Shown: positions 1-64,000 of the stretch, piece by piece
How the letters are laid out: each line of letters starts with the position of its first letter
How positions within the stretch are numbered: the stretch's first letter is position 1
NCBI GenBank assembly: GCA_030747485.1
Contig: JASLKP010000005.1
Location: 6,006 to 70,005 of the forward strand
DNA length: 64,000 bases
Source of the DNA: Candidatus Thalassarchaeaceae archaeon
GTDB taxonomy: Archaea > Thermoplasmatota > Poseidoniia > Poseidoniales > Thalassarchaeaceae
Reading direction: 5' to 3'
Position numbers and translations under genes: made by a program
The notes under the pieces: generated by a model
Database searches by the model: none
What the model was told of the DNA's origin: nothing
Seen by the model: only the letters and a program-made list of their open reading frames with translations

Positions 1-1
1 A

Positions 2-1804
2 CAACTCTCTGAAGTAGGTGGTGACGCAGTTCTTCTGGCTGATCGAATCTCCCACCTCGCAAATGTTGCAGGTAACAATTTGACTACAGAGAGCGCATCT
101 ACTTCTGATGCAGTTCAAGTGATGACCATTCACGGTTCCAAAGGTCTGCAAGCCCGATGTGTGATTGTTGGGGGTTTGTTTAGCGAAGGTCAAGGCAACA
201 TTCGCCACGATTTACGTGATCGGGTCCTCGCCACTCCAGAGATTTTCGCAGCGAACCCGAATCCTTGGTTAACTGGAGCCAAAATTGAGAGTGGTGTGTG
301 GACATTTGCGAAGATGCTTCAAGAAGCCCAAATTCAAGCCGAAGCGCGTCGTTTATTCTATGTCGCTTGTACACGCGTAAAGGACATTCTCATTCTGGCT
401 GGTAGTCCAAACGATTCCGTTTGGGAGGGAGATGCAATTTCCCTCAAACCACGCCCATTGTCGATGCCAACCTTTGGCCACATGTGGTTTGAAACTCAGG
501 GTTGGGAGCCAGACGACGACGGCCGGTATCGAACATGTGTTCCACTAGAGTTAGCTGAATTCCCCATCCATTCACACGTGTCTGAATTAGGTGACATGCA
601 TTCCACACGTAGCCCCTTGGTTCGTATGCACCGTCTTCATCAAACCACTACTGATGCCTTTGAAGAAGTGTCTCATACAATCTCAACGGATGTACCGAAT
701 CGACAGCGATTGTCACGAATTGCCCCACACGCTTTGGATGCAGCAGCATCGTGTCCACGTAGACATTGGCTGTCAACGAGAACAGGTCTTTCAACAGAAG
801 CGATTCGATTAGACATGGCTGCTGACCATCTAACCGACACAACCGCCTCAAGAGTCGGTTTACCACCAGCAAATGTCATCGGTTCGATTGTACATCGATT
901 GATGGAGGTTGGTTTGGCAAATCCTGGCCCATCATCAGCATTGACTGCCCCGTTATCTGAACAGTGGACCCAGACTTCTACGGATTTGCTAACCGATACA
1001 TCAACGCTCGCTCAAGTGATATCTGAATTGTTACCTGCTGATGCAGATGCAGATGCGATGACGACTTTGATGATTCAGATGTCTGAATTGTTACGCAAGG
1101 GACCGCTTGGAACTCTAACACGCGGTGAAGCGTGGAATGATGAAATCGTTGAGGGTTTACGAACTGAATGGCCATTCAGTATACGCCATACAATTCCAGT
1201 CGATACTAACGACGAGACATGGGCACCTCATGGCTCCCAATCACTCGCTGAAATCAATTCATTTGAAATTTCATCGAGTGGTATTGCTGACCTTGTTCTT
1301 TGCACTCGTTTAGAATCTGGAGAGGGGGCAATACGTGCTGTCGATTTGAAAACAACAGGAGCAGCCCATCTTCACGCCGGACGGCCTCATCCATTGCTAG
1401 AGGCAGATGGTCCATCTCGACATCATGAAGAGTCCGCATTGCTTGAAAAATACCGTATGCAACTTGCATTGTATACTCGCGTCCTCATCTTGCAAGAAGA
1501 ATCTCGGAAAGCGGTTGGCATTCAACACCGTAGAGTATTGCCACCAGCAATTCTCGCAACATCCACTGGTCGTATGATTACAATGTCTGATGATGAAATG
1601 ACTACTGCGTTGGATGATCTCGACAATTTGTTCAAACAAATCGCTGAACTTGCACTTCGTCCAGGTGATGCTGACCTACCTCCTCGCCTCTCCGGTGAAG
1701 CGGCGGAGGCATGTCACCACTGTCCATTTTCAATGGGTGATATTCGCCTGTGTGCACCAGAAGGTGAGCCTCTCGGTTTGCGACCGATTGAAGAGTCTGA
1801 ATAA
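2..1804 (+). CDS. UvrD/AddA-like SF1 helicase-nuclease, C-terminal part (5' truncated by window edge)
   Basis: The reading frame is open from position 2 with no stop. It carries a motif-VI-like TIHGSKGLQ, a downstream PD-(D/E)XK signature (GIADLV ... AVDLKTTG) and a Cas4/AddB-like Cys set (C...CHHCPFSMGDIRLC) suggesting an Fe-S nuclease domain. Confidence 0.6.
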   Translation, partial: QLSEVGGDAVLLADRISHLANVAGNNLTTESASTSDAVQVMTIHGSKGLQARCVIVGGLFSEGQGNIRHDLRDRVLATPEIFAANPNPWLTGAKIESGVWTFAKMLQEAQIQAEARRLFYVACTRVKDILILAGSPNDSVWEGDAISLKPRPLSMPTFGHMWFETQGWEPDDDGRYRTCVPLELAEFPIHSHVSELGDMHSTRSPLVRMHRLHQTTTDAFEEVSHTISTDVPNRQRLSRIAPHALDAAASCPRRHWLSTRTGLSTEAIRLDMAADHLTDTTASRVGLPPANVIGSIVHRLMEVGLANPGPSSALTAPLSEQWTQTSTDLLTDTSTLAQVISELLPADADADAMTTLMIQMSELLRKGPLGTLTRGEAWNDEIVEGLRTEWPFSIRHTIPVDTNDETWAPHGSQSLAEINSFEISSSGIADLVLCTRLESGEGAIRAVDLKTTGAAHLHAGRPHPLLEADGPSRHHEESALLEKYRMQLALYTRVLILQEESRKAVGIQHRRVLPPAILATSTGRMITMSDDEMTTALDDLDNLFKQIAELALRPGDADLPPRLSGEAAEACHHCPFSMGDIRLCAPEGEPLGLRPIEESE

Positions 1805-1841
1805 GAGCAGTCCTTTTGCTGCGAACCGTTGTGGCAGTGTC

Positions 1842-3254
1842 ATGGCGAGCATCAATTTCGCTCAGATTCATGAATGGGTTGATGAACAATGGGAGGGCCA
1901 TGCCCTTGAATCATTGGAGCGATTCATCGAGATTCCAGCATTATCTCCAGCATTTGATGAGGAATGGGCTGCCAACGGTTATCTGGATGCAACCATTGAT
2001 CACTTCGTCGGATGGCTTGGTACACTCCCAATGGAAGGAATAACTTGCTCAGTGCACCGAATACAGGGTAGGACACCGGTTCTCATAGTTCAAGTGGAAG
2101 GCACCGGTGAGGGAGAGGTTTTGTTCTATTCACATCTTGACAAACAACCACCATTTACCGGTTGGTCTGAAGGCAAGGGGCCTTGGATTCCAGTCAGAGA
2201 AGATCCGTGGCTATTTGGTCGTGGCTCAGTCGACGATGGTTACGGTGGATACCTCAGTATTCTCTCCATTCTCGCCCTCCAACAGCATGGGATTCCTCAT
2301 CCAAAGTCAACATTCTTGATTGAAACCTGTGAAGAATCAGGCTCTTTCGATTTACCAGCATATTTGGATGAATTATCAGATTTGTTAGGTACACCCGATT
2401 TGGTTGTCGTGATGGATTCAGGTGCCGGTGATTATGAGCGATTATGGGTCACGACCAGCTTGCGAGGCTTGGTCGGCGGCACACTACGAGTCGGTGTCAG
2501 TAAGGAAGGAGTACATTCAGGAATGGCGGGGGGTATCATTCCTTCATCATTCAGAATCGCACGTTCTCTGATTAGCCGAATTGAGGATGAAGGAACCGGT
2601 AATGTGCTGTTACCTGAATTAACAGTCAATATTTCGGATGAACTTCGTGGAGAAGCTCAAGGTATCGCCGACGTACTTGGAGACAATGTATGGACCGATC
2701 TTCCTGCCCTTGAGGGCTTGCAACCACAGACTCCAGGGATCACTGAAGTGATTCTTTCAGGCAATTGGCGGCCATCTCTATCCGTCACTGGAGCAGATGG
2801 GATACCAAGCATTGCCAATGCAGGCAATGTATTGCGAACACATACATCTTTGAAACTCAGTATGAGAATCCCGCCTGGTGTTGATGCTGATCACGCGGAG
2901 TCCATCATGAAGGCGGCGCTTGAAGCAGATTCACCACACGGTGCTCACGTCTCCTTTGAAGCAGATGCAGCAGCAAATGGTTTCTCAGCACCATCGATGG
3001 ATCCTTCTTTTAGAAATGCATTGAATGAGGCAAGCCTCGCCACTTTTGGCAATCCAATGCAGGTATTCTTTGAGGGTGGAACAATCCCTTTCCTCGCCAT
3101 GATGCAAGAGAAGTATCCCAATGCTGATTTCCTCGTTACAGGCAGCCTCGGTCCCGGTGGAAATGCGCATGGACCAGACGAAAAGTTGCATATTCCTGCC
3201 ACGAAAGCAGTCACGACTTGTGTTGCAGCAGCAATCGCATCATTGAATCCCTGA
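1842..3254 (+). CDS. M20 family metallopeptidase (ArgE/DapE/carboxypeptidase G2-like)
   Basis: Motifs HLDKQPP and GRGSVDDGYGG with a downstream E-E metal-ligand pattern are typical of the M20 family. The first ATG after the upstream stop is at 1842; the track ORF 1614..3254 is a stop-free extension. Confidence 0.7.
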   Translation: MASINFAQIHEWVDEQWEGHALESLERFIEIPALSPAFDEEWAANGYLDATIDHFVGWLGTLPMEGITCSVHRIQGRTPVLIVQVEGTGEGEVLFYSHLDKQPPFTGWSEGKGPWIPVREDPWLFGRGSVDDGYGGYLSILSILALQQHGIPHPKSTFLIETCEESGSFDLPAYLDELSDLLGTPDLVVVMDSGAGDYERLWVTTSLRGLVGGTLRVGVSKEGVHSGMAGGIIPSSFRIARSLISRIEDEGTGNVLLPELTVNISDELRGEAQGIADVLGDNVWTDLPALEGLQPQTPGITEVILSGNWRPSLSVTGADGIPSIANAGNVLRTHTSLKLSMRIPPGVDADHAESIMKAALEADSPHGAHVSFEADAAANGFSAPSMDPSFRNALNEASLATFGNPMQVFFEGGTIPFLAMMQEKYPNADFLVTGSLGPGGNAHGPDEKLHIPATKAVTTCVAAAIASLNP

Positions 3255-3345
3255 TGATTCGGGAACACTACGTGTTCCCCGTTAGAACGGGTATCTATCA
3301 GGGAGCGGGTTATAATACGGGGCCATAGGTGGGACCTGACGAGGG

Positions 3346-3966
3346 ATGCCGATGTCCGATGATGGTGACGATGCTGGAACACTCACTCCTGAGGTGCGAA
3401 TGCGCCAGATGGAGGCACGCTTGGCAGATGAAACAGAGCGTCTAGTGAAACTCTACGATGCTTACGAGCAGCAAGAGAAGGAAATTGTGTCCCTTAGGGC
3501 TGAAATCGAAGTTTTAGAGAAGGACGGAGTCGACAAGGCGATTGAAATCGCCAGTGGCGAGGATCGTATCAAAGAGAAGAACAATCGAATTGAAGACCTT
3601 GAGAAAGCAGGTGCTTTAGCCAAAACCAAAGTTGAGACTCTTGAACCAGCATTAGAGAAGATGGAAGAGAGGTTCACCCGAGAGAAAGAACGTCTTTCTC
3701 GTGTCTTTGAGATTGCAGAGGAATTAGATGGTGACCTACGTCTTGCTGTTGCTGAGATGAAAGCGCGTGACGATTGGTACGTATCACACATGCAAGTGTT
3801 TGAAGATTTGAATCGCGCAATCAAGACTCGCTATGAAATGATTGAGAATGCCGTTGAAGCAGAGCGCAAATCGGCTCACATGAAGCGTGCTATTCGAGAG
3901 CAATTTGAGGATGCAGAACAGGCTCGTGCTGATGATGCAGCCGAAGCTGCTGACGAAGAGGAGTGA
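3346..3966 (+). CDS. Acidic coiled-coil protein, function unknown
   Basis: 206 aa with a heptad-like E/K/R/L-rich sequence throughout and an Asp/Glu-rich C-terminus. Its stop overlaps the next gene's start, which suggests translational coupling. Confidence 0.5.
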   Translation: MPMSDDGDDAGTLTPEVRMRQMEARLADETERLVKLYDAYEQQEKEIVSLRAEIEVLEKDGVDKAIEIASGEDRIKEKNNRIEDLEKAGALAKTKVETLEPALEKMEERFTREKERLSRVFEIAEELDGDLRLAVAEMKARDDWYVSHMQVFEDLNRAIKTRYEMIENAVEAERKSAHMKRAIREQFEDAEQARADDAAEAADEEE

Positions 3967-3971
3967 GGTCA

Positions 3972-4811
3972 ATGGGTGCCATCGCCCCAGGGGGCGTGGT
4001 TCCAATCATGACTTGGTTTTCGATGGGGATTGCTATCGAAGCCATTGCGTTACTGGTTTCAGACCTTGGTGGAATGGCCCACGTAATGGGCATGCTCTGT
4101 TGGATTTTCACTGCATTGATTGCCAATTTCTATCGTGACCCTGACCGCCCGATCCCCAAAGATGAGGGAATCATCGTTTGTCCTGCTGATGGTCATGTCA
4201 TGTTCGTGATGCGAGAGCGCGCCACCGGTCGTCGACCCAACACAGAAGAAATGGAATCGGTAGAAACTGACCCATTGACTGGGACTTGGCACCCCGAACC
4301 GTGTTCATCAGCACTGTCGTTTGAAATTGAACAACGATGGGAGTCGGTACCATCTGGTGAGGAATCTCGTACAGATGCTTGGCGAATTGCAGTCTTCATG
4401 TCTCCATTAGATGTTCACGTGAATCGCAGCCCAATTGCTGGCACAATATCACATATGGAACACCGTACGGGCAAGGGTTTGCGCCGAGGTCCATTCCTTC
4501 CAGCATATCGTAAGGAATCAGCTTGGAATGAACGCGTTCGTACACTGTTTGAGCGTGATGATGGACTAGTCGTGGAAGTCACCCAAATCAGTGGTCGCCT
4601 CGCCCGTACAATTGCGCCATGGACAGACAAAGGAGACGCCTTACGCCGAGGCCAACGTTACGGTATGATCCGCCTCGGCAGCCGCGTGGATGTTAGAGTC
4701 CCAGCAAGTCAATTTGAGCCATCAGTCATTGGCGCGAATGCCAATGACCGTGAACATCCAAAGGGTCAATTTGTTCAGGCTGGCACGACAATATTGTTCA
4801 AACCAACTTGA
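3972..4811 (+). CDS. psd: Phosphatidylserine (archaetidylserine) decarboxylase proenzyme
   Basis: FMSPLDVHVNRSPIAG matches the PSD FxSPxDYHRxHxP core. The C-terminal LGSRVD resembles the LGST self-cleavage site and there is an N-terminal TM segment. A GTG at 3963 is an alternative start. Confidence 0.7.
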   Translation: MGAIAPGGVVPIMTWFSMGIAIEAIALLVSDLGGMAHVMGMLCWIFTALIANFYRDPDRPIPKDEGIIVCPADGHVMFVMRERATGRRPNTEEMESVETDPLTGTWHPEPCSSALSFEIEQRWESVPSGEESRTDAWRIAVFMSPLDVHVNRSPIAGTISHMEHRTGKGLRRGPFLPAYRKESAWNERVRTLFERDDGLVVEVTQISGRLARTIAPWTDKGDALRRGQRYGMIRLGSRVDVRVPASQFEPSVIGANANDREHPKGQFVQAGTTILFKPT

Positions 4812-5543
4812 TTATTCAGGTTTTGAACCATCTGCTTTGCGAATACATTTGGCGGGGATTCCACCCCATACTTCGCCAGGAGGAATGGTGGTGAATTTCG
4901 GAAGGACGGCCTTGCTTGCGACGACTGCTCCATCACCTACTACACAACCAGGATTGATTTGAGCCATGGTACCGATGACGACTTTCGCACCGATTCGTAC
5001 CTTGGAGAGATGAATTCCATCACGCTCAAACAGATGACCATTGATGACAGCATCTCCACCGATAATCGTTCCAGCCCCAATTTCAACCATGAAACAATCA
5101 TTCACACTTGAGGAGTTAATTTGCGCGCCCTTGCCTACTTTGCACCCCATCATTCGATAGTAGAGATCTGCGACAAATGATGGTACCATCCATTGTAACG
5201 ATGGTAGTGCAAGACGATGGAACAGTGCTAGAAACGCCCAACGAATGGTCAACCAACTTTCAGTTGGTGCTTTTGCGTCGTCTAAACTTGGTCTCATAAT
5301 CATTCCAAGAATGCCGAGCATCAATAAATCCGACAAGCACCATAGTAGCGCTCCAATGCCAATCGATGCACCTAGGGCCAACAATTGTTGCCACTCAGGC
5401 CAAGTCGAACTCGCGTCAATCACTTCTCCACAGAGGTAAATTCCTGGAACAGTCGCTAAGCCCCAAAGAACGAAACCTAAGGGCATGACCAGCATAGATA
5501 GAATTGGTTGAATCCACGAAAACCCACGCAGCTTCTTCGCCAT
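4812..5543 (-). CDS. Membrane-anchored hexapeptide-repeat (left-handed beta-helix) acyltransferase
   Basis: N-terminal TM helices followed by imperfect hexapeptide repeats (IGAGTIIGGDAVINGH ... IGAKVVIGTMAQINPGCVVGDGAVV). Confidence 0.65.
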   Translation of the reverse strand: MAKKLRGFSWIQPILSMLVMPLGFVLWGLATVPGIYLCGEVIDASSTWPEWQQLLALGASIGIGALLWCLSDLLMLGILGMIMRPSLDDAKAPTESWLTIRWAFLALFHRLALPSLQWMVPSFVADLYYRMMGCKVGKGAQINSSSVNDCFMVEIGAGTIIGGDAVINGHLFERDGIHLSKVRIGAKVVIGTMAQINPGCVVGDGAVVASKAVLPKFTTIPPGEVWGGIPAKCIRKADGSKPE

Positions 5544-5546
5544 TAC

Positions 5547-7619
5547 TCACTCCTCTTCTGTTTGTCTACTGTTACGAGCATCTTCCTCTTCGGCTACACG
5601 TATGCCTTCCTCGATGTCGACCTTACTGGTGAGATAAGTACCGATTAGAATCACAATCGTAATCGTTAGCAATGCGACTCTACTATCGAAAGTAGTGCTC
5701 GCAATTCCATAGAGGAATGTACCAATCATCGCCGCAGATTTACCTAGGAATCCAAAGAATCCGAAGAATTCAGATGTGCGTGTTTTCGGTGTCAATTGTG
5801 AGAATACCGAACGGGCCTGAGCACCTGCCGAACCCATGGCACAACCAACAAACAATCCAAGAATAATCCATTGCATTGCCACACTAATTCCAAGAGGTGC
5901 CCATACCATGCTACGCATTAATGACGGCCACCAATCAACAGGTCCACCTCTGTCGACAACTGTTGGGTGAGTATTGCCAACTTCTGAAGCACCGGCCTCA
6001 TTCCCACCGATGAAAATGATGGAAAATCGGTGATCATTTGTATCATTAAACGAAGCGACCATTGCAGTCGCATTTCCTTCACTAATTGTTTTGATTTCTT
6101 TCTCCTCAACAGTCGCACCATCTGCAAGGAATGATGCTCCAAAGATTCCAACAGTCACAATAAGGAATGCTGCAATGACACCCATCCATCCCATTTCTTT
6201 ACTTTGCACCCACATGATGGCACCTCCCAGTATGGATAACATGGCCAGGATAAACAAACAAACCATCAATCCTTTTTTCATGTCAGTATCTTCTGCTCCT
6301 TCACGACTCCAATCTGGTTCTGGGAAATCATTTTGGAAAGCATCACGGAAGGCAGCATCACCATCTGAATCACTACTAATCCAATCTTCATAAGGAACTT
6401 CATACAATGTCTTCATCACATAAACACCGTCATCAGTTGTATTGTCTCCATCTGGATCCTCATCCCATTCAAATTGGAAATCATAACGCTCTGCATCATC
6501 TTCACCTTCTAGTTCGAGAGGTGCAAAACCTGCTGCTGTAACAGCGACTCCACAATAGATGAGTAGGGCCAACATCAATGCAAATTTTGTACCCTTCACA
6601 TCGGCCAGTTTACCGAATACGAATGTCATTGGGATTGCAACAATATTGACCGTTAACAAGAGAATGATATTCATTTGTTGATTGAGTCGCAATACTGAGT
6701 CTCCAAACGCACTGGCCATACTGGCGATGGTATTCACACCATCATAGAACAGCAGATAAGCAATTAAGAAGAATGCAAGGACCTTGAATTTTCGAATTTC
6801 CATCGCGGTATTGTATACTTCTGTATAAGCAATCTTCGCGGCTCCAAAAAATCGCGTAACGTTGTTTTCTCCCAAACTTTCCCATTCCAATTCTGAAGCG
6901 ATTTCAGGTTCAGGCGTCCACTTGAACATCAATGCTCCAAAACCCCACCACCATAGTGCAGATGTCACAAAGATGACCGCGAGTTTGAAATCCATATCCC
7001 AATCAAATGGTCCCATTAGAATGAGCAGATGGAAAATAAGCAGCAACGATCCACCCATAAATCCGTACATGTACCCCCAAGTAGAGACATGATCCTGACA
7101 TCGTCTTTCAGCGAGATAGGGCATGAACGAGTAATAGATGACGTTACCACCAGTGAATCCGATGGTACCGATGGAGAACATCACTGCAAGCACAATATAC
7201 CCATCTGAACCAAAGTAAGGTGCAGCTCCCATCAATGCAGTGAAGCCAATTCCCGCAACTGTGTACCATTTGAGTAATTTCTTCTTGACTGGCACACGAT
7301 CTGCAATGACCCCCAAAGCCGGTGCGGTGAGTACAACAAAAATCATTGAAATTGTGAGAACGAATGCATAGAACGAATCACCGGTTTGAGTACCAGTAGC
7401 TTTGTTGTACAAGTTGGACATCAGCGCCGGTGCAATCACCGTCATGACGGTCAAGGCATAGGCTTGATTTGCCCAGTCAAAGAAATACCAACCTTTGACT
7501 GCCTTTTTGTCATCTTCAGGCATTTCATCCATCAATCTCTTGACCAATCCGGGTTCCCGTGTCTCTGTAGATACTGTCTCGCCCATGCACCGTGAGGCTC
7601 GATAGAGGGCTATAACCAA
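5547..7619 (-). CDS. MFS transporter, UMF1/Atg22-like family, with large acidic loop insertion
   Basis: WYFFDWANQAYA N-terminal signature of the UMF1 family. About 12 TM segments, interrupted by a roughly 150-aa D/E-rich soluble loop (ELEGEDDAERYDFQFEWDEDPDGDN...). Alternative start at 7586 (MGETV). Confidence 0.6.
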   Translation of the reverse strand: MVIALYRASRCMGETVSTETREPGLVKRLMDEMPEDDKKAVKGWYFFDWANQAYALTVMTVIAPALMSNLYNKATGTQTGDSFYAFVLTISMIFVVLTAPALGVIADRVPVKKKLLKWYTVAGIGFTALMGAAPYFGSDGYIVLAVMFSIGTIGFTGGNVIYYSFMPYLAERRCQDHVSTWGYMYGFMGGSLLLIFHLLILMGPFDWDMDFKLAVIFVTSALWWWGFGALMFKWTPEPEIASELEWESLGENNVTRFFGAAKIAYTEVYNTAMEIRKFKVLAFFLIAYLLFYDGVNTIASMASAFGDSVLRLNQQMNIILLLTVNIVAIPMTFVFGKLADVKGTKFALMLALLIYCGVAVTAAGFAPLELEGEDDAERYDFQFEWDEDPDGDNTTDDGVYVMKTLYEVPYEDWISSDSDGDAAFRDAFQNDFPEPDWSREGAEDTDMKKGLMVCLFILAMLSILGGAIMWVQSKEMGWMGVIAAFLIVTVGIFGASFLADGATVEEKEIKTISEGNATAMVASFNDTNDHRFSIIFIGGNEAGASEVGNTHPTVVDRGGPVDWWPSLMRSMVWAPLGISVAMQWIILGLFVGCAMGSAGAQARSVFSQLTPKTRTSEFFGFFGFLGKSAAMIGTFLYGIASTTFDSRVALLTITIVILIGTYLTSKVDIEEGIRVAEEEDARNSRQTEEE

Positions 7620-7671
7620 CTCCCCGTATACATGAGTATAGTCTAAGTCCCGTATTGATTAGTGGGATTCC

Positions 7672-8457
7672 ATGCGAAGCCCTGCCAAAACAATGTATGT
7701 ACTGCTGCTGAGTTCGATTCTGGTTGCTGGGTGCCTCAATGCTGGCACCACAGGATCATCATCTTCACAGCCGATGAATGGACCCGCCGTCGATGCGGAG
7801 TTACTTTCGATTGAACCCGATTATAGGGAAAGCGGTAGTCTCCGCGAAATCGATATCACTGCATATCACGCGATGCTCGATTGGAATGGTTCAATTGATT
7901 TTGCAGGATGGGACGTAGATCTCGATGGCATTGTCGATTATGAAGTCACTTCACCAAATGGAATTACAGATATTACTGTGGATGACGATGATGTCGTAGA
8001 ATCAGATGACTTTCTTCGATTTACAGTTGCCTTTGGTGCCGTTGATAGTGATGGAAATTGGGGTTGGGAGATGTTGTCGAATGGTGATGAGATGGTGAAT
8101 TACGCATCAACAACAATGAACAGCTTTACTGCTTCAGACAGCGATGCATCGACATCTGGTGCAATGGACGACAACCTAATGCGCATCACTTGGCAATTCG
8201 CCGAGGATGACCTAAACTGGGCATTCGTCAGCATCAAGTTGGGCGTAGGCGACATGACCTACGACTGCACAACTGATGGCACTGAAGAGTGCGCAATCGG
8301 TCAGGACGGAAGCGATGAAGGCTCTTGGGAAACCACAGAGTTCCTCACTCTCTCAGAGAGTGGTACCGACATCTGCGACGGTTCGTGCAGTGTTGACATC
8401 TACGTGAAGTACCGCGGATCAACTGTATCTGGTACCTCCAACGTAGGCGTCGCTTGA
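7672..8457 (+). CDS. Secreted acidic lipoprotein-like protein
   Basis: Signal peptide with a lipobox-like LVAGC, an Asp-rich mature region, and a strong terminator hairpin downstream. Confidence 0.5.
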   Translation: MRSPAKTMYVLLLSSILVAGCLNAGTTGSSSSQPMNGPAVDAELLSIEPDYRESGSLREIDITAYHAMLDWNGSIDFAGWDVDLDGIVDYEVTSPNGITDITVDDDDVVESDDFLRFTVAFGAVDSDGNWGWEMLSNGDEMVNYASTTMNSFTASDSDASTSGAMDDNLMRITWQFAEDDLNWAFVSIKLGVGDMTYDCTTDGTEECAIGQDGSDEGSWETTEFLTLSESGTDICDGSCSVDIYVKYRGSTVSGTSNVGVA

Positions 8458-8502
8458 ACCTAACAGTTTGACTGTAGCTCAAAACAAAACAAGATGACAA
8501 CC

Positions 8503-8551
8503 GTGCCTCCCGGTGGGCGCCCTTTGGGTGCCCCCGGGGGGCCTTTTTTTT
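8503..8551. terminator. Bidirectional GC hairpin + T8 tract terminator between convergent genes
   Basis: gcctcccggtgggcgccc-ttt-gggtgcccccggggggcc followed by tttttttt. The reverse strand also ends in a T-rich run (ttgttttgtttt). Confidence 0.55.
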
Positions 8552-8570
8552 GTTTCAATTTCTGAATCAA

Positions 8571-9752
8571 TCATTCGCGATTGGATGTGATTTGATTCCA
8601 TCGATGTAAACTTCTTCCAGTTTGAGTGAGATACATTCCATATGCCAGATTGAGGTTCTGGTGAAGATAGGATACAATTGTGCCACACAATGGGATACGA
8701 GCCCCAGAGACACCAATGGCAAGCGAGAAGAGTACAAGTGCGTCGATAAGTAACATGATTCGATCTAATGGAAGTGCTTCACTACCAGTCCAACCAATTA
8801 AAATGACAGTTAGTGCATGTGCAACTCCTGACAATATGCCAATAATTACAATCCATGGAATCAAGGTATGTTGTACCCCATTGATTCCAAGAATGGTTCT
8901 CCAGGTACCGTGACCAAACCAATGTTTTCTGTTGCGCCAAAAGTGTCGTGACAAGCCCTGACCACGTCGAATTGCGCGTGCCCTCAGTTCACGTGCATCT
9001 GTAATCGGACGTTCATGGAATTGTATCGCAGAGTCTGAAATCGCACGCAATCCTGATTGACGGATCTGCACGGCTAATTGGGAATCGTCTGCATTTGAGC
9101 CAGAATCAATAGGGGACAAGAAGGATGTTCGATAAGCGGCAATTGACCCCTCAAATATTGGAGTCGAATCTACTCGAGATTCTCCTTCTCTGAACCAACG
9201 ATACCAATCTCGATAGATGGTTTGATCCGTATCAATGGCAATCGACCCACAAACTGCACCGATTTCTTCATCCTTCATCCGACGACCAATTCTTCGAAGA
9301 GCACCGGCGCCAAGCAAGGCATCTGCATCAGTCATTACGAATACATCATCAGTTGATTTGATTTCTGTAATCGCACGATTAATCGCTTCTGATTTACCCA
9401 ATCTTGCAGGCATTTCAATAATTTCAAGATTTAACTGATGTTTGGCATCCCAAGCCTTTGCCAACGAAACAGTATCATCTGTTGATGCTGAATCTATGAG
9501 AACGATTCGTCGTCTTGTCGGTGGATATTTCTGAGCCAAAAGATTATCCAATTTTTCTTCGATGATTGCTGCCTCATTCCATACTGGTAAAACGATAAAC
9601 AAGTATGGAAGTTCTTCATCAGTACATGCAGAAAGAGAGGGTAAAGATTTCTGTATCCATTTACGATTCAACCAATAATGTATAACCAAAGTCAGGACGA
9701 CACAAATCGCTGCACAAACCTGTACAGTAAGGAATGTGATACGAAGCACCAT
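8571..9752 (-). CDS. Family 2 glycosyltransferase (membrane-bound, dolichol-phosphate sugar transferase-like)
   Basis: LFIVLPVWNEAAIIEEKL ... IVLIDSASTDDT ... TDADALL (DxD) GT-A fold signature, with an N-terminal TM and C-terminal TM helices. Confidence 0.7.
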   Translation of the reverse strand: MVLRITFLTVQVCAAICVVLTLVIHYWLNRKWIQKSLPSLSACTDEELPYLFIVLPVWNEAAIIEEKLDNLLAQKYPPTRRRIVLIDSASTDDTVSLAKAWDAKHQLNLEIIEMPARLGKSEAINRAITEIKSTDDVFVMTDADALLGAGALRRIGRRMKDEEIGAVCGSIAIDTDQTIYRDWYRWFREGESRVDSTPIFEGSIAAYRTSFLSPIDSGSNADDSQLAVQIRQSGLRAISDSAIQFHERPITDARELRARAIRRGQGLSRHFWRNRKHWFGHGTWRTILGINGVQHTLIPWIVIIGILSGVAHALTVILIGWTGSEALPLDRIMLLIDALVLFSLAIGVSGARIPLCGTIVSYLHQNLNLAYGMYLTQTGRSLHRWNQITSNRE

Positions 9753-9825
9753 TTGTTGGCCTCAAGGGTCGCTGAACCTAACGCGAGATAAGTACACCGT
9801 TGGGAAATTGGGTGGCGAGCCCTTC

Positions 9826-10848
9826 ATGCAGGGGATTGCGCGTGAGCCAGATAGCGGAGGGGTAGCATTGCGAACAGTTCTCCATGTCGGCCCAGTCAAC
9901 TCAAAGGGTGGCATGGGTGCAGTAATCCAGATTTTAGCTGCGAATCCACCAATCAATTGGAGGACTGAAACCCTCCCCAGTCATGCAGACGGAGGAAAAA
10001 TCATCGTAGTATTCGCATGGTGGAGAGTCTTGAGAAAGTTACGACGACGATTGAAACAAGGGGGTATCGATTTAGTACATATCCATACTGCATCACGTTG
10101 GTCGTGGACTCGGAAAAAAATGTTAATCAAAATTGCAAGAAAGGCTGGATTACCAGTGGTGCTATCTTTTCACTCTGGTGATTTTGATCGCCATTGTGAA
10201 AAACATGGAGAAGATGTTCGAAATATCTGTTATGATCAGGGAGTTCATCCCGTGTTACTCAGTAGTAATTGGCAAATGAGACTATCAAAATGGATTGAAG
10301 AATCCACTGTAATCCCCAATCCATGTCCTGATGTAGAAATCAATGTTGAACGTGATCGAACAACATTCCTACTCATGGGAAGGAATAATCCCATGAAAGG
10401 GCAAGACATTGCAATCCAAGCAGCAGCGATGTTGATTGAACAGGGTCACCAAGTTACAATACACATGACGGGGATTCAGAAAAATTATCCTGGTGTGATT
10501 GGGCATGGATGGGTGGATGGTGAAGAGAAAGAACACTTGTTGTCAACATGTGGAACACTGTTGTCACCATCCGAATGGGAAGGACTGTCAATGACGATAA
10601 TAGAAGCGATGGCAAGAGGAATGCCCATCATCGCTTCAGAAGCTAGTGAAGGTGTGTTCTCAAATTCTGGGCGCATTGTCGAACGGAGTCCCATCGCATT
10701 TGCTGAGGCCATGGCCGAGATGATTGATGGCGATTTATGGAGTGAAATGGCCACATCCGGTCCGAAGGAAGCCGAGAAATATCGATTGGGAAATATCACT
10801 CAACAATGGATGGCACTATACAATCATGTGATGGAGTTGAGTGAATGA
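9826..10848 (+). CDS. Family 4 glycosyltransferase
   Basis: C-terminal EGLSMTIIEAMARGMPIIASE (E-X7-E motif) and an N-terminal LHVGPVNSKGG. The track ORF starts at 9736 but overlaps the convergent GT2 gene; ATG 9826 is more plausible. Confidence 0.65.
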   Translation: MQGIAREPDSGGVALRTVLHVGPVNSKGGMGAVIQILAANPPINWRTETLPSHADGGKIIVVFAWWRVLRKLRRRLKQGGIDLVHIHTASRWSWTRKKMLIKIARKAGLPVVLSFHSGDFDRHCEKHGEDVRNICYDQGVHPVLLSSNWQMRLSKWIEESTVIPNPCPDVEINVERDRTTFLLMGRNNPMKGQDIAIQAAAMLIEQGHQVTIHMTGIQKNYPGVIGHGWVDGEEKEHLLSTCGTLLSPSEWEGLSMTIIEAMARGMPIIASEASEGVFSNSGRIVERSPIAFAEAMAEMIDGDLWSEMATSGPKEAEKYRLGNITQQWMALYNHVMELSE

Positions 10849-11861
10849 AATTGCTGTGGATTACGCATCGTAGGCTCGATGAGGATCTGTCTGCTCGCTC
10901 TAGACATGGGATTGCAACTGCGCTAACACAACGTGGTTGGGAGGTAGAATGGATGGCACCATCTGGTGGCCACCATGAGGTATATCGTTCTAAACGAATG
11001 GGATTTGGACATCGTTCATTCACAAAATCTGTCAAAAAGAAAATGACTCAAATCACTCTAAATTACGACCTGGTAATCGTTGAGTGGACCGCAGTTGAAG
11101 GTGCTGTAGAAATATTGTTGGCCAATGATTTACCATGGGTTCTGATGGATCGTAGTCCACCCGTTTCGACCGGTTTTGTAGGTTGGATTCAAGGGGTCCA
11201 ATACAGAAATGCTTGGAATATGGCACGCATATTTGCTTCAGCATGCGCGGTTAAGAGTCAATACATGGCAGACAGTCAAACTTGGGAAAAACCACTGGCG
11301 ATTGTTCCAGCAGGAGTCAATATAGATGATTTTTCAATCACAAAAATGTCTGATGAACCATGGATTGTGTGTCATGGAACGCTATCAAAAGAACGAGAAC
11401 TTCATCGTATACTGAAATTTGATTACCAGATACGATTCATTGGTTCAGGCAATGATGCAAAAAATCTCAAACAAATGGGTGCTATAGTTGAAGGGCCCTT
11501 CTCTACCGATGAATTAGCCAGTAAATTAGCGACATATGATATCGGAGTTATGCATCTACCAAATCGTGAAGTTTGGCGGCATGCTTCTCCCCTCAAGGTA
11601 GCAGAATATGCTGCTGCTGGACTTGTGATTGTTGCATCTGAAGTAAGTGGCCTTGAACAATATCGTGATTCGAAATGGATTCGTCTTATTCCACTTGGTG
11701 ATGATCAAGCCTGTAAGGGTGCGCTGGATGAATTTCTGTCCATTAGTTCAAATGAACGTCAACAACTTGGTGCTTTAGCCAGAAAAGAAGCTGAAAAATC
11801 GATGACTTGGACTCATTGTGTAAATGAATTACATGCCATGTTACGAGAGGTGAAACGGTGA
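10845..11861 (+). CDS. Family 4 glycosyltransferase (second copy, divergent sequence)
   Basis: GT-B like, with LKVAEYAAAGLVIVASE (E-X7-E). A 4-nt ATGA overlap with the upstream GT4 indicates an operon. Confidence 0.6.
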   Translation: MKLLWITHRRLDEDLSARSRHGIATALTQRGWEVEWMAPSGGHHEVYRSKRMGFGHRSFTKSVKKKMTQITLNYDLVIVEWTAVEGAVEILLANDLPWVLMDRSPPVSTGFVGWIQGVQYRNAWNMARIFASACAVKSQYMADSQTWEKPLAIVPAGVNIDDFSITKMSDEPWIVCHGTLSKERELHRILKFDYQIRFIGSGNDAKNLKQMGAIVEGPFSTDELASKLATYDIGVMHLPNREVWRHASPLKVAEYAAAGLVIVASEVSGLEQYRDSKWIRLIPLGDDQACKGALDEFLSISSNERQQLGALARKEAEKSMTWTHCVNELHAMLREVKR

Positions 11862-13120
11862 CTCGCCGTGTTAGACTAGAGCGTGACACTCTCTGGCTTT
11901 CGGGAGCAGATATCGCAGCATTACTGGTTGGAATTACAGTACATGTCATCCTCACGCAAACGTATACAGATGGTGATTATGGACGCTGGGTACTATTATT
12001 GGACCTATACTATGTCTCTTCAACTTTGATTGATTTAGGATTACCTACCCTTATTGGTCGAGATTCTGAACGCATGGGGAAAATGGCACAAAACCTCGTA
12101 CATCGGACGTTGAGAATACAAATTCGTTTGACTTTACCAATCATTTTGATTGGAGGCGTGGTTGGTTGGTATTGGATCGGTGGATCGATTATTTGGTTGG
12201 TAGCAGCACTAATTTTAGCACTCTCTGCTGCTGTCCAAATCCTTGCATATGCTCACCGTTCTGCATTACGAGCACTCGGAGAGTCGAGACAAGAGGCATT
12301 GGTCCGCCTCGTTGACCGTGGGGCTACTGCAATCGGAATTGTTCTCGCCGCGTGGTTTTTTGGTGCACACCCAATTGCATTGTCATTAGCAACATTTGCG
12401 GGCCCACTAGGAGCGATTTTAATTGCTATCAATTTAGGTGAAAAGAAGTTAACTTCGATTACAAACATGGGAGAATCACTTGATTACGCCAATGATAATG
12501 TGAGAACATTACTCACGTTAGGATTGCCTTTCCTTCTAGCATCCATAGCATTAGTTCTGAATGTACGTGTAGAAAAATTAATGCTCGGAGTAATAGCAAC
12601 ACCAGAAGATGTTGAAGTGTTCCAAATTGCTTGGTTGGCATTCATCGCAGGTTATGCCCCAATTCTTTCGGTACGTGCAGTCATGCTATCTTGGTTTGGA
12701 GAGACGAGGCATGATTTAGAAATTCTTCAACATCGACAACAACGTGCACTCAAGATGATTTTCATTGTAACTGTGCCTGGATTAATCATTGGTTATACCC
12801 TTGGTCAAGCATCAATTGGTTGGGTTTTTCCAGATTATGCGATGGAAGCAAAACCAATTTTTCTCCTATTGTTAATTGCATGGGCTCTCGCTCTAAATGC
12901 TAGTGTACCAATCACAATCATTCAGGTGAGTGAAAAACCAATGTACTATGCCGCAGTACTTTGGTTGGGTATCATTTCTGATGCAATCATCTGTGTGTTG
13001 ATGATTCCGGATCAAGGGACAGAAGGTGCAGCAATAGGAGCAATAGTTGGTTCCGCAATAGTATTGTTCACAGCAATGATATTGAGCCGAAAACTCAACT
13101 TGAATTCAACGGCGATTTAA
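11858..13120 (+). CDS. Polysaccharide/oligosaccharide flippase (MOP/Wzx-like multi-TM protein)
   Basis: 420 aa with about 12-14 predicted TM helices, coupled by a 4-nt overlap to the upstream GT genes. Confidence 0.55.
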   Translation: MTRRVRLERDTLWLSGADIAALLVGITVHVILTQTYTDGDYGRWVLLLDLYYVSSTLIDLGLPTLIGRDSERMGKMAQNLVHRTLRIQIRLTLPIILIGGVVGWYWIGGSIIWLVAALILALSAAVQILAYAHRSALRALGESRQEALVRLVDRGATAIGIVLAAWFFGAHPIALSLATFAGPLGAILIAINLGEKKLTSITNMGESLDYANDNVRTLLTLGLPFLLASIALVLNVRVEKLMLGVIATPEDVEVFQIAWLAFIAGYAPILSVRAVMLSWFGETRHDLEILQHRQQRALKMIFIVTVPGLIIGYTLGQASIGWVFPDYAMEAKPIFLLLLIAWALALNASVPITIIQVSEKPMYYAAVLWLGIISDAIICVLMIPDQGTEGAAIGAIVGSAIVLFTAMILSRKLNLNSTAI

Positions 13121-13455
13121 TCATCTGAAGATTCTTCTGAGATTCCAAGCATTTCTTGTAATTCTCCACTTTGATACATCTCAAGTGCGAGGTCTGAGCC
13201 CCCAATTAATTCACCATTCACAAACACTTGGGGCATGGTCGGAAAATCAGACCATTCACAAACACTTGGAATTGCTCGGGAGTCCATGAGGACATTGACA
13301 CTGACAAATGGTATACCAATTGCTTTCAAGACCTGAGAGGCTCTATTTGAGAAACCACACTGTGGCATCTCAGGTGTTCCTTTCATGAAAAGTACAAGCT
13401 GATTGTTGTTGATGATTTCGTCTAATTCTGTAGGTGTCCAATTAAATTCACTCAT
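13117..13455 (-). CDS. Monothiol glutaredoxin (CGFS-type, Grx4/Grx5 family)
   Basis: LVLFMKGTPEMPQCGFS is the signature of monothiol Grx. Confidence 0.85.
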   Translation of the reverse strand: MSEFNWTPTELDEIINNNQLVLFMKGTPEMPQCGFSNRASQVLKAIGIPFVSVNVLMDSRAIPSVCEWSDFPTMPQVFVNGELIGGSDLALEMYQSGELQEMLGISEESSDD

Positions 13456-13796
13456 TCTATTTCCTCCTTAGGTCTGATACTGATGCCAACAAAATCTGCA
13501 TCACTGCGACGATTAGGGTGAGGATGGAAGACATCTCCATCATCTTGTAATGCCTGTTCTGGAGTAAGACATTTGAGATCTAATGCATGTACTTCATGTG
13601 GGATAAATGGTTTGAAGTGACCCAAGAGAATACGCTGGCGAGGTAAGGGCCTCATGCCCTCAAAAGTTGCACAAACAACTCGAACATGGAAATGGTCTTG
13701 CCCCCCAGTTAGGTCTACAATCTTAATTTCAATGGCATCAGGAACCGCCTTACGGACTTCAGCCTCCATCCACTCGATACTCGGCATAGTCATCAC
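13452..13796 (-). CDS. BolA family protein
   Basis: IEIKIVDLTGGQDHFHVRVVCATFEGM ... H is BolA-like, and it overlaps the downstream CGFS Grx gene by 4 nt. Confidence 0.7.
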   Translation of the reverse strand: MMTMPSIEWMEAEVRKAVPDAIEIKIVDLTGGQDHFHVRVVCATFEGMRPLPRQRILLGHFKPFIPHEVHALDLKCLTPEQALQDDGDVFHPHPNRRSDADFVGISIRPKEEIE

Positions 13797-13823
13797 TCAA
13801 TGTTCGATGGTTTTGAATCCTTG

Positions 13824-14504
13824 TTACTGTTGAAGTGCATTTTGAATCTCGCTAAGATTCTCTGCGATGGTTCCATTGTCATTGATTAGACCTGAGCCGA
13901 CAACGGCAATTTCAATCCCCCAATCAGCAACTTGTGCAATATTATGAGCCTTGATACCTCCGTCAATCATGAGTTTCGTTGGTCGACCTCCAGCAACAAT
14001 CTGAGCATCGATGGCCGCTCGGAATGTCCGTGTCTTTTCCTCCATCTCTGACATAAATGATTGGCCGCCCTTACCGGGGACGACACTCATCACAAGAATG
14101 AGGTCTAAATTGGGAAGATGGGGGAGAATGGCATCAGCGGGTGTTGCCGGATTCAATACAGCTCCAGCTTGACATCCACATGCATGTAATTTCTCGATGA
14201 GGGTTGACATATCATCTACTGCTTCAATATGAGCAATGACTAAGTTGACTCCTGCATCGACATATTGATTCCAATTCTCTTCTGCATTTGTTACCATCAA
14301 GTGACAATCCATGAAGACATCTGGGCCAATTCGATCGCGTATTGAACGGATGACTGCGGGTCCAAATGTGATGGTTCGATTCACGACCCAATTTCCATCC
14401 ATCACATCGAGATGAATCCAATCGATTCCAGCCGCAATAGCCTCATCAATCGTTGTACCGAGTTCACAAAAATCAGCGGTGAGGATGCTTGGGGTGATTA
14501 TCAC
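13824..14504 (-). CDS. rpe: Ribulose-phosphate 3-epimerase
   Basis: SILTADF ... HLDVMDGNWVVNRTITFGP ... DCHLMV motifs of Rpe. Confidence 0.85.
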   Translation of the reverse strand: MIITPSILTADFCELGTTIDEAIAAGIDWIHLDVMDGNWVVNRTITFGPAVIRSIRDRIGPDVFMDCHLMVTNAEENWNQYVDAGVNLVIAHIEAVDDMSTLIEKLHACGCQAGAVLNPATPADAILPHLPNLDLILVMSVVPGKGGQSFMSEMEEKTRTFRAAIDAQIVAGGRPTKLMIDGGIKAHNIAQVADWGIEIAVVGSGLINDNGTIAENLSEIQNALQQ

Positions 14505-14618
14505 AATGACCGCTCCGTACCGGGCGAGGAGAAGCCAGTTCTCAAGTCTTGACCTTCAAATAACTCGTACATCAGGTTGATAGAACGCCGAAACACGCCC
14601 AATGAAGCAGGTGATTGT

Positions 14619-14942
14619 ATGGCAGGTAATCTAGTGGAGGCTACAGATGCAGATTTTGAGCAAGTGACGACTGAGAATGAATGGGTCTTGGTCGATTTCT
14701 GGGCCCCTTGGTGTGGACCTTGCAAGATGATTGGGCCTGTTCTGGACCAAATTGCTGGTGAGCGCGAAAATCTCACTATTGCAAAAGTAAACACAGACAT
14801 GAATCCAGTCACGCCTGGAAGATTTGGAGTTCGAGGAATTCCATATCTCGTTCTATTCCATAATGGACAACCGATTGATACTAAGAGTGGAGCAATGCCA
14901 AAGCAAGGTTTCGATCAATGGTTAGATGCACATATGATTTGA
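14619..14942 (+). CDS. trxA: Thioredoxin
   Basis: WAPWCGPCK active site. The first ATG is at 14619; the track start at 14577 is TTG. Confidence 0.9.
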   Translation: MAGNLVEATDADFEQVTTENEWVLVDFWAPWCGPCKMIGPVLDQIAGERENLTIAKVNTDMNPVTPGRFGVRGIPYLVLFHNGQPIDTKSGAMPKQGFDQWLDAHMI

Positions 14943-16538
14943 TTACGGCTGCGCATTTTGTAAACGCTTTCTTCGAGCATCTTGCGGAGCACCTACCTCA
15001 CGCAATAAACGCTCTCTCAACGCTTCATGTAACCACATTCCATCTGATAATTCAAGAATTAATCCTCGTTCAATTAGAGCAGATGGTGGCGGTCCATCGT
15101 GTTCGCAAGCGGCTGCTAATATGGACCACTCAACGGGTCGTTCAGATACCGCAAGGACGGCTAACAATTCTCGTTCATCTTCAGGGAGAACATCAAGGAT
15201 TTCTTCATCGAGGAATCGTAGCCAATCACCGTGAGAAATTTCACCATACATCTCCATCAATTCAATTGCCAAGGGATGGCCACCAGTAACTTCGTGAACT
15301 TCTGTAGCGGTTGGTAATTCCTCTGCTGAAATATCTGAAAGCCAAGCATCTAAATCTTCTACATTGAGACCAGACAAGGCTAGTTCACTGACTCTGTCTC
15401 GAGTATGAACATCTCTTCGATCGTAGAATGTCAATGTGGTTCGACTGATTAACAAGAGTTGCAATGGAGAAGAGTCTGCCACTTGAAGCAGGGCGCCCAA
15501 CAAATCTCGTGCTTCTTCAGCAAGATGGTGTACGTCGTCTAATACCAACAGGAAATAAGGTGGGGCGGTCGACTCATCATCTATGAAGCGCTCACGTAAC
15601 ACAGTTGGATCTGTCAAATAAGACAAGAGTAATCTCCGATATGCATCGATATCTAACTTCGCACCGGGAGTAAGTGGCAATGTTTCCATGAGTTGATGAG
15701 GGTCATGAGCAGCATCAATGCCGACTCGATGTAAAAGCGAAGTCGCTAGACCAAGGGATGTATCCCATGGTTGACAGGGGTACCAACATACAGACAATTG
15801 CTCATCTGTGATTATTCGCTGTCGTAACCAATGAGCACCAAGGGTTGATTTCCCGATTCCTGCAATTCCGTGGAGAAGCATACAAGGTGTTCTAGAGATA
15901 ATCCACTCATCCAGAACTGAAATCTCTGTTTTTCGACCATGTACTTCACGAGTGAGGGGGGGTTCTGTATGATACGTCGCGTGAGCACCTGAACCAAGCG
16001 TGATTCTACCAGGTGCTGGCGTATCATCAGCACGTGACTGAATGAGGCCAAAGCGAATGTCTCCAAACGTTAGAACACCCTCGTGTTGTGCATGCATCAA
16101 TACCTGTAATAGGCTCAAATCCGCAGCCAATCGGTCGCTTGCTTGATTGGCAACAACCTCCAATAATTGGCCATTTGAATCTCGAATTAATACTTGAGTT
16201 AATCCAAGTTCACGCATTCGAGAATTGGCTTGAACTCTACCTTCTTCTGTAAGTTGCCATGTCTTCTGTCGTCGACTCTCTCCACGTACGGTTCGACTAT
16301 GCTCAGTAACCCACAAATTTCGTAATAATCCACGCATTGTTCGACTAACATTTGGAGGATGTAATGCACAAGCCTCAGCAATGCCCGGGCGTGTTACTGC
16401 GTGGCTAACCATGTAGAGATCTGCCTGATCATCTTGCTCCAATAAATGTAGTAAAATTCGGTCTTCGACCGCGATATGAACACGCAAGTCATTGCTCGGC
16501 ATTGGACCTGCCTTATACTCCGTCCTGTTGAACTTCAC
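14943..16538 (-). CDS. wHTH-fused STAND (NB-ARC-like) P-loop NTPase, putative signal-transducing regulator
   Basis: N-terminal winged-helix domain (RILLHLL ... ACALHPPNVSRTMRGL), Walker A GIAGIGKSTL, Walker B LLVLDDVHHL and a GxP motif TGGHPLAIELM typical of STAND NTPases. GTG start at 16538; ATG 16502 is an alternative. Confidence 0.6.
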   Translation of the reverse strand: MKFNRTEYKAGPMPSNDLRVHIAVEDRILLHLLEQDDQADLYMVSHAVTRPGIAEACALHPPNVSRTMRGLLRNLWVTEHSRTVRGESRRQKTWQLTEEGRVQANSRMRELGLTQVLIRDSNGQLLEVVANQASDRLAADLSLLQVLMHAQHEGVLTFGDIRFGLIQSRADDTPAPGRITLGSGAHATYHTEPPLTREVHGRKTEISVLDEWIISRTPCMLLHGIAGIGKSTLGAHWLRQRIITDEQLSVCWYPCQPWDTSLGLATSLLHRVGIDAAHDPHQLMETLPLTPGAKLDIDAYRRLLLSYLTDPTVLRERFIDDESTAPPYFLLVLDDVHHLAEEARDLLGALLQVADSSPLQLLLISRTTLTFYDRRDVHTRDRVSELALSGLNVEDLDAWLSDISAEELPTATEVHEVTGGHPLAIELMEMYGEISHGDWLRFLDEEILDVLPEDERELLAVLAVSERPVEWSILAAACEHDGPPPSALIERGLILELSDGMWLHEALRERLLREVGAPQDARRKRLQNAQP

Positions 16539-16609
16539 GCCACCATGTTTCAGCCATTTTCGGCCTTTTTCTCGCGTGCGCGCGTGATGCAGAACGACCG
16601 CAATCCCTT

Positions 16610-19600
16610 ATGCAGATGAATACAGCCGCCCCCATGGTCCAGAACCTGCGAGTCCAATCATTGGCTTCGACTCGGGCCATTTTACTGGCGGGTTTGATGA
16701 TTTTTAGCACGACCATCCTGCCCGTCGTCAGTGCGTACGACACAGATAGTGATGGTATTGATGATTCAGTAGATGATTGTCCAGTAGCGGCAGGAAATAG
16801 TTCGGTTGATCGTGTCGGTTGTCCTGACAGAGATGGCGATGGGACCAGTGACAAGAATGATCCCTGGACTATTCAAGGAGGTGGGTTTTCTGAAGAAGCA
16901 CATCAATCGAGTAACGATGACTACTATGCTGTCTTCTTCAATTACGATGGAAGTCAATATCTAACCTCAGCAGAGAATGGATGGATGCGAATTTGGGATA
17001 CGAGCACTCGACAGAATCTCAGATCAGTACAAACTGACGGGATTTTTGATGTCGGGTGGTCGCCAGATGGGGCGTACGTCGCTGCAGTCACTGACAATGA
17101 TGAATTGAGAGTGTACCACGCTTCAAACATGTCTGTCTTATTCACCGCAAGCACAGATGTGGGTAGTGGTGACCAACCCAATGAATTAGAATTCAGTCCT
17201 GACGGGACAATGGTTGCTGTCGTCATCGGAAGATCTGGGAATTCCGGAACGAATGGTGAAGTCCAAATTTACAATGCGATGACCGGGGTAGAAATGACTT
17301 CGTTTAATCCTGGTTCAGCAGATCGATTTAACTCAGTTGATTGGAGTCCTGATGGGAATCGTATTTTGATTGGTGGACGTGAGGATGTATGGATTTACAA
17401 CACCGGTAGTTGGGGCTTCAACAGTAGCGTCAATACGAATCGAGGTACCAACAATGGTGTTGAATGGTCACCAGATGGAAACTCGTTTGCGACCTGTGAA
17501 GCATGGGAAAGTAGTGGTGCCAGAGTCAGGATGTATGAAGTAGCAACCATGCAACAAGTGTGGTCGTATTCAACTTCAACATCATGTAACACACTTACAT
17601 TTTCACCGGATTCAACCCAAATTGGGGCTTCAATGACCTATTATCAGTCAGATGGAGCGAGTGTTAGAATTTTCAATGCAGATACTGGAAGTATCATAGA
17701 TACAGTTTCAGGGCCGAGACCCGGTGGCTGTACTAGTGGCGGTGGCGGAAACAATTGTGGTTCAATCTACGGTGTGGATTGGCACCCCAATGGAATGTAC
17801 ATCATAAGCGCTCATGGACGAGATGATGAGGGCATATACCACTGGATTGTCGACCCTGATATCGACAATGATGGAGTACTCAATGAAGACGATGCATTCC
17901 CTGAAGATGGAACTCAGTGGGATGACACTGATGGTGATGGTTATGGTGATAATCCAGCTCCTGCCACGGAGCCAGATGCCTGTGTGACCATTTTTGGTAC
18001 ATCTAACATGGACAGATACGGTTGCCCTGATGATGATGGCGATGGATGGTCAAACGATGGCGATGCATTTCCCTCTGATCCCTACCAATGGTCTGATGCA
18101 GATGGTGATGGTTATCCTTCAAATCTCGACGATCCGCGTGATCCAAATCCATACGGACATCTAGATGCCTTCGACAACAATCCAACTCAATGGGCTGATT
18201 CGGATGGAGATGGCTATGGAGATAATTTTGCCAACGCATCATGGGAAAGCATTCGACCCGTAGATTGGCCTGGACAATTAATGTCGATGACACCGATCGA
18301 GATGGTTGATATCGACACATTCCCGCTGAATCCCGAACAATGGAATGATACGGATGGTGACTGGGTTGGTGATGAACCATTCACAAGTCGTTCAGATGGA
18401 TGTCCCGATGCATGGGGTGATTCCATCTGGGACCGAATCGGTTGCCCTGATAGTGATGGTGATGGATACTCTGACCCTGGAAACGGCTACCCTGGAGAAG
18501 GTTTAGCAAGTCCAATTGGTGATGCCGATGCATTCGTCGATGACCCTAGCCAATGGCACGACTCTGATGGAGATGGTTTTGGAGACAATACTTCTGGCTC
18601 GCAAGGTGATGCATGTCCTGGCCAACCAGGTACCAGTTGGTGGGCCATCGAATGGGATTATGTCAATGAGACCTATTTCGATAAGCAATGGTTTGGTTGT
18701 GAAGACAACGATGGGGACGGATATGCAAACAGTGGAGAAGCCTTCCCAAACGACCCAACTCAATGGCAAGATACTGATGGTGATGGTGTCAACAGAAACA
18801 GTGTAGCATCATCCTGTGGAGATAATCCTGAAGGCAATAATCCTGATTTATTCCCGTTGGATGGGACTCAATGCACCGACCGTGATGGAGATGGTTACGG
18901 TGATTTTGCAAGTGGACCAAATGGTGACTGGTTCCCAGATGATCCGACTCAATGGAAAGACAGTGATGGTGATGGATACGGCGACAATGCTGATGGGACA
19001 AACGCTGATGTTTGTCCCTTCGTAGCAGGTACCATCAATACGGCTGAAGCAAGAGGTTGCCCAGACAGTGATAATGATGGAACCCCTGACCCCCAAGATG
19101 CCTTCCCAAACAATCCCTTAGAGGATAGCGATTCGGATGGTGATGGATTTGGTGATGCGTTTGAGGATGATTGTATCCTAACACCAGGTGCCTCAAACAT
19201 GGGAGGGACGTTTGGTTGTCCAGATTCAGATGGTGATTATTGGGCCGATTCCATCGACATATTCCCTGATGACGGAACCCAATGGGAAGACTCGGATGGA
19301 GATGGATATGGAGATAATTACACATACACAAATGTTACTGGTCACTCAACATCTGCTGATGGTTACATTTGGGGATGCGATGTTGATCCCGGCCTGATAA
19401 TGTCAAGAATTCAAAATGGTGATGCCTTCCCAGAGGATGCCACTCAATGGAGTGATACCGATGGAGATGGTCATGGTGATAATTACGGTGAAGCATTGAA
19501 TCTCACCACTCGACTAGAGTGCTGGCCGGGAGAATTTGTGGATAATGCCAGAGATGCTGATGCTTTCCCTCTACGTTACACACAATGGAAAGATGCTGAC

Positions 19601-20140
19601 CGAGATGGATATGGTGACAACAGCATTGGAGGCGCTTTCCAAGGTGACCTCTGCAAGAGCGAACAGGGATTCTCATATCTCGATAAATATGGTTGTTTAG
19701 ACTCGGATGGAGATGGTTGGTCCGACGTTGGAGATGCTTGTCCATACGATCCCAATTTCCATTTGGTATCAGAACAATGCAAAATTACTGAACCGGATTC
19801 TGGGCAAAGTGGAGATTCGGAATCCTCTGGTATGGTCATGTACATTATTGGCGGTTTAGTCGCCTTCCTTCTCATGCTCATCTTTGTAGCTCTTGTCGCT
19901 AAACAGATGGGGGCACGGAAGAGAATTGATGAAATTCGTGAACTTCAAGCACACGATGCAGTCATGATTGAAGAAGAAGAACAAAGACGTCAGAAATGGA
20001 TTGATTATTATTTGGCACAAGGTGATATTGAGAAAGCAAAGGAACTCGGCTATGTTGAGAAAGCTGAATGGCAACTTCATCAAGAAAAGACCGAAGCAGA
20101 GGCTGCAGCGTTACCCAATATGGACGACCTATTCAGTTAG
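16610..20140 (+). CDS. Giant surface protein: signal peptide, WD40-like beta-propeller, about 25 thrombospondin-type-3 Ca-binding repeats, C-terminal TM anchor and cytoplasmic coiled-coil tail
   Basis: Signal peptide (LLAGLMIFSTTILPVVSA), repeated (W/F)SPDG propeller blades, many DxDxDGxxDxxD motifs, a TM segment (IIGGLVAFLLMLIFVALV) and a charged tail. Confidence 0.7.
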   Translation: MQMNTAAPMVQNLRVQSLASTRAILLAGLMIFSTTILPVVSAYDTDSDGIDDSVDDCPVAAGNSSVDRVGCPDRDGDGTSDKNDPWTIQGGGFSEEAHQSSNDDYYAVFFNYDGSQYLTSAENGWMRIWDTSTRQNLRSVQTDGIFDVGWSPDGAYVAAVTDNDELRVYHASNMSVLFTASTDVGSGDQPNELEFSPDGTMVAVVIGRSGNSGTNGEVQIYNAMTGVEMTSFNPGSADRFNSVDWSPDGNRILIGGREDVWIYNTGSWGFNSSVNTNRGTNNGVEWSPDGNSFATCEAWESSGARVRMYEVATMQQVWSYSTSTSCNTLTFSPDSTQIGASMTYYQSDGASVRIFNADTGSIIDTVSGPRPGGCTSGGGGNNCGSIYGVDWHPNGMYIISAHGRDDEGIYHWIVDPDIDNDGVLNEDDAFPEDGTQWDDTDGDGYGDNPAPATEPDACVTIFGTSNMDRYGCPDDDGDGWSNDGDAFPSDPYQWSDADGDGYPSNLDDPRDPNPYGHLDAFDNNPTQWADSDGDGYGDNFANASWESIRPVDWPGQLMSMTPIEMVDIDTFPLNPEQWNDTDGDWVGDEPFTSRSDGCPDAWGDSIWDRIGCPDSDGDGYSDPGNGYPGEGLASPIGDADAFVDDPSQWHDSDGDGFGDNTSGSQGDACPGQPGTSWWAIEWDYVNETYFDKQWFGCEDNDGDGYANSGEAFPNDPTQWQDTDGDGVNRNSVASSCGDNPEGNNPDLFPLDGTQCTDRDGDGYGDFASGPNGDWFPDDPTQWKDSDGDGYGDNADGTNADVCPFVAGTINTAEARGCPDSDNDGTPDPQDAFPNNPLEDSDSDGDGFGDAFEDDCILTPGASNMGGTFGCPDSDGDYWADSIDIFPDDGTQWEDSDGDGYGDNYTYTNVTGHSTSADGYIWGCDVDPGLIMSRIQNGDAFPEDATQWSDTDGDGHGDNYGEALNLTTRLECWPGEFVDNARDADAFPLRYTQWKDADRDGYGDNSIGGAFQGDLCKSEQGFSYLDKYGCLDSDGDGWSDVGDACPYDPNFHLVSEQCKITEPDSGQSGDSESSGMVMYIIGGLVAFLLMLIFVALVAKQMGARKRIDEIRELQAHDAVMIEEEEQRRQKWIDYYLAQGDIEKAKELGYVEKAEWQLHQEKTEAEAAALPNMDDLFS
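17850..19750 (+). repeat. Tandem coding repeats (TSP3-like DxDGDGxxD calcium-binding units) inside the surface-protein gene
   Basis: Recurring gatggtgatgg / gatggagatgg nucleotide motifs and DGDGYGDN peptide motifs. They generate spurious His-rich ORFs on the opposite strand. Confidence 0.7.
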
Positions 20141-20892
20141 GCAGCCAAATCATCATCAAACCGATTGAAGGGTAGCGCATCGAAAGTTTCGATATTCGGA
20201 GAATTGAGTGAAATATTGTGCGTCAGTGCTTCTTCAATTGTCACCCAATCTGGAGTTGAACCATCAATCCAATCGTAACGATGGCCAGGAATCAATCTCC
20301 AATCACTTGGAAGTGATTCCAATACGCTTCTTGCGTTTCGTAAACTTCGCCACTGAGCAGCGGGGTCGCTGCCAGGTAAATCTACGCGTCCTGAACGCAT
20401 GGTGAATAACAAATCACCAGCCACATAGACCCCATGTCCGTGAAATGTCACATGACCAGGGGCATGTCCAGGTGAATGGATGACTGAAAGAGAAATGTTT
20501 CCTGCAGTCCAATCCACAGATTCATCAGGTAAATGTTTCCAAACGTGTGTGAAATCAGTTCGACGGAAAATGATTCGACCAAGAATACTGGGGCTCACTG
20601 AATCCTCATGACCCCATACTTCGATTTCAGGGTAGACTTTTCGAATTTGAGCGACACCATGTGTATGATCTCGATGAGTATGTGTCAACAGAATATGAGA
20701 GGGTGTAATCTCTTCTTTTTCCAATGCAGAAAGCCATCCCTTACCATCCCACGGATCGACGATAATTGCAACATTATTTTCACGATTAATGAATGCAATA
20801 TTCATATTGGCAAAAGGCCCCATTTGAGCAATCCAAATTTCGACACCATCGTGTGAAATTGAGACTTCAAAATCTCCCTTTGCTAGGACCAT
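20137..20892 (-). CDS. MBL-fold metallo-hydrolase (glyoxalase II/hydroxyacylglutathione hydrolase-like)
   Basis: LTHTHRDHTHG (HxHxDH) zinc-binding motif, 251 aa. Confidence 0.75.
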   Translation of the reverse strand: MVLAKGDFEVSISHDGVEIWIAQMGPFANMNIAFINRENNVAIIVDPWDGKGWLSALEKEEITPSHILLTHTHRDHTHGVAQIRKVYPEIEVWGHEDSVSPSILGRIIFRRTDFTHVWKHLPDESVDWTAGNISLSVIHSPGHAPGHVTFHGHGVYVAGDLLFTMRSGRVDLPGSDPAAQWRSLRNARSVLESLPSDWRLIPGHRYDWIDGSTPDWVTIEEALTHNISLNSPNIETFDALPFNRFDDDLAA

Positions 20893-21007
20893 AGTTGGGC
20901 CAAGACAGGGGGCCGAATAGATATTTGTGGCAACATTGGCCCCCCTTAGGGGGTGCCAATGGGTTCAAACGGGAGTGGTGCATTCCGAAATTACTGGGGG
21001 ACAGCGT

Positions 21008-23638
21008 ATGCGAGGTGAATTGAGTGGCCGCGCGATTGTACCAATGCTACTCATTGGAATGCTTGTACTTGTTCCATTTTCATCTGTAAGTGGTGAAATC
21101 TCTTCAAATGGATTGGAATTAGTCATCGAAATTGATGATCAAAATGGTGCGCTCTATCACACAAATGAGGCCCCACTTGAATTGACTGTGAAAATACAAA
21201 ATCACGGAGATGTCAGTCGAGAAGTGACATACAATCCTGCTTGTCCATTCAATTTAGTCATACATTCTGACAGTTGGTCGTATGACCTCGATGAAGACAG
21301 AATCTGCCCTACACAAGAGCGTGCAATCACCATCCAACCAGGTCAAACTCGAGTCATTTCTACATTGAATTGGGATTGGGCTGATGCACCAAGTGGCACA
21401 CTGATTCTTGAATTTGAACAACCAGAATCATCACTTGCTACAATTTCAACTGTTGAATATCATTCAATCATTGGAATGCCTGAACATTTAGAATTACAGG
21501 CAGTGTTAGGTGAAACCATTGGTGAACAGATCGGACACACTGATTCAATGCCAGCCATGTTCCACTTGAAATTGGTCAACACAGGTGACGAAGTAGTCGA
21601 GGTGCCTTTTGATGAATCATGTCATATCCTGATGACGATTGATGAACTGGTTCGTTCACTCACAAAGGTTGGGTGTGGGGGTGGTATCCTTGATGCTGGA
21701 GAAAGTGTTTCCCTCGGATGGACAAGTTGGAACTTCGACAATGTCGACGATGGTATGCACTCTATTGCATTCACAATGACCGGTGTTGAAGATGTAAGCA
21801 CAACAGTAGACACAATGTACACTCATAATCCATTCCCATCTCGACAGACGAACCTATTACCTAGCGTTAGTGTTGAGCTTGATGAGGAACTGAAGTGGCA
21901 ATTTAATGTAGAGAATGTTGAAGAGATTCCTGCAAAACTTGTCTTTGACAGTTTATGTATCACAGAGATGCATGTCATTTCACCCGAGGGTGGTATCGTA
22001 TACGATTCACGCACTGAACGTAATTGTCTATCCTCTGGAAGTCAACAACAAATCAAATCAGGTACAATTCATACATTGGAAAGCAATGTTTGGAATCTAC
22101 AAGATAGTAACGATTGTGAAATTAATGATGGATTGCACTTGTTGGTCATTACACAACCCGATTACAATCTAGTCTCGACGCAATCATTCGATTATGTTGG
22201 AGAGGGAACTGGTGATGAATGTCGAGCAGTTGCACAGGATTCATCGAACATTCGCTTTGCTGTCAACGATTTACAAATTCTAGATGCTGACTCTGTTGAT
22301 GAACGAATGTTATTTGATATACAACTTGAAAATCTTGGATTGGAGGATTTTGATATATACTGGGCCACTGATTGTTCTCTTGAAATTACAGTGAGTCAAC
22401 ATCAACATATCTACCGAACATGGAATCATGGTTGTGGAAACTCTGGACAAATACTCACTCTATCACCAAGCCAATCAGTTGTTTGGAGGGGGATAGAAGT
22501 CGCGTTTGTGGATGAGGGAGTAGCTCTTGAGAATGGCACATGGATCGTCACAATACGTTCAACATCTTCTCCAAATTTCTTCGTTGAGGCTGCGCATACA
22601 TACGATGGTCCTCACATTACTACTACCGATGTTGGAGACATTACAGAAGTCATTGAAATTGTGGATGAGAATCCAACACCTGAAGAAATTCCAAGTAATT
22701 TCATCCTTGAAGGGAAATGGCATTATGTTACTCAAACCAATCAGGGTTGTTGGCTCCTCACTGATTCAAGTGGAAGCGAACGCTCCTTTGTTGCACACAT
22801 GCAAGATGGACGATGGGCACCAATTCCGGGACTAACTGGAACCTACGATGTAGAGGAGACACCTGCTGCGGGAGACTGTGCTGCATGGACTGGCTTTGCA
22901 ATTCTTTCAACCATTGAGGAAGATGTACCAGCATCCATCATTGAAGAGCCTGTTGTCACTTCAAAACCAGTAGAGAGCCCTACTGAAGTTGTACTAGAGA
23001 GTGCACCCACTGTTGCTGCCGCTGTCGCGACCACCTCTCTGTCAATCATGGTCCTGTTATACATCACCAATACAGAATGGATTCGAATTTCTGCCCTTCA
23101 ATTGGGTATCGGTTTAGTTGGAATGGTACGCAAGACTCGAGAACATGATGGAGAATATCAACGGGGACGTATCATGGGTTACCTGACTGCGAATCCAGGT
23201 GTCCATTTCCGGGCATTGTTGGGAGCATTGAACATGAGTAATGGGCAATTAACTCATCATCTGAAGAGTCTTCAGGGTGAAGAAAGAGTATGGCGACGAA
23301 AAGATGGACGTCTTGTGCGATTCTATCCAGCGAGTATCCAACCATCCACTGAAGAGGATGATTTGCCCGTACCTCTACTCACACCAGATCCAAACAGTCT
23401 ACAAGGCAAGATTCTGAGACTCCTCGATGCAACTGAAAACGACATTGTAAATCTCAGTCAAAAAGAGTTAGCTGTTCGCCTAGAAGCAAGTCAACAATTG
23501 ATTAGTCACCATCTACGGACATTGGAAAAGTTCGGCCTCATTGAACGTGAAAAGGTCGGCATGAGATATCGGTATCAACTCACCCGAGAAGCAATCTTCT
23601 TGGTAAACAACAGTGAGTTCGAAGTTGACGGTGAATGA
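21008..23638 (+). CDS. Membrane-tethered transcription regulator: signal-anchor, four BsuPI-like extracellular beta-sandwich repeats, TM helix, two cytoplasmic winged-HTH domains
   Basis: Four internal repeats, each with a conserved Cys pair. A TM helix follows, then MarR/ArsR-like wHTH segments (YLTANPGVHFRALLGALNMSNGQLTHHLKSL and ILRLLDATENDIVNLSQKELAVRLEASQQLISHHLRTLEKFGLIE). The track start 20927 is in the same frame; 21008 gives a clean signal anchor. Confidence 0.55.
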   Translation: MRGELSGRAIVPMLLIGMLVLVPFSSVSGEISSNGLELVIEIDDQNGALYHTNEAPLELTVKIQNHGDVSREVTYNPACPFNLVIHSDSWSYDLDEDRICPTQERAITIQPGQTRVISTLNWDWADAPSGTLILEFEQPESSLATISTVEYHSIIGMPEHLELQAVLGETIGEQIGHTDSMPAMFHLKLVNTGDEVVEVPFDESCHILMTIDELVRSLTKVGCGGGILDAGESVSLGWTSWNFDNVDDGMHSIAFTMTGVEDVSTTVDTMYTHNPFPSRQTNLLPSVSVELDEELKWQFNVENVEEIPAKLVFDSLCITEMHVISPEGGIVYDSRTERNCLSSGSQQQIKSGTIHTLESNVWNLQDSNDCEINDGLHLLVITQPDYNLVSTQSFDYVGEGTGDECRAVAQDSSNIRFAVNDLQILDADSVDERMLFDIQLENLGLEDFDIYWATDCSLEITVSQHQHIYRTWNHGCGNSGQILTLSPSQSVVWRGIEVAFVDEGVALENGTWIVTIRSTSSPNFFVEAAHTYDGPHITTTDVGDITEVIEIVDENPTPEEIPSNFILEGKWHYVTQTNQGCWLLTDSSGSERSFVAHMQDGRWAPIPGLTGTYDVEETPAAGDCAAWTGFAILSTIEEDVPASIIEEPVVTSKPVESPTEVVLESAPTVAAAVATTSLSIMVLLYITNTEWIRISALQLGIGLVGMVRKTREHDGEYQRGRIMGYLTANPGVHFRALLGALNMSNGQLTHHLKSLQGEERVWRRKDGRLVRFYPASIQPSTEEDDLPVPLLTPDPNSLQGKILRLLDATENDIVNLSQKELAVRLEASQQLISHHLRTLEKFGLIEREKVGMRYRYQLTREAIFLVNNSEFEVDGE

Positions 23639-23722
23639 GGTCTCAATCGTAGGACCTTTCAAGAATACATCCCAAAGTCGGACAACGTGCACCATAGGTG
23701 CACGCACATGTGAGGACGATTC

Positions 23723-26578
23723 ATGGAAGAGTACAATCCAAAAGCCATTGAGACTCACTGGCAGCATGCTTGGAGTGATGCAAAGGTGTCGGATTCTAAG
23801 GCCGACAAATCATTACCGAAATTCTACTGTCTAGAGATGTTTCCATATCCTAGTGGCCACATGCATATGGGGCATGTGAGAAATTACAGTATTGGAGATA
23901 GCATGGCTCGTTTCCGGAGATTAATGGGGTACAATGTGCTATACCCTATGGGATACGATTCATTTGGAATGCCCGCAGAAAATGCTGCGAAGAAAATTGG
24001 GGGGCACCCTCATGATGTAACTTGGTCAAACATCGAAAGTATTCGTGAAGATTTGAAGCGGATGGGATTCTCATACGATTGGCGTCGTGAATTGGCTACA
24101 TCAGACAAAGAGTACTATCGATGGAATCAATGGATTTTTCTGAAATTCCATGAAATGGGCTTGGTTGAACGACGTACTGCTCCAGTGAATTGGTGTGATG
24201 CGTGCGATACTGTTCTTGCCAATGAACAGGTGAAAAACAATCGCTGTTGGCGTTGCTCAGGAGAAGTGCGTCAGAAGGATATGGCGCAATGGTTTCTGAA
24301 AATGACAAAATATGCAGATGAACTCCTAGACGACCTTGAAGAGATTGGATTCCCTGAGAATGTAAAGGCAATGCAGCGTAACTGGATTGGTCGATCACAT
24401 GGTGCTGAAATTCACTTTCCAATTGTAGACAGTGATGATATCATTCAAGCATTTACGACAAGACCAGATACAATCTTTGGAGTAACGTTTGTCACTCTAG
24501 CACCAGAACATCCACTTTGTGAGACGTTGGTATCAGGTACTGAATTTGAGAGTGATTATCGTGAACTTGCAGATGAATGTGCACGAATGAGTGAATTTGA
24601 CCGAATCAATATGTTGCGAGATAAAAAAGGTGTTTTCTTAGGTCGATATGCAACGAATCCACTCACTGGTGATGCTATTCCCATTTATGCTGGAAATTTC
24701 GTTGTAGCCTCATATGGAACTGGTGCAGTGATGGCCGTACCTGGACATGACCAACGAGATCATGACTTTGCGAAAAAGTATGACATCCCAATCGCCCAAG
24801 TTCTAGCAGAAGAGGAAGGGCGAGAACCAAAACAAACAGGACGTGCGTTTGAGGGATTGGGATGGATGGTAAATTCAGGCAGAGATGGTTTTGACGGACT
24901 CTATGGGTCCGAGGCAAAGGCTGCTGTCATCTCTGCGTTAGAATCAGAACAAATGGGCTCGGGTACGATTCAATATCGTCTCAAGGATTGGTTGCTCAGT
25001 CGCCAACGATTTTGGGGTACACCTATCCCATTCATTCATTGTCCACAATGCGGAGTAGTACCTGTTCGTGAAGCTGACCTTCCTGTTGCACTACCTCTCG
25101 ATGTCACATTCAGCGAAGGACTATCGGGAAACCCACTTGCATCTCATGAAGGGTTTGTGAATACATCGTGTCCATCTTGTGGTACGGCTGCAAAGCGAGA
25201 AACTGACACAATGGATACATTCTATGATTCAAGTTGGTATTTTCTCAGATTTTGTGATGCCATGAATGCTGAAGAAGCATTCAACAAAGATGTCGTCGAT
25301 TATTGGATGGAGGGTGGCGTTGACCTATACATTGGTGGAATTGAGCACGCAGTCATGCATTTACTCTATGCAAGATTCTTCACCAAGGCGCTTCGTGATG
25401 CTGGACTAAATGATGTATCAGAACCATTCTCTAGGTTGGTATGTCAGGGCATGGTGAATGCTCCTGCTCCATTCTGTAGTGATTGTAATGTTGAGTATCA
25501 TGTTGAACATGATGGAAGAGATTGTCCAACATGTAGCAAGCCCCTAGGAACTAGATCTGCGAAGATGAGTAAGAGTCTAGGAAACACTGTCAGTCCCGAA
25601 ATTATGATTGAAAAATATGGAGCTGATACTGTTCGTCTATTCATTCTCTTTAGTGCCAATCCTGAGGCAGGTATGGATTGGTCTGATTCAGCAATTGAGT
25701 CTAATTTCAAACAAATGAAAGCAATTCACAGTGTCCCTTCACAAATTGCGACACTATCTGGTGCCTCAAGCCCCATGGATGACTGGTTACTTGCTCGAAC
25801 TCGCAGTAATATGATTCGCTGGTCTAATTCAATGATGGATGTGAGTCTAAGAGATGGTGTGATGGCGAGTCACTTCGACATGTTGACTGATTGGCAATGG
25901 TATTTGCGAAGAGGGGGGAATAACCGAGAAGTTGCTGAGTCATGCCTCTCTGTGTGGGCTTGTATGTTGTATCCCGCGACACCACACCTTGCTGAAGATT
26001 GGTGGTCATCACTTGGACACGATTCGATGCTTGCACAACATGTAGTTGAAATTCAAAATGAAATGGAATCTGATTGTGCTACTTTAGCAAAAGAACTGTA
26101 TCTGCGTAATGTAATCGATACTGCTCGTAATGTAAAACAACTCGCCGAACGACATGTCGATGGTGAATTGGAAATGATCGTCATTCAAACAGCCCCTGCT
26201 TGGAAACATGAATTGGTCAAGAGTGCGGTTCGAATGCATGCTGAAGATTTTGATTTCAAGGAAGGAGGAAACAAGTTCCTACAATCTCATCCTGTATTCC
26301 AAAATGATGAGATGCGTGGGGATGTGATGCAACTGTGGCGCAATGTGGTGGTTGGGCAAAAGAAACGCAGAGGGCGTGTACATACTTATTCAGACGGTCA
26401 ACGTGCACTTATTGAAACTCAATTTGACGAAACTGTATTCTTACTCGAAAATTCAGAATTTATTGGAAGGGCATTAGATATTGGAATGGTACAAATTCAT
26501 GTTTCTGGAGAGGGTGAAGACGTTGCTGGAAAGGCAAAGACAAGTATGCCACTTGAACCAGGTATTGCTTGGAGATGA
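23723..26578 (+). CDS. leuS: Leucyl-tRNA synthetase (archaeal/eukaryal type)
   Basis: HIGH-class motif PSGHMHMGH, KMSKS motif AKMSKSLGNTV, 951 aa. Confidence 0.95.
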   Translation: MEEYNPKAIETHWQHAWSDAKVSDSKADKSLPKFYCLEMFPYPSGHMHMGHVRNYSIGDSMARFRRLMGYNVLYPMGYDSFGMPAENAAKKIGGHPHDVTWSNIESIREDLKRMGFSYDWRRELATSDKEYYRWNQWIFLKFHEMGLVERRTAPVNWCDACDTVLANEQVKNNRCWRCSGEVRQKDMAQWFLKMTKYADELLDDLEEIGFPENVKAMQRNWIGRSHGAEIHFPIVDSDDIIQAFTTRPDTIFGVTFVTLAPEHPLCETLVSGTEFESDYRELADECARMSEFDRINMLRDKKGVFLGRYATNPLTGDAIPIYAGNFVVASYGTGAVMAVPGHDQRDHDFAKKYDIPIAQVLAEEEGREPKQTGRAFEGLGWMVNSGRDGFDGLYGSEAKAAVISALESEQMGSGTIQYRLKDWLLSRQRFWGTPIPFIHCPQCGVVPVREADLPVALPLDVTFSEGLSGNPLASHEGFVNTSCPSCGTAAKRETDTMDTFYDSSWYFLRFCDAMNAEEAFNKDVVDYWMEGGVDLYIGGIEHAVMHLLYARFFTKALRDAGLNDVSEPFSRLVCQGMVNAPAPFCSDCNVEYHVEHDGRDCPTCSKPLGTRSAKMSKSLGNTVSPEIMIEKYGADTVRLFILFSANPEAGMDWSDSAIESNFKQMKAIHSVPSQIATLSGASSPMDDWLLARTRSNMIRWSNSMMDVSLRDGVMASHFDMLTDWQWYLRRGGNNREVAESCLSVWACMLYPATPHLAEDWWSSLGHDSMLAQHVVEIQNEMESDCATLAKELYLRNVIDTARNVKQLAERHVDGELEMIVIQTAPAWKHELVKSAVRMHAEDFDFKEGGNKFLQSHPVFQNDEMRGDVMQLWRNVVVGQKKRRGRVHTYSDGQRALIETQFDETVFLLENSEFIGRALDIGMVQIHVSGEGEDVAGKAKTSMPLEPGIAWR

Positions 26579-26933
26579 TGGGCTGCCAATCGTTCTTTTC
26601 GACGGGTTTTGCTCCACCTGTAATCGATGGGCTCAGTGGATTTCAAAACGTGATTCAAATCACGTGTTTGAGTTAATCGCACAAGACTCTCCTGAAGGTG
26701 ACAATGTAATGTCACAGTGTCCTGAAAAATTACGTTTAGTGGATTCTGTTTACATTGTTAACGGAGATTCTTGGCATGTGCGATCTAGTGCTGTATGTCG
26801 AATGCTTTGGGGACTCGGTATCCATTGGAGAATCATTGGGACGTTGCTATGGCTGATACCTAGGCCACTTCGAGATATGGGATACAATATATTCGCCAAA
26901 CGGAGGCATAGAATGGTGCCCTTGGATTCATGA
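26565..26933 (+). CDS. DCC-family thiol-disulfide oxidoreductase (DUF393)
   Basis: IVLFDGFCSTCNRWAQWI matches the DUF393 LFDGxCxLC motif. The ATG start at 26481 would overlap leuS by 98 nt; TTG 26565 is an alternative. Confidence 0.55.
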   Translation: MLGDDGLPIVLFDGFCSTCNRWAQWISKRDSNHVFELIAQDSPEGDNVMSQCPEKLRLVDSVYIVNGDSWHVRSSAVCRMLWGLGIHWRIIGTLLWLIPRPLRDMGYNIFAKRRHRMVPLDS

Positions 26934-26957
26934 ACCTCCTCCCTCTGGCAATGAACA

Positions 26958-28088
26958 GTGAGTACAAAGAAGAATCCAAAATCGGGTTCTCCTCCCTCTG
27001 ATTCCAACGCTCCAAAGAAGGGTGCGTCCGGTTCGCGTAAGAAGCGAGGAGGTGGGAAGAGCCATCGTCAAAGAAGGCCAAAACGGAATAATGCATCGAA
27101 AGATGATGTGAAAGCACTGGACCAAGAGGCCATTATGCGAGCCAATGAGCGCTTCAAGAGAAATCCAAGACCCATGGGGCTTGAATCAGAAATTGATCCA
27201 CCTCCAAGAAATGTCAAACTAGAATGGGAACTCAATCCAGTTCCCAAATCAGTTGAACGTGAAGTACATGATATTGTCACAAAGCCTGGTGAATTCGGAT
27301 TTTTAGAAAATGATCGTGTTGATGAAATTGCTGAGCAACTAGGCAAGCGACCCATTACGCTGGAACAAGCATTGAGTCTACGAGCGGCGTTAAATCAAGA
27401 AAAAGCGGTATTCAGCCATGGCCGATTACAACGACGTGCACGAGAAATGCTAAGACGGTATGAGGGAGGAGAAAGTGTTCTTTCATTATCCAAACGTTTT
27501 GATTTCCCACCAGTGAACTTGTTTCGTGCAATTCTCAGTGCCAGAAATTGGTCCAAGAATCGAATCAAAGATACATTGAGGGAACCTGAAAAGAAACTCA
27601 ACAAACGCGATTTGAGTCAATTCCGGAAAGCAGAGGCTCAAGACAGGGTGACTCATGTTAATCAAAGTGAAACTCACCATGCTGCAGACCTATTTGAGAA
27701 AGTTCTCTGTGACCATTTCACAGCCAATGATATCCGATTTCGTACACAGACTGAACTTCTCAAAGAACAGGTGGCTGCTGAAGGGCGTCCGGTACGAACA
27801 CCTGATTTGTTAATGCTAGATCATGTCGAAATCAACGGAGTACCAGTAGCTTGGATTGATGCCAAGCACTTCTATGGAGCAAACCTTTCATTCCAACGAA
27901 AGAAGACTCAAAAACAAGTCAACCGTTATGTCGAGGAATGGGGGCATGGTGCCATTATCTATCGACATGGGTTCTGTGATGGGCTCAATTTGAAGGGAGC
28001 TATCAAATTAGATGCAAGTCCAATTGATTTAACTGAATTAATTGAACACAATAAACGATTCAATACTAATCGAGAGAGTGAAGATTGA
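26958..28088 (+). CDS. TPD-motif PD-(D/E)XK nuclease family protein (CDIN1/C15orf41-like) with Lys/Arg-rich N-terminal tail
   Basis: RTPDLLMLDHVEINGVPVAWIDAKHFYG contains the literal T-P-D motif and a D...(D/E)xK nuclease core, with helical (HTH-like) segments upstream. The first 60 aa are about 45% K/R/G/S. Confidence 0.5.
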   Translation: MSTKKNPKSGSPPSDSNAPKKGASGSRKKRGGGKSHRQRRPKRNNASKDDVKALDQEAIMRANERFKRNPRPMGLESEIDPPPRNVKLEWELNPVPKSVEREVHDIVTKPGEFGFLENDRVDEIAEQLGKRPITLEQALSLRAALNQEKAVFSHGRLQRRAREMLRRYEGGESVLSLSKRFDFPPVNLFRAILSARNWSKNRIKDTLREPEKKLNKRDLSQFRKAEAQDRVTHVNQSETHHAADLFEKVLCDHFTANDIRFRTQTELLKEQVAAEGRPVRTPDLLMLDHVEINGVPVAWIDAKHFYGANLSFQRKKTQKQVNRYVEEWGHGAIIYRHGFCDGLNLKGAIKLDASPIDLTELIEHNKRFNTNRESED

Positions 28089-29055
28089 GGGCATCGTCGA
28101 TGACTGAGGCCTCACTTGCACCAAGTCCCCGACCGATTAACGATTCAACGAGTGTTGTTTGCCAATCATCTGGCAATGGTTTGGAGAAATCCGTAGGCAA
28201 TATGATCACGCTTTCTCCAAGCATACACAAACGTGCCGCAATGGGTGAATCAATGAGACCTGCAGAAATGAGTGCACCGCCGACCAGATGAAGTAATTCA
28301 GTTCGTTCTGCATCTTTGATTAGACCTGAAAGGTCTGCAAAGGATGCACTCGCAGAGAGTAGTTCACTCCAACGACTCTCATCCCAGCGACCTTCGCGTA
28401 AACCAAACATGACTTGTTCGCCCGCAGCACGTATGGCTAATTTCCATTGGCCATCATCGATGTAACTTGATGTGTGTCTGCTTGCAGAAGTTCTCCAACA
28501 GACCACTACAGGAATATTCTTGAACCAAGAAACTACGGCACCTGACCCTCCTAAATCACCATGAAGTGGTGGGCAACCTGGTTCCAATCTGAGTTCCACA
28601 CCACCTGCATGTAAAGCAGAAACATCTCCCAGACCACCTGATAATTGACGTTCTACACGGTGGGCAATATGGATGGAACGCGCACGAGAAATATCTTCAG
28701 GTTCTCCCAAAGCTCTCTGCATCGATAATGCACAAGCGATGGCACCTGCGGCTGAAAGACCAAATCCTTGTGATCTAGGTAATGATAATGTTTGATTTAT
28801 TGTCCAATCAAATGAAAGTACTTCTGGGATGAAAGTACTCAATTCCTCCAGAACATGTTGATGTATTTTCTGACCGGATGGTGTCGTGGATGTCAGAATG
28901 CCATTACCCTCACTAGCATGTGCAATGATTTCAACGCCACGATCTAGAGCAAGGCCGGCCCCCCGACTACCTTGTTCAAGAAGAAATTCAGAATCATCAT
29001 GAATACTGAAAATCAAGGTGATGTGGCCACCCACACAGGCTCTTCCTTCCATCAT
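28066..29055 (-). CDS. GHMP kinase family protein (substrate unresolved; pantoate kinase / mevalonate-pathway kinase candidates)
   Basis: PRSQGFGLSAAGAIACALSM is the GHMP ATP-binding motif (PxGSGLGSSAA). It sits immediately downstream of rpoD, where archaea often place GHMP kinases. Confidence 0.6.
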   Translation of the reverse strand: MMEGRACVGGHITLIFSIHDDSEFLLEQGSRGAGLALDRGVEIIAHASEGNGILTSTTPSGQKIHQHVLEELSTFIPEVLSFDWTINQTLSLPRSQGFGLSAAGAIACALSMQRALGEPEDISRARSIHIAHRVERQLSGGLGDVSALHAGGVELRLEPGCPPLHGDLGGSGAVVSWFKNIPVVVCWRTSASRHTSSYIDDGQWKLAIRAAGEQVMFGLREGRWDESRWSELLSASASFADLSGLIKDAERTELLHLVGGALISAGLIDSPIAARLCMLGESVIILPTDFSKPLPDDWQTTLVESLIGRGLGASEASVIDDALNLHSLD

Positions 29056-29097
29056 CAGCCCCCCGTAGGGATTCTTGGACTTGAGAGAATCGTTGCC

Positions 29098-29988
29098 TCA
29101 AAGTGCTTCATCCAACTGAGATGAAATCTCACTAAATCGAGTTGAAAGTACCTTCACTGCTTCAGTAAATGCTGTTCTTGCTGACATCGAACCATCGGTG
29201 TCGTAACTAAATAGGAACTCACCGGGAATTTCTTCGATTGTAATCGCATCACCAAAATCTTCGATGCGTTCGGTGCCATCGCCTACATGATGTAATTCTC
29301 GAATCAACTGCTCTACCTTAAGCACGTCATCTAATTTCTTGTCTTTGAAATCACTCTTTGTGATTGATAATTCAAGGTCCCAAAGTGCTTTGGCTTTCTG
29401 TGGCCGGGCAATGGTTGCCACTCTACGAGGTGTGAATGATACACCTGCAACTGGATTCCACTTTGCGTGTTCACTTCCACAACCTAGAATTGCAGTCGCA
29501 TAGAACTCAAGGTATTGTCCCGTAAACAATTTTGTAATTGGAATTGAATGATATGCCTCTGGAATCTTTAGTTTGTCTTCACCAAGAACCTTGAGGGAGC
29601 CTGCAGTGACAAGATGTCCTTCTGGTGTTCCTCGCTCATTACAATGGTAGATGATTTGGCTTGCAGGGCTTCCCCACTCTTCTTGTGGGAGACCTTCATT
29701 TGCAGGGTCATCTGCAAGGAAACAAAAATCGTCATGGAATGTAGGGATTGGCAACATTGCCAAACGATGTGCAATGACCTCGTCAGGAAGAGCACCTACT
29801 GATTCATACATTTCACCAGTTTGATCATCTTTGAATGTACCTAGTTCAAATCGAACCTTGTGGATTGCCATCTTCGGGACATCTGTCATCAATGTACGAC
29901 GAAGCGCATTTGCAAATGCTCGTCCACTCTTCTGCAACAACACTTTGATATGATTGTCACGTTCTTCAATGACCTTTATTTTCACCAT
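29098..29988 (-). CDS. rpoD: DNA-directed RNA polymerase subunit D (Rpo3)
   Basis: MVKIKVIEERDNHIKVLL...ANALRRTLM N-terminus, in conserved operon position after uS11, 296 aa. Confidence 0.9.
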   Translation of the reverse strand: MVKIKVIEERDNHIKVLLQKSGRAFANALRRTLMTDVPKMAIHKVRFELGTFKDDQTGEMYESVGALPDEVIAHRLAMLPIPTFHDDFCFLADDPANEGLPQEEWGSPASQIIYHCNERGTPEGHLVTAGSLKVLGEDKLKIPEAYHSIPITKLFTGQYLEFYATAILGCGSEHAKWNPVAGVSFTPRRVATIARPQKAKALWDLELSITKSDFKDKKLDDVLKVEQLIRELHHVGDGTERIEDFGDAITIEEIPGEFLFSYDTDGSMSARTAFTEAVKVLSTRFSEISSQLDEAL

Positions 29989-30003
29989 AATTATTCCTCC
30001 TAA

Positions 30004-30390
30004 TCATACTCGGCGGCCTCTTCGGCCACCCTTCTTCTTTGTACCATCGTGAGGAATAGGTGTTACATCCTCAATACGTGTAATCGTCATTCCTGCACGT
30101 GTAAGTGCCCGGATTGCTGCTTGTGCACCGGGTCCAGTATTCGGTGATTTATTTCCACCGACACCTCGATACTTGACAATAACTTGTGTGAAATCCTTCT
30201 CACGCAGCAAATCAGCGATTTGTTCTGCTGCACGGGTCGCAGCGAATTGACCACCAGCATCACTGGCTTTCTTCGTAACCTGTCCGCCACTAATCTTAGC
30301 CAATGTTTCCGCGCCAGTCAAATCAGTCGCTGTGAGTAGAACGTTGTTAAACGAACTGTAAATGTGTAGAACTGCTTTGTGAGACATCAT
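30004..30390 (-). CDS. rps11: 30S ribosomal protein uS11
   Basis: [23 protein letters not shown] ... [11 protein letters not shown] ... [11 protein letters not shown]. Confidence 0.95.
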
Positions 30391-31064
30391 TCATCGCCTC
30401 CTTCAACAACTGTACTTTCCGCGTCTGGAGCCGCTTCTGCTCCCGCTGCAATACCGGCAACAAATTCTTCACTTGGCGCCTCTGTACCTGATTCCTCATC
30501 CTCTCCTGCACTCGCTCGAATTTCTTCAATTTCCTTGCGGATTGGATGCTCTGGATTTGTCAATGGTGAGGTGTGATGATATGTGAGGGTATTTTCGTCA
30601 TTCCGTGTAACCAGATAGCTCGGTACAGTCATCTTTTGAGCACCTACAGCGATATGTCCGTGGACCACCAATTGTCTTGCTTGACGCATAGATGAGGCTA
30701 GTCCCCGATAGTATACCTGACTTTGTAGACGGCGGTTCAACACATGATCCACCTCGACTTTGAGAATATCATCCAAGGTCGAGTTGTCACCCACTATTCC
30801 ACGTCGATGCAGTGAGTTAACGAGGTCCTCCTTTTCACGTGCATAATGTCCTTCAGATGAGTCAACTCTACCAATGAGTTTCATAGCGTTTTGACGCCAT
30901 CGGCGCAATTTGGATTTGGCCTTCCAAATCTCCTTCATTCCACCAACCTTCTTCAGGCCATATTGTTCTTTGAGTGCATGTTCTTCCTCGATACGAGTTT
31001 TCTTCCACGGATGTGTTGGAGTATCGTACTTTGGTCGTGCAAATTTTGGATGTCCCATATTCAT
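30387..31064 (-). CDS. rps4: 30S ribosomal protein uS4 (with acidic C-terminal extension)
   Basis: [13 protein letters not shown] ... [24 protein letters not shown]. The 4-nt overlap with rps11 indicates coupling. Confidence 0.95.
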
Positions 31065-31076
31065 TCACCTCCAATC

Positions 31077-31544
31077 TCACTTCTTACGCTGCACTCCAAG
31101 CGTGAGGCCTGTTCGGCCATTTGAACGAGTTCGCTGACCGCGAACTGATTTACGAGCAGCGTGGCGTAGACCGCGATATGCTTTGGAAGCACGTAAACGA
31201 TCGATGTCGTCTTTCTGTGTCATTTCAACATCCATTGAAAACAATTGGAATTCATCCCCTGTCTCAATATCTCGTTGACGGTTCAACATCCACACAGGTA
31301 CCTTCGTAGGATATGATTCAATGGCGTCTCGGATACTGTCTTGCTCTGAATCGCTAAGATGTCCACCCAACTTGTTGGTGTCGATTTCTGCAATTTTACA
31401 AATCATTAGAGCTGTTCTAACTCCCACGCCTTTCACACTGGTAAGACCCATTCCAATCGGAGTGAGTCCGTCTACGTCACTGTCAGCAAGTCTGATGATG
31501 TAATTGAAATCATCACCAAGTTCTGACTCGTCTATTTTCGCCAT
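31077..31544 (-). CDS. rps13: 30S ribosomal protein uS13
   Basis: IIRLADSDVDGLTPIGMGLTSVKGVGVRTA ... YRGLRHAARKSVRGQRTRSNGRTG. Confidence 0.95.
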   Translation of the reverse strand: MAKIDESELGDDFNYIIRLADSDVDGLTPIGMGLTSVKGVGVRTALMICKIAEIDTNKLGGHLSDSEQDSIRDAIESYPTKVPVWMLNRQRDIETGDEFQLFSMDVEMTQKDDIDRLRASKAYRGLRHAARKSVRGQRTRSNGRTGLTLGVQRKK

Positions 31545-31646
31545 TTTTGGGTCCTCCCCTGTTCACCAGTTGCCCAGTGGCCTCGTTTGAAGCGTCTTCG
31601 CGACTCGCCTCCCCTATTTGAACAACACGCAGGGAGTGAGATGCCC

Positions 31647-32954
31647 CTACGGGGCAGGTGAATCATGTTCTTTACAAATTAAATAGCCGTTATTGGCCTC
31701 AGCGATGAAACCTGGATTTGATGCATTTTGTTGAGATATGTTTCGCATTTCTCGATCTATTTTTGATTGTAATTTCGGTTGTAGTTCAGGATTTAGGGCA
31801 CAGCGTAATTTGAGAGAGGAAAGGCCCAAATCACCTGCTTTTTGAGCAATTTCCTGAATCAAATGAATTTCTAATTCAGGAATATATGCAACGACTTCTC
31901 CAGAAATTTGGACAAATGAAAATACCATTTCATATGTTTTTTCAGAGACATGAAGTTCATGAAAAGTGGAAAGGATGGGTTCCGAACTGATTAATGTCGG
32001 TCTGCGACCTGTGACGACATCCCACCTTGGTTCGCTCATTGATGCGATCTTCTTCCATGATTCAGCCAAGCCACTGGCGATGAGGCAGGGGTCTGTGATT
32101 GTCAGGTGCTCTCCGATTTCAACATCCTTTTGATTGACAACTGTAGGCTCTGATTCACCTGTGAATATACCTGAAAAGTCTCCGCTCTTGTTCAATCGAA
32201 CCAAACGATTAGGTTGAGGACATGCGGCTGGTCCGACCCATAGAGACAATCGGTCAATGCGTCCTCTACCTTGTGTCATCCATTGCCAAGTCATTGGAGA
32301 ATTGGGCCAAATTGTAGAAACAATCGCCGCGACTTCCTCTCTTTGAGTATCTGACAACCTTGGTGACAAGTCAAGAATCAATGCTGCTTGAGGAGGCATT
32401 AATGGTGCCCATGCTGAGAGTAATTTGTCCAAGGGAGGTTGCATTTCACTCAATGAATGCTGTTGTGCATCCGGTGGGCGTGCAGGATCTACATGAAGTA
32501 GTGAAATTGGTAATGTAGATTCTGAATGCTCTCTGTATATCTGTAAAATTTCATTTGCGTCAATTCCATTTCCCCATAGTATTCGACTTGATTCACTCCA
32601 ATTGCTCCCATCTTCTGCCCAATCTCCACATCTCTCAAGATTAATTGCGGCCAACGGAGCCACTGCACCAGACAATTCAACACCCAATCCCGGTTGATTC
32701 AAGTTCGCACACAAAGCAGCAAGTTGTGTGCCACTGCCACATGCTGGATCTAGAATGATTCCTGGCTCAAGGTTACAATCGTCCAATAACTTCGATTTTG
32801 CACGGGCCACGGTCCAAGGAGTTGCAAAACGGTGCATTTCATTTGTTGCATGAATTGGAGGGCCACTCAATTCTTGTCGAATGGGTGCGCTAGATTCTGC
32901 GTAATCTTTGGCCTTTTCATCGACCACCATCACAACCGGTTGGATGGCAGGCAT
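31647..32954 (-). CDS. Class I SAM-dependent methyltransferase-like protein with long C-terminal extension
   Basis: ILDPACGSGTQLAAL is Rossmann motif I, as in m2G RNA MTases (RlmL/Trm11) and HsdM-type N6-adenine MTases. The motif IV position reads DPARPP, a degenerate version of (D/N)PP(Y/F). Confidence 0.5.
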   Translation of the reverse strand: MPAIQPVVMVVDEKAKDYAESSAPIRQELSGPPIHATNEMHRFATPWTVARAKSKLLDDCNLEPGIILDPACGSGTQLAALCANLNQPGLGVELSGAVAPLAAINLERCGDWAEDGSNWSESSRILWGNGIDANEILQIYREHSESTLPISLLHVDPARPPDAQQHSLSEMQPPLDKLLSAWAPLMPPQAALILDLSPRLSDTQREEVAAIVSTIWPNSPMTWQWMTQGRGRIDRLSLWVGPAACPQPNRLVRLNKSGDFSGIFTGESEPTVVNQKDVEIGEHLTITDPCLIASGLAESWKKIASMSEPRWDVVTGRRPTLISSEPILSTFHELHVSEKTYEMVFSFVQISGEVVAYIPELEIHLIQEIAQKAGDLGLSSLKLRCALNPELQPKLQSKIDREMRNISQQNASNPGFIAEANNGYLICKEHDSPAP

Positions 32955-32999
32955 GCCGTGAGCAGACCACTAGATGGCATGGGTCTTTCGATATCATTG

Positions 33000-33977
33000 T
33001 CAGACGAATAATTGTTCAAGTTCTAACTCAAATCTAAGCCAACTTTGTTGTAATTCGTGTCCGTCATTATTTCCATATGCTAAATCCGGAGGCAATAGGA
33101 TTGTGTGTGATGTTCCCAGTAACGTCAATGATTCTTCCATATCAGCATCCAAACCTACCAATCCCCAACCGAATCCTTCAATGTAACAAACCCAAGGAAT
33201 TGGGGGTTCGGTATTGCACATTGGGTCTTCTCCAGCAGTTGCAGGGAGGATTCCATCGTCCAACTGTTCGCCAGTGTCTTCATCCCATACCGTATATTGA
33301 ACATTCATGCGTTCATTTCGGGCGTGTCGGTCTTTTTCACTACCATCTGAATATACTTCAACGTCAAGATACACTGTTGCAGAGGGTAGTGATACATGGG
33401 TTAGACTGACTGTAAACATGCCATCATCAATTCCTGCTTCCAATTGTAGAGGGACAACAACCGAATCCCCTGCTTCAATTTGCAACAATATTCCTTGTCC
33501 TTGTCCATCTATACTCACCGCTTCATGGTTGATTTTGATTGACAACGGTAAGGCATTATCGGAGTCGACATTGTGTATAGCCAAATGTGCATAATCACCC
33601 TGTCCTTGGTGCGCCCACGTACATAGTAACTCTCCGGGGAACCAGAATGTTTCATCTTGGGAGGACAAATCTGATGGCCAATTCCAATCGTCATTACGTG
33701 ACTCACAGCCTGGATCATAGAAGAGAAGGGTGGCCTCCCATGTCCAACGGCCATCCAATTGGATATCTTCTTCATCGATTGCTGCAAATGCACCATCGAA
33801 CTGATTGAGGAATGTCCATGCACCAATTCCAATCCAAATTCCGGCGATGATAATCATCAGTATTGTCCCGATACTTGTCATGATTGCTAGGCGAGGAACA
33901 GCCATCTCATTGAAGCCCAATGGAACGATTGGGTGTTCTTCCGCTTCAGGACGATCCGATATCCAAGAGCCGCTCAC
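33000..33977 (-). CDS. Membrane-anchored FKBP-type peptidyl-prolyl cis-trans isomerase
   Basis: N-terminal TM (AIMTSIGTILMIIIAGIWIGIGAW). The C-terminal FKBP domain reads VQYTVWDEDTGEQLDDG ... IEGFGWGLVGLDADMEESLTLLGTSHTILLPPDLAYGNNDGHELQQSWLRFELEL. Confidence 0.65.
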   Translation of the reverse strand: MSGSWISDRPEAEEHPIVPLGFNEMAVPRLAIMTSIGTILMIIIAGIWIGIGAWTFLNQFDGAFAAIDEEDIQLDGRWTWEATLLFYDPGCESRNDDWNWPSDLSSQDETFWFPGELLCTWAHQGQGDYAHLAIHNVDSDNALPLSIKINHEAVSIDGQGQGILLQIEAGDSVVVPLQLEAGIDDGMFTVSLTHVSLPSATVYLDVEVYSDGSEKDRHARNERMNVQYTVWDEDTGEQLDDGILPATAGEDPMCNTEPPIPWVCYIEGFGWGLVGLDADMEESLTLLGTSHTILLPPDLAYGNNDGHELQQSWLRFELELEQLFV

Positions 33978-34036
33978 GGTGTCCCTTCAACAAAGGTCCC
34001 GCATCAACATTCGCACGGCTTAATTCATCAAAAATA

Positions 34037-37000
34037 TCAATCCTGAGCCAATTGAAGTTGATGGCGCGTCCCCAGCCAGGCCACAATACCGAGTTCCACA
34101 CCTAGTGCGAGAAGCATGAGGAGTAACATCTCAGAATCGAGGACATTGTCCTGTAAGATGAGCAACCAAACAGCAATTGAAAGAACCAGATCAAATGCAC
34201 CCATTACCCGCATTCCTCTTCTAAGTTGTAAGATGCCCCCCACCCATGTAACAAGTGAAAGAGCAAGGATTGAGACAACCATCCAACCATTCCAACCTGT
34301 CACTGCCAATACGCCAATCGGGAGTAGGATGTGAGCATTCCAAAGCCATGCAGTTGTCCATTTTGGTAGGTTGTACAATATTGTGTATAAATGTGCTAAC
34401 ACCATGACGAGGGCTGTCAACAAAATGGTCCATGAAATGTAGGTCATGTAGGTGCTTGAATAATCAAACCACGGACTGAAAGCAAGTAATGATGCTAATC
34501 CCGCATTGATTGCCATTGCAGCACCTGCGGGTTGCTTCCAGTCAAAGGAACGGCGAAGACAGAGTAACGATGCAAGAAGGCCGGCAGGGCCTGCTGATAC
34601 AAGGACAATCATGAATGCAAAACCACCTCTTCCTGCTGCACCACGATGGTCAGGCATTCCTTTTGTCCGACGGAATCCCTCAATCCATTCCCATACGCAT
34701 ACAAGCATGAAAAGTACTGCTTCGTGGAATAACCATGGAACCATCCAATCGACCATCGAGATATTGGAATCTAGAGGATTTACAGACATTGGAAATGGAA
34801 CGGCGTTGATGAATAACGCACCAAATACACGGGTTAGTAACAGCACCATTACGACCCATTCAACAGCACTAGGAATTCGCCATGCTAAATCATCACGCCC
34901 GTATAGTGAATTCATCGCCAAACCCAACAATGCAAAGGTGAGAACGAGCAGGTCCAACTGAGCATTCAGGGAACCATGTATTCCAAAATGTCCCACGAGG
35001 TAAATGAGGCCTAAGCCACACATTGTCACAGCAAAGGGCAATTCTATGCCATTAAAATCGGGTAATCGAAGGTGTTGGATTCTCGCGCGCTCTCGTGAAA
35101 TCCATGTCAACGCGAGTGCAAATAATGTGACGACCAACATCAAACCAGGATTTGATGACGAATCAAAATATGCAAACCAACATGCTGCAAATGTAGTCAC
35201 TGCAATAAATGAGATTACAATGATTGGTCTATGGTGGATATCTCCAACCAAGAGATCCATCTCTTCGTTACCATATGCACCTGCCTTGCGTCGTCTTTTC
35301 CTTTGTTTTTCCATTAATGATAACAGTTCTGAATCTGCCATTTTCATACTACCTTTAGAAACTGCTTGTGAAATTGATTTTGCCAATTCACCAGTCGGGT
35401 CTGAAGCAGCCTTGGCGGCGAGAGTTTCATCAGAAAAATGATACAAATTCGAACCCTGTTGCAACTCTAGAGGAACTTCATCAGCATCTTGTGAAACTAC
35501 TAGAGCAGATTCTGAAGTAGAAACTGTTTCTGGAATCAGCGATGTGCCACGAGTTGGGGCTTCAAGCAATGGACTCTGTTGAGCGGATACATTGGCAAGA
35601 TTACCCGATTCAAGCGCTGCTGCAATTTGCTGTTTTCGTGCAATTGAAATTAATCTCGCTTCTCTTTTACCAACCTGTTTCAGTTCAGCACGGAGTTCAC
35701 CTTGAGCGGCCAGATACAATGCTGTTCCAACAAACAGAGCCAATGCGATGATTGATTGGCTCCAATGCATATCATCTCCTGATGTAGCCCAAATCAATAG
35801 AGTCAAGAGAAGTACAATTGTAATTGCTGGCTGGAGAATTTTCTCTAATTTACTGGCAATCGGGAGATATACTGCGACGATGCAAATACTAGCTAACAGA
35901 ATCACACCTCCCGTCATACTACGCGTAAGAGGTTCTGGATCAATGAGAGGGAAGGAGATGTGTCGATCCAATGAGAAGAGCATGATTTGTACACTAAGTA
36001 GCCCCATTGTTAGCGATAATAACTCAGAGTTTGGTCCGTCTTCTCCACGTGTCAGAAGAATGATGACTGAAGCCGCTGTAAGTATAGTAATCCAAGCAAC
36101 ATGTACTCCAAAGTTCCATTGGAATACAATCATGACGATTGCTAAAGAAATGAGAATCAACCGTGGATTGTCCTGATGTCGGCCCTGTGCTTCTGCTGTA
36201 ATATGGACGATTGCCAAAACAGAGAATCCAATGATTGAAAGCGAACCAATATTATGGCTGACATCGACAAACATCAACCACACAATGAGACCTGATATTA
36301 GGCCTAAGTTCCACAATCTCATTAGACCTGAATCCCTAAGTCGAGCTGTCAATTCAGATGCTCCAATCAGTTTTCCTGCGATGTTCACACCAGTTTCTCC
36401 TAATTTCATATTCACTGGATATTGTAACAACGCCGCGATTGTCAAATATATCGCAACAAAGGAAGGGTCCAACATAATCACATCCCATCCGCTAACATCA
36501 ATTTCTCTAGCATCTGAAAAGTTATCCAATGAAGATGTCCAAAATCGATATACTAACATCCACAACCAGGGTGCGAGAACAGTAACACCTGCAATACTTG
36601 GAGAGTCACGATGAAGGGCAAGAGCTGCCGTTGAAATATGAAGTATGACAAATGAAATGAGGAGTAACTTGCCTTCATCACCGCCAATATTAGTTGACTC
36701 TGCAGGGATTAGAATAGTTAACAATAGCATGAGGACCAAACTTCCAATCCACAATACACGATCGGTGACATTTGATTGGTGTTTTAGTAAGATACCAATG
36801 GTCACCAATGCCGACAATGCCGCAAAGGATTCATATCCAGAAAATGGCAATTGAGAATCACCGATGATGGCCTTCGAGATTTCTTTTGACTCCAACATAA
36901 CCAGTAATATCAAGAGAATCGGGAGAGCACTCAATAGGGGTTTGAGGACTTCTTTCTCATCTACTCCACGGACGACCAAGTACGAGCCACCATAGACTGC

Positions 37001-38215
37001 GATTAAAGTCATCAAAATTCCGAGGGCATATCCTGTTACATCTCTCCCACTTGCCAATAGTAACATTGCACCAATCATTCCCAACCCGATTGATACACCC
37101 CACAATCCTGGTTTACCCAGTCCAGTAATTGCAATTCCTTTGCTGAACCAATTTTCCTCGCGCGCGAATCTTGCCGCCATTGCTCCGTTGATTCCTGTGG
37201 TTGCCAATGCAAGCAAAAACAAGGGCATTGGATCATTCAATGGCAATATGACCAATGCGCCAATGTGCAGTGGATTAGATTGAATCGCATGGAATCCTAT
37301 CCATAAATGACTAGCAGCAATCCCGAGCGATGCTAAATTTCCACTGCGGCGATGAAGGGCAAGTCCGTGTAACAAAATGATTGCAATGAGAATCATTATC
37401 GTAACTCCCAATTCTCCACCAATCGATCCTGCCGCAGATGCAATGGCTAGAGAGACTAAGGTTGCTTGGGCCATGATGGCATCATGACCATGACGATATC
37501 CTACGAGAATATTAACGCCAACCAATCCAATGAGAGTGACGCCTAGAGTTTGGGTGTCTATCCATTTCCAATGATGTGCATCTAAGGCCAAACCATACAT
37601 CAATTTCATTGAAATTATCACCCAAGTTACACCAAGTAAATGCATTCCTTTGTCAGGAATCCAACGCTCACCAAGAACAAAACCAAGAGTCGCTAAACCG
37701 ACGAGTCCTGCTGTCGCTGCAAAAGGGTCGAGGGCAGTTGCAACCAACCAACCCACTAGACTGTATACGAAGATCATTGCAACCATCAGGGCCCAATGTA
37801 AACGACGTTCCCCCTCTACTGCAATTTCTGTAATGGTATCCATTTCGGGCGTCATATACACCGTTCCATCTGGGAGAACATCTCCTGGATTCGGCCCAGA
37901 ATCTTTCTCAAATGGATCAAACATATCGCCTATGGCCTCATCAATTTCTTCTGAAGGTGATGGTTCAGGCAAAGCGCCTGCGGTCGCATCAGTGGGAGAT
38001 GAACCAGCCTTAGCGGGCTTCTTTGCTGATTCTAATGAGTCATCTGAAAGGAAGGCTCCAAGGTCAATTCCGCCACCCATCTCAAAGTTACGAGAATCGA
38101 TGATTCTGTCCTTCGCAGGAAGGGGAGCATCGTCCTCTTGGCCCTCGCCCATGACACCAAGCCAAACCGATGCAGCATAAGACTCGCCCTTCTTTGAATA
38201 CACCTTATGCTTCAA
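34037..38215 (-). CDS. Giant polytopic integral membrane protein (1392 aa, more than 30 predicted TM helices), unknown function
   Basis: A single uninterrupted ORF. An N-terminal acidic soluble region of about 130 aa is followed by dense hydrophobic helices along the whole length. No recognisable catalytic motif. Confidence 0.6.
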   Translation of the reverse strand: MKHKVYSKKGESYAASVWLGVMGEGQEDDAPLPAKDRIIDSRNFEMGGGIDLGAFLSDDSLESAKKPAKAGSSPTDATAGALPEPSPSEEIDEAIGDMFDPFEKDSGPNPGDVLPDGTVYMTPEMDTITEIAVEGERRLHWALMVAMIFVYSLVGWLVATALDPFAATAGLVGLATLGFVLGERWIPDKGMHLLGVTWVIISMKLMYGLALDAHHWKWIDTQTLGVTLIGLVGVNILVGYRHGHDAIMAQATLVSLAIASAAGSIGGELGVTIMILIAIILLHGLALHRRSGNLASLGIAASHLWIGFHAIQSNPLHIGALVILPLNDPMPLFLLALATTGINGAMAARFAREENWFSKGIAITGLGKPGLWGVSIGLGMIGAMLLLASGRDVTGYALGILMTLIAVYGGSYLVVRGVDEKEVLKPLLSALPILLILLVMLESKEISKAIIGDSQLPFSGYESFAALSALVTIGILLKHQSNVTDRVLWIGSLVLMLLLTILIPAESTNIGGDEGKLLLISFVILHISTAALALHRDSPSIAGVTVLAPWLWMLVYRFWTSSLDNFSDAREIDVSGWDVIMLDPSFVAIYLTIAALLQYPVNMKLGETGVNIAGKLIGASELTARLRDSGLMRLWNLGLISGLIVWLMFVDVSHNIGSLSIIGFSVLAIVHITAEAQGRHQDNPRLILISLAIVMIVFQWNFGVHVAWITILTAASVIILLTRGEDGPNSELLSLTMGLLSVQIMLFSLDRHISFPLIDPEPLTRSMTGGVILLASICIVAVYLPIASKLEKILQPAITIVLLLTLLIWATSGDDMHWSQSIIALALFVGTALYLAAQGELRAELKQVGKREARLISIARKQQIAAALESGNLANVSAQQSPLLEAPTRGTSLIPETVSTSESALVVSQDADEVPLELQQGSNLYHFSDETLAAKAASDPTGELAKSISQAVSKGSMKMADSELLSLMEKQRKRRRKAGAYGNEEMDLLVGDIHHRPIIVISFIAVTTFAACWFAYFDSSSNPGLMLVVTLFALALTWISRERARIQHLRLPDFNGIELPFAVTMCGLGLIYLVGHFGIHGSLNAQLDLLVLTFALLGLAMNSLYGRDDLAWRIPSAVEWVVMVLLLTRVFGALFINAVPFPMSVNPLDSNISMVDWMVPWLFHEAVLFMLVCVWEWIEGFRRTKGMPDHRGAAGRGGFAFMIVLVSAGPAGLLASLLCLRRSFDWKQPAGAAMAINAGLASLLAFSPWFDYSSTYMTYISWTILLTALVMVLAHLYTILYNLPKWTTAWLWNAHILLPIGVLAVTGWNGWMVVSILALSLVTWVGGILQLRRGMRVMGAFDLVLSIAVWLLILQDNVLDSEMLLLMLLALGVELGIVAWLGTRHQLQLAQD

Positions 38216-38250
38216 AATGCACTATAAACATCAGAGGGACGGAGGACGGC

Positions 38251-39867
38251 ATGGAACTCCCAATCATTGGCTGCGCAGGAGTTCATGGGACCATTGGATT
38301 GAGTGAACATGGAATAACACCTCAAGGTGAGGTTCACTGGAATTTAGAATGGCAAGCACTATACCGATTAGCATTGGCAAGAGATGAAGCTGTTTTATCA
38401 GCCAACGGGGTATTAGTTGCCCGTACAGGCGAACGTACTGGTCGCTCACCTAACGACAAATTCATTGTCAAGGAAGGTGAATCAGCAGAACAAATTTGGT
38501 GGGGCGAGGTGAATGTCCCAACGACACCTGCAGTGTTCAACGCACTGAAGGACAAAGTGTGTGACTATCTATCATCGAAAAAAGATTTATTCGTGCAGGA
38601 TTTACATTGTGGGGCTGACGCTGATGAGAGGTTGGCGATTCGTGTAGTCACAGAGAATGCTTGGCATGCCGCATTCTCAAGGAACATGTTTCTCAGACCA
38701 TCAAGCAGTGAAATTGAGACGCATTTACCTGAATTTACTATTCTACACGCCCCTCATTTTCTAGCAAATCCCGAAGAAGATGGAACAAACTCTGATGTTT
38801 TCGTGATGATTTCATTTGAAGAACGTACAGTCATCATCGGAGGAACTCAATATGCTGGAGAAATTAAGAAATCCATTTTCTCGATTATGAACTATTTATT
38901 GCCCACTCGAGGACACTTACCGATGCATTGTTCTTCAAACACGACGGGTGAAAATACAGCCGTGTTCTTCGGTCTATCTGGTACCGGGAAAACTACACTG
39001 TCAGCAGATCCTGCTCGGGCACTTGTGGGGGATGATGAACATGGATGGAATAAGAAAGGTGTGTTCAATTTTGAAGGAGGGTGTTATGCTAAACTGATTG
39101 ACCTCTCAGAAGAAGATGAACCAGCAATATATGCGACAACACGAATCCCTGGTTCTATTCTTGAAAATATTATCTTAGACAAAAATGGAATTCCTGATTT
39201 CAATGATGACTCAATTACTGCAAACACTCGAGGATCATACCCGATTGAATATATCGAAAATCGAACCATCGATAGTATGGCAGGTCATCCTCAAAATGTC
39301 GTATTTCTCACCTGTGATGCATTCGGTGTTCTTCCACCAATCAGTAGACTCACTCCAGAACAAGCAGCCTATCACTTCATTTCGGGATATACAGCAAAAG
39401 TCGCAGGAACCGAAGTGGGAGTGAAAGAGCCACAAGCAACATTCTCCGCCTGCTTTGGAGCCCCATTCATGCCGATGCATCCTAGTGTATATGCTGATCT
39501 TCTAGCAACAAAGATGGCTCAACATGGGGCCACGTGTTGGTTACTCAATACTGGTTGGGTTAATGGGGGCTATGGTCATTCAAAGCGTATCAAAATCAAA
39601 TGGACGCGTGCCCTACTTAATGCAGCACTGGATGGTAGTCTAAACAACGTAGACTTCGTCATAGATCCACGATTTGGCTTTGAAATTCCTCAATCTTGTA
39701 ACAATGTACCTGACGAAATTTTGAATCCGCGTGACACGTGGAGTGATACAAGTGCATACGACGTTACAGCAGACAAATTATCAAGGATGTTTGGTGAAAA
39801 TTTCATTCAGTTTGCTGAAGGAACAAGTGAATCTGTCCTAAACGCAGCACCCAAACCCCTCTCATGA
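38251..39867 (+). CDS. pckA: Phosphoenolpyruvate carboxykinase (ATP)
   Basis: GLSGTGKTTLSAD kinase-1a motif, 538 aa from ATG 38251. The track start at 38170 overlaps the upstream divergent gene. Confidence 0.9.
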   Translation: MELPIIGCAGVHGTIGLSEHGITPQGEVHWNLEWQALYRLALARDEAVLSANGVLVARTGERTGRSPNDKFIVKEGESAEQIWWGEVNVPTTPAVFNALKDKVCDYLSSKKDLFVQDLHCGADADERLAIRVVTENAWHAAFSRNMFLRPSSSEIETHLPEFTILHAPHFLANPEEDGTNSDVFVMISFEERTVIIGGTQYAGEIKKSIFSIMNYLLPTRGHLPMHCSSNTTGENTAVFFGLSGTGKTTLSADPARALVGDDEHGWNKKGVFNFEGGCYAKLIDLSEEDEPAIYATTRIPGSILENIILDKNGIPDFNDDSITANTRGSYPIEYIENRTIDSMAGHPQNVVFLTCDAFGVLPPISRLTPEQAAYHFISGYTAKVAGTEVGVKEPQATFSACFGAPFMPMHPSVYADLLATKMAQHGATCWLLNTGWVNGGYGHSKRIKIKWTRALLNAALDGSLNNVDFVIDPRFGFEIPQSCNNVPDEILNPRDTWSDTSAYDVTADKLSRMFGENFIQFAEGTSESVLNAAPKPLS

Positions 39868-39902
39868 GTCAATAGGCTGCAAAACCTTAGGCGAGTGTCC
39901 TT

Positions 39903-40601
39903 GTGGGACCCACAATGGAGACCCTCGCGGCGGACTACTTCCCTTCGATTTTCCAATCAGGCGGTAGTGTTACTGGACTCAATTTTCCAGATGAAGAGCC
40001 CATTTGGTCGATGTTGGATCAATCTAATCCATCAGGATTAGCATCACAACTAGAGTTTTTACTCAAAGGATTAGGATCAAACACACGTGGATTGCACTCA
40101 TCAATCACTGTTGATGAACGTAAAGGACCAGTACACATTGTAGATGGATCATTAATTGGGCCCAGTAGCCATATCGAAGGGCCAGCATACATCGCTGGAG
40201 AAGTACGTCATGGTGCCTTGGTACGAAGTCATTCATGGATTTGTAGAGGGGCGATTGTTGGGCACTCAACTGAAATCAAACATAGTCTATTGTTGCCCGG
40301 AGCAAAAGCGCCTCATTTCAATTACGTAGGAGATTCAATTCTAGGGCGGGATGTCAACCTAGGGGCAGGATGTAAGCTCTCTAATTTGAGAAATGATGGA
40401 CGACAAATCAGAATTAGAATTCATACAGGGGAATTCGTGGAATCTGAATTGAGAAAGTTTGGGGCGATTCTAGGTGAAGGTGTTCAAATTGGTTGTAACG
40501 CAGTTTGTAATCCCGGAACCATGCTCGGGCCAGAATGTAATGTCTGGCCAAATGTGACGGTTACGGGCTTCCACTCATCAGGTACTGTCCTTAGGAAGTG
40601 A
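39903..40601 (+). CDS. Left-handed beta-helix (hexapeptide) domain protein resembling the C-terminal domain of sugar-1-phosphate nucleotidyltransferase/acetyltransferases
   Basis: Hexapeptide-like repeats (IGPSSHIEGPAYIAGEVRHGALVRSHSWICRGAIVGHSTEI ... VGDSILGRDVNLGAGCKLSNL). There is no nucleotidyltransferase N-domain. Confidence 0.5.
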   Translation: MGPTMETLAADYFPSIFQSGGSVTGLNFPDEEPIWSMLDQSNPSGLASQLEFLLKGLGSNTRGLHSSITVDERKGPVHIVDGSLIGPSSHIEGPAYIAGEVRHGALVRSHSWICRGAIVGHSTEIKHSLLLPGAKAPHFNYVGDSILGRDVNLGAGCKLSNLRNDGRQIRIRIHTGEFVESELRKFGAILGEGVQIGCNAVCNPGTMLGPECNVWPNVTVTGFHSSGTVLRK

Positions 40602-40605
40602 AGAT

Positions 40606-42279
40606 ATGGAACGCCCGCGATTACACGGGACTGATGGAATTCGTGGACGAATTGGGTTGTTTGAAGGTACCGACGAAGATGCATTGATTGCCCTCGTTGA
40701 AAATCGCCTTCTGAGTCATCGTTCGATGAGAATCATTGGAGAAGCAACCGGATTGTATCTGTGTGAAACAATTGGACTTTCTCCCCTCGTACTGATTGGA
40801 TGGGATCGGAGAGATGGAAATGCTGGACTTATTGACAATTTGGAATCTGGCCTTTCAGCGGCAGGTTGCCGAACTCTGAGAATTGGAGAGGTCCCCACTC
40901 CAGGCATTCATCATGCGGTTCTTTCAGCCTCCGCAGATGCTGGTATGATGATTACAGCGAGTCATAACCCTGCAACAGACTCTGGTGTCAAGTTGTTTAA
41001 TTCCGGGGGATTCAAATCGATGCCAGAAGAAGAAAATCAAATTTCTTCTCTTGCTTGGTCTCTAGTCGATGGTAGGTTAGCAACCCCACAAGAATCAGGG
41101 GAAATAATGGAAGTCATGGATGGAATAACTCTCTACCGCGAGAACCTGAAAAATCGATTAGAAACGTTTTGTGAACTACTCAATATACAATTTGAAGAGA
41201 TTGATTGGTCAGGAATTATTGGAACTCAAGGTCTTGTTTTGGATTGTTCAGGAGGAGCCGCAACATCATGGTTTTCAGATGGACTTAGTCGACGAGGTTT
41301 GAATAGCATCGAAGTGAGTAGTCTACTTGACCCCATTAACAAGAATTGCGGAGCGGGTGGATTATCTCCTACTGATTCATGGTCACTAGAAGAATTACTA
41401 CTCAATCACCGAGAGCATCGGCTACTATGGACACTCGGTCAGCGTTTACAAGAAAACGATGGGGTTCCCCCATGGTCTGTAGGTGAAATTGTTGGCGCAG
41501 CATTAGATGGAGATGGGGACCGCTGTTTGTTAATCGAAGCAACAGAACACGGATTGAAAGTTGTTGATGGTGATCTAATTTGTGACGATATATTGAGAGC
41601 AACTTCGATGATGGATGAACGGGCTTGGAAAGTAGCTACTAGTATCGAAAGTGATTTGGGGTTCTCTGCAAATCTTCAAAGATTGAATCAGCAGCATGAA
41701 TCAATCACAACTGCTGTCGGAGATCGTTGGTTATCTGTTGCTCTCTCTTCAGATGCTATTGGTAAGCAGAGATGGTTGCACTGTGAACAATTCCCTGCAG
41801 TCATCGGAACGGAGGACTCTGGACATTTGGTAATGCCAGTTCCTGTCCCAAATGAGGATAGACTATGGGGCATGGTAGGTGATGGTGCTGCAACACTATT
41901 GCTGGCATTATTATCTCGTGTTAAATTACGAGATGGTACTGGACCCAATTCGTTTGAACAGGGATGGAAAAAACGAATCTCAATCCAACCTAGTAATCGT
42001 AGCCTATGGACAGGAGACAATCGATTGGCCGATTTAATGCATGAGACTGCCGAATCCTGGTGTAAATCACCACTTCAAAGAATCTCAATTGAAGGTGAGC
42101 CTGCATTACTATTCCTTTCTGGAACCCTTCAAGAAAAACCGATCTCGATTGCAATTCGCAATTCTGGAACAGAAGCCAAAACGGCAATATCAGTCAGATT
42201 TTCGTCAGGAATTGAACGAGATGGTAGCGAATTAATCGAAACCTTGATTGATACACTTCAACCTCATCTAAAGCCATAA
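40606..42279 (+). CDS. Phosphohexomutase (phosphoglucosamine/phosphomannomutase family)
   Basis: GTDGIRG N-terminus and TASHNP active-site serine loop, 557 aa. Confidence 0.85.
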   Translation: MERPRLHGTDGIRGRIGLFEGTDEDALIALVENRLLSHRSMRIIGEATGLYLCETIGLSPLVLIGWDRRDGNAGLIDNLESGLSAAGCRTLRIGEVPTPGIHHAVLSASADAGMMITASHNPATDSGVKLFNSGGFKSMPEEENQISSLAWSLVDGRLATPQESGEIMEVMDGITLYRENLKNRLETFCELLNIQFEEIDWSGIIGTQGLVLDCSGGAATSWFSDGLSRRGLNSIEVSSLLDPINKNCGAGGLSPTDSWSLEELLLNHREHRLLWTLGQRLQENDGVPPWSVGEIVGAALDGDGDRCLLIEATEHGLKVVDGDLICDDILRATSMMDERAWKVATSIESDLGFSANLQRLNQQHESITTAVGDRWLSVALSSDAIGKQRWLHCEQFPAVIGTEDSGHLVMPVPVPNEDRLWGMVGDGAATLLLALLSRVKLRDGTGPNSFEQGWKKRISIQPSNRSLWTGDNRLADLMHETAESWCKSPLQRISIEGEPALLFLSGTLQEKPISIAIRNSGTEAKTAISVRFSSGIERDGSELIETLIDTLQPHLKP

Positions 42280-42789
42280 TCAAAGTATGAATCGTGGCAA
42301 ATGACGAGCTGCTGTGCCGACACCAACCATTCCAATCAGGGCGCCTTCTTCATCGACAACTGCAAGTTGATTCAAATCATGGGTGAGTAACAACACGACT
42401 GCCTTCAGTAATGGTGTGTTTTCTTTCACACTCAAAGGCGGGGTACTAACACATTGTAACGCAGGAACGGCCTCAGCCCATGCCATATCTCGATTCACAC
42501 GTTTCAAATCCACCATTTTCAATAAATCTACAGCGTGAACACGACCAACGGGTAGTAGATATTCATCAACAAGGAAAAGATGATCCCAATTATTTTCAGT
42601 CATTACATGGATGACTTTCGATACTGATGCCTTGGCATCTAGCATGTGTGGTGCTTCCATCACTTCTCCGCATTGCAACTTACGCACTGCGGCAGACCGT
42701 GATGACTTGGACATACTGCGTCGGCCCGCTGATGAATCTTTGAACATAACACCCATACACATCTCCTCCTGCTGCGCCCCCAAACGCAT
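42280..42789 (-). CDS. CBS-domain pair protein
   Basis: Two CBS-like segments (KVIHVMTENNWDHLFLVDE ... ; LLTHDLNQLAVVDEEGALIGMVG). The start is uncertain; internal Mets are plausible alternatives. Confidence 0.6.
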   Translation of the reverse strand: MRLGAQQEEMCMGVMFKDSSAGRRSMSKSSRSAAVRKLQCGEVMEAPHMLDAKASVSKVIHVMTENNWDHLFLVDEYLLPVGRVHAVDLLKMVDLKRVNRDMAWAEAVPALQCVSTPPLSVKENTPLLKAVVLLLTHDLNQLAVVDEEGALIGMVGVGTAARHLPRFIL

Positions 42790-42894
42790 CCTATTTCAAT
42801 CCATACACTTCCAGCATACGGAAACATATTCGTTCTAATAATCAATTAAACTACGAATTCTGGAATTGTGGGCACAGTGAACGGTTAGCGGCAA

Positions 42895-43326
42895 TTGCTA
42901 AAATACATCATGGATGGAGTTGATTCGATTACCGTGCTACCAGAGAGTGCATTGCAGAAACTCGATTCGATGGATGATTATGATCGATTGCTAGCTTTCG
43001 ACAGATTTGGCAGTGATTATCGGATGAGTGCAGGGGAGGTTGAGGTTCAATTCAATGCTTGGAAACGTGGAGAAGCCGCTCCTACTCCGAGTACTTCAAC
43101 TCCACAAGCGCCTCCCGTAGTTGGAGGAGAAGCTGCAAACTACTTGTCCGATGCACATCGTTATCGAGTTGAATATGATCCAAGTAAAGATGGATTACAA
43201 CGGCAAGCCCAAGTTGAACAAGCTGTAATTTGTCCAGGTTGTGGTTCTGCATTGGGCATTCCTGCAACCCGTCCAATCAAGGTTACCTGCCCGAATTGTA
43301 TGACAGACTCAACATTCACGTCGTGA
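42895..43326 (+). CDS. Small zinc-ribbon protein, function unknown
   Basis: C-terminal CPGC...(17 aa)...CPNC zinc ribbon and an Ala/Pro/Thr-rich linker. Confidence 0.45.
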   Translation: MLKYIMDGVDSITVLPESALQKLDSMDDYDRLLAFDRFGSDYRMSAGEVEVQFNAWKRGEAAPTPSTSTPQAPPVVGGEAANYLSDAHRYRVEYDPSKDGLQRQAQVEQAVICPGCGSALGIPATRPIKVTCPNCMTDSTFTS

Positions 43327-43407
43327 ATGGTGCGGATTGTACAATGATTGAAAGCAGAATTCGGTCCCTCGCAGGGCACGGGGAACCGTCAAGGGGGGAT
43401 ATTGGAT

Positions 43408-44532
43408 ATGGTCAGGACACTAGTAATGACCGTTGATCGTGACAACGATTTAGGGGTCAAAGCGGGAATCCGCGGCTCTGTTGTAGGTCGTCGACAGGTC
43501 CTCACAGCAGCATTACGACTGGGTATTGCAGACCCTGAAGAAAGTGATACCAATGCAATTCTAGGGGCTTTACATCAACACGACTTGCTCGCAGAACAAG
43601 CAGAACCCAGTGATGCCGTAGAAATTGCCATTCTAACTGGTGATGAACGAGTTGGGATAAAATCCGATAGGATGATTGCTCAACAACTTGAAGATGTGAT
43701 TTCTGAATTCCAACCAGACCGTGGTGTTTTGGTGACTGATGGAATGGAGGATGAATCAATCATGCCGATTCTCTCAAGTCGGCTATCAATTGATCATGTT
43801 GAGAAAATTATCGTGCGCCAATCAAAAGGGATTGAAGGTACGTACTACTACATCGTGAAGGCAATTGAAGATCCAAGATGGAGAGCTAAGTTGCTAGTGC
43901 CACTCTCAATCTTCATGATGATTCTCGGACTAGGGATGATTTTACCCAATGGTAGCGCTTTGATCGGAGCAATGCCTTTGATTCTGGGGATTTACCTATT
44001 GTTCAAGGGATTGGGAGCAGAACAACAACTTGAACGATTGGTTAGAGAAATGAGGGAGTCTGCAGATGCCGCGATTTTATCCTCACTCTTATGGTCAATT
44101 ACTGGCGTAGCCGTATTACTCGCCGTGGTCGAAGGGTATGATACATTCACTGAGATTGATAATATGTCAATACGACCAGAGGGTGGGGCATTTTATGTCG
44201 GTTTGAAGGTCTTGCAAAGTGCACTAACATGGATCGTGTTGGGTGCACTAGCATTTGCATTATCTTTGATGGTACTGCGTTGGAGAAAGGGAACGTTTAC
44301 TGGACGTTCCATCCTCATTGTTGCTTTCGGTTTCGTTCTTTGGACAATGTCGAAAGCAACGCTAAGTGTTGCGATTACAATTGTCAGCGGTGCTGGTTAT
44401 GAATACGATGTTAGCACCATTATGGCTGATTGGGGAGATACCCTTGTTGCATTATTCATCTTCTGGGCAGTACGTGTCGGTGTGCGCTCATGGGTGACTC
44501 GTCAAGACACGGGGCGTTATTGGGGCGTTTGA
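43408..44532 (+). CDS. DUF373-family archaeal membrane protein
   Basis: The N-terminus VRTLVMTVDRDNDLGVKAGIRGSVVGRRQVLTAALRLGIADPEESDTNAILGAL resembles the DUF373 soluble domain, followed by about 6 TM helices. ATG 43408 is preferred over the track start 43348. Confidence 0.55.
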   Translation: MVRTLVMTVDRDNDLGVKAGIRGSVVGRRQVLTAALRLGIADPEESDTNAILGALHQHDLLAEQAEPSDAVEIAILTGDERVGIKSDRMIAQQLEDVISEFQPDRGVLVTDGMEDESIMPILSSRLSIDHVEKIIVRQSKGIEGTYYYIVKAIEDPRWRAKLLVPLSIFMMILGLGMILPNGSALIGAMPLILGIYLLFKGLGAEQQLERLVREMRESADAAILSSLLWSITGVAVLLAVVEGYDTFTEIDNMSIRPEGGAFYVGLKVLQSALTWIVLGALAFALSLMVLRWRKGTFTGRSILIVAFGFVLWTMSKATLSVAITIVSGAGYEYDVSTIMADWGDTLVALFIFWAVRVGVRSWVTRQDTGRYWGV

Positions 44533-45665
44533 GAATTTTCGGCACTTTCCGTGATTTGGTCATCACGATGTTTTGATCTCTGTTTTGCACGAAGAAATTT
44601 GAGTGGATGGTCCATCCATTCTTTACTACAAAGGGACGATTGAACATCCCCCCTACTCACTGGGCAACAGGCATTGATTTGGAGTTTAGAACAACCATGT
44701 GGAGTGTATTCATTTTCGTATACATGGGCGATTTGGTATCGCGTAGTCTCCTCAGAATAATCTGGTGCTTGTTTGAAAAATGCATGTGCATCATCTTCTG
44801 ATAAACCAATGACTCGAGAAATGCTAGCGAGGAACACTCGACCGACATGATTCACGTTGACGGATTGTGCCAACTGTGTTGAAATCTCACTCATACAAGG
44901 TGGCCAATCTCCTTCATCAGTAGCAGTAAACGATACCTCGGTCGTTGCTTGATGTTGTAACAGACCTAGAATTCGTCCCACTTCATCAGCCATCTTTCCT
45001 GCAAATTCTTCATCCATTCGCTCCATTCGTTCCCGGCAATCATCAATCAATTCCAAGCGAATTCTTTCTTTGAGCAAACGAGATAGGCGCTGTTGACTAT
45101 TTTCATTTCCAGATGGTGACATGGTTACCCATCCTTGCCGTACTGGCCGATTAGGCAATCTCCAATATGGACCACTGATTTTGGGACATAATTCTATGAA
45201 GTCGATCATTGGAACTTCCCAATCACCAGATTCTCCAAATCTTACCTCTGAAAGATATGTGGAGGCGAGTTCCTGAAACATCTCGGGACGCTCGACAGAT
45301 CCCCATAGTTGATCTGCGCGACTAGATTCACCTTCAGCCCATCGAGCAAGTAAGCGTTCATCGAATGATGCACACACAGTGACCATCGCATACAGGAATG
45401 ATAGGCACTCAACCATCTGTCCATATGGAGTATGGATATCGACGGATGTCGCAGCATCAATGTCTTTGTGAACGATCGATTCAACCAATCTAACTCTAGC
45501 ACGCTCTCGTACTTCTTCAAGCCATTCCGTTTCAATCAATGATTGGATGTCAATATTATTCGCATCCATGTGAATTTTGATGATAGAACGAGCCTGGGGG
45601 AGGAATGGATACCGTGCTGTGATGACGGGGTCCTCGATGGTCGGCAGGCCGATTGGCATGGGCAT
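44517..45665 (-). CDS. priL: DNA primase large subunit PriL
   Basis: The helical N-domain is followed by a C-terminal Fe-S domain (WPPCMSEI ... C ... CC ... C ... HPLKFL). The start codon may lie further upstream, up to the track's 45731. Confidence 0.7.
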   Translation of the reverse strand: MPMPIGLPTIEDPVITARYPFLPQARSIIKIHMDANNIDIQSLIETEWLEEVRERARVRLVESIVHKDIDAATSVDIHTPYGQMVECLSFLYAMVTVCASFDERLLARWAEGESSRADQLWGSVERPEMFQELASTYLSEVRFGESGDWEVPMIDFIELCPKISGPYWRLPNRPVRQGWVTMSPSGNENSQQRLSRLLKERIRLELIDDCRERMERMDEEFAGKMADEVGRILGLLQHQATTEVSFTATDEGDWPPCMSEISTQLAQSVNVNHVGRVFLASISRVIGLSEDDAHAFFKQAPDYSEETTRYQIAHVYENEYTPHGCSKLQINACCPVSRGDVQSSLCSKEWMDHPLKFLRAKQRSKHRDDQITESAENSQTPQ

Positions 45666-45722
45666 GGAGTCTCTACCCTGTGAACGAGGGTTCTTCAAGG
45701 CTCTCCATACCTCACAAAGGTA

Positions 45723-46454
45723 GTGGCCCACACAATATCGCCGGACCTGATTGCAATTCAGGATGAAATTAGATTTGATTTTGGTTGGACTTTAGATGCA
45801 GATCTAAATTCTGCGAGAGAATTACGAGAAGAGTGTGAATTGAAAGCATGGCCAAAAGGAATTTGGTCAGATTCCGGTAGAAAACAAACGTTACTTGATT
45901 TGCAAGAGAGATTAATTTCAGGACCAATCACTGTACTTGGTGCAGCTGCTACTGCTGATGATGTAAATGCTGCAATCAATGCTGGGCATGGGATTATTGC
46001 AGCAGATGGTGCTGTTGGTGTGTTGACTGATTTTGGTTTTTCAGAAATTGTTTGGAATTCATTACGATGTGTGGTTAGTGATGCTGATGGAGATGAAGAA
46101 CATCTAGCAAATGCTGCTGAGCGAGGGATTCCATTCATATTACACGCACACGGAGATAATTTTGATGAATGGAGGGCACTTCTGGATGTTCTCTATCTCT
46201 ACAAAACTCCACTCGTCATCACCCATCAGACCCCGGACGACATCATTGGCATGTACAATCCAGGAGGATTTACTGATGGTGATCGTGCCGTTTGTTTTGC
46301 CTTGTCAATGAATGTCAGTGTGGAACTACTCACCCTGCGGGGATTTGCGACCGACCATATTGGAAAGTGGACAGGAGCAACCAACCCAAAACAAAAGATG
46401 CGAAAATTAGAGTGGATGGCTCGCGTCCTTGAGCTCGCGGGGGTGGAGTGGTGA
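45723..46454 (+). CDS. MptE-like 6-hydroxymethyl-7,8-dihydropterin pyrophosphokinase (DUF115 family)
   Basis: IIAADGAVGVL ... VVSDADGDEEHL ... FILHAHGDNFDEW matches the conserved DUF115/MptE motifs, 243 aa. Confidence 0.6.
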   Translation: MAHTISPDLIAIQDEIRFDFGWTLDADLNSARELREECELKAWPKGIWSDSGRKQTLLDLQERLISGPITVLGAAATADDVNAAINAGHGIIAADGAVGVLTDFGFSEIVWNSLRCVVSDADGDEEHLANAAERGIPFILHAHGDNFDEWRALLDVLYLYKTPLVITHQTPDDIIGMYNPGGFTDGDRAVCFALSMNVSVELLTLRGFATDHIGKWTGATNPKQKMRKLEWMARVLELAGVEW

Positions 46455-47425
46455 ATCTCATTCAAGAAGCGATGAAGCGAGAAGAAAGTGATGATGTGAA
46501 GCCGAAAAAAAGGGCTTCAAAAAATCCTCGAGTACGAACAATGACGACCATTGTGACTTGGATTTTACTCAATGTAATCTGGATGTTTGCTGTCAGTACA
46601 CCATCTACTCACTATGTGATGGACCATGATACTAAATTCGATACCAGTCATCGTTTGGAAGCCCCTAATCTAATGAATATTGGAAGCAATGTTCCTGTTA
46701 CATTGACCTGCGAATTCAAGCCCACAGAGAATATTGGTGCTACAGCATGGATTGAAATCACACTCAAACACAATGATATTGATACCACTCTGTGGGAAGG
46801 AAATGTTACTGATGATTGTCCTGCCATTAAACTAGAATTAGCACCAGGGACATACTATTTCATCTCAACAGTATTCAATGAATCAAGAGGAGATGTGTTT
46901 CATCATCCAAATATTCCAATATCTGGAAAAATGAATTTGGACATGTATCTATGGGAAGCACATACGATAGGTGGATATGTTGTTCTGAATATCTTAGGTT
47001 TGGTGCTCTTCGTTAGTGAAAAAGCAATTCGTCATTGGGCCTCACTAAAACGTAAACGAAGAGATGAGAATATTCCATTACACAAACGGCGTCAGAGAGA
47101 GGAATGGGAACAAGTCATGGGGAGCATGTCTGGTGGCGATGCTGTCGATATTGAAGACCTAGATATTCAACGAAATGAGCCGATTGAAGATGGTATGGAA
47201 AGTAAACGTAGGCGAATGCGTGAACAGTTTGCTGCACAGGCAGCCAATGCCGATGGTGACATCGATGAATATGAAGATGATACTGTCGAACATGACGATG
47301 AACTCGGCGAAGGGACGACCGAAGGTTTGACTGGAGAAGTCAAGGAAGATCGCAACATTCGAACGGTCGGAGATATCTGGCGGCGACTAAGTAGTCGTGA
47401 AGACAAAAAGAAAGGTAAACGCTGA
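46448..47425 (+). CDS. Bitopic membrane protein with extracellular beta-rich domain and K/R/E-rich cytoplasmic tail, unknown function
   Basis: Two TM helices (IVTWILLNVIWMFAV and GGYVVLNILGLVLFV) and an acidic/basic low-complexity C-terminus. Confidence 0.45.
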   Translation: MVNLIQEAMKREESDDVKPKKRASKNPRVRTMTTIVTWILLNVIWMFAVSTPSTHYVMDHDTKFDTSHRLEAPNLMNIGSNVPVTLTCEFKPTENIGATAWIEITLKHNDIDTTLWEGNVTDDCPAIKLELAPGTYYFISTVFNESRGDVFHHPNIPISGKMNLDMYLWEAHTIGGYVVLNILGLVLFVSEKAIRHWASLKRKRRDENIPLHKRRQREEWEQVMGSMSGGDAVDIEDLDIQRNEPIEDGMESKRRRMREQFAAQAANADGDIDEYEDDTVEHDDELGEGTTEGLTGEVKEDRNIRTVGDIWRRLSSREDKKKGKR

Positions 47426-47427
47426 AT

Positions 47428-50400
47428 TCAAATAAAATCATCAAGTGTGAATACCTTGATTCGATCATTATTGAATAATGAATCTACGCTTTGCGCCAAC
47501 CATTCTACACGCTGACGTGTATACAGGTCTACACCGTAGGTATCCATCACATGTCGCATGACTTTGATGTACTTTCGAACCGCACCTTCACTAACTGTGA
47601 GTGCCAAATTACCACCACAAAAATTTGATTCGCCACGAGTACCAAATGACATTCCTTTTTCACCACCCCTCCCTCTTGTCGAAGCCTTAGGATCTATGAT
47701 GCATTTTCCTGCGAGTGGCATACGACGGTACTTTTCGCCGCAGCGCACGCAGCGGAATTTTTGACGCGTGAATGCGATCAAATTGCCACGTAAATCAGGA
47801 AGGAAATGCGACTCTACGACCTGACTGGCAACCCTTCGAACATCTACTGCTCGGAGTATTTGACCGAGATGGAGTTGGCCATTCATTTTGTCTTCCATTG
47901 TTTCTAACGTTTTGTAGGACGAATTGACGGGGCCTGAATCAATACTATCTGAATCATGTGTGAAACCATATCCTCGCATGGCCCCAATGCTTCCCAATCG
48001 ATTTTCAACGATGTCCATTTGTTTGGAAAGTGATTCTGGATGTGGCTGATCTTGTGTCGCATTGTAGAAAGAACTGGGGTACCACCAAGCGGTATCGACA
48101 TTGAGGGCTTCTTTGTCTAGTTCATCGGGTTTCAAACGAGTGGACAATACCAATGGTACATCCATCCTGCCACCTCGACTGCTCGGTAGCAATACTTGGG
48201 AGAAATTCAAAAGACCATCCAATAGAAGCATGAGGGCGTCTTCATCACCATCACAATTGCGACGTTTTGCCGCATGGAATAGTGTGTGCCCATAACCCGC
48301 ACTAGCATTAGACCACCCAATGATTCGAGTGAGAACACCTCCTGAAGTGTGTGGTGCCAATGCAATGCAAAGGTGCCCGATTAAGTCCTGAACTGTTTCA
48401 ACGTTGTAGAATTCTTCCATCTTGTAATAACGAACCAATAATTCATCGACGAATTGGCATGTTCGAATCAAATAATCTGCAGCTAAATGACTGGGGATGA
48501 AATCTTGTGGATACAATTCAAGAATCTGATCTTCTCGCTCAAGTTCGTCACCATCAATATCATGCGTATATCCTAGGTTAACCAATTGACTAACACTCGT
48601 TCCAATGTCTCGAGGGCGGAAATGAGTGATTGGAACATCAATCATATCGTAACGAATAGTACCTGCCTTGAAAGTGGGAAGTTGATGCTTGGCTCTCAAG
48701 ATCCCCTTCTCAAGAGGTTCTGGAGATTGCTGCTTTGAGGTGAGGCCTTTCACGCCTTTGAATTTCTGAGGGATGCGATCAAGTCCTAAATTCCGGCGCT
48801 TGACCTCTAGCAGTCCGACGATGTCGATGGTCTGGTAGATGCCCTTTCGACGTTGGCTAGTACTCATTTTCTCATCAATGGGTTCCGTCTGCCCCCCACA
48901 TTCAACCGGTTCATCTGGAATGGCTCGATGATGACAAATCGTGTAGGGTGTTTTTTTGTCGCATCGCTTACATTTTCGATTACTGATTTGAACTCGATAA
49001 CTCCCCTTATTTGCAGCGGTTGTAATCAATCGCTGAGGGCCACCTTCATTTCCAATCGGGAAGATACAATGTGGTTTCCCCTTCATCTCACGGGGAGCGG
49101 CCTTTTCCGGCCGACCCATACGACAACCTACTCTACAGGGGGCCGCTAATTCCCAGCGTAATGCACTACAATTCCTCACGACCCAAAGGCTGCCATCGAC
49201 CTCATGGTCATCTAACAATTGTTCAGCAGATTTGAGTGCCTCAGAATCTGCAGGACCAGCATCTTCAATGTCTGCAGCGGCAAGATCACCTTCGTCTTCT
49301 GTTTCTGCAATCGTTGCTCCTCGTTGTCGTGCCGCAGTTTCTGCCTCAGTTCGAACGGCGGCACGATTCTCACTCAGTGTGGTTCTTCGGGCACTCTCCT
49401 CTCGAACGACGGTCAGCGCCGAGGCCAATCCTGCCAAGCGTACCTGCACATGTTCCTTCGCATCTGCACGTTGTCTAACCGGTCTGTCTGACGCTTCATG
49501 GTCCTCAAATTCAAGACCGAGGCCTTCAAGGAGTGGTTCCCACCCATGTGTGATGAGAATATCATCACCATCGTGTATGTGAGCCACACCTAGAATCATG
49601 AGAGACGATTTGATGATGCCATGCTCTTGACAGTGGGTCCAGCGTGGCCAATCTCCCTGAATCGATTTTGGCAAGGATTCAATCAAGCCAGGCATCGATT
49701 TTGAGTCCCAATCCTGATCTAAAGCAAGTACAGTTGGTTCGGTTGCAATCCAATTTTTGGCGGCACCGGGAATACGCATCCAAGTGCGCCCTGGCTGAGG
49801 TGTTGTCACAATCCCATCGTCAGAAGATATGGCTGATTCCAGCCGGCCAGAACATAGGGAATCAATGAGATCTGGAATAAATTCGATTGGGAGGTCATGC
49901 CACCAAAGATTCCAAGGAGGCGGAACTGCAGTGAGAAATGTGTTTGATAATTCTACAACTGTGGACCATTCTACAGTCATTCGACGGAGGCGGCGATGCC
50001 AAATTCGTTGACGTTTGTGGGCAGAAATGGAATCATTGTCACCATCAATGAATCCACTTGAAGGAATTCCTTGTGGCAAACGACGACGGGGAGCACCTAG
50101 GATTTCAGCAAACTGTTCAACTTTAGATTCTGAATCTAGAGACTCAAGTAAATCACTAGCAAACCATTCAGGAACGTATCCAGAAGGGACGAGGTTCTTG
50201 TTATTCTCAACAAATTCACCGTAGCCAATCATAATCTCACCATTGTCCCAAATCGAGATGACTTCTGGTTCAACTCGATTCCACATCTCCGTAGATTGTA
50301 TTCGACCATATTGTCCACTGCGTAACAACACAGTAGGGCCATCTAATTCGTCACTGGGTGTGACTGCACAGGCTTTTCCTGGCCGCTCTATTTTCATTTG

Positions 50401-51591
50401 AGTGCCCACTGCAAGAAATCCCCCCATTGCATGCATCGATGCAGGGTTGATACCGGCAGCAGCCAATCCAGAAGTTCGTGGGCGGCCGTATCGTAATCTG
50501 AAACCACCGGGTGTATTGGGTTCACCAAAAACTGGGCGCCCAGCAATGATGTCATCCATGTAACGGTCGATTGTTTTGATACTGCGTGTGGAACTCACTG
50601 ATGCTTCAGCGTCTTTTGATTTTCCTTTTGTCGCAACTTTACTAATGAATTCCCATCCAGGGATTTTCAATCGTTCAGTATGTCTTTGAATTTTAGGTGC
50701 TTTCAAACAAAGACCCTCACCAATGACTAGCATGACACCACCTCGAATTCGGCTTCCTTCGATGTTGCGAACTTCACGATAACCTGCACATTCGATTTTT
50801 TCTGTTTCCTCTCCATTGACCATGACTGGACAGGCACGGACAATCATATCGATTTCTTCTGGAGGAGGGCGATATTGCAAACCGCCACGATACAGTCCAA
50901 ACTCTTCCTTTACTCGTTCAACTTCTGCATCTGTTGGCATATATCTAGCCAATCCTAGTTCTCGTCGAATCATATCTGCAATCAGAACCGCAAGTGCTTG
51001 AGCTGTTCCACCAGCGGCTCGTATTGGACCACAAAAGTCAACGGACACGAATCGAGATCCGTCGAGATTATTCAAGACTTGGATTCTTCCTATTCCTTCC
51101 AATGGAGCGACGAGAACGGCCTCTGTCAAAACGGCCAATCCAACACGCAAACCGGTGTCAATGCTCTTCTGGATATCCCCCGTTTTGTCGTGCATTGCTC
51201 TGGCCACTTTTACGGCCATCTCAATTGAAGATGTTTCTCGGTCTTTTTCTGCGAGCATGATTCGAATATCATCGGCAATTTTGATGCCGTCCAGATAGTC
51301 GACCTCAAGCAATTTTTCGGCTCGGTCCGCTAAATCCTCTGCTCTTGGAATTTCGACAACGTCGCGTAAATCAAGACCCTTTGCACGAGCTTCGGTGGCA
51401 ATACGGTACACTGTTTCACAATTTGTATCCATCCAATCTTGATACCTGTCCAATTCACTCTGTAATCGATTAGAGTCATATGGAGCCACTGCGGAATTGA
51501 CGCTGTCACCAGACATGATATGCACCCCGCCACTGCGAACAACTAGCATAGAACAGTGAGCGTCCAAAAGCATTGGGTGGTGGATTTGCAC
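47428..51591 (-). CDS. polC: DNA polymerase II (PolD) large subunit DP2
   Basis: Extensive match to the DP2 N-terminal region (GPIRAAGGTAQALAVLIAD ... RGGVMLVIGEGL ...) and a C-terminal Zn-finger region (CKRCDKK ... C). The true start is probably the internal Met at about 51516 (MSGDSV...). Confidence 0.9.
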   Translation of the reverse strand: MQIHHPMLLDAHCSMLVVRSGGVHIMSGDSVNSAVAPYDSNRLQSELDRYQDWMDTNCETVYRIATEARAKGLDLRDVVEIPRAEDLADRAEKLLEVDYLDGIKIADDIRIMLAEKDRETSSIEMAVKVARAMHDKTGDIQKSIDTGLRVGLAVLTEAVLVAPLEGIGRIQVLNNLDGSRFVSVDFCGPIRAAGGTAQALAVLIADMIRRELGLARYMPTDAEVERVKEEFGLYRGGLQYRPPPEEIDMIVRACPVMVNGEETEKIECAGYREVRNIEGSRIRGGVMLVIGEGLCLKAPKIQRHTERLKIPGWEFISKVATKGKSKDAEASVSSTRSIKTIDRYMDDIIAGRPVFGEPNTPGGFRLRYGRPRTSGLAAAGINPASMHAMGGFLAVGTQMKIERPGKACAVTPSDELDGPTVLLRSGQYGRIQSTEMWNRVEPEVISIWDNGEIMIGYGEFVENNKNLVPSGYVPEWFASDLLESLDSESKVEQFAEILGAPRRRLPQGIPSSGFIDGDNDSISAHKRQRIWHRRLRRMTVEWSTVVELSNTFLTAVPPPWNLWWHDLPIEFIPDLIDSLCSGRLESAISSDDGIVTTPQPGRTWMRIPGAAKNWIATEPTVLALDQDWDSKSMPGLIESLPKSIQGDWPRWTHCQEHGIIKSSLMILGVAHIHDGDDILITHGWEPLLEGLGLEFEDHEASDRPVRQRADAKEHVQVRLAGLASALTVVREESARRTTLSENRAAVRTEAETAARQRGATIAETEDEGDLAAADIEDAGPADSEALKSAEQLLDDHEVDGSLWVVRNCSALRWELAAPCRVGCRMGRPEKAAPREMKGKPHCIFPIGNEGGPQRLITTAANKGSYRVQISNRKCKRCDKKTPYTICHHRAIPDEPVECGGQTEPIDEKMSTSQRRKGIYQTIDIVGLLEVKRRNLGLDRIPQKFKGVKGLTSKQQSPEPLEKGILRAKHQLPTFKAGTIRYDMIDVPITHFRPRDIGTSVSQLVNLGYTHDIDGDELEREDQILELYPQDFIPSHLAADYLIRTCQFVDELLVRYYKMEEFYNVETVQDLIGHLCIALAPHTSGGVLTRIIGWSNASAGYGHTLFHAAKRRNCDGDEDALMLLLDGLLNFSQVLLPSSRGGRMDVPLVLSTRLKPDELDKEALNVDTAWWYPSSFYNATQDQPHPESLSKQMDIVENRLGSIGAMRGYGFTHDSDSIDSGPVNSSYKTLETMEDKMNGQLHLGQILRAVDVRRVASQVVESHFLPDLRGNLIAFTRQKFRCVRCGEKYRRMPLAGKCIIDPKASTRGRGGEKGMSFGTRGESNFCGGNLALTVSEGAVRKYIKVMRHVMDTYGVDLYTRQRVEWLAQSVDSLFNNDRIKVFTLDDFI

Positions 51592-51627
51592 TTCCTAAGG
51601 AAGTGAACTGTTGCACACCCAAGGTTC

Positions 51628-52251
51628 ATGGAAGGCCACTCCTCACCCAAATCAGGGACAACCATGGCTGACAGTACAAATGTCGATGAGGCACGAGTCA
51701 GACTGACTGAGAATATTCGCGAGTTGGCATATCTTTGTGCGGACACAGAGGAATTTACGCTAGCATCCGGTCGAAAGAGTCGCCATTTTTTTGATACGAA
51801 ACCCGTGATGTGTCATCCAGAATCTGCTCACCTACTAGGGGTCCTAATCCACGATATAATTGACAATATGGATGGTGGAGTAGATGTTGTCGGTGGCCTT
51901 GAACTCGGAGCAGTTCCTCTGACTGGAATAGCCATTGCCAAAGCTGGAATTGGAAGTTCACTGCGTGGATTCATCATGCGCAAAGAACCCAAGGGAAGAG
52001 GTGGTCGGAAAACCGGGAACCCCCCAGGGATTGAAGGTAGTACTCTGATTGAAGGTGATCGTGTGGTTATTCTAGAAGATGTGACGACCACAGGGGGCTC
52101 TGCATTGAAGGCTGTTGAAAGATTACAAGAGATGGGTTGCAAAGTGATTGCTTGCATCAGTATCGTAGACCGAGAAGAAGGGGGTAGTGAAGCATTCACA
52201 GCGGCAGGAATTCCATTAATTCCTCTTACCACCCTCTCAGATTACGCATAG
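51628..52251 (+). CDS. pyrE: Orotate phosphoribosyltransferase
   Basis: VVILEDVTTTGGS PRPP-binding motif. Alternative start at ATG 51664. Confidence 0.85.
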   Translation: MEGHSSPKSGTTMADSTNVDEARVRLTENIRELAYLCADTEEFTLASGRKSRHFFDTKPVMCHPESAHLLGVLIHDIIDNMDGGVDVVGGLELGAVPLTGIAIAKAGIGSSLRGFIMRKEPKGRGGRKTGNPPGIEGSTLIEGDRVVILEDVTTTGGSALKAVERLQEMGCKVIACISIVDREEGGSEAFTAAGIPLIPLTTLSDYA

Positions 52252-52288
52252 TGAACATTGATGTCTGAATGGTCATTCCCGCAATCAG

Positions 52289-52771
52289 GTGCAGGGTGTT
52301 TTTTCGATGAGTGAAGATCAATCTGGTGACGATGTTCTCGATACCACAGTCTCACGATGTATCGACAATCTTCGCAGATGGTTTGGAGATGGGTGGGGAC
52401 AACGAGACTTTGACCTAATTGACGAACTCTTTGCACCTGAATTCCAAGCAGAAGGTGGAGGGGCGGCACGATTAGATCGTCTAGGATACAAAGCCTACTG
52501 TGAAAGCATCATCAAAATGACTCCTGACCTCTCTACCCACGTCGTGGAACTCATTCCTGCAGGTGATATTGTCGTCTCTCGCGTGCGCACCTCTGGCACA
52601 CATTCTGGCGAAGTTCAGGGACATCGACCAACAGGACGAACTTTCGATACAATTGTCACAGATGTTTGGAAGTTTGATGATGATGGACGGATTATTAACA
52701 GAGTAAATGCAGAAATGGACGCTGAATATCTAACCAAGATTTTTGGTAAAACGCCACGATTCAAACCCTGA
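52289..52771 (+). CDS. SnoaL-like/NTF2-fold protein (predicted ester cyclase family)
   Basis: About 155 aa with a pattern (FAPEF ... G ... R ... G..V ... R..G.H.G.) consistent with the SnoaL-like polyketide cyclase fold. Confidence 0.45.
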   Translation: MQGVFSMSEDQSGDDVLDTTVSRCIDNLRRWFGDGWGQRDFDLIDELFAPEFQAEGGGAARLDRLGYKAYCESIIKMTPDLSTHVVELIPAGDIVVSRVRTSGTHSGEVQGHRPTGRTFDTIVTDVWKFDDDGRIINRVNAEMDAEYLTKIFGKTPRFKP

Positions 52772-52817
52772 TTTATTGAGCCACATCCTCAAAGACCTCG
52801 GATAGAAGCGAGGCAAT

Positions 52818-53324
52818 ATGACAAACGTACTCATGAAGACTAGCAAGGGAGATATCACCATCGAACTTTTCACAGATAGTATGCCAATAACAGCCGGAAA
52901 TTTTCTTGAACTTGTAGACAAGGGTTACTACGATGGTCTTCACTTCCATCGAATCATTAGTGGATTCATGCTACAAGGTGGATGCCCTCACAGTCGCGAC
53001 CCCAACAGCCCACGGTGTGGAACTGGGAGCCCAGGGTATTCAATTTCCGATGAACATCTGCAAAGTGCGAGATTCTCAAATGAACCAGGGACATTGAGTA
53101 TGGCCAACTCTGGACCAAACAGTGGAGGGAGTCAATTCTTTGTCAATACAGTACACAATTCATTCCTTGACTGGTGGGATATGAGAACACAAAGTAAGCA
53201 TCCAGTATTCGGCAAGGTTGTAGATGGAATGAATGTAGTCATGGATATTGAAGGCGTACGTACTGGGCAGCAAGACCGCCCAATTGATCCCGTCCAAATT
53301 ATCTCAGTGGCTAGAGTCGGCTGA
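52818..53324 (+). CDS. ppiB: Cyclophilin-type peptidyl-prolyl cis-trans isomerase
   Basis: [13 protein letters not shown] ... [18 protein letters not shown]. Confidence 0.9.
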
Positions 53325-53384
53325 AATGATGTGTTCCGGACTTTTTTCCGCCGTATTTATTAACTAAATACTATTGGAGAACAC

Positions 53385-54983
53385 ATGGCAAAGCATCGGG
53401 CAGGCGACCGACGAATCATGAGCATCAGCATCCCAGAGGATCTTGCAGCAAGACTAGACAGGAGAGTCGGAAAGGGTCGAAAAGATGGACGTAGTGCGAC
53501 CATTGCCAAGATGATTCAAGATTCGTTAGATGGAAAGAACGATGTGAAATTTACTACAGCGATCGATGCAAAAGTTGCTACGGCGACATCTGGTGAAATG
53601 AGAATTGAAAAGGATACCATGGGCACCCTAGAGGTGCCTGCAGATCGATATTATGGCTGTCAAACGGCCCGTTCCCTCATCAATTTTGACATAGGTGAAG
53701 ATGTGATGCCCCGTGGCGTCATTCGTGCATTCGGCATTCTCAAACAAGCTGCTGCAAAAACGAATAAGCAACTTGGAACATTAGATGCCGAAGTTGCTGA
53801 TTTAATCATCGAGGCATCTGAAGAAGTGATTTCAGGCGCCCTAGATGGGCACTTTCCATTACGAATATGGCAAACTGGTTCAGGCACTCAATCAAACATG
53901 AATACCAACGAAGTCATTGCCAACAGAGCAATTGAGATTGCTGGTGGATCATTGGGATCCAAGTCACCAGTTCATCCCAATGATCATGTCAACAAAGCCC
54001 AATCGTCGAATGATACGTTTCCAACTGCAATGCACATTGCTAGTGCCGAGGAGATTCACCATACCCTATTGCCTCAAGTTCGGCATTTGCGAGATACATT
54101 GGAGTCCAAAGTAAGTGAATTCGCAAGCGTTGTAAAAATTGGCAGAACACACCTCATGGATGCAGTACCACTAACTCTTGGACAAGAATTCAGTGGATAT
54201 GTTGCAATGTTAAATGCAGATTTACGCCGACTAGATTTCATCCTTGACGATCTCTATGAATTGGCATTGGGAGGAACTGCTGTAGGAACCGGACTCAATA
54301 CCCATCCGGATTTCGCCTCGATTGTTGCAGAGCATATTGCAGAGAAAACCAACATATCATTCACATCTGCTGAAAACAAATTCGCGCAACTCGCAGCACA
54401 TGATGCAATTGTTTCTGCAAGTGGTGCACTCAACACATTAGCTGTTAGTCTGATGAAGATCGCCAATGATATCCGATGGCTAGGCTCAGGCCCTCGTTGC
54501 GGCCTAGGCGAATTATCCCTGCCTGCAAATGAACCAGGTTCAAGCATCATGCCTGGGAAGGTGAACCCGACTCAAGCAGAAGCAATGACAATGGTTTGTT
54601 GTCAAGTTATGGGTAATCATACCGCAATCACCATTGGAGGAAGTCAAGGAAATTTTGAACTCAACGTGTACAAGCCAATGATGATTCATAACCTCTTACA
54701 CAGCACTCGAATCTTAGCAGACACATGCAGAGCATTCACAGACAAATGTGTGACTGGGCTAGAAGCAAATGAAGATGTCATTCAAAGACATCTTGAGAAT
54801 TCATTGATGTTGGTCACTGCACTGAACAATCATATCGGTTATGACAAAGCAGCAAAGATTGCAAAAAATGCACATGAAAAAGGAATCACATTACGAGAAT
54901 CGGCACTTGAACTTGAACTCCTTACCAACGAACAATTTGATGCATGGGTAAGACCTGAAGAGATGACCGGCCCTCAAGCCTGA
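53385..54983 (+). CDS. fumC: Class II fumarate hydratase with about 70-aa in-frame N-terminal ribbon-helix-helix-like extension
   Basis: [17 protein letters not shown] signature. The fumarase core begins at [20 protein letters not shown]. The upstream in-frame segment [37 protein letters not shown] has a CopG/RHH pattern. Confidence 0.85.
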
Positions 54984-55002
54984 ACTGAGAAAATGTACTC
55001 TG

Positions 55003-55021
55003 GCGCTTGCGCGGCGCGCAA
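55003..55021. repeat. Perfect GC-rich palindrome immediately after fumC stop
   Basis: ttgcgcggcgcgcaa (7-bp arms around a central g), embedded in gcgcttgcgcggcgcgcaa. Confidence 0.5.
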
Positions 55022-55079
55022 TCATCAAAAGGTGAATTGGAAGGAAGGCCCCCTGTCCTCATGAGAGGAAGTTGGGAGT

Positions 55080-55126
55080 GCTGGCTGGCGGGTTCGAATC
55101 GAGTAGATCTTTCCCCGCCAGCCAGC
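55080..55126. repeat. Hairpin copy 1: 13-bp perfect stem (gctggctggcggg / cccgccagccagc) with 21-nt loop ttcgaatcgagtagatctttc
   Basis: Read directly from the sequence; all 13 pairs are Watson-Crick. Confidence 0.8.
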
Positions 55127-55410
55127 CTCCGCATCCGTAATCCTTTCACCGTCCGAAAACGGTTTCCAAATTTCGGCCGGTTCGACCAATACTTGCGTAT
55201 CTGTCGTTCCTCAAGACGCCCGATACAGTTGCCTGTTTCGGTTCCTGATGCGTCGTCTAGTATCCGGAGATACCGTTCTATTCATCGGTTCCTAGTTCGG
55301 ATTGCTCCGTTCTAGCGTCTCATAGTGATCTGCGCACCTTTCGATTTGCATCTCACCCCCTAGTTCACTCCATCTTACGATTTTGTTCACCTGGAGAGGG
55401 AGTTGGGAGT

Positions 55411-55457
55411 ACTAGTTGGTGGGTTCGAATCGAGTAGATCTTTCCCCACCAACCAGC
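55411..55457. repeat. Hairpin copy 2: homologous stem (actagttggtggg / cccaccaaccagc) with identical 21-nt loop; two C-G to T-A double compensatory changes relative to copy 1
   Basis: Loop 21/21 identical. Stem positions 4 and 8 (counted from the loop) changed on both strands so pairing is kept; positions 10 and 13 became A-C mismatches. Confidence 0.8.
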
Positions 55458-56440
55458 CTCCGCGTCCAAGACCTTTTCACCGCCCGAAGGCAGTTTCCGG
55501 ATCCCGGTCGGGTTAGCTCAGCGCGGAAGCGCTGGCCTTCCCTCAGAACGCCCAGTACAGTTTCCTGTACTGATTCCCATCGCTTTGTCCAGCGTTCGAA
55601 AACGCCTTCCTCTTCGATGTTCCCGACTTGGATTGCTCCTTCGGATTTCTCCTCGCCGGCGCCCTTGGGTGGTCGCGTCCCTTTCGGTTCGCGCCAAACT
55701 TCAGTTTCACTCCTCCTTTCGGATTCGATCCCCTGAAGCGGAAAGTGACATCTCTGTCACCCCCTCCCCTTCGGATGAGATTGAGGTCTTACGACCCGAC
55801 CTCACCCAGGGGCGGTTTCAACCGAAGTCTCCGCCGTCCCTCGGCAGTTGATCCAGTATTGCTACCTTTTCGACCGCGCACAGGAGTGTGGCCATAGGTC
55901 GTGACAGGTCGGCTTTTCGCGATTGAGTTCTTCAGATTCTGATTGCTCTAGGTCGCTGAGGTCACCTTACGGCTTCCAGTGTTTCCCTTTGCGTTCTTCT
56001 TCCTCGGAAATCAATCACTATTTCCTCCCTGTTCGGTTCCCGCTCTTGCGAGCGACCGTGTCCCTGTGATGTGTACTCAAGCCCAGCTCTCATACACGTT
56101 CACAGATGATCTCCAACATAATGCAAGCACGATGTCTTTGTTCTCCTGTAGGCCTGCGCCTGAGTGACATTACTGCCACGCGCACGCCCCACCTTTCCCA
56201 ATCTAAAGATCGAGTCTAGTGGCCCACTGCCGTTTCCCGATAAGGGTCCCTTGTGGGCTGGGGCCTGCCGGTAATGCTGGGCACTCCGACACCACTTCTC
56301 GGAAGCGGCAAGCATCCCGTGTTCCGGCGCGTTCGATAAACCTTTCGTCGAATTTCGTACTTTTTCGATAGGAAATGAGGGTTAGTGTGATGTTTTTCCA
56401 TTGAAATGGAAATTCGATATTGTTAACTTTTGGACGTTAT

Positions 56441-57628
56441 TTATCCTCGTAATGCTCGAAGTTTTGCCGCCATTACTCGGCGATTGTCATGAGATTCTGT
56501 AGGATCTGATGGCGACTCCAAGCGGCGTGCGAGTAAATCCCCCTGAATGAGATAAAGTGTGCCATCGTCAAAACCAATGGTAAGATGCTCAGAATTGGCT
56601 GTGCAAACATTTGCGCGAAATGATGCTTCAAATCTGGCTTCAGGAGTGCCTTCCATTTCAGATCGAATTTCAACGATGGCAGAGGTTAGGTCCCATGATA
56701 GAATCCAAACGGATGGAGTTCCACAAAGATTTGGACCATCAATAACGTGTTCCACACTACGGCCCTGTGGTGTTTCCATTTGCCATCGAAGATGGCCATC
56801 AAGGTCGTATGCACGAGCCAGTCCCTCCGCACCTCCAAAACCTGCACCTGCAGTGCCAGATTCAATTGTAGAAGCTACGATGAGGCCGTTAGGAGTGCTA
56901 CCCAAACTCTCGATTGATCCTGGTTGCTTCGCGAAGGGACCCTCATCTAGAACCATACCTCCCTCAATACATGTTAGAGATCCATCGGCATGACCAATGA
57001 CGGTATTTGCACGGCCAACCAAACCACATGTTGCTGGAGCATCAGATGGTAAGGGGAACCAATGTAATCCTTCAGAATCTGAACGAATCATTCCACAACG
57101 AGGGCGACCTAATGCCAGATGCGCGACACCATCGCCCCTCATTTCAACCGACCAAGGGCGTTCATTGATTTCATCTTGTTGCAATATTTCACCATTCTCA
57201 TCAAATCTCCAAATGGTAGACTCCATGAAATCATTGACCTCAATATCGAAGACTGATGATGTGGCAATCACATGTTTGCCATCAGGAGTGCACGCAACAA
57301 GATCCGAACTACCTTCTAATTCAGCACTCCAATTAATCGTCCCATCAATAGAATTCAAACAAACCAAATCTCGCCCACAAATAGCATACACATATTCTCC
57401 ACCTCTTGCAAAACCTGAAACGCGGTTACTAGTTTCTGCATTCCAAATTTCTTTGCCTTCAAGATTCCAACAACTAATGTGTCCATCCCAATCTCCTGCA
57501 AGAAGATGGTTGTCATCCAAATGTAATGCACCCACACCTGCAGGCATGGTTCTCTCAAACCACGCCACGTCACTCAAATCACGGAGAGGGGCTTGCTCCA
57601 TCGTTACACTCACACCCCCACTAAGCAA
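56441..57628 (-). CDS. PQQ-like/WD40-like beta-propeller repeat protein
   Basis: Repeated (W/F)xxxxDG blade motifs (GHISCWNLEGKEIWNAE, TINWSAELEG, GHLRWQMETPQG), 395 aa. Confidence 0.55.
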   Translation of the reverse strand: MLSGGVSVTMEQAPLRDLSDVAWFERTMPAGVGALHLDDNHLLAGDWDGHISCWNLEGKEIWNAETSNRVSGFARGGEYVYAICGRDLVCLNSIDGTINWSAELEGSSDLVACTPDGKHVIATSSVFDIEVNDFMESTIWRFDENGEILQQDEINERPWSVEMRGDGVAHLALGRPRCGMIRSDSEGLHWFPLPSDAPATCGLVGRANTVIGHADGSLTCIEGGMVLDEGPFAKQPGSIESLGSTPNGLIVASTIESGTAGAGFGGAEGLARAYDLDGHLRWQMETPQGRSVEHVIDGPNLCGTPSVWILSWDLTSAIVEIRSEMEGTPEARFEASFRANVCTANSEHLTIGFDDGTLYLIQGDLLARRLESPSDPTESHDNRRVMAAKLRALRG

Positions 57629-57640
57629 TGAGAGTTCGCC

Positions 57641-59152
57641 TTAGGCTTTAATTCCATATAACCGCTCAATTTTTGCTCTGAGATAATCAATGAATGGTTG
57701 CGGAGAGGGAGATGTCCCGGTAGCCTCCTCAATGAGATCAGATGGAGATATGATGCTGCCTCTCGCGTGCACGCGCGAGCGCATCCACTCAAGAAGGGGA
57801 GTGAATTCTCCTCGCGACCACATCTCTTCTAGAGACTCTGTGGATTCAAGATCGTGGCGCGCCGCTAAGAGTAATTGTGCACTGTAGAGGTTTCCAAGCG
57901 TGTATGTTGGGAAGTAACCAAACGCACCCATTGACCAATGGATATCTTGTAATACGCCCTGAGTATGATTTGATGAACGGATACCGAGATACTGTTCGTA
58001 CATGTCATCCCATGCATCTGGTAAATCATCGATGGCCAAATCACCATTGATGAGTTGCTTCTCAATTTCATATCGAATCATAATATGAAGATTGTAAGTG
58101 GCCTCATCTGCCTCTACCCGAATAAGGCTCGGTTCAACCAAGTTAACACTACGCCACAACATCTCTCCAGTTACACCGTTCATATTCTCTGGAAAGTGCT
58201 TGTTCCAATGAGGTAGGGCCCATTCGCTAAATGCAAGAGAGCGCCCAACTTGATTCTCCCAAAGGCGACTTTGTGATTCATGAACCCCTAAACCATCTGC
58301 ATGCCCAGCAGGTTGGAAATCCAAATGCCGTGGACGACCTTGCTCATACAATCCATGCCCAGTTTCATGAAGAGAACCATACAGTGAACCGAAGGGTTCA
58401 GCCTCGTCATATCGAGTTGTCCATCGGACATCATCAGGATTGGCTCCACCACAAAATGGATGTGTTGACTTATCACGACGCCCTGCATCGAAATCAAACC
58501 CAATAGATTCCGAAATACCGTGAGACAATTGTGCCTGATCCTCTTCATTCCAGGTGTGGGAATTAATCCAAGACATGTCAGGAGATTCGCAATTTCCAAC
58601 GGCTGCAATCAATGGAACCAATGCTTCACGAAGCCCTGCGAACAATGGATCCACCTGTGCTACACAAAGACCAGATTCGTAGATGTCAAGTAGCGCATCG
58701 TACGGATTGTCATCGTATCCAAGATACTCTGCAAGTTCACGATTAAGTTCAATCATCTCAGCGAGGTCATCTCGAAAGATAGAGAAATCATTCTTTTCTC
58801 GTGCCTCTGCCCATGAAACAATAGATTTGGATTTGTGGCGTGCAAATCTCTCGACAAAATCAGCCGGTTTCTTGGTGGCCTTGTCGTAGGCATCTCTAAT
58901 CAAACGAAGATTTCCTGCCGCCACTTCATCACCAGCACCTTCGGATTCAGCTGCTGCCAATACATCACCCATACTAGTTTCAACCATCATAGAATGACTG
59001 GTCCTGGATAACCATGCTAACTGTTCTGCACGCAATGGTGCAGCCTTAGGAGGCATCATGACTTCCTGATCCCAGCCGAGGAGGCCCTGAATTTGACCTA
59101 CAGTTTCAATCTCTTTCATCCGCGACATCAGTGCTGCGTATGCATCGCCCAT
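57641..59152 (-). CDS. M32 carboxypeptidase (carboxypeptidase Taq family)
   Basis: HETGHGLYEQG (HEXXH), HESQSRLWEN, DIHWSMGAFGYFPTYTLGN conserved M32 motifs. Confidence 0.85.
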   Translation of the reverse strand: MGDAYAALMSRMKEIETVGQIQGLLGWDQEVMMPPKAAPLRAEQLAWLSRTSHSMMVETSMGDVLAAAESEGAGDEVAAGNLRLIRDAYDKATKKPADFVERFARHKSKSIVSWAEAREKNDFSIFRDDLAEMIELNRELAEYLGYDDNPYDALLDIYESGLCVAQVDPLFAGLREALVPLIAAVGNCESPDMSWINSHTWNEEDQAQLSHGISESIGFDFDAGRRDKSTHPFCGGANPDDVRWTTRYDEAEPFGSLYGSLHETGHGLYEQGRPRHLDFQPAGHADGLGVHESQSRLWENQVGRSLAFSEWALPHWNKHFPENMNGVTGEMLWRSVNLVEPSLIRVEADEATYNLHIMIRYEIEKQLINGDLAIDDLPDAWDDMYEQYLGIRSSNHTQGVLQDIHWSMGAFGYFPTYTLGNLYSAQLLLAARHDLESTESLEEMWSRGEFTPLLEWMRSRVHARGSIISPSDLIEEATGTSPSPQPFIDYLRAKIERLYGIKA

Positions 59153-59222
59153 GGTCTGTCCGAGTCGTCTTCATCCTCAAACCCACCGCTGAACGAATTA
59201 GAGATTTATTGGCATGAGTGCT

Positions 59223-59648
59223 TCAACAGCAACCCGTGGTTCGCATTGGAGCCACAATAAATTCAACGCGATCAATATCTTGTGTGTTTTTCAAGGAATC
59301 AATAATTGTCCGTATCATTCCAGCCTTCCCATTCAGTTGCATCGTATCGACACAAGTGTGACTCTCGGTGAGACAATTGTGGTGATAGGAATTTACAGTG
59401 ATTGAATGCGTGTGTCTCAATTCCATTAATTTGTTCTCCACACCATGCTGATAATAGATGACCAGCGTGCCCTCAATTTTCTCATTCTTGTCCATGGTGT
59501 TCAAGTCACCACGTCGTGTTGCTTCGGCAAAATGAATGGTTGCATCTCGAAGAAACATACTCCGATTTTTGTATCCTGAATCTACAATCATGCGATCTAA
59601 TTCGTCTGCGAATTCTTTGTCGGTACTAAACGAAAATACTCGGCTCAT
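59223..59648 (-). CDS. nikR: NikR-like nickel/metal-responsive regulator (N-terminal ribbon-helix-helix + C-terminal metal-binding ACT-like domain)
   Basis: The N-terminus FSFSTDKEFADELDRMIVDSGYKNRSMFLRDATIHF is RHH-like. The C-terminus HTHSITVNSYHHNCLTESHTC carries a His/Cys cluster like the NikR high-affinity site. Confidence 0.6.
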   Translation of the reverse strand: MSRVFSFSTDKEFADELDRMIVDSGYKNRSMFLRDATIHFAEATRRGDLNTMDKNEKIEGTLVIYYQHGVENKLMELRHTHSITVNSYHHNCLTESHTCVDTMQLNGKAGMIRTIIDSLKNTQDIDRVEFIVAPMRTTGCC

Positions 59649-59710
59649 AATTTGTTCACATAGATGTAATTAATAACATTTTTTAAATATGTAATAAAAA
59701 ACGGCGAGAC
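59649..59710. promoter_or_regulatory. AT-rich divergent promoter region between nikR-like gene and ZIP transporter, with candidate operator repeats
   Basis: Inverted repeat ATGTaattaataACAT (59664..59679), a second tatgtaat copy (59688..59695) and a TATA-like tttttaaatat centred about 25 nt upstream of the ZIP ATG. Confidence 0.4.
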
Positions 59711-60865
59711 ATGGCCACAAATCTAATTGCATTTGCAATAGCGACACTATTCATTGGTCTAGTATGCGGTTTAGCACCAATTTTCACTAAACTAAAAGAC
59801 GATAAAAACAGATTGAAGCAACTGACTGGGATTGCTGCTGGAATTATTATTGCATCAGCAATGTTGGTTGTGATTCCAGAAGGTTATGAATTGGCGATGA
59901 CGGATGGGCATGAGGTGTCAGAACATGAAGAAGAATATGCATTGGCAGGTTCTGTCGCATTGGTCATTCTCGAAGTTGATCATGGAGATATTACCGCTGA
60001 AGAAGGTATCGAGGAAATTGAAGGATTGATTGGAGGCCATGAACATGGCGAAGAGGGACATGAAGAAGATGGCCATGAAGACCATGGGCACGATTCAGAA
60101 GCAAGTTTGTCAGATTCTATTGCAGCCGTAATTGAAAAGGTTGAAGATGGTGACTTCAATGCGACAACCGGAATTGAAGAAATTGAAGATTTGATTTCAT
60201 CTCATGGACACGAAGAAGAGGCTCACGGACACGAAGAAGCATCCCATGATGACCACGTAAGTGGGTTGTTGATGGGTGGTGCAATTATGGCCGGCTTCCT
60301 CCTGATGTTTGTCCTTGAAGGTTCAGGAATTGGTCACGCCGTTCATGAAGAACATCATGATCACGATCATGAACACGGGCACGGACACATACATCACGCA
60401 GCTGCTGGTGGGTTACTGGTGTTTGGACTCACATTGCATGCGGCAACCGATGGAGTTGCCATTGGTGCAGCCGCAGCGACTAGTGATTTTGCCTTGACCA
60501 TGACCGTGTTGCTAGCTGTTTTGATTCACAAAGGTCCTGCGGCATTCAGTTTGGGTGTATTTTCGATGCATGAGAGAGATGAGAGAAAGGATTCGATTCG
60601 AGACGTTGTCATCTTTTCATTGGCAACGCCTGTGATGATTATCATCGCTGGTCTTGCCCTTGCAGAACTTGAAACCCACATGATTGGTCTAGCAATGCTA
60701 TTCTCTGCAGGAACTTTCCTATATGTGGCAACAGTCGATACTCTCCCTGACATCCACAATCCCGAATCAGGAAAGAAAGCGATGACTCAGGTCCTAATTG
60801 GTGTTGCAATTCTTGTTGTTTTACTACTGATTGCAAATACATTGGATCTCGGACATGCGCACTGA
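59711..60865 (+). CDS. ZIP-family (ZupT-like) divalent metal permease with two His/Glu-rich loops
   Basis: HAATDGVAIGAA and HKGPAAFSLG ZIP signature motifs, plus HEHGEEGHEEDGHEDHGHD and HEEHHDHDHEHGHGHIHH metal-binding loops. Confidence 0.75.
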   Translation: MATNLIAFAIATLFIGLVCGLAPIFTKLKDDKNRLKQLTGIAAGIIIASAMLVVIPEGYELAMTDGHEVSEHEEEYALAGSVALVILEVDHGDITAEEGIEEIEGLIGGHEHGEEGHEEDGHEDHGHDSEASLSDSIAAVIEKVEDGDFNATTGIEEIEDLISSHGHEEEAHGHEEASHDDHVSGLLMGGAIMAGFLLMFVLEGSGIGHAVHEEHHDHDHEHGHGHIHHAAAGGLLVFGLTLHAATDGVAIGAAAATSDFALTMTVLLAVLIHKGPAAFSLGVFSMHERDERKDSIRDVVIFSLATPVMIIIAGLALAELETHMIGLAMLFSAGTFLYVATVDTLPDIHNPESGKKAMTQVLIGVAILVVLLLIANTLDLGHAH

Positions 60866-60876
60866 ATGCATAGATT

Positions 60877-61254
60877 CTAGGCGTAAGGAATTGGTGGCCT
60901 CAAGCCTGCTGAATTTCCATTGTCAGGGACTGGCCCGTATTGGTTTGGGTGTTGGTCCCCTTCTTGACAAAACACAATCAGATTGTAAAATGGTACCAAC
61001 TGCCACCAACCCGACAAATCATTATCGTGCATTCGTCGAGCACCTGAACAAATTACTGCGGGCCAAACTGGCAAGTAAAATAGCATACTGAATACGTTGG
61101 CATAGATTTCCACTTCCATATCCGTATCACCAATTAAGAATGCGAGACCAATTGCAAGGCCCTGAGATACTATGCCATAAATTCCTGTGAAAACCCAAAA
61201 CCACCAAAATTCTGACCTTGATGCACGACCTTCGAGTACGAATGATTTACTCAT
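60877..61254 (-). CDS. DUF805-family small membrane protein
   Basis: GRASRSEFWWFWVF ... RRMHDNDLSGWW signature. The start is chosen at MSKSF; the track ORF extends to 61407. Confidence 0.6.
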   Translation of the reverse strand: MSKSFVLEGRASRSEFWWFWVFTGIYGIVSQGLAIGLAFLIGDTDMEVEIYANVFSMLFYLPVWPAVICSGARRMHDNDLSGWWQLVPFYNLIVFCQEGDQHPNQYGPVPDNGNSAGLRPPIPYA

Positions 61255-61457
61255 GCAGGTCCATATGGCTGCACTGAAGGACATTGCTTCGAGGGGACGA
61301 CCCATTCCAACACCAACAGAGGTTGTGGAAAATGGTGACATTACTTCGCCAATAATGACTGTTTGGGGCTGTCCACTCTGGCCACTTTGCATGACATTGC
61401 TAATCAATCACATTACTTCTAATTGATGCAAAACTCACAGGTTATTCGCGGAGAAGA

Positions 61458-63386
61458 TTGATGTGTACCTTGTCACGACCAAAGGTCGTGTCAGAAGAGA
61501 TTCTTGAGGCGGAAGTTATCGATGAGGAATCCGCTGAAGAGAGGCGTGACGTCCGTCACCTCAACTTCGCAATGGGAGCTACTGTAGCCGTTGTGGTTCT
61601 TTTCATGGTACTCGCTGCGACCTTTGGTTCAGGGATTTCAAATTCGATGAGTGGACCCGGTGGGAGTGATCATTGGTTACCTCCTGTCGATGAAAGAGCA
61701 GGTCTACATTACGACAATACCGATGTATTCAGCCGAGTGTCATGGAATGGGACCCACAACATCAGCGAGCCGCTATCAGTTTATGTCCCTGTGACGACGA
61801 TTTCGCTCTCGGACGGAGGGGCTGGTGCCACAGGAAATGCAGAGGTTCATCTGGGACTCTGGTTACCTGAAATTCCTGGATGTGATTTTACTGCTGACAA
61901 TCTCACTGCGGATTGCCAAGTGCCTGTCATCGCAGAAATTGGACCATACTACGATGATGGCGATGTCGATGCTCTCACACCTGCCAATCGACTCGGAAGA
62001 TTCCTCATTGAGAATTTTGTACCCCACGGGTATGGGGTTGCTCAAGTGAGTGTTTTTGGTACAGGTGAATCGAATCATTGCATGGACCTGATGGGCCTAG
62101 ATGAACAAGAAGGGATTCATGCTGCTGTTGAATGGTTGGGTTCACAATCATGGTCAAATGGAAACGTCGGAGTCATCGGGAAATCATACGACGGGAGCAC
62201 TCCATGGGAGGCTGCAGCCATGGGATCAGTACATCTCAAAACGATTATCCCCATGTCTGGTTTGATTGGAGTTCACGACTTGATGTGGCGAAATGGAAGC
62301 ATGGAGGCAAGGGGTGCAATCATGCACAATGGTGTCTATGGTAGTTTTGGACTTGATGGCGATTTAGAGGATTCTGAAAATGCTTGCGAGGGTTACATGG
62401 AGGGATACTATGCAGGCGTGGGTGCATATCTCAGCGGCGATAATCTGGCATGGCTAGGCAGTGACTATTGGGAAGAAAGGACATTTTTAGAACGTGCATT
62501 AACCAATTACAATGGCTCAGTGTACATCATTCATGGAATGCAAGATTGGAATGTAGACCCTCATATGGCCTTCCCAACTCACAATATTCTCATCGAACAT
62601 GGATTTGAAACCAAGGGACTGTATGGACAATGGGGTCATGACTATCCTGATCGATTATCTGGGCATCAAGGCCTATCATCTGGAAGAGGAGCTGAGGCCT
62701 TTCCCTACACTCTGCGTTGGGATTGGGCTGATGATTTGCTAGAATGGTTCGATTATTATCTCAAAGACAAGGGGCCACAACCAGCACTTCATGCTGAAAT
62801 CCAAGACAACATGGGTGGATGGCGGGCTGAAGCGATGTATCCTCCGGCTGATACGGAGTGGATGAACTTCGGGTTGGATGAGTTCGAAGTGCTCTCTGGG
62901 GGGACAAATGTCAATTCAATTTCTCAATTGGTAATTCAATCTCCTCAATTGGAAAATGAAATGAGAATTGTTGGGACCCCCACCTTACATATTGATGCTA
63001 CAACCTCTATTTTAGGAGGGACTTCAGGACATCTGGCTGTTGAAATGGTTCTCGCAAGTAGTGGAATGCACCTTGGACACGCAGTGATGGATCTCAGATT
63101 CCATGCTGGTGGAAAAGATGGAGAGGTGCTTACACCAGGTCAGACAGTCAATGCAAAGATGGAATTTTTCGGAATGGATGTCATTGTCCCAGCTGGAGAT
63201 GCCATTCAACTCATCATTACTCAAACTAATGAGGATTATATTCCCAGTCCAGTGAGTACGACCCCAGTGAGTGTGGATCTCTCTAGTAACAGCATACTGG
63301 GACTCTCTATGGTCAAGAGAACATGTGCAGATTTGTTCCTACCACCAATGCAAGAGCCCTATGCAGCCTGTATTGAAGATTTGTGA
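61458..63386 (+). CDS. S15-family peptidase (X-Pro dipeptidyl-peptidase / CocE-NonD hydrolase) with N-terminal membrane anchor
   Basis: GKSYDGSTPW (GxSYxG nucleophile elbow) and an N-terminal TM (TVAVVVLFMVLAATFG), 642 aa. Confidence 0.7.
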   Translation: MMCTLSRPKVVSEEILEAEVIDEESAEERRDVRHLNFAMGATVAVVVLFMVLAATFGSGISNSMSGPGGSDHWLPPVDERAGLHYDNTDVFSRVSWNGTHNISEPLSVYVPVTTISLSDGGAGATGNAEVHLGLWLPEIPGCDFTADNLTADCQVPVIAEIGPYYDDGDVDALTPANRLGRFLIENFVPHGYGVAQVSVFGTGESNHCMDLMGLDEQEGIHAAVEWLGSQSWSNGNVGVIGKSYDGSTPWEAAAMGSVHLKTIIPMSGLIGVHDLMWRNGSMEARGAIMHNGVYGSFGLDGDLEDSENACEGYMEGYYAGVGAYLSGDNLAWLGSDYWEERTFLERALTNYNGSVYIIHGMQDWNVDPHMAFPTHNILIEHGFETKGLYGQWGHDYPDRLSGHQGLSSGRGAEAFPYTLRWDWADDLLEWFDYYLKDKGPQPALHAEIQDNMGGWRAEAMYPPADTEWMNFGLDEFEVLSGGTNVNSISQLVIQSPQLENEMRIVGTPTLHIDATTSILGGTSGHLAVEMVLASSGMHLGHAVMDLRFHAGGKDGEVLTPGQTVNAKMEFFGMDVIVPAGDAIQLIITQTNEDYIPSPVSTTPVSVDLSSNSILGLSMVKRTCADLFLPPMQEPYAACIEDL

Positions 63387-63482
63387 CATTGTAGCACAGT
63401 GCTACATCGACATATTGAGAACTGAAAGTCTCAGCGAACAATCATGGGCGAGGTCATTGGGGCAGATATACCCGTATTGCAC

Positions 63483-64000
63483 ATGTTGCATACCTGCCCA
63501 TTTTGTTGGAAGATTCGTAGCATTGCTGAGCATCTTGATATCGATTATCAAAAGAAGCAAGTCAACGCAATGAAGACAAAGAAGGAACTTGCATTTACTG
63601 ATGGTTGGGGGAAGGTCCCAGTTTGGACTGAAGTCGATGGGGAGATTGTTGTCGATTCAACACCCATCATGAAACATATCGATGCAACCTACAATCAAGG
63701 AAATCTTTGGGCATCCGATGATGAATTACGAAGAGATCAATGGATGGAATGGGTGGATACTAAACTTTCTAAAGCCACTATTCCCATCCTTTATGGAGGA
63801 TTATTTTCAGCATTACAAACAACGACCCGCGTCTCAAAGTTAGAGAAATTCGGTTTCTTTTCTAAGAGAATCTACGCATGGGCAGGATTCCCCATAATGT
63901 GGGGATTCATTGCGAGAAGTCGTGTCAAGAAAGATGGGCGAAAACCAAAGCAACTGTGGCACGACTTGCTTACAGAATTTACCAATGAATTCGGGGACTC
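63483..64000 (+). CDS. Glutaredoxin-2/GST-N-like protein, 3' truncated by window edge (absent from ORF track)
   Basis: MLHTCPFCWKIR ... thioredoxin-fold CPFC active site. The frame is open through position 64000. An upstream in-frame ATG at 63444 is an alternative start. Confidence 0.55.
   Translation, partial: MLHTCPFCWKIRSIAEHLDIDYQKKQVNAMKTKKELAFTDGWGKVPVWTEVDGEIVVDSTPIMKHIDATYNQGNLWASDDELRRDQWMEWVDTKLSKATIPILYGGLFSALQTTTRVSKLEKFGFFSKRIYAWAGFPIMWGFIARSRVKKDGRKPKQLWHDLLTEFTNEFGD

What the first reader, a model, noticed from the sequence alone, without database searches (positions are those of the whole stretch)
14943..20140. Divergent pair: wHTH-STAND NTPase regulator and a 1176-aa propeller/TSP3-repeat surface protein
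The minus-strand gene encodes a winged-helix domain fused to an NB-ARC/STAND-type NTPase (Walker A GIAGIGKSTL, Walker B LLVLDDVHHL, GxP motif GGHPLAIELM) with no large sensor repeat domain. It is transcribed divergently, sharing a 71-bp promoter region, from a giant secreted protein that has a beta-propeller, about 25 thrombospondin-type-3 Ca-binding repeats, a TM anchor and a cytoplasmic tail. STAND NTPases act as signal-integrating transcription activators (MalT/AfsR) or immune sensors. Sitting beside a large adhesin-like surface protein, this one may control expression of a cell-surface interaction module.
Basis: partly seen in the sequence, partly recalled or inferred. Interest (0 to 1): 0.6.

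Follow-up and report, generated by a model that had tools for sequence, protein, structure and literature searches.

The report
Sensor-less STAND regulator beside surface receptor
A DNA-binding ATP-switch protein that has lost its usual sensor domain sits back-to-back with a large calcium-binding surface receptor gene in every marine Group II archaeon examined, so it probably controls that gene, but the link is not proven.

Summary
The minus-strand gene (14943..16502; the real start is M13 of the 531-aa ORF) encodes a MarR-like winged helix, a small beta-beta-alpha-alpha module, an invariant linker, and a complete STAND core (NBD, helical domain, WHD with the conserved His). It ends right after the WHD. 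Its nearest solved relatives are PH0952 and MalT, not Orc1/Cdc6. Distant Thermoplasmatota relatives (26-34% identity) share the same N-terminus and core but add about 400 aa of TPR sensor. The window protein is therefore a sensor-less, Poseidoniales-specific offshoot of the PH0952-like archaeal regulators.

The plus-strand gene encodes a signal peptide, a WD40 propeller, about 19-21 DxDxDG calcium loops, a TM helix, and a conserved ~75-aa cytoplasmic tail. Length and repeat number are nearly fixed across the order, which fits a receptor or envelope protein better than a variable adhesin.

The divergent junction is intact in 63/63 loci. The other flank of the STAND gene is broken in 14/72. The ~131-bp spacer carries an order-wide conserved element next to the surface gene's TATA box.

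Regulation of the surface gene is plausible (~0.5) but unproven. This is a new variant of a known kind.

The parts
14943..16502 (-). wHTH-STAND gene (519 aa from M13; the maximal ORF reaches 16538)
   Evidence: ORF. The start is fixed by homologue N-termini. AAA_16 is above its Pfam cut-off.
16203..16481 (-). Winged helix-turn-helix, aa 20-112 (recognition region HPPNVSR and wing RRQKTWQL, both invariant)
   Evidence: AF2 pLDDT is 85-97 here. Foldseek matches MepR, ZitR, AspA and IdeR.
16068..16202 (-). Small beta-beta-alpha-alpha module, aa 113-157, shared with distant TPR-bearing relatives
   Evidence: AF2 secondary structure; alignment A3.
15945..16067 (-). Linker N-terminal to the NBD, aa 158-198. 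Predicted disordered, yet it carries invariant GDIRFG, PG and H.TY motifs. Poseidoniales-specific.
   Evidence: pLDDT is below 50 at aa 174-187, but the columns are invariant.
15423..15944 (-). Nucleotide-binding domain, aa 199-372. Contains Walker A (K230), Walker B (D334, D335), sensor-1 R366, and a clade-specific ~28-aa insertion at about aa 272-300.
15231..15422 (-). Helical domain, aa 373-436, with the GxP motif TGGHPLA
   Evidence: Aligned to the PH0952 helical domain; invariant G420, H421, P422, L423.
14991..15230 (-). STAND winged-helix domain, aa 437-516, with invariant WLHEA (His504, MHD-like). The protein ends 15 aa later, so there is no arm and no sensor.
16526..16538 (-). Conserved element GTGAAGTTCAACA (order-wide form GAA-N3-TTSAA), centred about 30 nt upstream of the STAND start. 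Candidate promoter or auto-operator.
   Evidence: It is unique in the window at 0 mismatches.
16573..16584 (.). Alternating CG palindromic tract (CGCGTGCGCGCG), conserved only in the closer Thalassarchaeaceae (MGIIb) loci
   Evidence: Absent from the 48 other aligned loci, which are mostly MGIIa plus four deep-branching Thalassarchaeaceae.
16590..16611 (+). Order-wide conserved CA-N5-ACCRYAA-N2-CCTTWT. The TATA-like box is centred about 24 nt upstream of ATG 16634, which predicts a leaderless mRNA. The abutting upstream element is a candidate operator.
   Evidence: The strict motif is at this promoter in 45 loci and occurs only 5 times elsewhere in about 2 Mb scanned.
16610..20140 (+). Surface protein gene (1176-aa ORF; probable start at M9 = 16634)
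16634..16738 (+). Signal peptide (MVQNLRV...ILPVVSA|YD)
   Evidence: Hydropathy; conserved in orthologues.
16739..16894 (+). Two N-terminal Cys-bracketed DxDxDG calcium loops, the most conserved part of the protein
   Evidence: Weak match to an OmpA-family chain (5wtl) and to bacterial anchor families.
16895..17854 (+). WD40-type beta-propeller, aa 96-415
   Evidence: Pfam WD40 47.5 bits against 27; Beta-prop_THOC3 E 5e-23. PkwA and WDR5 are the best solved sequence matches.
17855..19789 (+). Acidic stalk, aa 416-1060, with 17 strict DxDxDG loops in two alternating repeat types (FPxDPxQWxDxDGDGYGDN and C-x13-CPDxDGDG)
   Evidence: Loop number is nearly constant in orthologues.
19820..19918 (+). 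Transmembrane helix, aa 1071-1103
19919..20140 (+). Conserved cytoplasmic tail of 73 aa (EEExRRxxWIxxYxxxGxxxKAxELGW/Y ... WQ/K ... LP.M.DL) plus the stop codon
   Evidence: Majority-residue fraction is 0.61, against 0.585 for the propeller and 0.36 for the juxtamembrane linker.

Best explanation
The minus-strand gene encodes a transcription factor of the STAND class. A MarR-like winged helix is the effector. It is fused to a nucleotide-binding oligomerisation core that switches between a closed ADP form and an open ATP form that multimerises.

The protein belongs to the PH0952-like lineage of archaeal wHTH-NOD-arm-TPR regulators but has lost the arm and the TPR sensor. In exchange it has gained an invariant pre-NBD linker and an NBD insertion.

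It is present in every Poseidoniales locus examined, in both families. It most likely binds the conserved element that abuts the TATA box of the divergently transcribed gene, and so tunes transcription of a leaderless mRNA. It may also bind its own promoter-proximal element.

The target encodes a type I membrane protein: an outward WD40 propeller on a rigid calcium-loaded stalk, one TM helix, and a conserved cytoplasmic tail.

Shown here: domain identities, loss of the sensor, order-wide orthology, the invariant divergent junction, and the conserved spacer elements.

Inferred: DNA binding at that element, ATP-dependent oligomerisation, activation versus repression, and the nature of the input. 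The input may act through the linker and insertion, or through a partner protein in trans, as MalK and MalY do for MalT.
For: STAND class:
- AAA_16 is above its cut-off.
- PH0952 is the best sequence match among solved structures, covering the helical domain and WHD.
- Foldseek ranks PH0952 at 9e-11, MalT at 2e-9, then CED-4, Avs3 and Apaf-1, all ahead of ORC/Cdc6.
- Walker A, Walker B (DD), sensor-1 Arg, GxP and the WHD His are invariant even in relatives at 25% identity.

Winged helix.

Sensor loss:
- Full-length relatives at 26-34% identity are 780-1000 aa and carry TPR_12 and TPR_MalT after the same N-terminus and NOD.
- The two with organism names are from Thermoplasmatota or Thermoplasmata MAGs.

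Order-wide orthology:
- 526 database proteins and 445 genome stretches match.
- 79 of the 80 loci kept are titled as Poseidoniales or broader euryarchaeal MAGs. L045 is titled Yoonia sp. All 80 share the same synteny.
- Mean p-distance is 0.32, against 0.34 for thioredoxin.

Link to the neighbour:
- The divergent junction is intact in 63/63 loci. The STAND|trx junction is rearranged in 14/72.
- The CA-N5-ACCRYAA-N2-CCTTWT block at the surface gene's promoter is conserved across both families.
- The strict form occurs only 5 times elsewhere in about 2 Mb. Its upstream half (CA-N5-ACCRYAA) occurs elsewhere about as often as I estimate for chance, so it is not a general promoter consensus.
- Four of 9 distant relatives sit next to large surface-protein genes and one sits next to a pilin gene.

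Precedent for control without a sensor domain: MalY inhibits MalT by binding an oligomerisation interface, and a pre-NBD loop governs MalT autoinhibition (PMC10427625). Autoinhibition in PH0952 depends on the arm and sensor (PMC6468293).
Against: - No expression, binding or oligomerisation data exist.
- Much of the surrounding block (LeuRS, trx, rpe, grx) is also syntenic across the order, so adjacency may be inherited rather than selected.
- The mirror-tree signal between the pair (partial r 0.77 and 0.68 over all loci) falls to control level within MGIIa. There it is 0.46 and 0.33, against 0.32 and 0.34 for MBL and bolA.
- The conserved promoter block could be bound by TFB/TBP alone or by another factor. 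One candidate is the membrane-tethered double-wHTH protein at 20927..23638, which is almost as constantly linked to the surface gene.
- Contexts of distant relatives are mixed. One lies next to two-component genes, and three have no large surface-protein or pilin gene beside them. No background frequency of surface-protein genes was measured.
- The STAND-proximal and surface-gene-proximal elements do not share an obvious common half-site.
Confidence: 0.5

Rival explanations
1. Conserved synteny without a regulatory link. The wHTH-STAND is a core regulator with targets elsewhere in the genome, or only an autoregulator. It has stayed next to the surface-protein gene because this chromosomal block is stable in Poseidoniales.
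For: The block LeuRS / TM-wHTH / (MBL) / surface gene / STAND / trx / rpe is shared by both families. Housekeeping-level conservation suggests a general role. There is no pair-specific co-evolution within MGIIa. The spacer motifs occur nowhere else in the window, so no regulon could be defined either way.
Against: The STAND/surface junction is the only one that never breaks: 63/63, against 58/72 for the other flank, and MBL is lost in a MGIIa subclade. A gene-specific conserved element lies next to the surface gene's TATA box.
Confidence: 0.3
2. The surface gene is controlled mainly by the membrane-tethered double winged-helix protein (20927..23638). That protein could sense the exterior directly. 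The STAND would then serve another purpose.
For: The 903-aa protein has an extracellular BsuPI-like region, TM segments, and HVO_0163_N plus ArsR/MarR winged helices. It flanks the surface gene in almost all loci with enough sequence. HVO_0163_N-type proteins also lie near 3 of 9 distant STAND relatives.
Against: It is not divergent from the surface gene; it lies 3' of it, beyond MBL. It is absent from L066 although the STAND-surface pair persists there. This reading does not exclude a role for the STAND.
Confidence: 0.15
3. Immune STAND (Avs or NLR-like) that senses an invader and triggers defence.
For: STAND cores are common in defence systems, and Avs3 and Avs4 appear among the structural matches.
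Against: There is no PADLOC hit. There is no nuclease, protease, TIR or other killing domain; the only effector is a winged helix. There is no sensor repeat domain. The gene was found in all 80 Poseidoniales loci examined, syntenic and slowly evolving, which is the opposite of defence-gene behaviour.
Confidence: 0.03
4. Orc1/Cdc6-type initiator marking a replication origin.
For: ORC and Cdc6 chains appear in the Foldseek list at E 6e-8 and weaker, as expected for any AAA+-like core followed by a winged helix.
Against: STAND structures rank above them. The only significant sequence match among solved structures (E 3e-10) is a STAND; the other seven hits are RNA helicases at E above 0.1. No Cdc6 or ORC Pfam family scores. 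The STAND-specific GxP motif and WHD His are invariant. The DNA-binding winged helix is N-terminal. Relatives carry TPR sensors.
Confidence: 0.02

Closest known systems
PH0952-like archaeal STAND regulators (Pyrococcus horikoshii PH0952, PDB 6MFV; PMC6468293)
   Same: An N-terminal winged-helix effector followed by NBD, helical domain and WHD. PH0952 is the best sequence and structure match among solved proteins. Distant Thermoplasmatota relatives of the window protein have the full wHTH-NOD-TPR layout.
   Different: The window protein ends after the WHD, so the arm and TPR sensor are missing. Those domains mediate PH0952 autoinhibition. It has a clade-specific invariant pre-NBD linker and a ~28-aa NBD insertion. 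Sequence identity to full-length relatives is only 25-34%. The target genes of PH0952 itself are unknown.
MalT (E. coli maltose activator; PDB 8BOB; PMC10427625)
   Same: A STAND transcription factor. It is the second-best structural match. It provides the concept of ATP-dependent multimerisation that enables DNA binding. It also shows inhibition in trans (MalY, MalK) and a regulatory loop N-terminal to the NBD.
   Different: MalT has a C-terminal LuxR-type HTH and a large sensor domain that binds maltotriose. Here the HTH is N-terminal and MarR-like, and there is no sensor.
AfsR and large SARP regulators (Streptomyces)
   Same: An N-terminal winged-helix DNA-binding effector followed by a NOD (PMC10936776, listed).
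   Different: AfsR has an OmpR-type SARP domain plus a TPR domain and acts on bacterial RNA polymerase. No homology beyond the NOD was tested here.
Thrombospondin type-3 and bacterial TSP3 calcium-binding repeats. 'Thrombospondin genes' were already noted as widespread in Poseidoniales by Rinke et al. 2019 (PMC6461757).
   Same: Tandem acidic DxDxDG loops, many bracketed by Cys pairs. Rinke et al. list such genes as adhesion factors.
   Different: Pfam TSP_3 scores 14.9 bits against a cut-off of 25. The protein also has a WD40 propeller, a TM anchor and a conserved tail, and its repeat number is nearly fixed.
Integrin alpha subunits (analogy only, from general knowledge)
   Same: Gross layout: an N-terminal beta-propeller with calcium sites, a long stalk, a single TM helix, and a short conserved cytoplasmic tail.
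   Different: No homology was shown. The propeller is WD40-type, not FG-GAP, and the stalk is built of DxDxDG loops, not Ig-like domains.

Membership tests
STAND NTPases | P-loop NBD with Walker A GxxxxGK[ST] and Walker B hhhhDD/E | tested here: met
   GIAGIGKST and LLVLDD are present. The key residues (G224, G227, G229, K230, T232, D334, D335) are invariant in 21 homologues, and the G..G.GK and DD columns are also kept in relatives at 25% identity. AAA_16 scores 46.6 bits against 32.6.
STAND NTPases | Helical domain with a GxP motif after the NBD | tested here: met
   In TGGHPLA, residues G420, H421, P422 and L423 are invariant. The segment aligns to the PH0952 helical domain.
STAND NTPases | STAND-specific winged-helix domain with a conserved His (MHD-like) after the helical domain | tested here: met
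   WLHEA with His504 is invariant, including in distant relatives (H492 in A3 numbering). AF2 predicts a helix / beta-hairpin / helix arrangement at 439-512. The region aligns to the PH0952 WHD.
STAND NTPases | Nucleotide-dependent closed-to-open switch and oligomerisation | not testable with these tools
   Needs biochemistry (SEC-MALS, ATPase assays).
STAND NTPases | C-terminal arm plus repeat sensor domain (usual, but not universal) | tested here: not met
   The protein ends 15 aa after the WHD. Most of the 120 listed homologues are 505-560 aa (range 464-589). Relatives carry TPRs.
PH0952-like clade | N-terminal winged helix + NOD, with closest similarity to PH0952 | tested here: met
   6mfv is the top hit by phmmer (3e-10) and by Foldseek (9e-11). 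The winged helix is confirmed.
PH0952-like clade | Arm (HD2) and TPR sensor | tested here: not met
   Absent.
MalT family | C-terminal LuxR-type HTH and a MalT-type sensor (TPR_MalT) | tested here: not met
   No GerE/LuxR or TPR_MalT hit. The HTH is N-terminal.
Orc1/Cdc6 | AAA+ core with a lid, a C-terminal winged helix that binds origin DNA, and Cdc6 Pfam families | tested here: not met
   No Cdc6 or ORC family scores at E<=0.1. STAND structures rank higher.
Antiviral STAND (Avs) and other defence systems | Match to defence-system models, an effector killing domain, and patchy distribution | tested here: not met
   No PADLOC hit. The effector is a winged helix. The gene is found in every Poseidoniales locus examined.
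Thrombospondin type-3 repeat (PF02412) | Score above the Pfam gathering threshold | tested here: not met
   14.9 bits against 25, in one stretch. There are 19 DxDxDG motifs by pattern.
WD40 beta-propeller | WD40 repeats above the Pfam threshold and similarity to solved WD40 propellers | tested here: met
   PF00400 scores 47.5 bits against 27. PkwA matches at E 1.9e-14 and WDR5 at about 1e-10. The blade number was not determined.

The most novel reading that the evidence does not exclude
The pair may be an outside-in signalling module. The surface protein would act as a receptor: the propeller binds a ligand or particle, on a calcium-stiffened stalk. Its conserved ~75-aa cytoplasmic tail would replace the lost TPR sensor by docking on the STAND's clade-specific linker or NBD insertion. 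That docking would hold or release the STAND and so couple surface contact to ATP-dependent oligomerisation and transcription. This would be a receptor-gated STAND transcription factor in archaea.
Probability: 0.1. Interest if true: 0.8.

Novelty: new variant of a known kind. Interest (0 to 1): 0.45.

Why it matters
Poseidoniales are described as the most abundant planktonic archaea in ocean surface waters (PMC6461757) and remain uncultured. Almost nothing is known about how they regulate genes.

This finding points to a single regulator that appears in every locus examined and is biochemically tractable. It also gives a defined ~131-bp candidate target region and a conserved envelope protein that may mediate particle or cell contact.

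For STAND biology, it is a natural minimal protein: effector plus NOD, with no arm and no sensor. That raises the question of how the ADP/ATP switch is gated when the canonical autoinhibitory domains are missing.

The thrombospondin-like surface genes were already reported for this order. The regulator, its loss of the sensor, and its invariant pairing were not found in the literature searched.

Tried and rejected
(1) Mirror-tree co-evolution between the STAND and parts of the surface protein. Partial correlations are high over all loci (0.77 for the stalk, 0.68 for TM+tail). Within MGIIa they fall to the level of the controls, so one deep branch drives the signal. Not used as evidence.

(2) Search for the cytoplasmic tail on other ectodomains. 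Only short fragments were found, consistent with C-terminal pieces of orthologues, so there is no sign of a wider receptor family. The sensitivity of this search is limited.

(3) Search for the spacer motifs elsewhere in the window, to define a regulon. None were found beyond chance.

(4) Rfam scan of 14000..21000. Nothing found.

(7) Contexts of 9 distant relatives. They are suggestive: 4 lie beside large surface proteins and 1 beside a pilin. No background rate was measured, so they count as a hint only.

(8) The sigma-70 promoter scanner was not used, because the organism is an archaeon.


Full report
**Observation.** Base composition here is unremarkable, with GC 0.46-0.47 against 0.43-0.49 elsewhere in the window. 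Alignment with homologues moves both starts inward. All relatives of the NTPase begin at the Met or Val that corresponds to M13 (16502). The only start-codon column conserved among close relatives of the surface protein corresponds to M9 (16634). The shared non-coding region is therefore about 131 bp, not 71 bp.

**The NTPase: family assignment.**
- Pfam gives AAA_16 at 46.6 bits (cut-off 32.6) and AAA_22 just above its threshold. NACHT, NB-ARC and nSTAND6 score below threshold. No Cdc6 or ORC family appears.
- The only significant sequence match among solved structures is PH0952 from Pyrococcus horikoshii (6MFV, E 3e-10). The alignment runs through the helical and winged-helix domains to within about 12 residues of the C-terminus.
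- An AlphaFold model built on 21 sequences (mean pLDDT 79.7) shows these parts in order:
  - a winged helix at aa 24-112;
  - a small beta-beta-alpha-alpha module at 115-153;
  - a linker whose centre (aa 174-187) has pLDDT below 50;
  - the NBD at about 200-370;
  - the helical domain at about 377-431;
  - the WHD at 439-512;
  - one terminal helix.
- Foldseek against the PDB ranks PH0952 (9e-11), MalT (2e-9), CED-4, Avs3 and Apaf-1 ahead of ORC/Cdc6 chains (6e-8 and weaker).
- A separate model of aa 13-200 (pLDDT 80.9) matches MarR-family MepR and ZitR, PadR-like AspA, and DtxR/IdeR. The N-terminal DNA-binding winged helix is therefore supported.
- The STAND hallmarks are invariant, or have invariant key residues, in Poseidoniales homologues. 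They are Walker A, Walker B (DD), sensor-1 Arg366, TGGHPLA, and the WHD motif WLHEA with His504. Their core residues are retained in relatives at about 25% identity.
- PADLOC has no match.

**The NTPase: where it sits in evolution.**
- The word-indexed search returned 526 proteins. The 120 listed are 58-95% identical and 464-589 aa long (most 505-560), and those with names come from Poseidoniales, Thalassarchaeaceae or broader archaeal MAGs.
- An exhaustive HMMER search of 1.84 billion cluster representatives found only one full-length cluster above 50% identity. The next full-length matches are 26-34% identical and mostly 780-1000 aa.
- Those longer proteins align over the whole window protein: winged helix, small module and NOD. 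They then continue into TPR_12 and TPR_MalT repeats, and several pass the NB-ARC threshold. The two that carry organism names come from Thermoplasmatota or Thermoplasmata MAGs.
- According to its structure paper, PH0952 is a putative transcription factor with an N-terminal ArsR-like winged helix, NOD, arm and TPR sensor. [quoted passage not shown]
- The window protein is thus a sensor-less and arm-less derivative of that lineage.
- Compared with the TPR-bearing relatives, it has two clade-specific, highly conserved features:
  - the pre-NBD linker (GDIRFG ... PG ... H.TY);
  - a ~28-residue insertion in the NBD (AHDPxxLMETLPLxPGAxxDIDxxRR).
- In MalT, a loop N-terminal to the NBD governs autoinhibition and activation, and MalY represses by binding an oligomerisation interface (PMC10427625). 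These are precedents for control that does not need a built-in sensor. That the linker and insertion serve this purpose here is inference.

**The surface protein.**
- Hydropathy and motif analysis show the following layout:
  - a signal peptide ending VVSA|YD;
  - two Cys-bracketed DxDxDG loops;
  - a 320-aa propeller region;
  - a 645-aa stalk that is 20% Asp, with 17 further strict DxDxDG loops in two alternating repeat types;
  - a TM helix at 1071-1103;
  - a 73-aa charged tail.
- Pfam supports a WD40 propeller (47.5 bits against 27). TSP_3 does not reach threshold (14.9 against 25). PkwA and WDR5 are the best solved sequence matches.
- Across the 50 uninterrupted orthologues recovered from genome loci, length is 1136-1185 aa and the loop count is 16-21 (median 19). 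Every one has the C-terminal TM helix and a tail of 72-88 aa.
- The tail is about as conserved as the propeller (majority-residue fraction 0.61 against 0.585). The extracellular juxtamembrane linker is not (0.36). The tail carries a recognisable motif, EEExRRxxWIxxYxxxGxxxKAxELGW ... PQWKQ ... IPTMxxLD.
- Orthologues of the propeller were found only in Poseidoniales. Beyond them the matches are generic WD40 proteins at 22-31% identity; the few with organism names are mostly bacterial.
- This is not the behaviour of a repeat-variable adhesin. It looks like a core receptor or envelope component.
- Rinke et al. (2019) already noted widespread 'thrombospondin' genes in the order and read them as adhesion factors (PMC6461757).

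**Is the pairing meaningful?**
- A scan of one genome per species found 445 stretches that encode a relative of the NTPase. Of the 80 loci kept, 79 are titled as Poseidoniales or broader euryarchaeal MAGs, and one is titled Yoonia sp..
- Much of the neighbourhood is syntenic in both families: LeuRS, a 903-aa membrane-tethered double winged-helix protein, a metallo-beta-lactamase, the surface gene, the STAND, thioredoxin, ribulose-phosphate epimerase, BolA and glutaredoxin. Adjacency by itself therefore says little.
- Comparing junctions is more informative:
  - The surface-gene|STAND divergent junction is intact in 63 of 63 loci with enough flank.
  - The STAND|thioredoxin junction is rearranged in 14 of 72. 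Examples are an inserted methionine synthase in L002, and a DNA methylase with other genes in L012.
  - The beta-lactamase is missing from a MGIIa subclade.
- The spacer carries conserved blocks:
  - Anchored alignments from both families give CA-N5-ACCRYAA-N2-CCTT(T/A)T, with the ATG about 24 nt downstream of the centre of the T-rich box. That is the geometry expected for an archaeal TATA box driving a leaderless mRNA.
  - The strict motif is at this promoter in 45 loci and occurs only 5 times elsewhere in about 2 Mb of scanned sequence.
  - Its upstream half (CA-N5-ACCRYAA) occurs elsewhere about 33 times, against about 31 that I estimate for chance. It is therefore not a general promoter consensus of these genomes.
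  - A second conserved block (GAA-N3-TTSAA) is centred about 30 nt upstream of the STAND start.
  - A CG-alternating palindrome between the two blocks is conserved only in the closer Thalassarchaeaceae loci.
- Among nine distant relatives whose contigs could be read, the contexts were as follows:
  - four lie beside large surface proteins (PKD, FG-GAP/CARDB, Peptidase_C25/CARDB, TSP3_bac);
  - one lies beside a pilin gene;
  - one lies beside two-component genes;
  - three have no large surface-protein or pilin gene beside them.
  This is suggestive, but no background rate was measured.
- A mirror-tree test looked striking over all loci but fell to control levels within MGIIa. It adds nothing.

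**Mechanism proposed.**
- Shown: a winged-helix effector fused to an intact STAND switch; loss of the canonical autoinhibitory arm and sensor; presence in every Poseidoniales locus examined, in both families; an invariant divergent arrangement with a conserved, gene-specific promoter element.
- Inferred: the protein multimerises in the ATP state. This clusters its winged helices on the element next to the surface gene's TATA box and changes recruitment of TBP/TFB. It may also autoregulate.
- The input is unknown. Candidates are the cell's nucleotide state, a ligand for the small module or linker, or a partner protein.
- The boldest reading not excluded is that the partner is the conserved cytoplasmic tail of the neighbouring receptor-like protein. 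I put this at about 0.1.

**Rivals.**
- Inherited synteny with no regulatory link: about 0.3.
- Control of the surface gene mainly by the 903-aa membrane-tethered winged-helix protein: about 0.15, and not exclusive of a role for the STAND.
- Immune STAND: about 0.03.
- Orc1/Cdc6: about 0.02.

**Comparison and novelty.** Functionally the protein resembles MalT and PH0952-type STAND transcription factors. On membership, it meets the STAND core criteria and is nearest to PH0952. It fails the arm/sensor feature of that clade and all the MalT-specific features. I found no paper that describes this Poseidoniales protein or the pairing. The thrombospondin-like genes themselves are already known. I rate it a new variant of a known kind, of moderate interest.

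Noticed in passing
window 20927..23638 (+): A 903-aa protein with an N-terminal hydrophobic segment, about 640 aa of apparently extracellular sequence (BsuPI-like domain), TM segments, and two cytoplasmic winged helices (HVO_0163_N and ArsR/MarR type). It looks like a membrane-tethered transcription factor. It flanks the surface gene in nearly all loci. HVO_0163_N-type proteins also lie near 3 of 9 distant STAND relatives (L082 16122-18359, L081 15726-16247, L089 1276-1998).
   Followed up: partly
L045 (CAXRJJ010000018.1): The record is titled 'MAG: Yoonia sp.' (a bacterium), but it carries the Poseidoniales STAND / surface-gene locus at 61% identity. The contig is probably misbinned.
   Followed up: no
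L002 9651-13370; L012 6643-13470: The junction downstream of the STAND gene is a rearrangement hotspot in Thalassarchaeaceae and in some MGIIa. L002 has a B12-dependent methionine synthase inserted there. L012 has a DNA methylase, a TSP_3-bearing esterase-like protein, and an S15 peptidase.
   Followed up: partly
window 34037..38215 (-): A 1392-aa ORF with no Pfam family at E<=1e-5. It is a second very large protein of unknown nature in the window.
   Followed up: no
L086 7104-7844 and 3846-6932; L091 1150-2277 and 4772-8074: Two distant wHTH-STAND-TPR relatives share a context. Each has a DUF4350 gene immediately upstream and a 1000-1100-aa Peptidase_C25/CARDB/He_PIG surface protein adjacent. 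This may be a conserved module of its own.
   Followed up: no
window 20137..20892 (-): A metallo-beta-lactamase-fold gene overlaps the stop codon of the surface gene by 4 bp (convergent). It is absent from a MGIIa subclade (e.g. L021, L024, L027, L031), where the membrane-tethered regulator then lies closer to the surface gene.
   Followed up: partly
window 16573..16584: An alternating CG tract (CGCGTGCGCGCG; CACGCGCGAGCGCGCG in relatives) sits between the two promoters. It is conserved in the closer Thalassarchaeaceae loci and is not seen in the alignment of the other loci (mostly MGIIa). It could be a lineage-specific operator or a structure-prone element.
   Followed up: partly
window 13117..14942: A cluster of redox and iron-sulfur helper genes (monothiol glutaredoxin-like, BolA-like, ribulose-phosphate 3-epimerase, thioredoxin) abuts the 3' end of the STAND gene. 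The thioredoxin stop codon directly adjoins the STAND stop codon (0-bp gap, convergent).
   Followed up: no

What the first reader, a model, noticed from the sequence alone, without database searches (positions are those of the whole stretch)
20893..23638. Membrane-tethered double winged-helix regulator with four extracellular BsuPI-like repeats
One polypeptide has a signal anchor, four internally repeated beta-sandwich-like modules of about 130 aa, a TM helix and two cytoplasmic MarR/ArsR-like wHTH domains. The repeats each carry a conserved Cys pair and a hydrophobic L-x-L/V-x-N-x-G strand, reminiscent of intracellular-proteinase-inhibitor (BsuPI) folds. This architecture suggests a one-component transmembrane signalling factor, possibly released by proteolysis, which is rarely described in archaea. 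The upstream divergent promoter region (20893..21007) contains nested GC hairpins (gggggcc ... ggccccc and ccccc-tta-ggggg).
Basis: partly seen in the sequence, partly recalled or inferred. Interest (0 to 1): 0.65.

Follow-up and report, generated by a model that had tools for sequence, protein, structure and literature searches.

The report
Membrane-anchored double winged-helix archaeal regulator
This gene of a marine Group II archaeon encodes a surface protein whose five extracellular beta domains are wired through one membrane helix to two DNA-binding-type winged-helix domains inside the cell; it is conserved across the whole order, belongs to a large archaeal family that nobody appears to have studied, and probably passes an outside signal directly to gene control.

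Summary
The ORF 21008..23638 (+), 876 aa, starts at ATG 21008, not GTG 20927. It encodes:
- a Sec-type signal peptide;
- four mutually homologous, disulfide-bearing BsuPI-like Ig-fold repeats;
- one TM helix;
- a long juxtamembrane helix;
- two ArsR/MarR-type winged-helix domains.

A second hydrophobic stretch after the TM is too polar to span the membrane, so the wHTH pair is cytoplasmic. Full-length orthologues exist in at least 188 species, essentially all of them Poseidoniales. The ectodomain is about 30% identical across them, the wHTH pair about 75%, and both recognition helices are nearly invariant.

The C-terminal TM plus tandem-wHTH module is the constant end of a large family (2338 cluster representatives) with swapped adhesin-like ectodomains. 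In haloarchaea it occurs free-standing (HVO_0163 type).

The inner upstream GC hairpin (20934..20961) is real, locus-specific and conserved in the near clade. It differs or is absent in other clades, so it is probably not this protein's operator. The outer "nested" arm is not conserved.

Best reading: a type-I transmembrane one-component regulator. Signal, targets and any proteolytic release are unknown. I found no published characterisation. It is a new variant of a known kind.

The parts
21008..23638 (+). Coding sequence of the 876-aa membrane-anchored tandem-wHTH protein (stop codon 23636-23638)
   Evidence: ORF list. The ATG 21008 start is supported by orthologue N-termini and by the conserved non-coding block upstream.
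21008..21094 (+). Residues 1-29: Sec-type signal peptide. The n-region is MRGELSGR, the h-region AIVPMLLIGMLVLVPF, and the c-region SSVSG|E.
   Evidence: Hydropathy. SP-like h-regions are present in all orthologues, with A-x-A|E sites in most. Cleavage is inferred.
21104..21472 (+). Residues 33-155: repeat D1, a BsuPI-like Ig-fold beta sandwich with Cys79-Cys100
   Evidence: Pfam BsuPI; profile hit to PDB 3ISY; AF2; hhalign against D2-D4.
21479..21832 (+). Residues 158-275: repeat D2, with Cys205-Cys223
   Evidence: hhalign D1-D2 98.2%, D2-D3 97.9%, D2-D4 96.9%; AF2; N-to-Cys spacing of 14.
21845..22207 (+). Residues 280-400: repeat D3, with Cys317-Cys340 plus an extra pair Cys370-Cys405
   Evidence: hhalign D1-D3 99.0%; weak Pfam BsuPI hit of 14.1 bits; AF2.
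22241..22615 (+). Residues 412-536: repeat D4, with Cys456-Cys476
   Evidence: hhalign 93.6-97.2% against D1-D3; AF2.
22616..22690 (+). Residues 537-561: acidic, poorly conserved, disordered linker
   Evidence: pLDDT below 50; 10% mean identity.
22691..22933 (+). Residues 562-642: D5, a membrane-proximal small beta domain with Cys581-Cys624 and invariant Trp and Gly residues; fold family unassigned
   Evidence: AF2 strands. Unrelated to D1-D4. No Pfam or PDB sequence match. It is the best-conserved ectodomain part, at 35% mean identity.
23003..23071 (+). Residues 666-688: the single transmembrane helix, with a conserved small/polar patch [AS]-[ST]-[TSG]-[SG]-[IL] at its centre
   Evidence: Hydropathy; dG -0.17 kcal/mol mean over 75 orthologues; AF2 helix; alignment.
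23072..23143 (+). Residues 689-712: conserved juxtamembrane helix. The motif is N-x-E-[WSG]-x-R-[IL]-P...G-L...G-[LM]-[VI]-[GR]-[RK]-T. The helix is continuous with the first helix of wHTH-1.
   Evidence: AF2 shows a single helix 690-728, block pLDDT 80-97. dG +8.7 kcal/mol, so it is not a TM. 52% mean identity. Low hydrophobic moment.
23144..23347 (+). Residues 713-780: wHTH-1 (HTH_HVO_0163_N type); recognition helix MSNGQLTHHLKSL, basic wing WRRKDGRLVRFY
   Evidence: Pfam PF24266 at 55.7 bits against a cut-off of 31; AF2; Foldseek ArsR/SmtB/MarR matches; recognition helix invariant order-wide.
23348..23398 (+). Residues 781-797: conserved proline-rich inter-domain linker (DLPVPLLTPDPNSLQG)
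   Evidence: 75% mean identity; invariant L786 P787 P789 L791 P793 D794 N796 S797; the LPxP motif is also present in remote homologues.
23399..23623 (+). Residues 798-872: wHTH-2 (ArsR/MarR type) with a C-terminal helix; recognition helix SQQLISHHLRTL
   Evidence: Pfam MarR_2, MarR and HTH_5; NCBIfam ArsR/SmtB; PDB 2OQG; AF2; Foldseek; homologous to wHTH-1.
20934..20961 (.). Imperfect 28-bp GC-rich palindrome or hairpin, CATTGGCCCCCC-TTA-GGGGGTGCCAATG, between the divergent MBL and regulator genes
   Evidence: unique in the window. Present once per locus, about 70 nt before the ATG, in 22 related loci. Found in 16/16 metagenome matches, only at this locus. The loop varies from 3 to 5 nt. It differs or is absent in other clades.
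20962..20970 (+). GGTTCAAAC: candidate TATA-like promoter box for the regulator gene (inferred)
   Evidence: Invariant in 21 species. A TTTCAA[AG] box is found order-wide upstream of this gene and upstream of LeuRS and other window genes.
20916..20926 (-). AT-rich box AATAGATATTT, about 29 nt from the MBL start codon (20892): candidate promoter of the divergent MBL gene (inferred)
   Evidence: Sequence; position conserved in alignment A3.
20137..20892 (-). Divergently transcribed glyoxalase-II-like metallo-beta-lactamase-fold hydrolase, the conserved neighbour
   Evidence: Pfam Lactamase_B. NCBIfam GSH_gloB at 83 bits, below its cut-off. Adjacent and divergent in 36/36 Thalassarchaeaceae loci and 20/35 of the others.

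Best explanation
The gene encodes a type-I single-pass membrane protein of a Marine Group IIb (Thalassarchaeaceae) archaeon.

**Anatomy (shown or strongly supported).**
- A signal peptide exports an acidic ectodomain rich in disulfides.
- The ectodomain is four BsuPI-like Ig-fold repeats plus a conserved membrane-proximal beta domain.
- One TM helix follows, then a conserved, moderately hydrophobic juxtamembrane helix that runs without a break into the first helix of wHTH-1.
- A proline-rich linker leads to wHTH-2.

**Mechanism (inferred).**
- The two ArsR-type winged helices are related to each other and both keep the S-x-H-H-L recognition motif and basic wings. They probably act as an intramolecular pseudo-dimer that binds DNA at the membrane.
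- A binding or mechanical event at the ectodomain would then be passed through the TM/juxtamembrane helix to change DNA binding. This would be a one-component transmembrane regulator.
- The outside part evolves fast and, in the wider family, is swapped for other adhesin-like modules. The inside part is almost frozen across the order. That argues for lineage-specific inputs feeding one conserved intracellular target.

**Unknown.** The signal, the target genes and whether the wHTH pair is ever released.

The conserved upstream palindrome is a cis element of the shared MBL/regulator intergenic region. It is more likely a structural hairpin than this protein's operator.
For: **Architecture.** Pfam, NCBIfam and PDB sequence hits. 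AF2 models: ectodomain pLDDT 70-90, C-terminal module pLDDT 88.9. Repeat homology. BsuPI profile hit to 3ISY. Foldseek matches each wHTH to ArsR/SmtB/CzrA/HlyU and to MepR-DNA complexes at rmsd 1.2-3 Å over about 80 residues with 25-32% identity, and matches the pair to tandem-WH proteins.

**Topology.**
- TM dG is -0.17 kcal/mol against +8.7 for the second hydrophobic stretch.
- The ectodomain has K+R 3.4%, D+E 16.4% and 12 conserved Cys. The C-terminal part has K+R 14.4% and about 0 Cys.

**Conservation.**
- 188 genome hits, essentially all Poseidoniales, full length.
- Mean identity to the window protein is 26-35% for the ectodomain and 73-76% for the wHTH domains.
- Recognition helices are near-invariant.

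**Module logic.**
- The C-terminal module is found in 2338 representatives of 200-1463 aa and is always C-terminal.
- 72 of 93 long members have a TM just upstream and 62 also have an SP-like N-terminus.
- Ectodomains include CARDB, NPCBM_assoc, NosD, TSP3 and FlgD_ig.
- The module is free-standing in haloarchaea (173 aa, annotated as an ArsR regulator), directly following a small membrane-protein gene in 4 genera.
- wHTH-1 and wHTH-2 are homologous.

**Context.** The divergent MBL gene is conserved.
Against: - No experiment and no DNA-binding data exist for any member, and I found no paper on the family.
- The ectodomains of the family are adhesin- or surface-protein-like, not classical small-ligand sensor folds such as Cache, PAS or CHASE. 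The protein could therefore be primarily structural.
- Tandem winged helices also serve protein-protein contacts, as in ESCRT-II, ScpB and RPC34, which are among the Foldseek hits.
- The one conserved palindrome next to the gene does not track the invariant recognition helices, so no candidate operator is in hand.
- Topology rests on hydrophobicity scales, composition and AF2, not on a dedicated predictor or an experiment.
- The relative orientation of the two wHTH domains could not be inspected, because no coordinates or PAE were returned.
Confidence: 0.55

Rival explanations
1. Regulated intramembrane proteolysis. The protein is a latent transcription factor. An extracellular cue, for example shedding of the Ig-like array by a secreted protease, triggers cleavage in or near the TM helix. 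The soluble tandem-wHTH fragment is then released to the nucleoid.
For: - The protein has a type-I orientation with the DNA-binding part C-terminal to the TM.
- The TM centre has a conserved small/polar patch, [AS]-[ST]-[TSG]-[SG]-[IL], and the juxtamembrane helix has conserved Pro and Gly. Such features occur in substrates of intramembrane proteases; this point rests on my own knowledge.
- The same tandem-wHTH unit is viable as a free 173-aa protein in haloarchaea.
- The disordered acidic linkers at 537-561 and 643-665 would be accessible to proteases.
Against: - No protease gene is linked in the conserved neighbourhood.
- The juxtamembrane helix is highly conserved and is modelled as rigidly continuous with wHTH-1. 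That fits conformational coupling at least as well as release.
- Small residues in a TM helix are equally typical of helix-helix dimerisation.
- There is no direct evidence of cleavage.
Confidence: 0.15
2. The protein is not a signalling regulator. It is a cell-envelope protein whose cytoplasmic tandem winged helix is an anchoring module. It would tether the surface Ig-like array to a cytoplasmic protein partner or non-specifically to the nucleoid, as a membrane-DNA tether, with a constitutive housekeeping role.
For: - It is an order-wide, apparently single-copy core gene embedded among housekeeping genes: LeuRS and an RNA polymerase subunit.
- The ectodomains of the wider family are adhesin- or S-layer-like: CARDB, NosD beta-helix, TSP3 and Ig-like.
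- The tandem-WH structural neighbours include protein-binding modules: ESCRT-II, ScpB and RPC34.
- The extreme conservation of the cytoplasmic part, including the proline-rich linker, would also fit a conserved protein partner.
Against: - Both wHTH domains retain the canonical ArsR recognition-helix motif and basic wings.
- Their best single-domain structural matches are DNA-bound repressors.
- Free-standing homologues are annotated as, and look like, ordinary small transcription factors.
Confidence: 0.2
3. Autoregulatory circuit. The tandem wHTH binds the conserved 28-bp palindrome 20934-20961 between its own promoter and the MBL promoter, and controls both genes.
For: - The palindrome is unique to this intergenic region in the window, in 22 related loci and in 16/16 metagenome matches.
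- It lies directly upstream of the conserved TTCAAAC box.
- The divergent MBL pairing is conserved.
- ArsR and MarR regulators typically bind palindromes near their own genes; this point rests on my own knowledge.
Against: - The recognition helices are invariant across the order, yet the palindrome is replaced by unrelated GC hairpins or is absent in other clades.
- The loop length varies from 3 to 5 nt, which would shift half-site phasing.
- A similar hairpin upstream of LeuRS shows compensatory stem changes, and perfect hairpins are enriched in intergenic DNA of this window. Both suggest a general class of structural hairpins rather than a specific operator.
Confidence: 0.1

Closest known systems
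Bacterial membrane-bound one-component regulators ToxR / TcpP / CadC (from established knowledge, not tested here)
   Same: One polypeptide combines an extracytoplasmic domain, a single TM helix and a cytoplasmic winged-helix DNA-binding domain. Signalling needs no phosphorelay, and DNA is bound at the membrane.
   Different: - Those proteins are type II: the wHTH is N-terminal and OmpR/PhoB-type, and the sensor is C-terminal.
- This protein is type I. A signal peptide and ectodomain come first, and the DNA-binding part is C-terminal.
- Here the DNA-binding part is a tandem of two ArsR-type wHTH domains.
- The ectodomain is an array of five beta domains rather than a compact periplasmic sensor.
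- There is no sequence relationship.
ArnR / ArnR1 of Sulfolobus acidocaldarius, the experimentally studied membrane-bound archaeal transcription factors (PMC6396743)
   Same: An archaeal HTH transcription factor that is anchored in the membrane and classed as a one-component system.
   Different: - ArnR has an N-terminal HTH, a HAMP-like and a sensing domain in the cytoplasm, and two C-terminal TM helices.
- It has no extracellular domain array, no signal peptide and a single HTH.
- The present protein has the inverse order and a large ectodomain.
Haloarchaeal HVO_0163-type free-standing tandem-wHTH proteins (Pfam PF24266; e.g. WP_004966864.1 of Haloarcula marismortui pHMA288)
   Same: They share the same two-domain unit, an HTH_HVO_0163_N wHTH followed by an ArsR/HTH_20 wHTH, at about 30% identity over both domains. 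In the one paper that mentions HVO_0163, it is called an ArsR-type transcription protein that rises under hypochlorite stress.
   Different: The haloarchaeal proteins are about 173-179 aa with no signal peptide, ectodomain or TM. Instead they directly follow a separate small membrane-protein gene, DUF7471-like in Haloarcula, in four genera. They are functionally uncharacterised as well.
ArsR/SmtB metalloregulators (SmtB, CzrA, ArsR, HlyU)
   Same: Each wHTH has the same fold and the same recognition-helix motif.
   Different: - There are no metal-site residues; the cytoplasmic part has essentially no Cys.
- It is a tandem in one chain instead of a homodimer.
- It is membrane-anchored.
BsuPI / IPI, intracellular proteinase inhibitor of Bacillus subtilis (PDB 3ISY; PMC3901451)
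   Same: D1-D4 share the Ig-like fold variant, shown by the Pfam PF12690 hit and by the family-profile hit to 3ISY over almost the whole domain. The paper notes that many family members are secreted or multi-domain.
   Different: - The domains here are extracellular, four in tandem, each with a conserved disulfide pair that IPI lacks (alignment).
- Protease inhibition is doubtful even for IPI and is untested here.
- The 2013 paper does not list fusion to a TM helix plus wHTH among the architectures it describes.

Membership tests
Pfam PF24266 HTH_HVO_0163_N (tandem-wHTH archaeal regulators) | Score above the curated gathering threshold for the N-terminal wHTH of the pair | tested here: met
   55.7 bits against a cut-off of 31, residues 718-778. 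All orthologues carry the precomputed hit.
Pfam PF24266 HTH_HVO_0163_N (tandem-wHTH archaeal regulators) | A second ArsR/MarR-type wHTH follows directly downstream | tested here: met
   MarR_2 at 30.1 bits (cut-off 27), MarR at 28 (24.6) and HTH_5 at 27.3 (22), over residues 799-849. The same pair is seen in the Haloarcula homologue. AF2 shows two wHTH folds.
ArsR/SmtB metalloregulators | Winged-helix fold with the S-x-x-S-x-H-L recognition helix | tested here: met
   NCBIfam NF033788 at 55.3 bits against a cut-off of 55, summed over two stretches. PDB 2OQG, 8QKF and 1R22. Foldseek SmtB, CzrA and ArsR at rmsd 2-3.8 Å.
ArsR/SmtB metalloregulators | Metal or metalloid sensing site: alpha3 Cys motif or alpha5 His/Asp/Glu site | tested here: not met
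   The cytoplasmic region has a mean of 0.5 Cys across 75 orthologues and none in the window protein. No ELCVCDL-type motif appears in the alignment. The alpha5 site was judged only by eye.
ArsR/SmtB metalloregulators | Soluble homodimer formed through alpha1/alpha5 | not testable with these tools
   The protein is membrane-anchored and carries two wHTH domains in one chain. Oligomeric state could not be modelled.
MarR family | wHTH flanked by N- and C-terminal helices that form the MarR dimer interface | tested here: inconclusive
   Domain-level Pfam hits are above cut-off, and Foldseek matches MepR and MarR over only about 80 of about 140 residues. The extra MarR dimerisation helices are not evident in the AF2 secondary structure.
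BsuPI (PF12690) Ig-like domains | Sequence match above the gathering threshold | tested here: met
   The whole protein scores 36 bits against 22.9. Single domains are below it: D1 21.7, D3 14.1, and none for D2 or D4. D2 and D4 are linked by profile-profile homology to D1 and D3. The family profile hits 3ISY at E 7.8e-4.
BsuPI (PF12690) Ig-like domains | Inhibition of subtilisin-type proteases | not testable with these tools
   This is a biochemical property. It is doubtful even for the founding member.
Membrane-bound one-component transcription regulators (functional class) | Extracytoplasmic domain, TM helix and cytoplasmic DNA-binding domain in one polypeptide | tested here: met
Membrane-bound one-component transcription regulators (functional class) | Sequence-specific DNA binding and signal-dependent transcriptional output | not testable with these tools
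   No operator could be assigned. The adjacent palindrome does not co-vary with the invariant recognition helices.
ToxR/CadC type | N-terminal OmpR/PhoB-type wHTH, type II topology | tested here: not met
   The wHTH domains are C-terminal and ArsR/MarR-type, and the topology is type I.
ArnR type (archaeal) | N-terminal HTH, HAMP/sensor domain and two C-terminal TM helices | tested here: not met
   The domain order is the opposite, and there was no HAMP hit.
RIP-activated membrane transcription factors | Site-1/site-2 cleavage releasing the DNA-binding fragment | not testable with these tools
   There are only circumstantial features: small/polar TM residues and disordered linkers.

The most novel reading that the evidence does not exclude
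The TM-juxtamembrane-tandem-wHTH cassette would be a general, previously unrecognised archaeal receptor chassis. Interchangeable adhesin-like ectodomains (BsuPI-like Ig arrays, CARDB, NosD, TSP3) report surface contact, particle attachment or extracellular proteolysis directly to a conserved DNA target. Transmission would be either by conformational coupling along the continuous juxtamembrane/wHTH helix or by Notch-like release. In Poseidoniales, which are uncultured and dominate surface-ocean archaea, this order-wide protein would then be the core switch between free-living and particle- or protein-associated states.
Probability: 0.2. Interest if true: 0.8.

Novelty: new variant of a known kind. 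Interest (0 to 1): 0.55.

Why it matters
Marine Group II archaea are abundant and uncultured, and how they sense their surroundings is essentially unknown.

This protein is conserved in every sampled lineage of the order. Its outside evolves fast and its inside is almost frozen, a pattern expected of a receptor feeding a core regulatory target.

The same cytoplasmic cassette sits behind many different surface-protein domains in other Thermoplasmatota, and it occurs free-standing next to small membrane proteins in haloarchaea. One experiment on any tractable member, such as HVO_0163 in Haloferax volcanii, could therefore open up a whole class of archaeal transmembrane signalling.

If it instead proves to be a structural tether, it would be a new kind of envelope-to-nucleoid link. 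Either outcome is informative.

Tried and rejected
1. **GTG 20927 as the start: rejected.** It would translate through the conserved non-coding block, and orthologue N-termini align at ATG 21008.
2. **A second TM helix at 690-707, which would put the wHTH pair outside: rejected.** Apparent insertion dG is +7 to +10 kcal/mol in all 75 orthologues. In remote homologues the stretch is only 11-12 hydrophobic residues with basic flanks on both sides. Composition also argues against it.
3. **Metalloregulator function: rejected.** There are no Cys or metal motifs.
4. **The palindrome as a known RNA:** no Rfam hit.
5. **The palindrome as a dispersed repeat or regulon-wide operator: rejected.** It occurs once in 64 kb, once per related locus, and only at this locus in the metagenome scan.
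6. **The palindrome as the autoregulatory operator: weakened**.
7. **The outer "nested" hairpin arm:** not conserved. The whole-region fold is not better than shuffles.
8. **Paralogues in the window:** none.
9. **D5 domain identity:** no Pfam or PDB sequence match.
10. **Third homologue search, with a diverse profile:** it returned mostly the same close orthologues because of word-index capping, so taxon names for remote members came only from cluster look-ups.
12. **Literature searches** for HVO_0163, membrane-tethered archaeal transcription factors, Poseidoniales regulators and arCOG wHTH found no characterisation.
13. **A link between TSP3-repeat proteins and this module was left as a lead only.** TSP3 repeats are fused in P0091, neighbouring in haloarchaeal cassettes, and two genes away in the window.

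Full report
**1. What is at the coordinates.**

The + strand carries one long ORF, from GTG 20927 or ATG 21008 to the stop at 23638. I take ATG 21008 as the start, giving 876 aa; all residue numbers use this start. There are two reasons.
- All orthologues align from this methionine, with a basic n-region and a hydrophobic h-region.
- The stretch between the GTG and the ATG is a conserved non-coding block. Its reading frame relative to the gene differs between genomes.

The neighbours are as follows.
- A divergently transcribed glyoxalase-II-like metallo-beta-lactamase-fold hydrolase lies at 20137-20892 on the - strand.
- Upstream of that is a giant WD40/TSP3-like surface protein, 16610-20140.
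- Leucyl-tRNA synthetase lies downstream, followed by a DCC1-like oxidoreductase and a TPD protein.

**2. Domain anatomy.**

*Sequence-family hits.*
- Pfam gives BsuPI (PF12690) at residues 50-135.
- It gives HTH_HVO_0163_N (PF24266) at 718-778 and MarR/ArsR-type HTH models at about 799-863.
- NCBIfam's ArsR/SmtB subfamily model matches in two stretches.
- PDB sequences of ArsR-family proteins match wHTH-2, and a 77-aa archaeal-type DNA-binding protein (5DUK) matches wHTH-1.

*Full-length AF2 model* (14-sequence alignment). It shows five beta domains at pLDDT 70-90:
- D1, residues 36-152;
- D2, residues 161-271;
- D3, residues 283-396;
- D4, residues 415-532;
- a disordered acidic linker at 539-562;
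- D5, residues 564-639.

Foldseek against the PDB returns only generic tandem Ig-like, macroglobulin-domain and Fn3 arrays.

*The four repeats.*
- Profile-profile comparison of sub-alignments from 75 orthologues shows D1-D4 are homologous to one another (93.6-99.0% probability). D5 is unrelated.
- Each of D1-D4 has the strand motif h-x-h-x-N-x-G, a Cys exactly 14 residues after the Asn, and a partner Cys 18-23 residues later.
- D3 has an extra Cys pair and D5 has its own pair.
- All twelve Cys are conserved: 11 in 75/75 orthologues and one in 74/75.
- A D1 family profile finds the B. subtilis intracellular proteinase inhibitor structure 3ISY as its best PDB hit, over nearly the whole domain (E 7.8e-4).

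"BsuPI-like" is therefore justified at the level of fold and homology. It says nothing about protease inhibition, which is doubtful even for the founding member. D5 has no Pfam or PDB sequence match.

**3. Membrane topology.**

There are three hydrophobic stretches: the N-terminal h-region (about residues 9-24), residues 666-688, and a weaker one at 690-707.
- On a biological hydrophobicity scale, the best 19-mer of the 666-688 stretch averages -0.17 kcal/mol over 75 orthologues.
- The best 19-mer of the 690-707 stretch averages +8.7, with a range of 7.2 to 9.9.
- In remote family members the second stretch shrinks to 11-12 hydrophobic residues flanked by Lys or Arg on both sides.
- The ectodomain is very acidic and poor in basic residues (D+E 16.4%, K+R 3.4%) and holds all the Cys. 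The C-terminal 170 residues have K+R 14.4% and essentially no Cys.

I conclude the order is signal peptide, then outside, then one TM helix, then inside. The VSG|E site, which is A-x-A|E in relatives, suggests the signal peptide is cleaved. I could not run a dedicated predictor, so cleavage remains inference.

**4. The cytoplasmic module.**

A second AF2 run used residues 660-876 with an alignment of 22 diverse C-terminal modules. It gave pLDDT 88.9. The elements are:
- TM helix, 666-688;
- a one-residue break, then a single 39-residue helix, 690-728. This contains the conserved juxtamembrane motif and runs straight into wHTH-1;
- the rest of wHTH-1: helices 734-741 and 745-757, wing 761-774;
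- a conserved proline-rich linker;
- wHTH-2: helices 798-809, 818-824 and 829-841, wing 845-858, C-terminal helix 860-872.

Foldseek matches each wHTH to ArsR, SmtB, CzrA, HlyU and to MepR/MarR, including DNA complexes (rmsd 1.2-3 Å, 25-32% identity). It matches the pair to tandem-WH proteins: RPC34, TFIIIC, ESCRT-II and ScpB.

The two wHTH domains are homologous to each other in register. Both keep the S-x-H-H-L recognition motif and a basic wing. There are no metal-site residues. The juxtamembrane helix is only weakly amphipathic.

**5. Distribution.**
- The closest protein in the 5.8-billion-sequence collection is 89% identical. About 20 full-length relatives are 52-57% identical, one of them named as coming from a Candidatus Thalassarchaeaceae archaeon.
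- A scan of one genome per GTDB species found 188 relatives.
- Among the 80 loci kept, 42 titles name Poseidoniales, Thalassarchaeaceae, Thalassarchaeum, Poseidoniaceae, Poseidonia or Marine Group II. The other 36 archaeal titles carry only generic names (Methanobacteriota, Euryarchaeota, "uncultured euryarchaeote"). I read these as the same order because the proteins are collinear full-length orthologues.
- Two further titles name bacteria and are probably mis-binned contigs. The best species representative is only 59% identical.
- All are 840-920 aa and have an SP-like N-terminus.
- Mean identity to the window protein is 26-35% for D1-D5, 42% for the TM, 52% for the juxtamembrane helix and 73-76% for the wHTH domains and their linker.
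- Both recognition helices are almost invariant across the order.

A full-library HMMER search with residues 660-876 found 2338 cluster representatives, 532 of them at E <= 1e-10. In proteins of 200-1463 aa the module is always at the C-terminal end.
- Among the top 150 hits, 93 have more than 150 residues upstream of the module. Of these, 72 have a TM-like segment just before wHTH-1, and 62 of those also have an SP-like N-terminus.
- Their ectodomains carry CARDB, NPCBM_assoc, DUF11, NosD beta-helix, TSP3 or FlgD-Ig domains.
- The named members are from Methanomassiliicoccales, Thermoplasmata and Poseidoniales.

Haloarchaeal megaplasmids carry the tandem wHTH as a free-standing protein.
- It is 173-179 aa and annotated as an ArsR/SmtB or wHTH regulator.
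- It lies 3-4 nt downstream of a small membrane-protein gene in Haloarcula, Salinigranum, Natronorubrum and Halorubrum.

The founding Pfam member, HVO_0163, is mentioned in only one paper. There it is an "ArsR-type" protein that rises under hypochlorite stress.

**6. The upstream region.**

The inner hairpin is an imperfect palindrome at 20934-20961, CATTGGCCCCCC-TTA-GGGGGTGCCAATG.
- It is unique in the window.
- It occurs once per locus, about 70 nt before the ATG, in 22 related loci.
- An exact-pattern scan of 241 million metagenome records found 16 contigs. In every one the match sits at the start of an MBL-hydrolase gene. In 15 it lies between that gene and an orthologue of this regulator; the sixteenth locus ends 10 nt past the match.

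In a 21-species alignment the stems are nearly invariant. The loop varies from 3 to 5 nt, and a bulge or mismatch is retained but swaps arms in one clade. The palindrome is followed by an invariant GGTTTCAAACGGGAG.

A TTTCAA[AG] box recurs order-wide upstream of this gene at a spacing compatible with an archaeal TATA box. It also recurs upstream of LeuRS and other window genes. I take it as the likely core promoter; this is inference.

The AT-rich box at 20916-20926 sits about 29 nt from the MBL start codon. It fits a promoter for a leaderless MBL transcript; this too is inference.

The outer GGGGGCC arm is not conserved. The region as a whole is not more stable than shuffles. Rfam finds nothing.

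Crucially, other clades have unrelated GC hairpins (CGCCTC-TATAA-GAGGCG, GCATCC-TTC-GGATGC) or none, while their recognition helices are the same. The palindrome is therefore unlikely to be this protein's operator.

A comparable hairpin 19 nt before the LeuRS start shows compensatory G-C to A-T changes between species. Perfect hairpins are over-represented in the window, 38 against about 20 expected, and 12 of them lie in the 12% of the window that is intergenic. These genomes seem to use structured elements at promoters or 5' ends generally.

**7. Context.**
- The divergent MBL gene is adjacent in 36/36 Thalassarchaeaceae loci and in 20/35 of the others.
- LeuRS is adjacent downstream in 37/37 and 25/39 respectively.
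- This is compatible with co-regulation of the MBL gene, but equally with simple conserved synteny.
- One clade has a PAS-HisKA-HATPase gene inserted nearby.

**8. Interpretation.**

*Shown or strongly supported:*
- the architecture and topology;
- the homology of the repeats;
- the wHTH folds;
- order-wide orthology;
- the modular family.

*Inferred:*
- DNA binding by the tandem wHTH as an intramolecular pseudo-dimer;
- transmembrane signalling through the continuous juxtamembrane/wHTH-1 helix;
- a possible role for the conserved small/polar TM patch in dimerisation or cleavage.

I put 0.55 on a membrane-resident one-component regulator. I put 0.15 on a proteolytically released factor and 0.2 on a non-regulatory envelope-to-cytoplasm or nucleoid tether. 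I put about 0.1 on autoregulation via the palindrome, which could apply under any of the transcription-factor readings.

**9. Comparison and novelty.**

Functionally the protein resembles ToxR/CadC-type bacterial regulators and the archaeal ArnR. The domain order is inverted, however. The DNA-binding part is a tandem ArsR-type pair, and the sensor is an Ig-like array.

It is a member of Pfam HTH_HVO_0163_N and, at domain level, of ArsR/MarR and BsuPI. It is not a metalloregulator. Databases already label relatives "ArsR/MarR family transcriptional regulator". I found no paper describing the architecture, its order-wide conservation or the modular family.

I therefore rate it a new variant of a known kind, with interest 0.55. 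It is real, conserved, ecologically relevant and experimentally approachable through haloarchaeal relatives, but its function is still inferred.

Noticed in passing
window 23686-23704 (and 23656-23663): A perfect hairpin, CGTGCACC-ATA-GGTGCACG, lies 19 nt before the LeuRS start codon and is preceded by CTTTCAAG. Relatives keep it at the same place with variable loops. Two species have CGTACACC...GGTGTACG, a compensatory G-C to A-T change. It is probably a structured 5' end of the LeuRS mRNA or a terminator or insulator for the regulator gene.
   Followed up: partly
window 20962-20970, 23656-23663 and other upstream regions (e.g. before 31544, 52818): A TTTCAA[AG] box recurs upstream of genes in the window. 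It is conserved order-wide upstream of this gene, as GGTTTCAAACGGGAGG in MGIIb and CCTTTCAAG(G/T)GATGA in MGIIa. It is a candidate TATA-like promoter element of Poseidoniales.
   Followed up: partly
window, whole; e.g. 3261-3279, 51589-51605, 63390-63406: Perfect hairpins (stem >= 7, loop 3-6) number 38, against about 20 expected (maximum 28 in 20 Markov simulations). Twelve of them fall in the 12% of the window that is intergenic.
   Followed up: no
window 16610-20140 (+): A 1176-aa surface protein has a signal peptide, a WD40 beta-propeller, dozens of DxDxDG thrombospondin-type-3-like calcium repeats and a C-terminal TM helix. It is a conserved neighbour. Its stop overlaps the stop of the convergent MBL gene (20137-20140).
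   Followed up: partly
window 20956-21015 (+): A short upstream ORF starts at the ATG inside the right arm of the palindrome (MGSNGSGAFRNYWGTAYAR*). It is out of frame with the gene here but in frame in some relatives, where gene callers extend the N-terminus (MVSNGR...; proteins P0009 and P0011, loci L018, L023, L026). Conservation is at the nucleotide level, not the peptide level.
   Followed up: partly
L003 3899-5140; L004 781-2022: In the clade that is 36% identical, a PAS-HisKA-HATPase histidine kinase gene is inserted between the WD40 surface protein and the MBL gene, next to the regulator. It is absent from the window.
   Followed up: no
L101 1180-1992 (Haloarcula marismortui pHMA288); L102, L103, L104: Haloarchaeal free-standing tandem-wHTH genes lie 3-4 nt downstream of a small gene: a 95-aa, 3-TM membrane protein (weak DUF7471 hit) in Haloarcula, and an unexamined 95-109-aa hypothetical in the other three genera. 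They are convergent with a cassette encoding a TSP3-repeat protein and a ferric-reductase-like membrane protein, with an ApbE-like flavin transferase also seen in Haloarcula. TSP3 repeats also occur fused to the module in P0091 and in the window's neighbouring giant protein. This may be a recurring association.
   Followed up: partly
P0066 cluster (348-355 aa, 179 members): Poseidoniales carry a second, much shorter paralogue family with a small ectodomain, a TM helix and the same tandem wHTH, annotated as a MarR family regulator. No copy lies in this window.
   Followed up: partly
L046, L052: Two loci with orthologues of clear Poseidoniaceae type come from records titled "Yoonia sp." MAG and "Deltaproteobacteria bacterium" SAG. 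They are probably mis-binned or contaminating archaeal contigs.
   Followed up: no

Follow-up and report, generated by a model that had tools for sequence, protein, structure and literature searches.

The window, the whole 64-kb stretch of DNA that was analysed, carries on its + strand a complete open reading frame of 376 aa with a GTG start in the program-made ORF list (Table 1). An in-frame TGA at 26952-26954 precedes the GTG at 26958, which is therefore the furthest-upstream start possible. In close homologues the start falls at this position too, in some of them as ATG (MSTKKNPK, MSSDQNPK), and this shared start supports translation of the basic N-terminal tail. The 376-aa protein was found identical in public metagenomes and is 94% identical to an NCBI 'TPD domain-containing protein'. 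GC content is ordinary at the locus. On the opposite strand the ORF list holds nothing beyond short chance ORFs, Rfam and tRNA scans of the locus gave no match, and there is no second copy of the TPD gene within the 64-kb window. A sigma-70/terminator scan of the locus stayed at shuffle level, this type of scan being uninformative for an archaeon. The neighbouring genes in the window encode LeuRS, a DCC1-like thiol-disulfide oxidoreductase, a convergent GHMP kinase and rpoD-S11-S4-S13. The TPD gene and this kinase gene meet tail to tail, their 3' ends sharing 23 nt.

Table 1. Features of the CDIN1/TPD-family gene, in coordinates of the window, with the evidence for each.
Feature	Position	Strand	Evidence
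Complete archaeal CDIN1/TPD-family gene	26958..28088	+	ORF list; PF14811 at 74.7 bits; public homologues
Residues 1-48, disordered Lys/Arg-rich tail	26958..27101	+	pLDDT below 50 (full-length model); composition
Residues 49-84, conserved helix (56-64) and Pro-rich 'MGL..IDPPP' linker	27102..27209	+	Alignments; pLDDT 87-95 in model 2
Residues 85-235, predicted all-helical N-domain, counterpart of the CDIN1 N-domain	27210..27662	+	Model 2; family profile against human; residue mapping
Residues 172-195 (SVLSLSKRFDFPPVNLFRAILSAR), most conserved N-domain segment, helix-turn-helix-like	27471..27542	+	Invariant columns
Residues 236-358, long connecting helix and predicted alpha/beta PD-(D/E)XK domain with five-stranded sheet	27663..28031	+	Pfam; model 2
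E247 codon, on the connecting helix, aligned to human catalytic E166	27696..27698	+	Invariant; hhalign, hmmalign
D283 codon (T-P-D), aligned to human catalytic D196	27804..27806	+	Invariant; BLASTP, hhalign, hmmalign
D301-A302-K303 codons, (D/E)xK, aligned to human E214 and K216, 18 residues past D283	27858..27866	+	Invariant; spacing; mapping
Residues 359-376, C-terminal helix (359-375) and acidic end	28032..28085	+	Model 2; ORF coordinates

PF14811 (TPD) was the sole Pfam family at E <= 10, matching residues 223-346 with 74.7 bits (E 8.6e-21) against a curated gathering cutoff of 27 bits; NCBIfam gave no match for the 376-aa protein. Of 944 relatives retrieved in a homology search, the 120 best are all of Marine Group II (MGII) type, with 59-100% identity. 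Those of the best 120 that bear a name are called 'TPD domain-containing protein', a later match among the 944 is labelled 'C15orf41 family protein [Candidatus Poseidoniaceae archaeon]', and the homologue names include Candidatus Thalassarchaeaceae, Poseidoniales and Thermoplasmatota MAGs. These names, taken with the neighbouring genes, place the source of the window among the MGII archaea. With a profile search of 1.84 billion cluster representatives, 1,522 relatives were found at E <= 0.001; the clusters of 10 distant representatives bore almost no names. An alignment of 25 homologues (53-94% identity) reveals a conserved stretch that begins at about residue 60, far before the Pfam domain, and in which E247, T281-P282-D283 and D301-A302-K303 are invariant (25/25). 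Among 150 representatives, nearly all full-length relatives have T-P-D and, exactly 18 residues on, W-[IL]-(D/E)-x-K. The query fits this family signature with T281-P282-D283 and W299-I-D301-A-K303, and the segment VRTPDLLMLDHVEINGVPVAWIDAKHFYG (residues 279-307, nt 27792-27878) carries both T-P-D and D301-A302-K303.

An earlier sequence-only reading of the locus had assigned the protein to the CDIN1/C15orf41 family and had pointed to a T-P-D motif with a D...(D/E)-x-K core. The assignment is borne out by a Pfam match well above its cutoff, and the core by its invariance in the 25 homologues and its alignment to the human catalytic residues; the match is significant and the catalytic residues are kept. 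These sequence comparisons establish the gene product, at the level of family membership, as a stand-alone archaeal orthologue of CDIN1 (C15orf41; Pfam TPD). The presence of the TPD family in MGII archaea is not new: it is already annotated by NCBI and was published in 2020, when orthologues outside eukaryotes were recorded in Euryarchaeota only (Shroff et al., 2020; PMC7092493). The NCBI labels ('TPD domain-containing', 'C15orf41 family') and that study place the novelty of the locus below what the sequence-only reading had made of it. Across all our searches the named prokaryotes are MGII archaea only, a distribution that agrees with Shroff et al. (PMC7092493). In the literature we found no paper pairing PF14811 or the TPD domain with Poseidoniales, and no archaeal member is known to have been characterised.

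All comparisons with human CDIN1 use a sequence that agrees with PMC13463051 at 25 of the 26 residues given there. BLASTP aligned archaeal residues 174-361 with residues 85-276 of this human sequence at 24% identity over 199 aligned residues (E 7e-8), and hhalign of the MGII alignment with the same sequence gave a probability of 84.6% and set E247 against E166. A broader profile, built from 126 representatives plus the query, covers human residues 28-259 with 85.6 bits, and the homology therefore covers the N-domain too. By hhalign and hmmalign the human catalytic residues E166, D196, E214 and K216 map to archaeal E247, D283, D301 and K303. The human nucleic-acid-contact residues R101, R126 and Q232 are kept as R190, R208 and Q320, and three of the six human residues modelled in contact with substrate differ (K53 to V151, D155 to S237, D231 to K319). 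The Codanin-1 interface is mostly not conserved: N146 and A160 are replaced by Q228 and H241, R22 and R26 are unaligned, and only D171 is kept, as D252. Codanin-1 has been reported in eukaryotes only (PMC7092493).

Biochemically, human CDIN1 has been described as a Mg2+/Mn2+-dependent RNA 3' exonuclease from which DNase activity is absent (PMC13463051, 2026). Its activity is abolished by D196A/E214A and raised by Codanin-1, in which a positively charged coiled coil serves as a 'feeder' of substrate, and both DNA and RNA are bound by the human complex (PMC13463051). In an earlier study, human CDIN1 was without activity on RNA or DNA (PMC7261414).

A full-length model of the archaeal protein was mediocre (pLDDT 72.6). 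Model 2, covering residues 49-376 and using a deeper alignment that included protist relatives, reached a pLDDT of 92.1 and a pTM of 0.87. Its elements are H237-256, E261-263, H264-275, E284-292, E295-303, H311-328, E331-335 and E348-352. In this model helix 237-256 carries E247, strand 284-292 begins right after D283, and strand 295-303 holds D301 and K303; the alpha-beta-beta-beta-alpha-beta core of the PD-(D/E)XK type is present as a predicted architecture. The model has the whole CDIN1 layout, in which a long helix connects a helical N-domain to an alpha/beta domain with five strands, the same layout as that given for the human protein (PMC13463051). Foldseek comparison of both models with the PDB returned nothing at E <= 0.001; the nearest structures, all non-significant, were the type II restriction endonucleases BsaWI (E 0.11), OkrAI and BbvCI. 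Searches of all PDB sequences by phmmer and with the family profile gave no real match. One candidate, the polybasic N-terminus of human NMT1 (E ~1), came down in pairwise comparison to an 8-residue W-x-x-x-PVPK and was dismissed as chance. To our knowledge there is no experimental CDIN1 structure. Because solved nuclease structures gave no significant similarity, the fold is assigned from prediction and family membership: a PD-(D/E)XK fold is predicted, within a two-domain CDIN1-type body at residues ~85-360. The comparison with Hjc and NucS, suggested by the sequence-only reading, found no footing, since neither phmmer nor the profile retrieved a PDB chain and Foldseek gave no significant match to a solved structure; the analogy is further opposed by the lack of DNase activity in human CDIN1 (PMC13463051).

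The N-domain of model 2 contains two helix-turn-helix-like motifs, at residues ~118-152 and 172-195, and its invariant residues in the 25-homologue alignment are R180, P184, P185, V186, F189 and R190. A PHROG HTH match to residues 160-209 (E 0.055) is weak and below significance, and a Foldseek match to a phage HTH protein over 55 columns (E 0.32) is likewise weak. PMC7261414 relays the statement that C15orf41 has two copies of an AraC/XylS-like HTH. Helical, HTH-like N-terminal regions had been proposed from the sequence; their helical character is upheld by model 2, and the HTH nature of the N-domain segment is plausible, weakly supported by the sequence matches and the model. The extent of homology can be refined as well: it holds for the TPD domain and reaches over the whole two-domain protein, as judged from the profile alignment to human residues 28-259 and from a viral structural match of 285 columns.

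The two domains are preceded by an N-terminal add-on of two parts. Within residues 1-47 there are 15 K/R, 1 D/E and 4 hydrophobic residues, which gives the tail a net charge of about +14; beyond it the protein is close to neutral (54 K/R vs 50 D/E). The tails of 85 MGII homologues measure 25-72 aa (median 41 aa), with K+R at a median fraction of 0.37 and a net charge of +7 to +15, so in these homologues the charge is kept and the sequence is free to vary. Of the 61 window ORFs with at least 120 aa, none has a terminus of higher positive charge than the CDIN1-like tail, the S4 terminus (+8) lying below it and the S13 C-terminus (+11) in the same class. A reading of the tail as a signal peptide or Tat signal was rejected because a hydrophobic segment is absent behind the basic stretch. 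The tail had previously been described as Lys/Arg-rich, disordered and 60 residues long; it is indeed basic and disordered, and its length is about 48, residues 49-64 being conserved and a confident helix. The part formed by residues 49-84 is missing from human and giant-virus forms and occurs in a shorter version in marine protist homologues. Short forms of the family begin at about profile position 83, or about residue 85 of the archaeal protein. A role of the tail as a nucleic-acid tether is one that we purely infer, and the tail might just as well be what is left of a eukaryotic nuclear-localisation-like segment.

Relatives outside the archaea fall into viral and eukaryotic forms. Foldseek comparison of model 2 with BFVD gave three significant full-length matches, the best being the viral protein A0A8F8SNR0 (E 6.4e-25, TM 0.76/0.82, rmsd 2.3 A, 285 columns) and the others a 'TPD domain-containing protein [Powai lake megavirus]' and a 'CDAN1-interacting nuclease 1 [Acanthamoeba polyphaga mimivirus]'. 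Short forms of 270-310 aa are also found on contigs of giant-virus MAGs (GVMAG). The closest non-archaeal relatives are TPD proteins of marine protists, with 45-51% identity to MGII over the core; they comprise MMETSP transcripts (P0126, P0130, P0290, P0413) and metagenomic sequences (P0287, P0330, P0289). Protist TPD genes lie on eukaryote-like contigs, e.g. beside an FKS1 glucan synthase gene, or on compact, algal-like ones. Other eukaryotic members (P0159, P0164, P0179) combine a transit-peptide-like N-terminus and sub-threshold PPR repeats with the TPD domain. In a crude neighbour-joining tree, drawn without support values, MGII groups next to the long forms of protists, a long way from human and from the giant-virus groups. 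Inter-domain transfer, in either direction, is compatible with this tree and with the distribution, which hint at it.

Within the archaea the gene occupies a stable position. A scan of GTDB species genomes yielded 423 loci, the best 80 of which are all Poseidoniales; because the scan patterns were specific to the MGII clade, absence from other prokaryotes is not provable by it. Among the best 80 of the 423 loci, counting those with enough flank, LeuRS is immediately upstream on the same strand in 62/64, the DCC1-like gene lies between LeuRS and the TPD gene in 46/64, a convergent GHMP kinase follows downstream in 74/75, and rpoD is found past the kinase in 72/72. The LeuRS-TPD-kinase order is kept in more distant homologues too. 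At one locus (L120) a QRPTase gene separates the kinase from a phosphopantothenate synthetase gene 1.04 kb away, and this proximity suggests that the kinase is a pantoate kinase. The neighbouring genes offer no clue to TPD function. PADLOC gave 0 matches and PHROGs none that was significant; no relative was found in IMG/VR with MGII- and protist-type patterns, nor among 50,697 phage and 72,556 plasmid records, and there is no methyltransferase or partner gene near the TPD gene. Given the fixed synteny and the empty defence, phage, plasmid and IMG/VR searches, the TPD gene is therefore a syntenic, vertically inherited core gene of Poseidoniales, neither mobile nor part of a defence system.

Because human CDIN1 acts on RNA and Codanin-1 feeds it substrate (PMC13463051), we put forward the archaeal protein as a two-domain, metal-dependent RNA nuclease that does not depend on Codanin and whose N-terminal add-on serves as an in-cis substrate tether, a reading that we hold with slightly more trust than doubt. 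The helical N-domain, from about residue 85, would bind nucleic acid. E247, D283, D301 and K303 would together bind Mg2+ and hydrolyse the phosphodiester bond, and the tail (~+14), the conserved helix and the linker may supply in cis what the Codanin-1 coiled coil gives in trans. Catalytic activity, an RNA substrate, 3' exonuclease polarity and tethering by the tail would all be properties inferred by analogy with the human system. The PPR-containing eukaryotic members are an independent, weaker pointer to RNA as the family substrate. Against the RNA reading it may be said that the specificity comes from a single human study of 2026 (PMC13463051) and that PMC7261414 saw no activity; also, identity to human CDIN1 is 24%, three of the six substrate-contact residues are changed, and the (D/E)xK motif has D for E.

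A DNA structure-specific endonuclease, for instance a repair nuclease or a Holliday-junction resolvase like Hjc, was the original prediction for C15orf41 and is implied by the sequence-only reading. It would suit the habit of most characterised PD-(D/E)XK enzymes, which cut DNA, as well as the HTH-like motifs of the N-domain, the type II restriction endonucleases that were the best, though non-significant, PDB neighbours (BsaWI, E 0.11), and the binding of DNA besides RNA by the human complex. However, human CDIN1 was inert on ssDNA, dsDNA, forks, flaps and Holliday junctions in two independent studies (PMC7261414, PMC13463051), neither sequence nor profile searches revealed similarity to Hjc, NucS or any PDB chain, a protein of 376 aa and two domains is set against a small single-domain Hjc dimer, and family members with apparent (sub-threshold) PPR fusions speak for RNA; we regard a DNA endonuclease as unlikely. 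Another view dispenses with cleavage and takes the protein as a nucleic-acid-binding scaffold, or a chromatin- or ribosome-associated factor, with the tail as its main element. In basicity the tail equals those of ribosomal proteins in the window, and first attempts to find activity in human CDIN1 failed (PMC7261414). This view is rather improbable in our judgement, since the four catalytic residues are invariant in MGII homologues and kept in most of the 150 representatives, a conservation that is hard to explain otherwise and makes a need for catalysis likely, and since the human enzyme is active and is killed by D196A/E214A (PMC13463051). The PD-(D/E)XK fold and the giant-virus relatives could also evoke a recently acquired component of a restriction, defence or mobile-element system, but with near-fixed housekeeping synteny in 80 loci, ordinary GC content, no partner gene, no PADLOC and no significant PHROG match, no phage or plasmid relative and none of MGII type in IMG/VR, we give this explanation very little credence.

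One intriguing scenario would join the proposed RNA nuclease to the relationships of the family. Poseidoniales may have obtained CDIN1 from, or donated it to, marine protists and kept it throughout the history of the order as a self-sufficient, Codanin-independent RNA nuclease, in which a repurposed polybasic tail, possibly nuclear-localisation-like in origin, replaces the Codanin-1 coiled coil. We put this forward tentatively, as an idea more open to doubt than to belief. If true, it would offer a minimal, soluble model for a first experimental CDIN1 structure and for the intrinsic activity of a disease enzyme. CDIN1 is a human disease gene, linked to anaemia, for which a biochemical activity was not described until 2026 (PMC13463051), and a Codanin-1-free archaeal orthologue would possibly be easier to crystallise and assay. 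The archaeal gene also raises the question of what role a CDIN1-type RNA nuclease has in a cell without a nucleus, ASF1 or Codanin-1. With members in eukaryotes, giant viruses and one archaeal order, and protists nearest to the latter, the family is a candidate case of inter-domain transfer in the surface ocean. Specialists will not be surprised by the gene as such, archaeal orthologues having been noted in 2020 and being routinely annotated.

Compared with known systems, the archaeal protein shares with Hjc and the type II restriction enzymes the catalytic logic of a glutamate on a helix, an aspartate at a strand start and (D/E)xK on the next strand, whereas the helical N-domain is absent from Hjc. 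The giant-virus CDIN1 homologues have the same motifs and, with 270-310 aa, correspond to archaeal residues ~85-360; they differ in being viral rather than cellular, in showing 26-35% identity and in lacking the basic tail and the helix/linker. The protist TPD proteins have the pre-core helix/linker module with a basic stretch upstream, and some have short basic tails, but this module has 5 residues fewer in the protists, an Stc1-type zinc finger (PF12898) stands at the N-terminus of many of these proteins, and extensions at that end reach up to 324 residues in the aligned set. Relative to human CDIN1, the archaeal protein has ~84 extra N-terminal residues (tail, helix and linker), and the acidic residue of (D/E)xK is E in human and D in the archaeal protein; the two have in common PF14811, the two-domain layout, the aligned catalytic residues and the same 18-residue spacing.

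Upstream, the gene for the TPD nuclease, a putative nuclease of the CDIN1 family, is closely packed with its neighbours. The interval between it and the leucyl-tRNA synthetase (LeuRS) gene holds a DCC1-like ORF, which in its longest reading shares about 98 nt with the 3´ end of the LeuRS gene; a gap of 24 nt separates its end from the start of the TPD gene. In 46 of 64 related loci, a DCC1-like homologue occupies the same position. This tight packing and the recurring position suggest that the LeuRS, DCC1-like and TPD genes may be co-transcribed. A protein similar to the window's BsuPI-like/winged-helix protein is found near LeuRS in L120, a related locus.

At its 3´ end, the TPD gene overlaps the convergent GHMP-kinase gene tail to tail by 23 nt (window 28066-28088), which leaves no room for an intergenic terminator; in the related loci L001 and L120 the two genes are separated by 0-5 nt. 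The kinase is probably pantoate kinase, an enzyme of CoA synthesis in archaea: in L120, the GHMP-kinase gene and a phosphopantothenate synthetase gene (PF02006) are 1.04 kb apart, with a QRPTase gene in between. Farther downstream, beyond the S13 gene, the domain scan of the neighbourhood gave no Pfam match for the 435-aa and 325-aa ORFs. L001, a locus at 61% identity, has counterparts of 433 and 320 aa in the same order, followed by a large gene (>1,257 aa) with no Pfam matches of its own on record. The window's two ORFs, and the 1,392-aa ORF that matches the large L001 gene in position, seem to encode uncharacterised proteins conserved in MGII.

Features of the TPD neighbourhood and of compared loci
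Feature	Location	Strand	Remark
903-aa protein	window 20927-23638		BsuPI-like, HVO_0163-type and MarR-type winged-helix domains
DCC1-like ORF	window 26481-26933		thiol-disulfide oxidoreductase (PF04134); between LeuRS and TPD genes
GHMP-family kinase	window 28066-29055	minus	convergent with TPD gene
435-aa ORF	window 31647-32954	minus	downstream of S13 gene; no Pfam match
325-aa ORF	window 33000-33977	minus	downstream of S13 gene; no Pfam match
1,392-aa ORF	window 34037-38215	minus	positional counterpart of large L001 gene
GHMP-family kinase counterpart region	L120 7033-8001
P0287	L118 715-2547		Stc1-type zinc finger + TPD; adjoins FKS1 glucan synthase

Residues 19-100 of the window's TPD protein gave a marginal profile match to human N-myristoyltransferase 1, in the latter's polybasic N-terminal region (E about 1). 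Pairwise comparison reduces this likeness to an 8-residue W-x-x-x-PVPK match, most likely due to chance. Separately, the MGII-type homologue P0043 carries an internal direct duplication of ~54 residues in its N-domain (columns about 242-295 of alignment A1), which is either a genuine tandem duplication or an error of assembly.

Short CDIN1/TPD homologues (270-310 aa) are common on contigs of giant-virus MAGs (IMG/VR, L083-L117) of up to ~480 kb, and mimivirus and megavirus proteins in BFVD already bear CDIN1 or TPD names. In the protist TPD proteins P0287, P0131, P0141 and P0148, the nuclease is preceded by a fused zinc finger (PF12898) of the type known from Stc1, the fission-yeast RNAi-heterochromatin adaptor; the L118 contig encoding P0287 is sparse and eukaryote-like. 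In one subclade, known from family representatives outside the window (P0159, P0164 and P0179), an N-terminus resembling a mitochondrial or plastid transit peptide is followed by sub-threshold PPR repeat matches, among them the PRORP-type PPR_long model, and then by the TPD nuclease, an arrangement that recalls enzymes of RNA processing in organelles.
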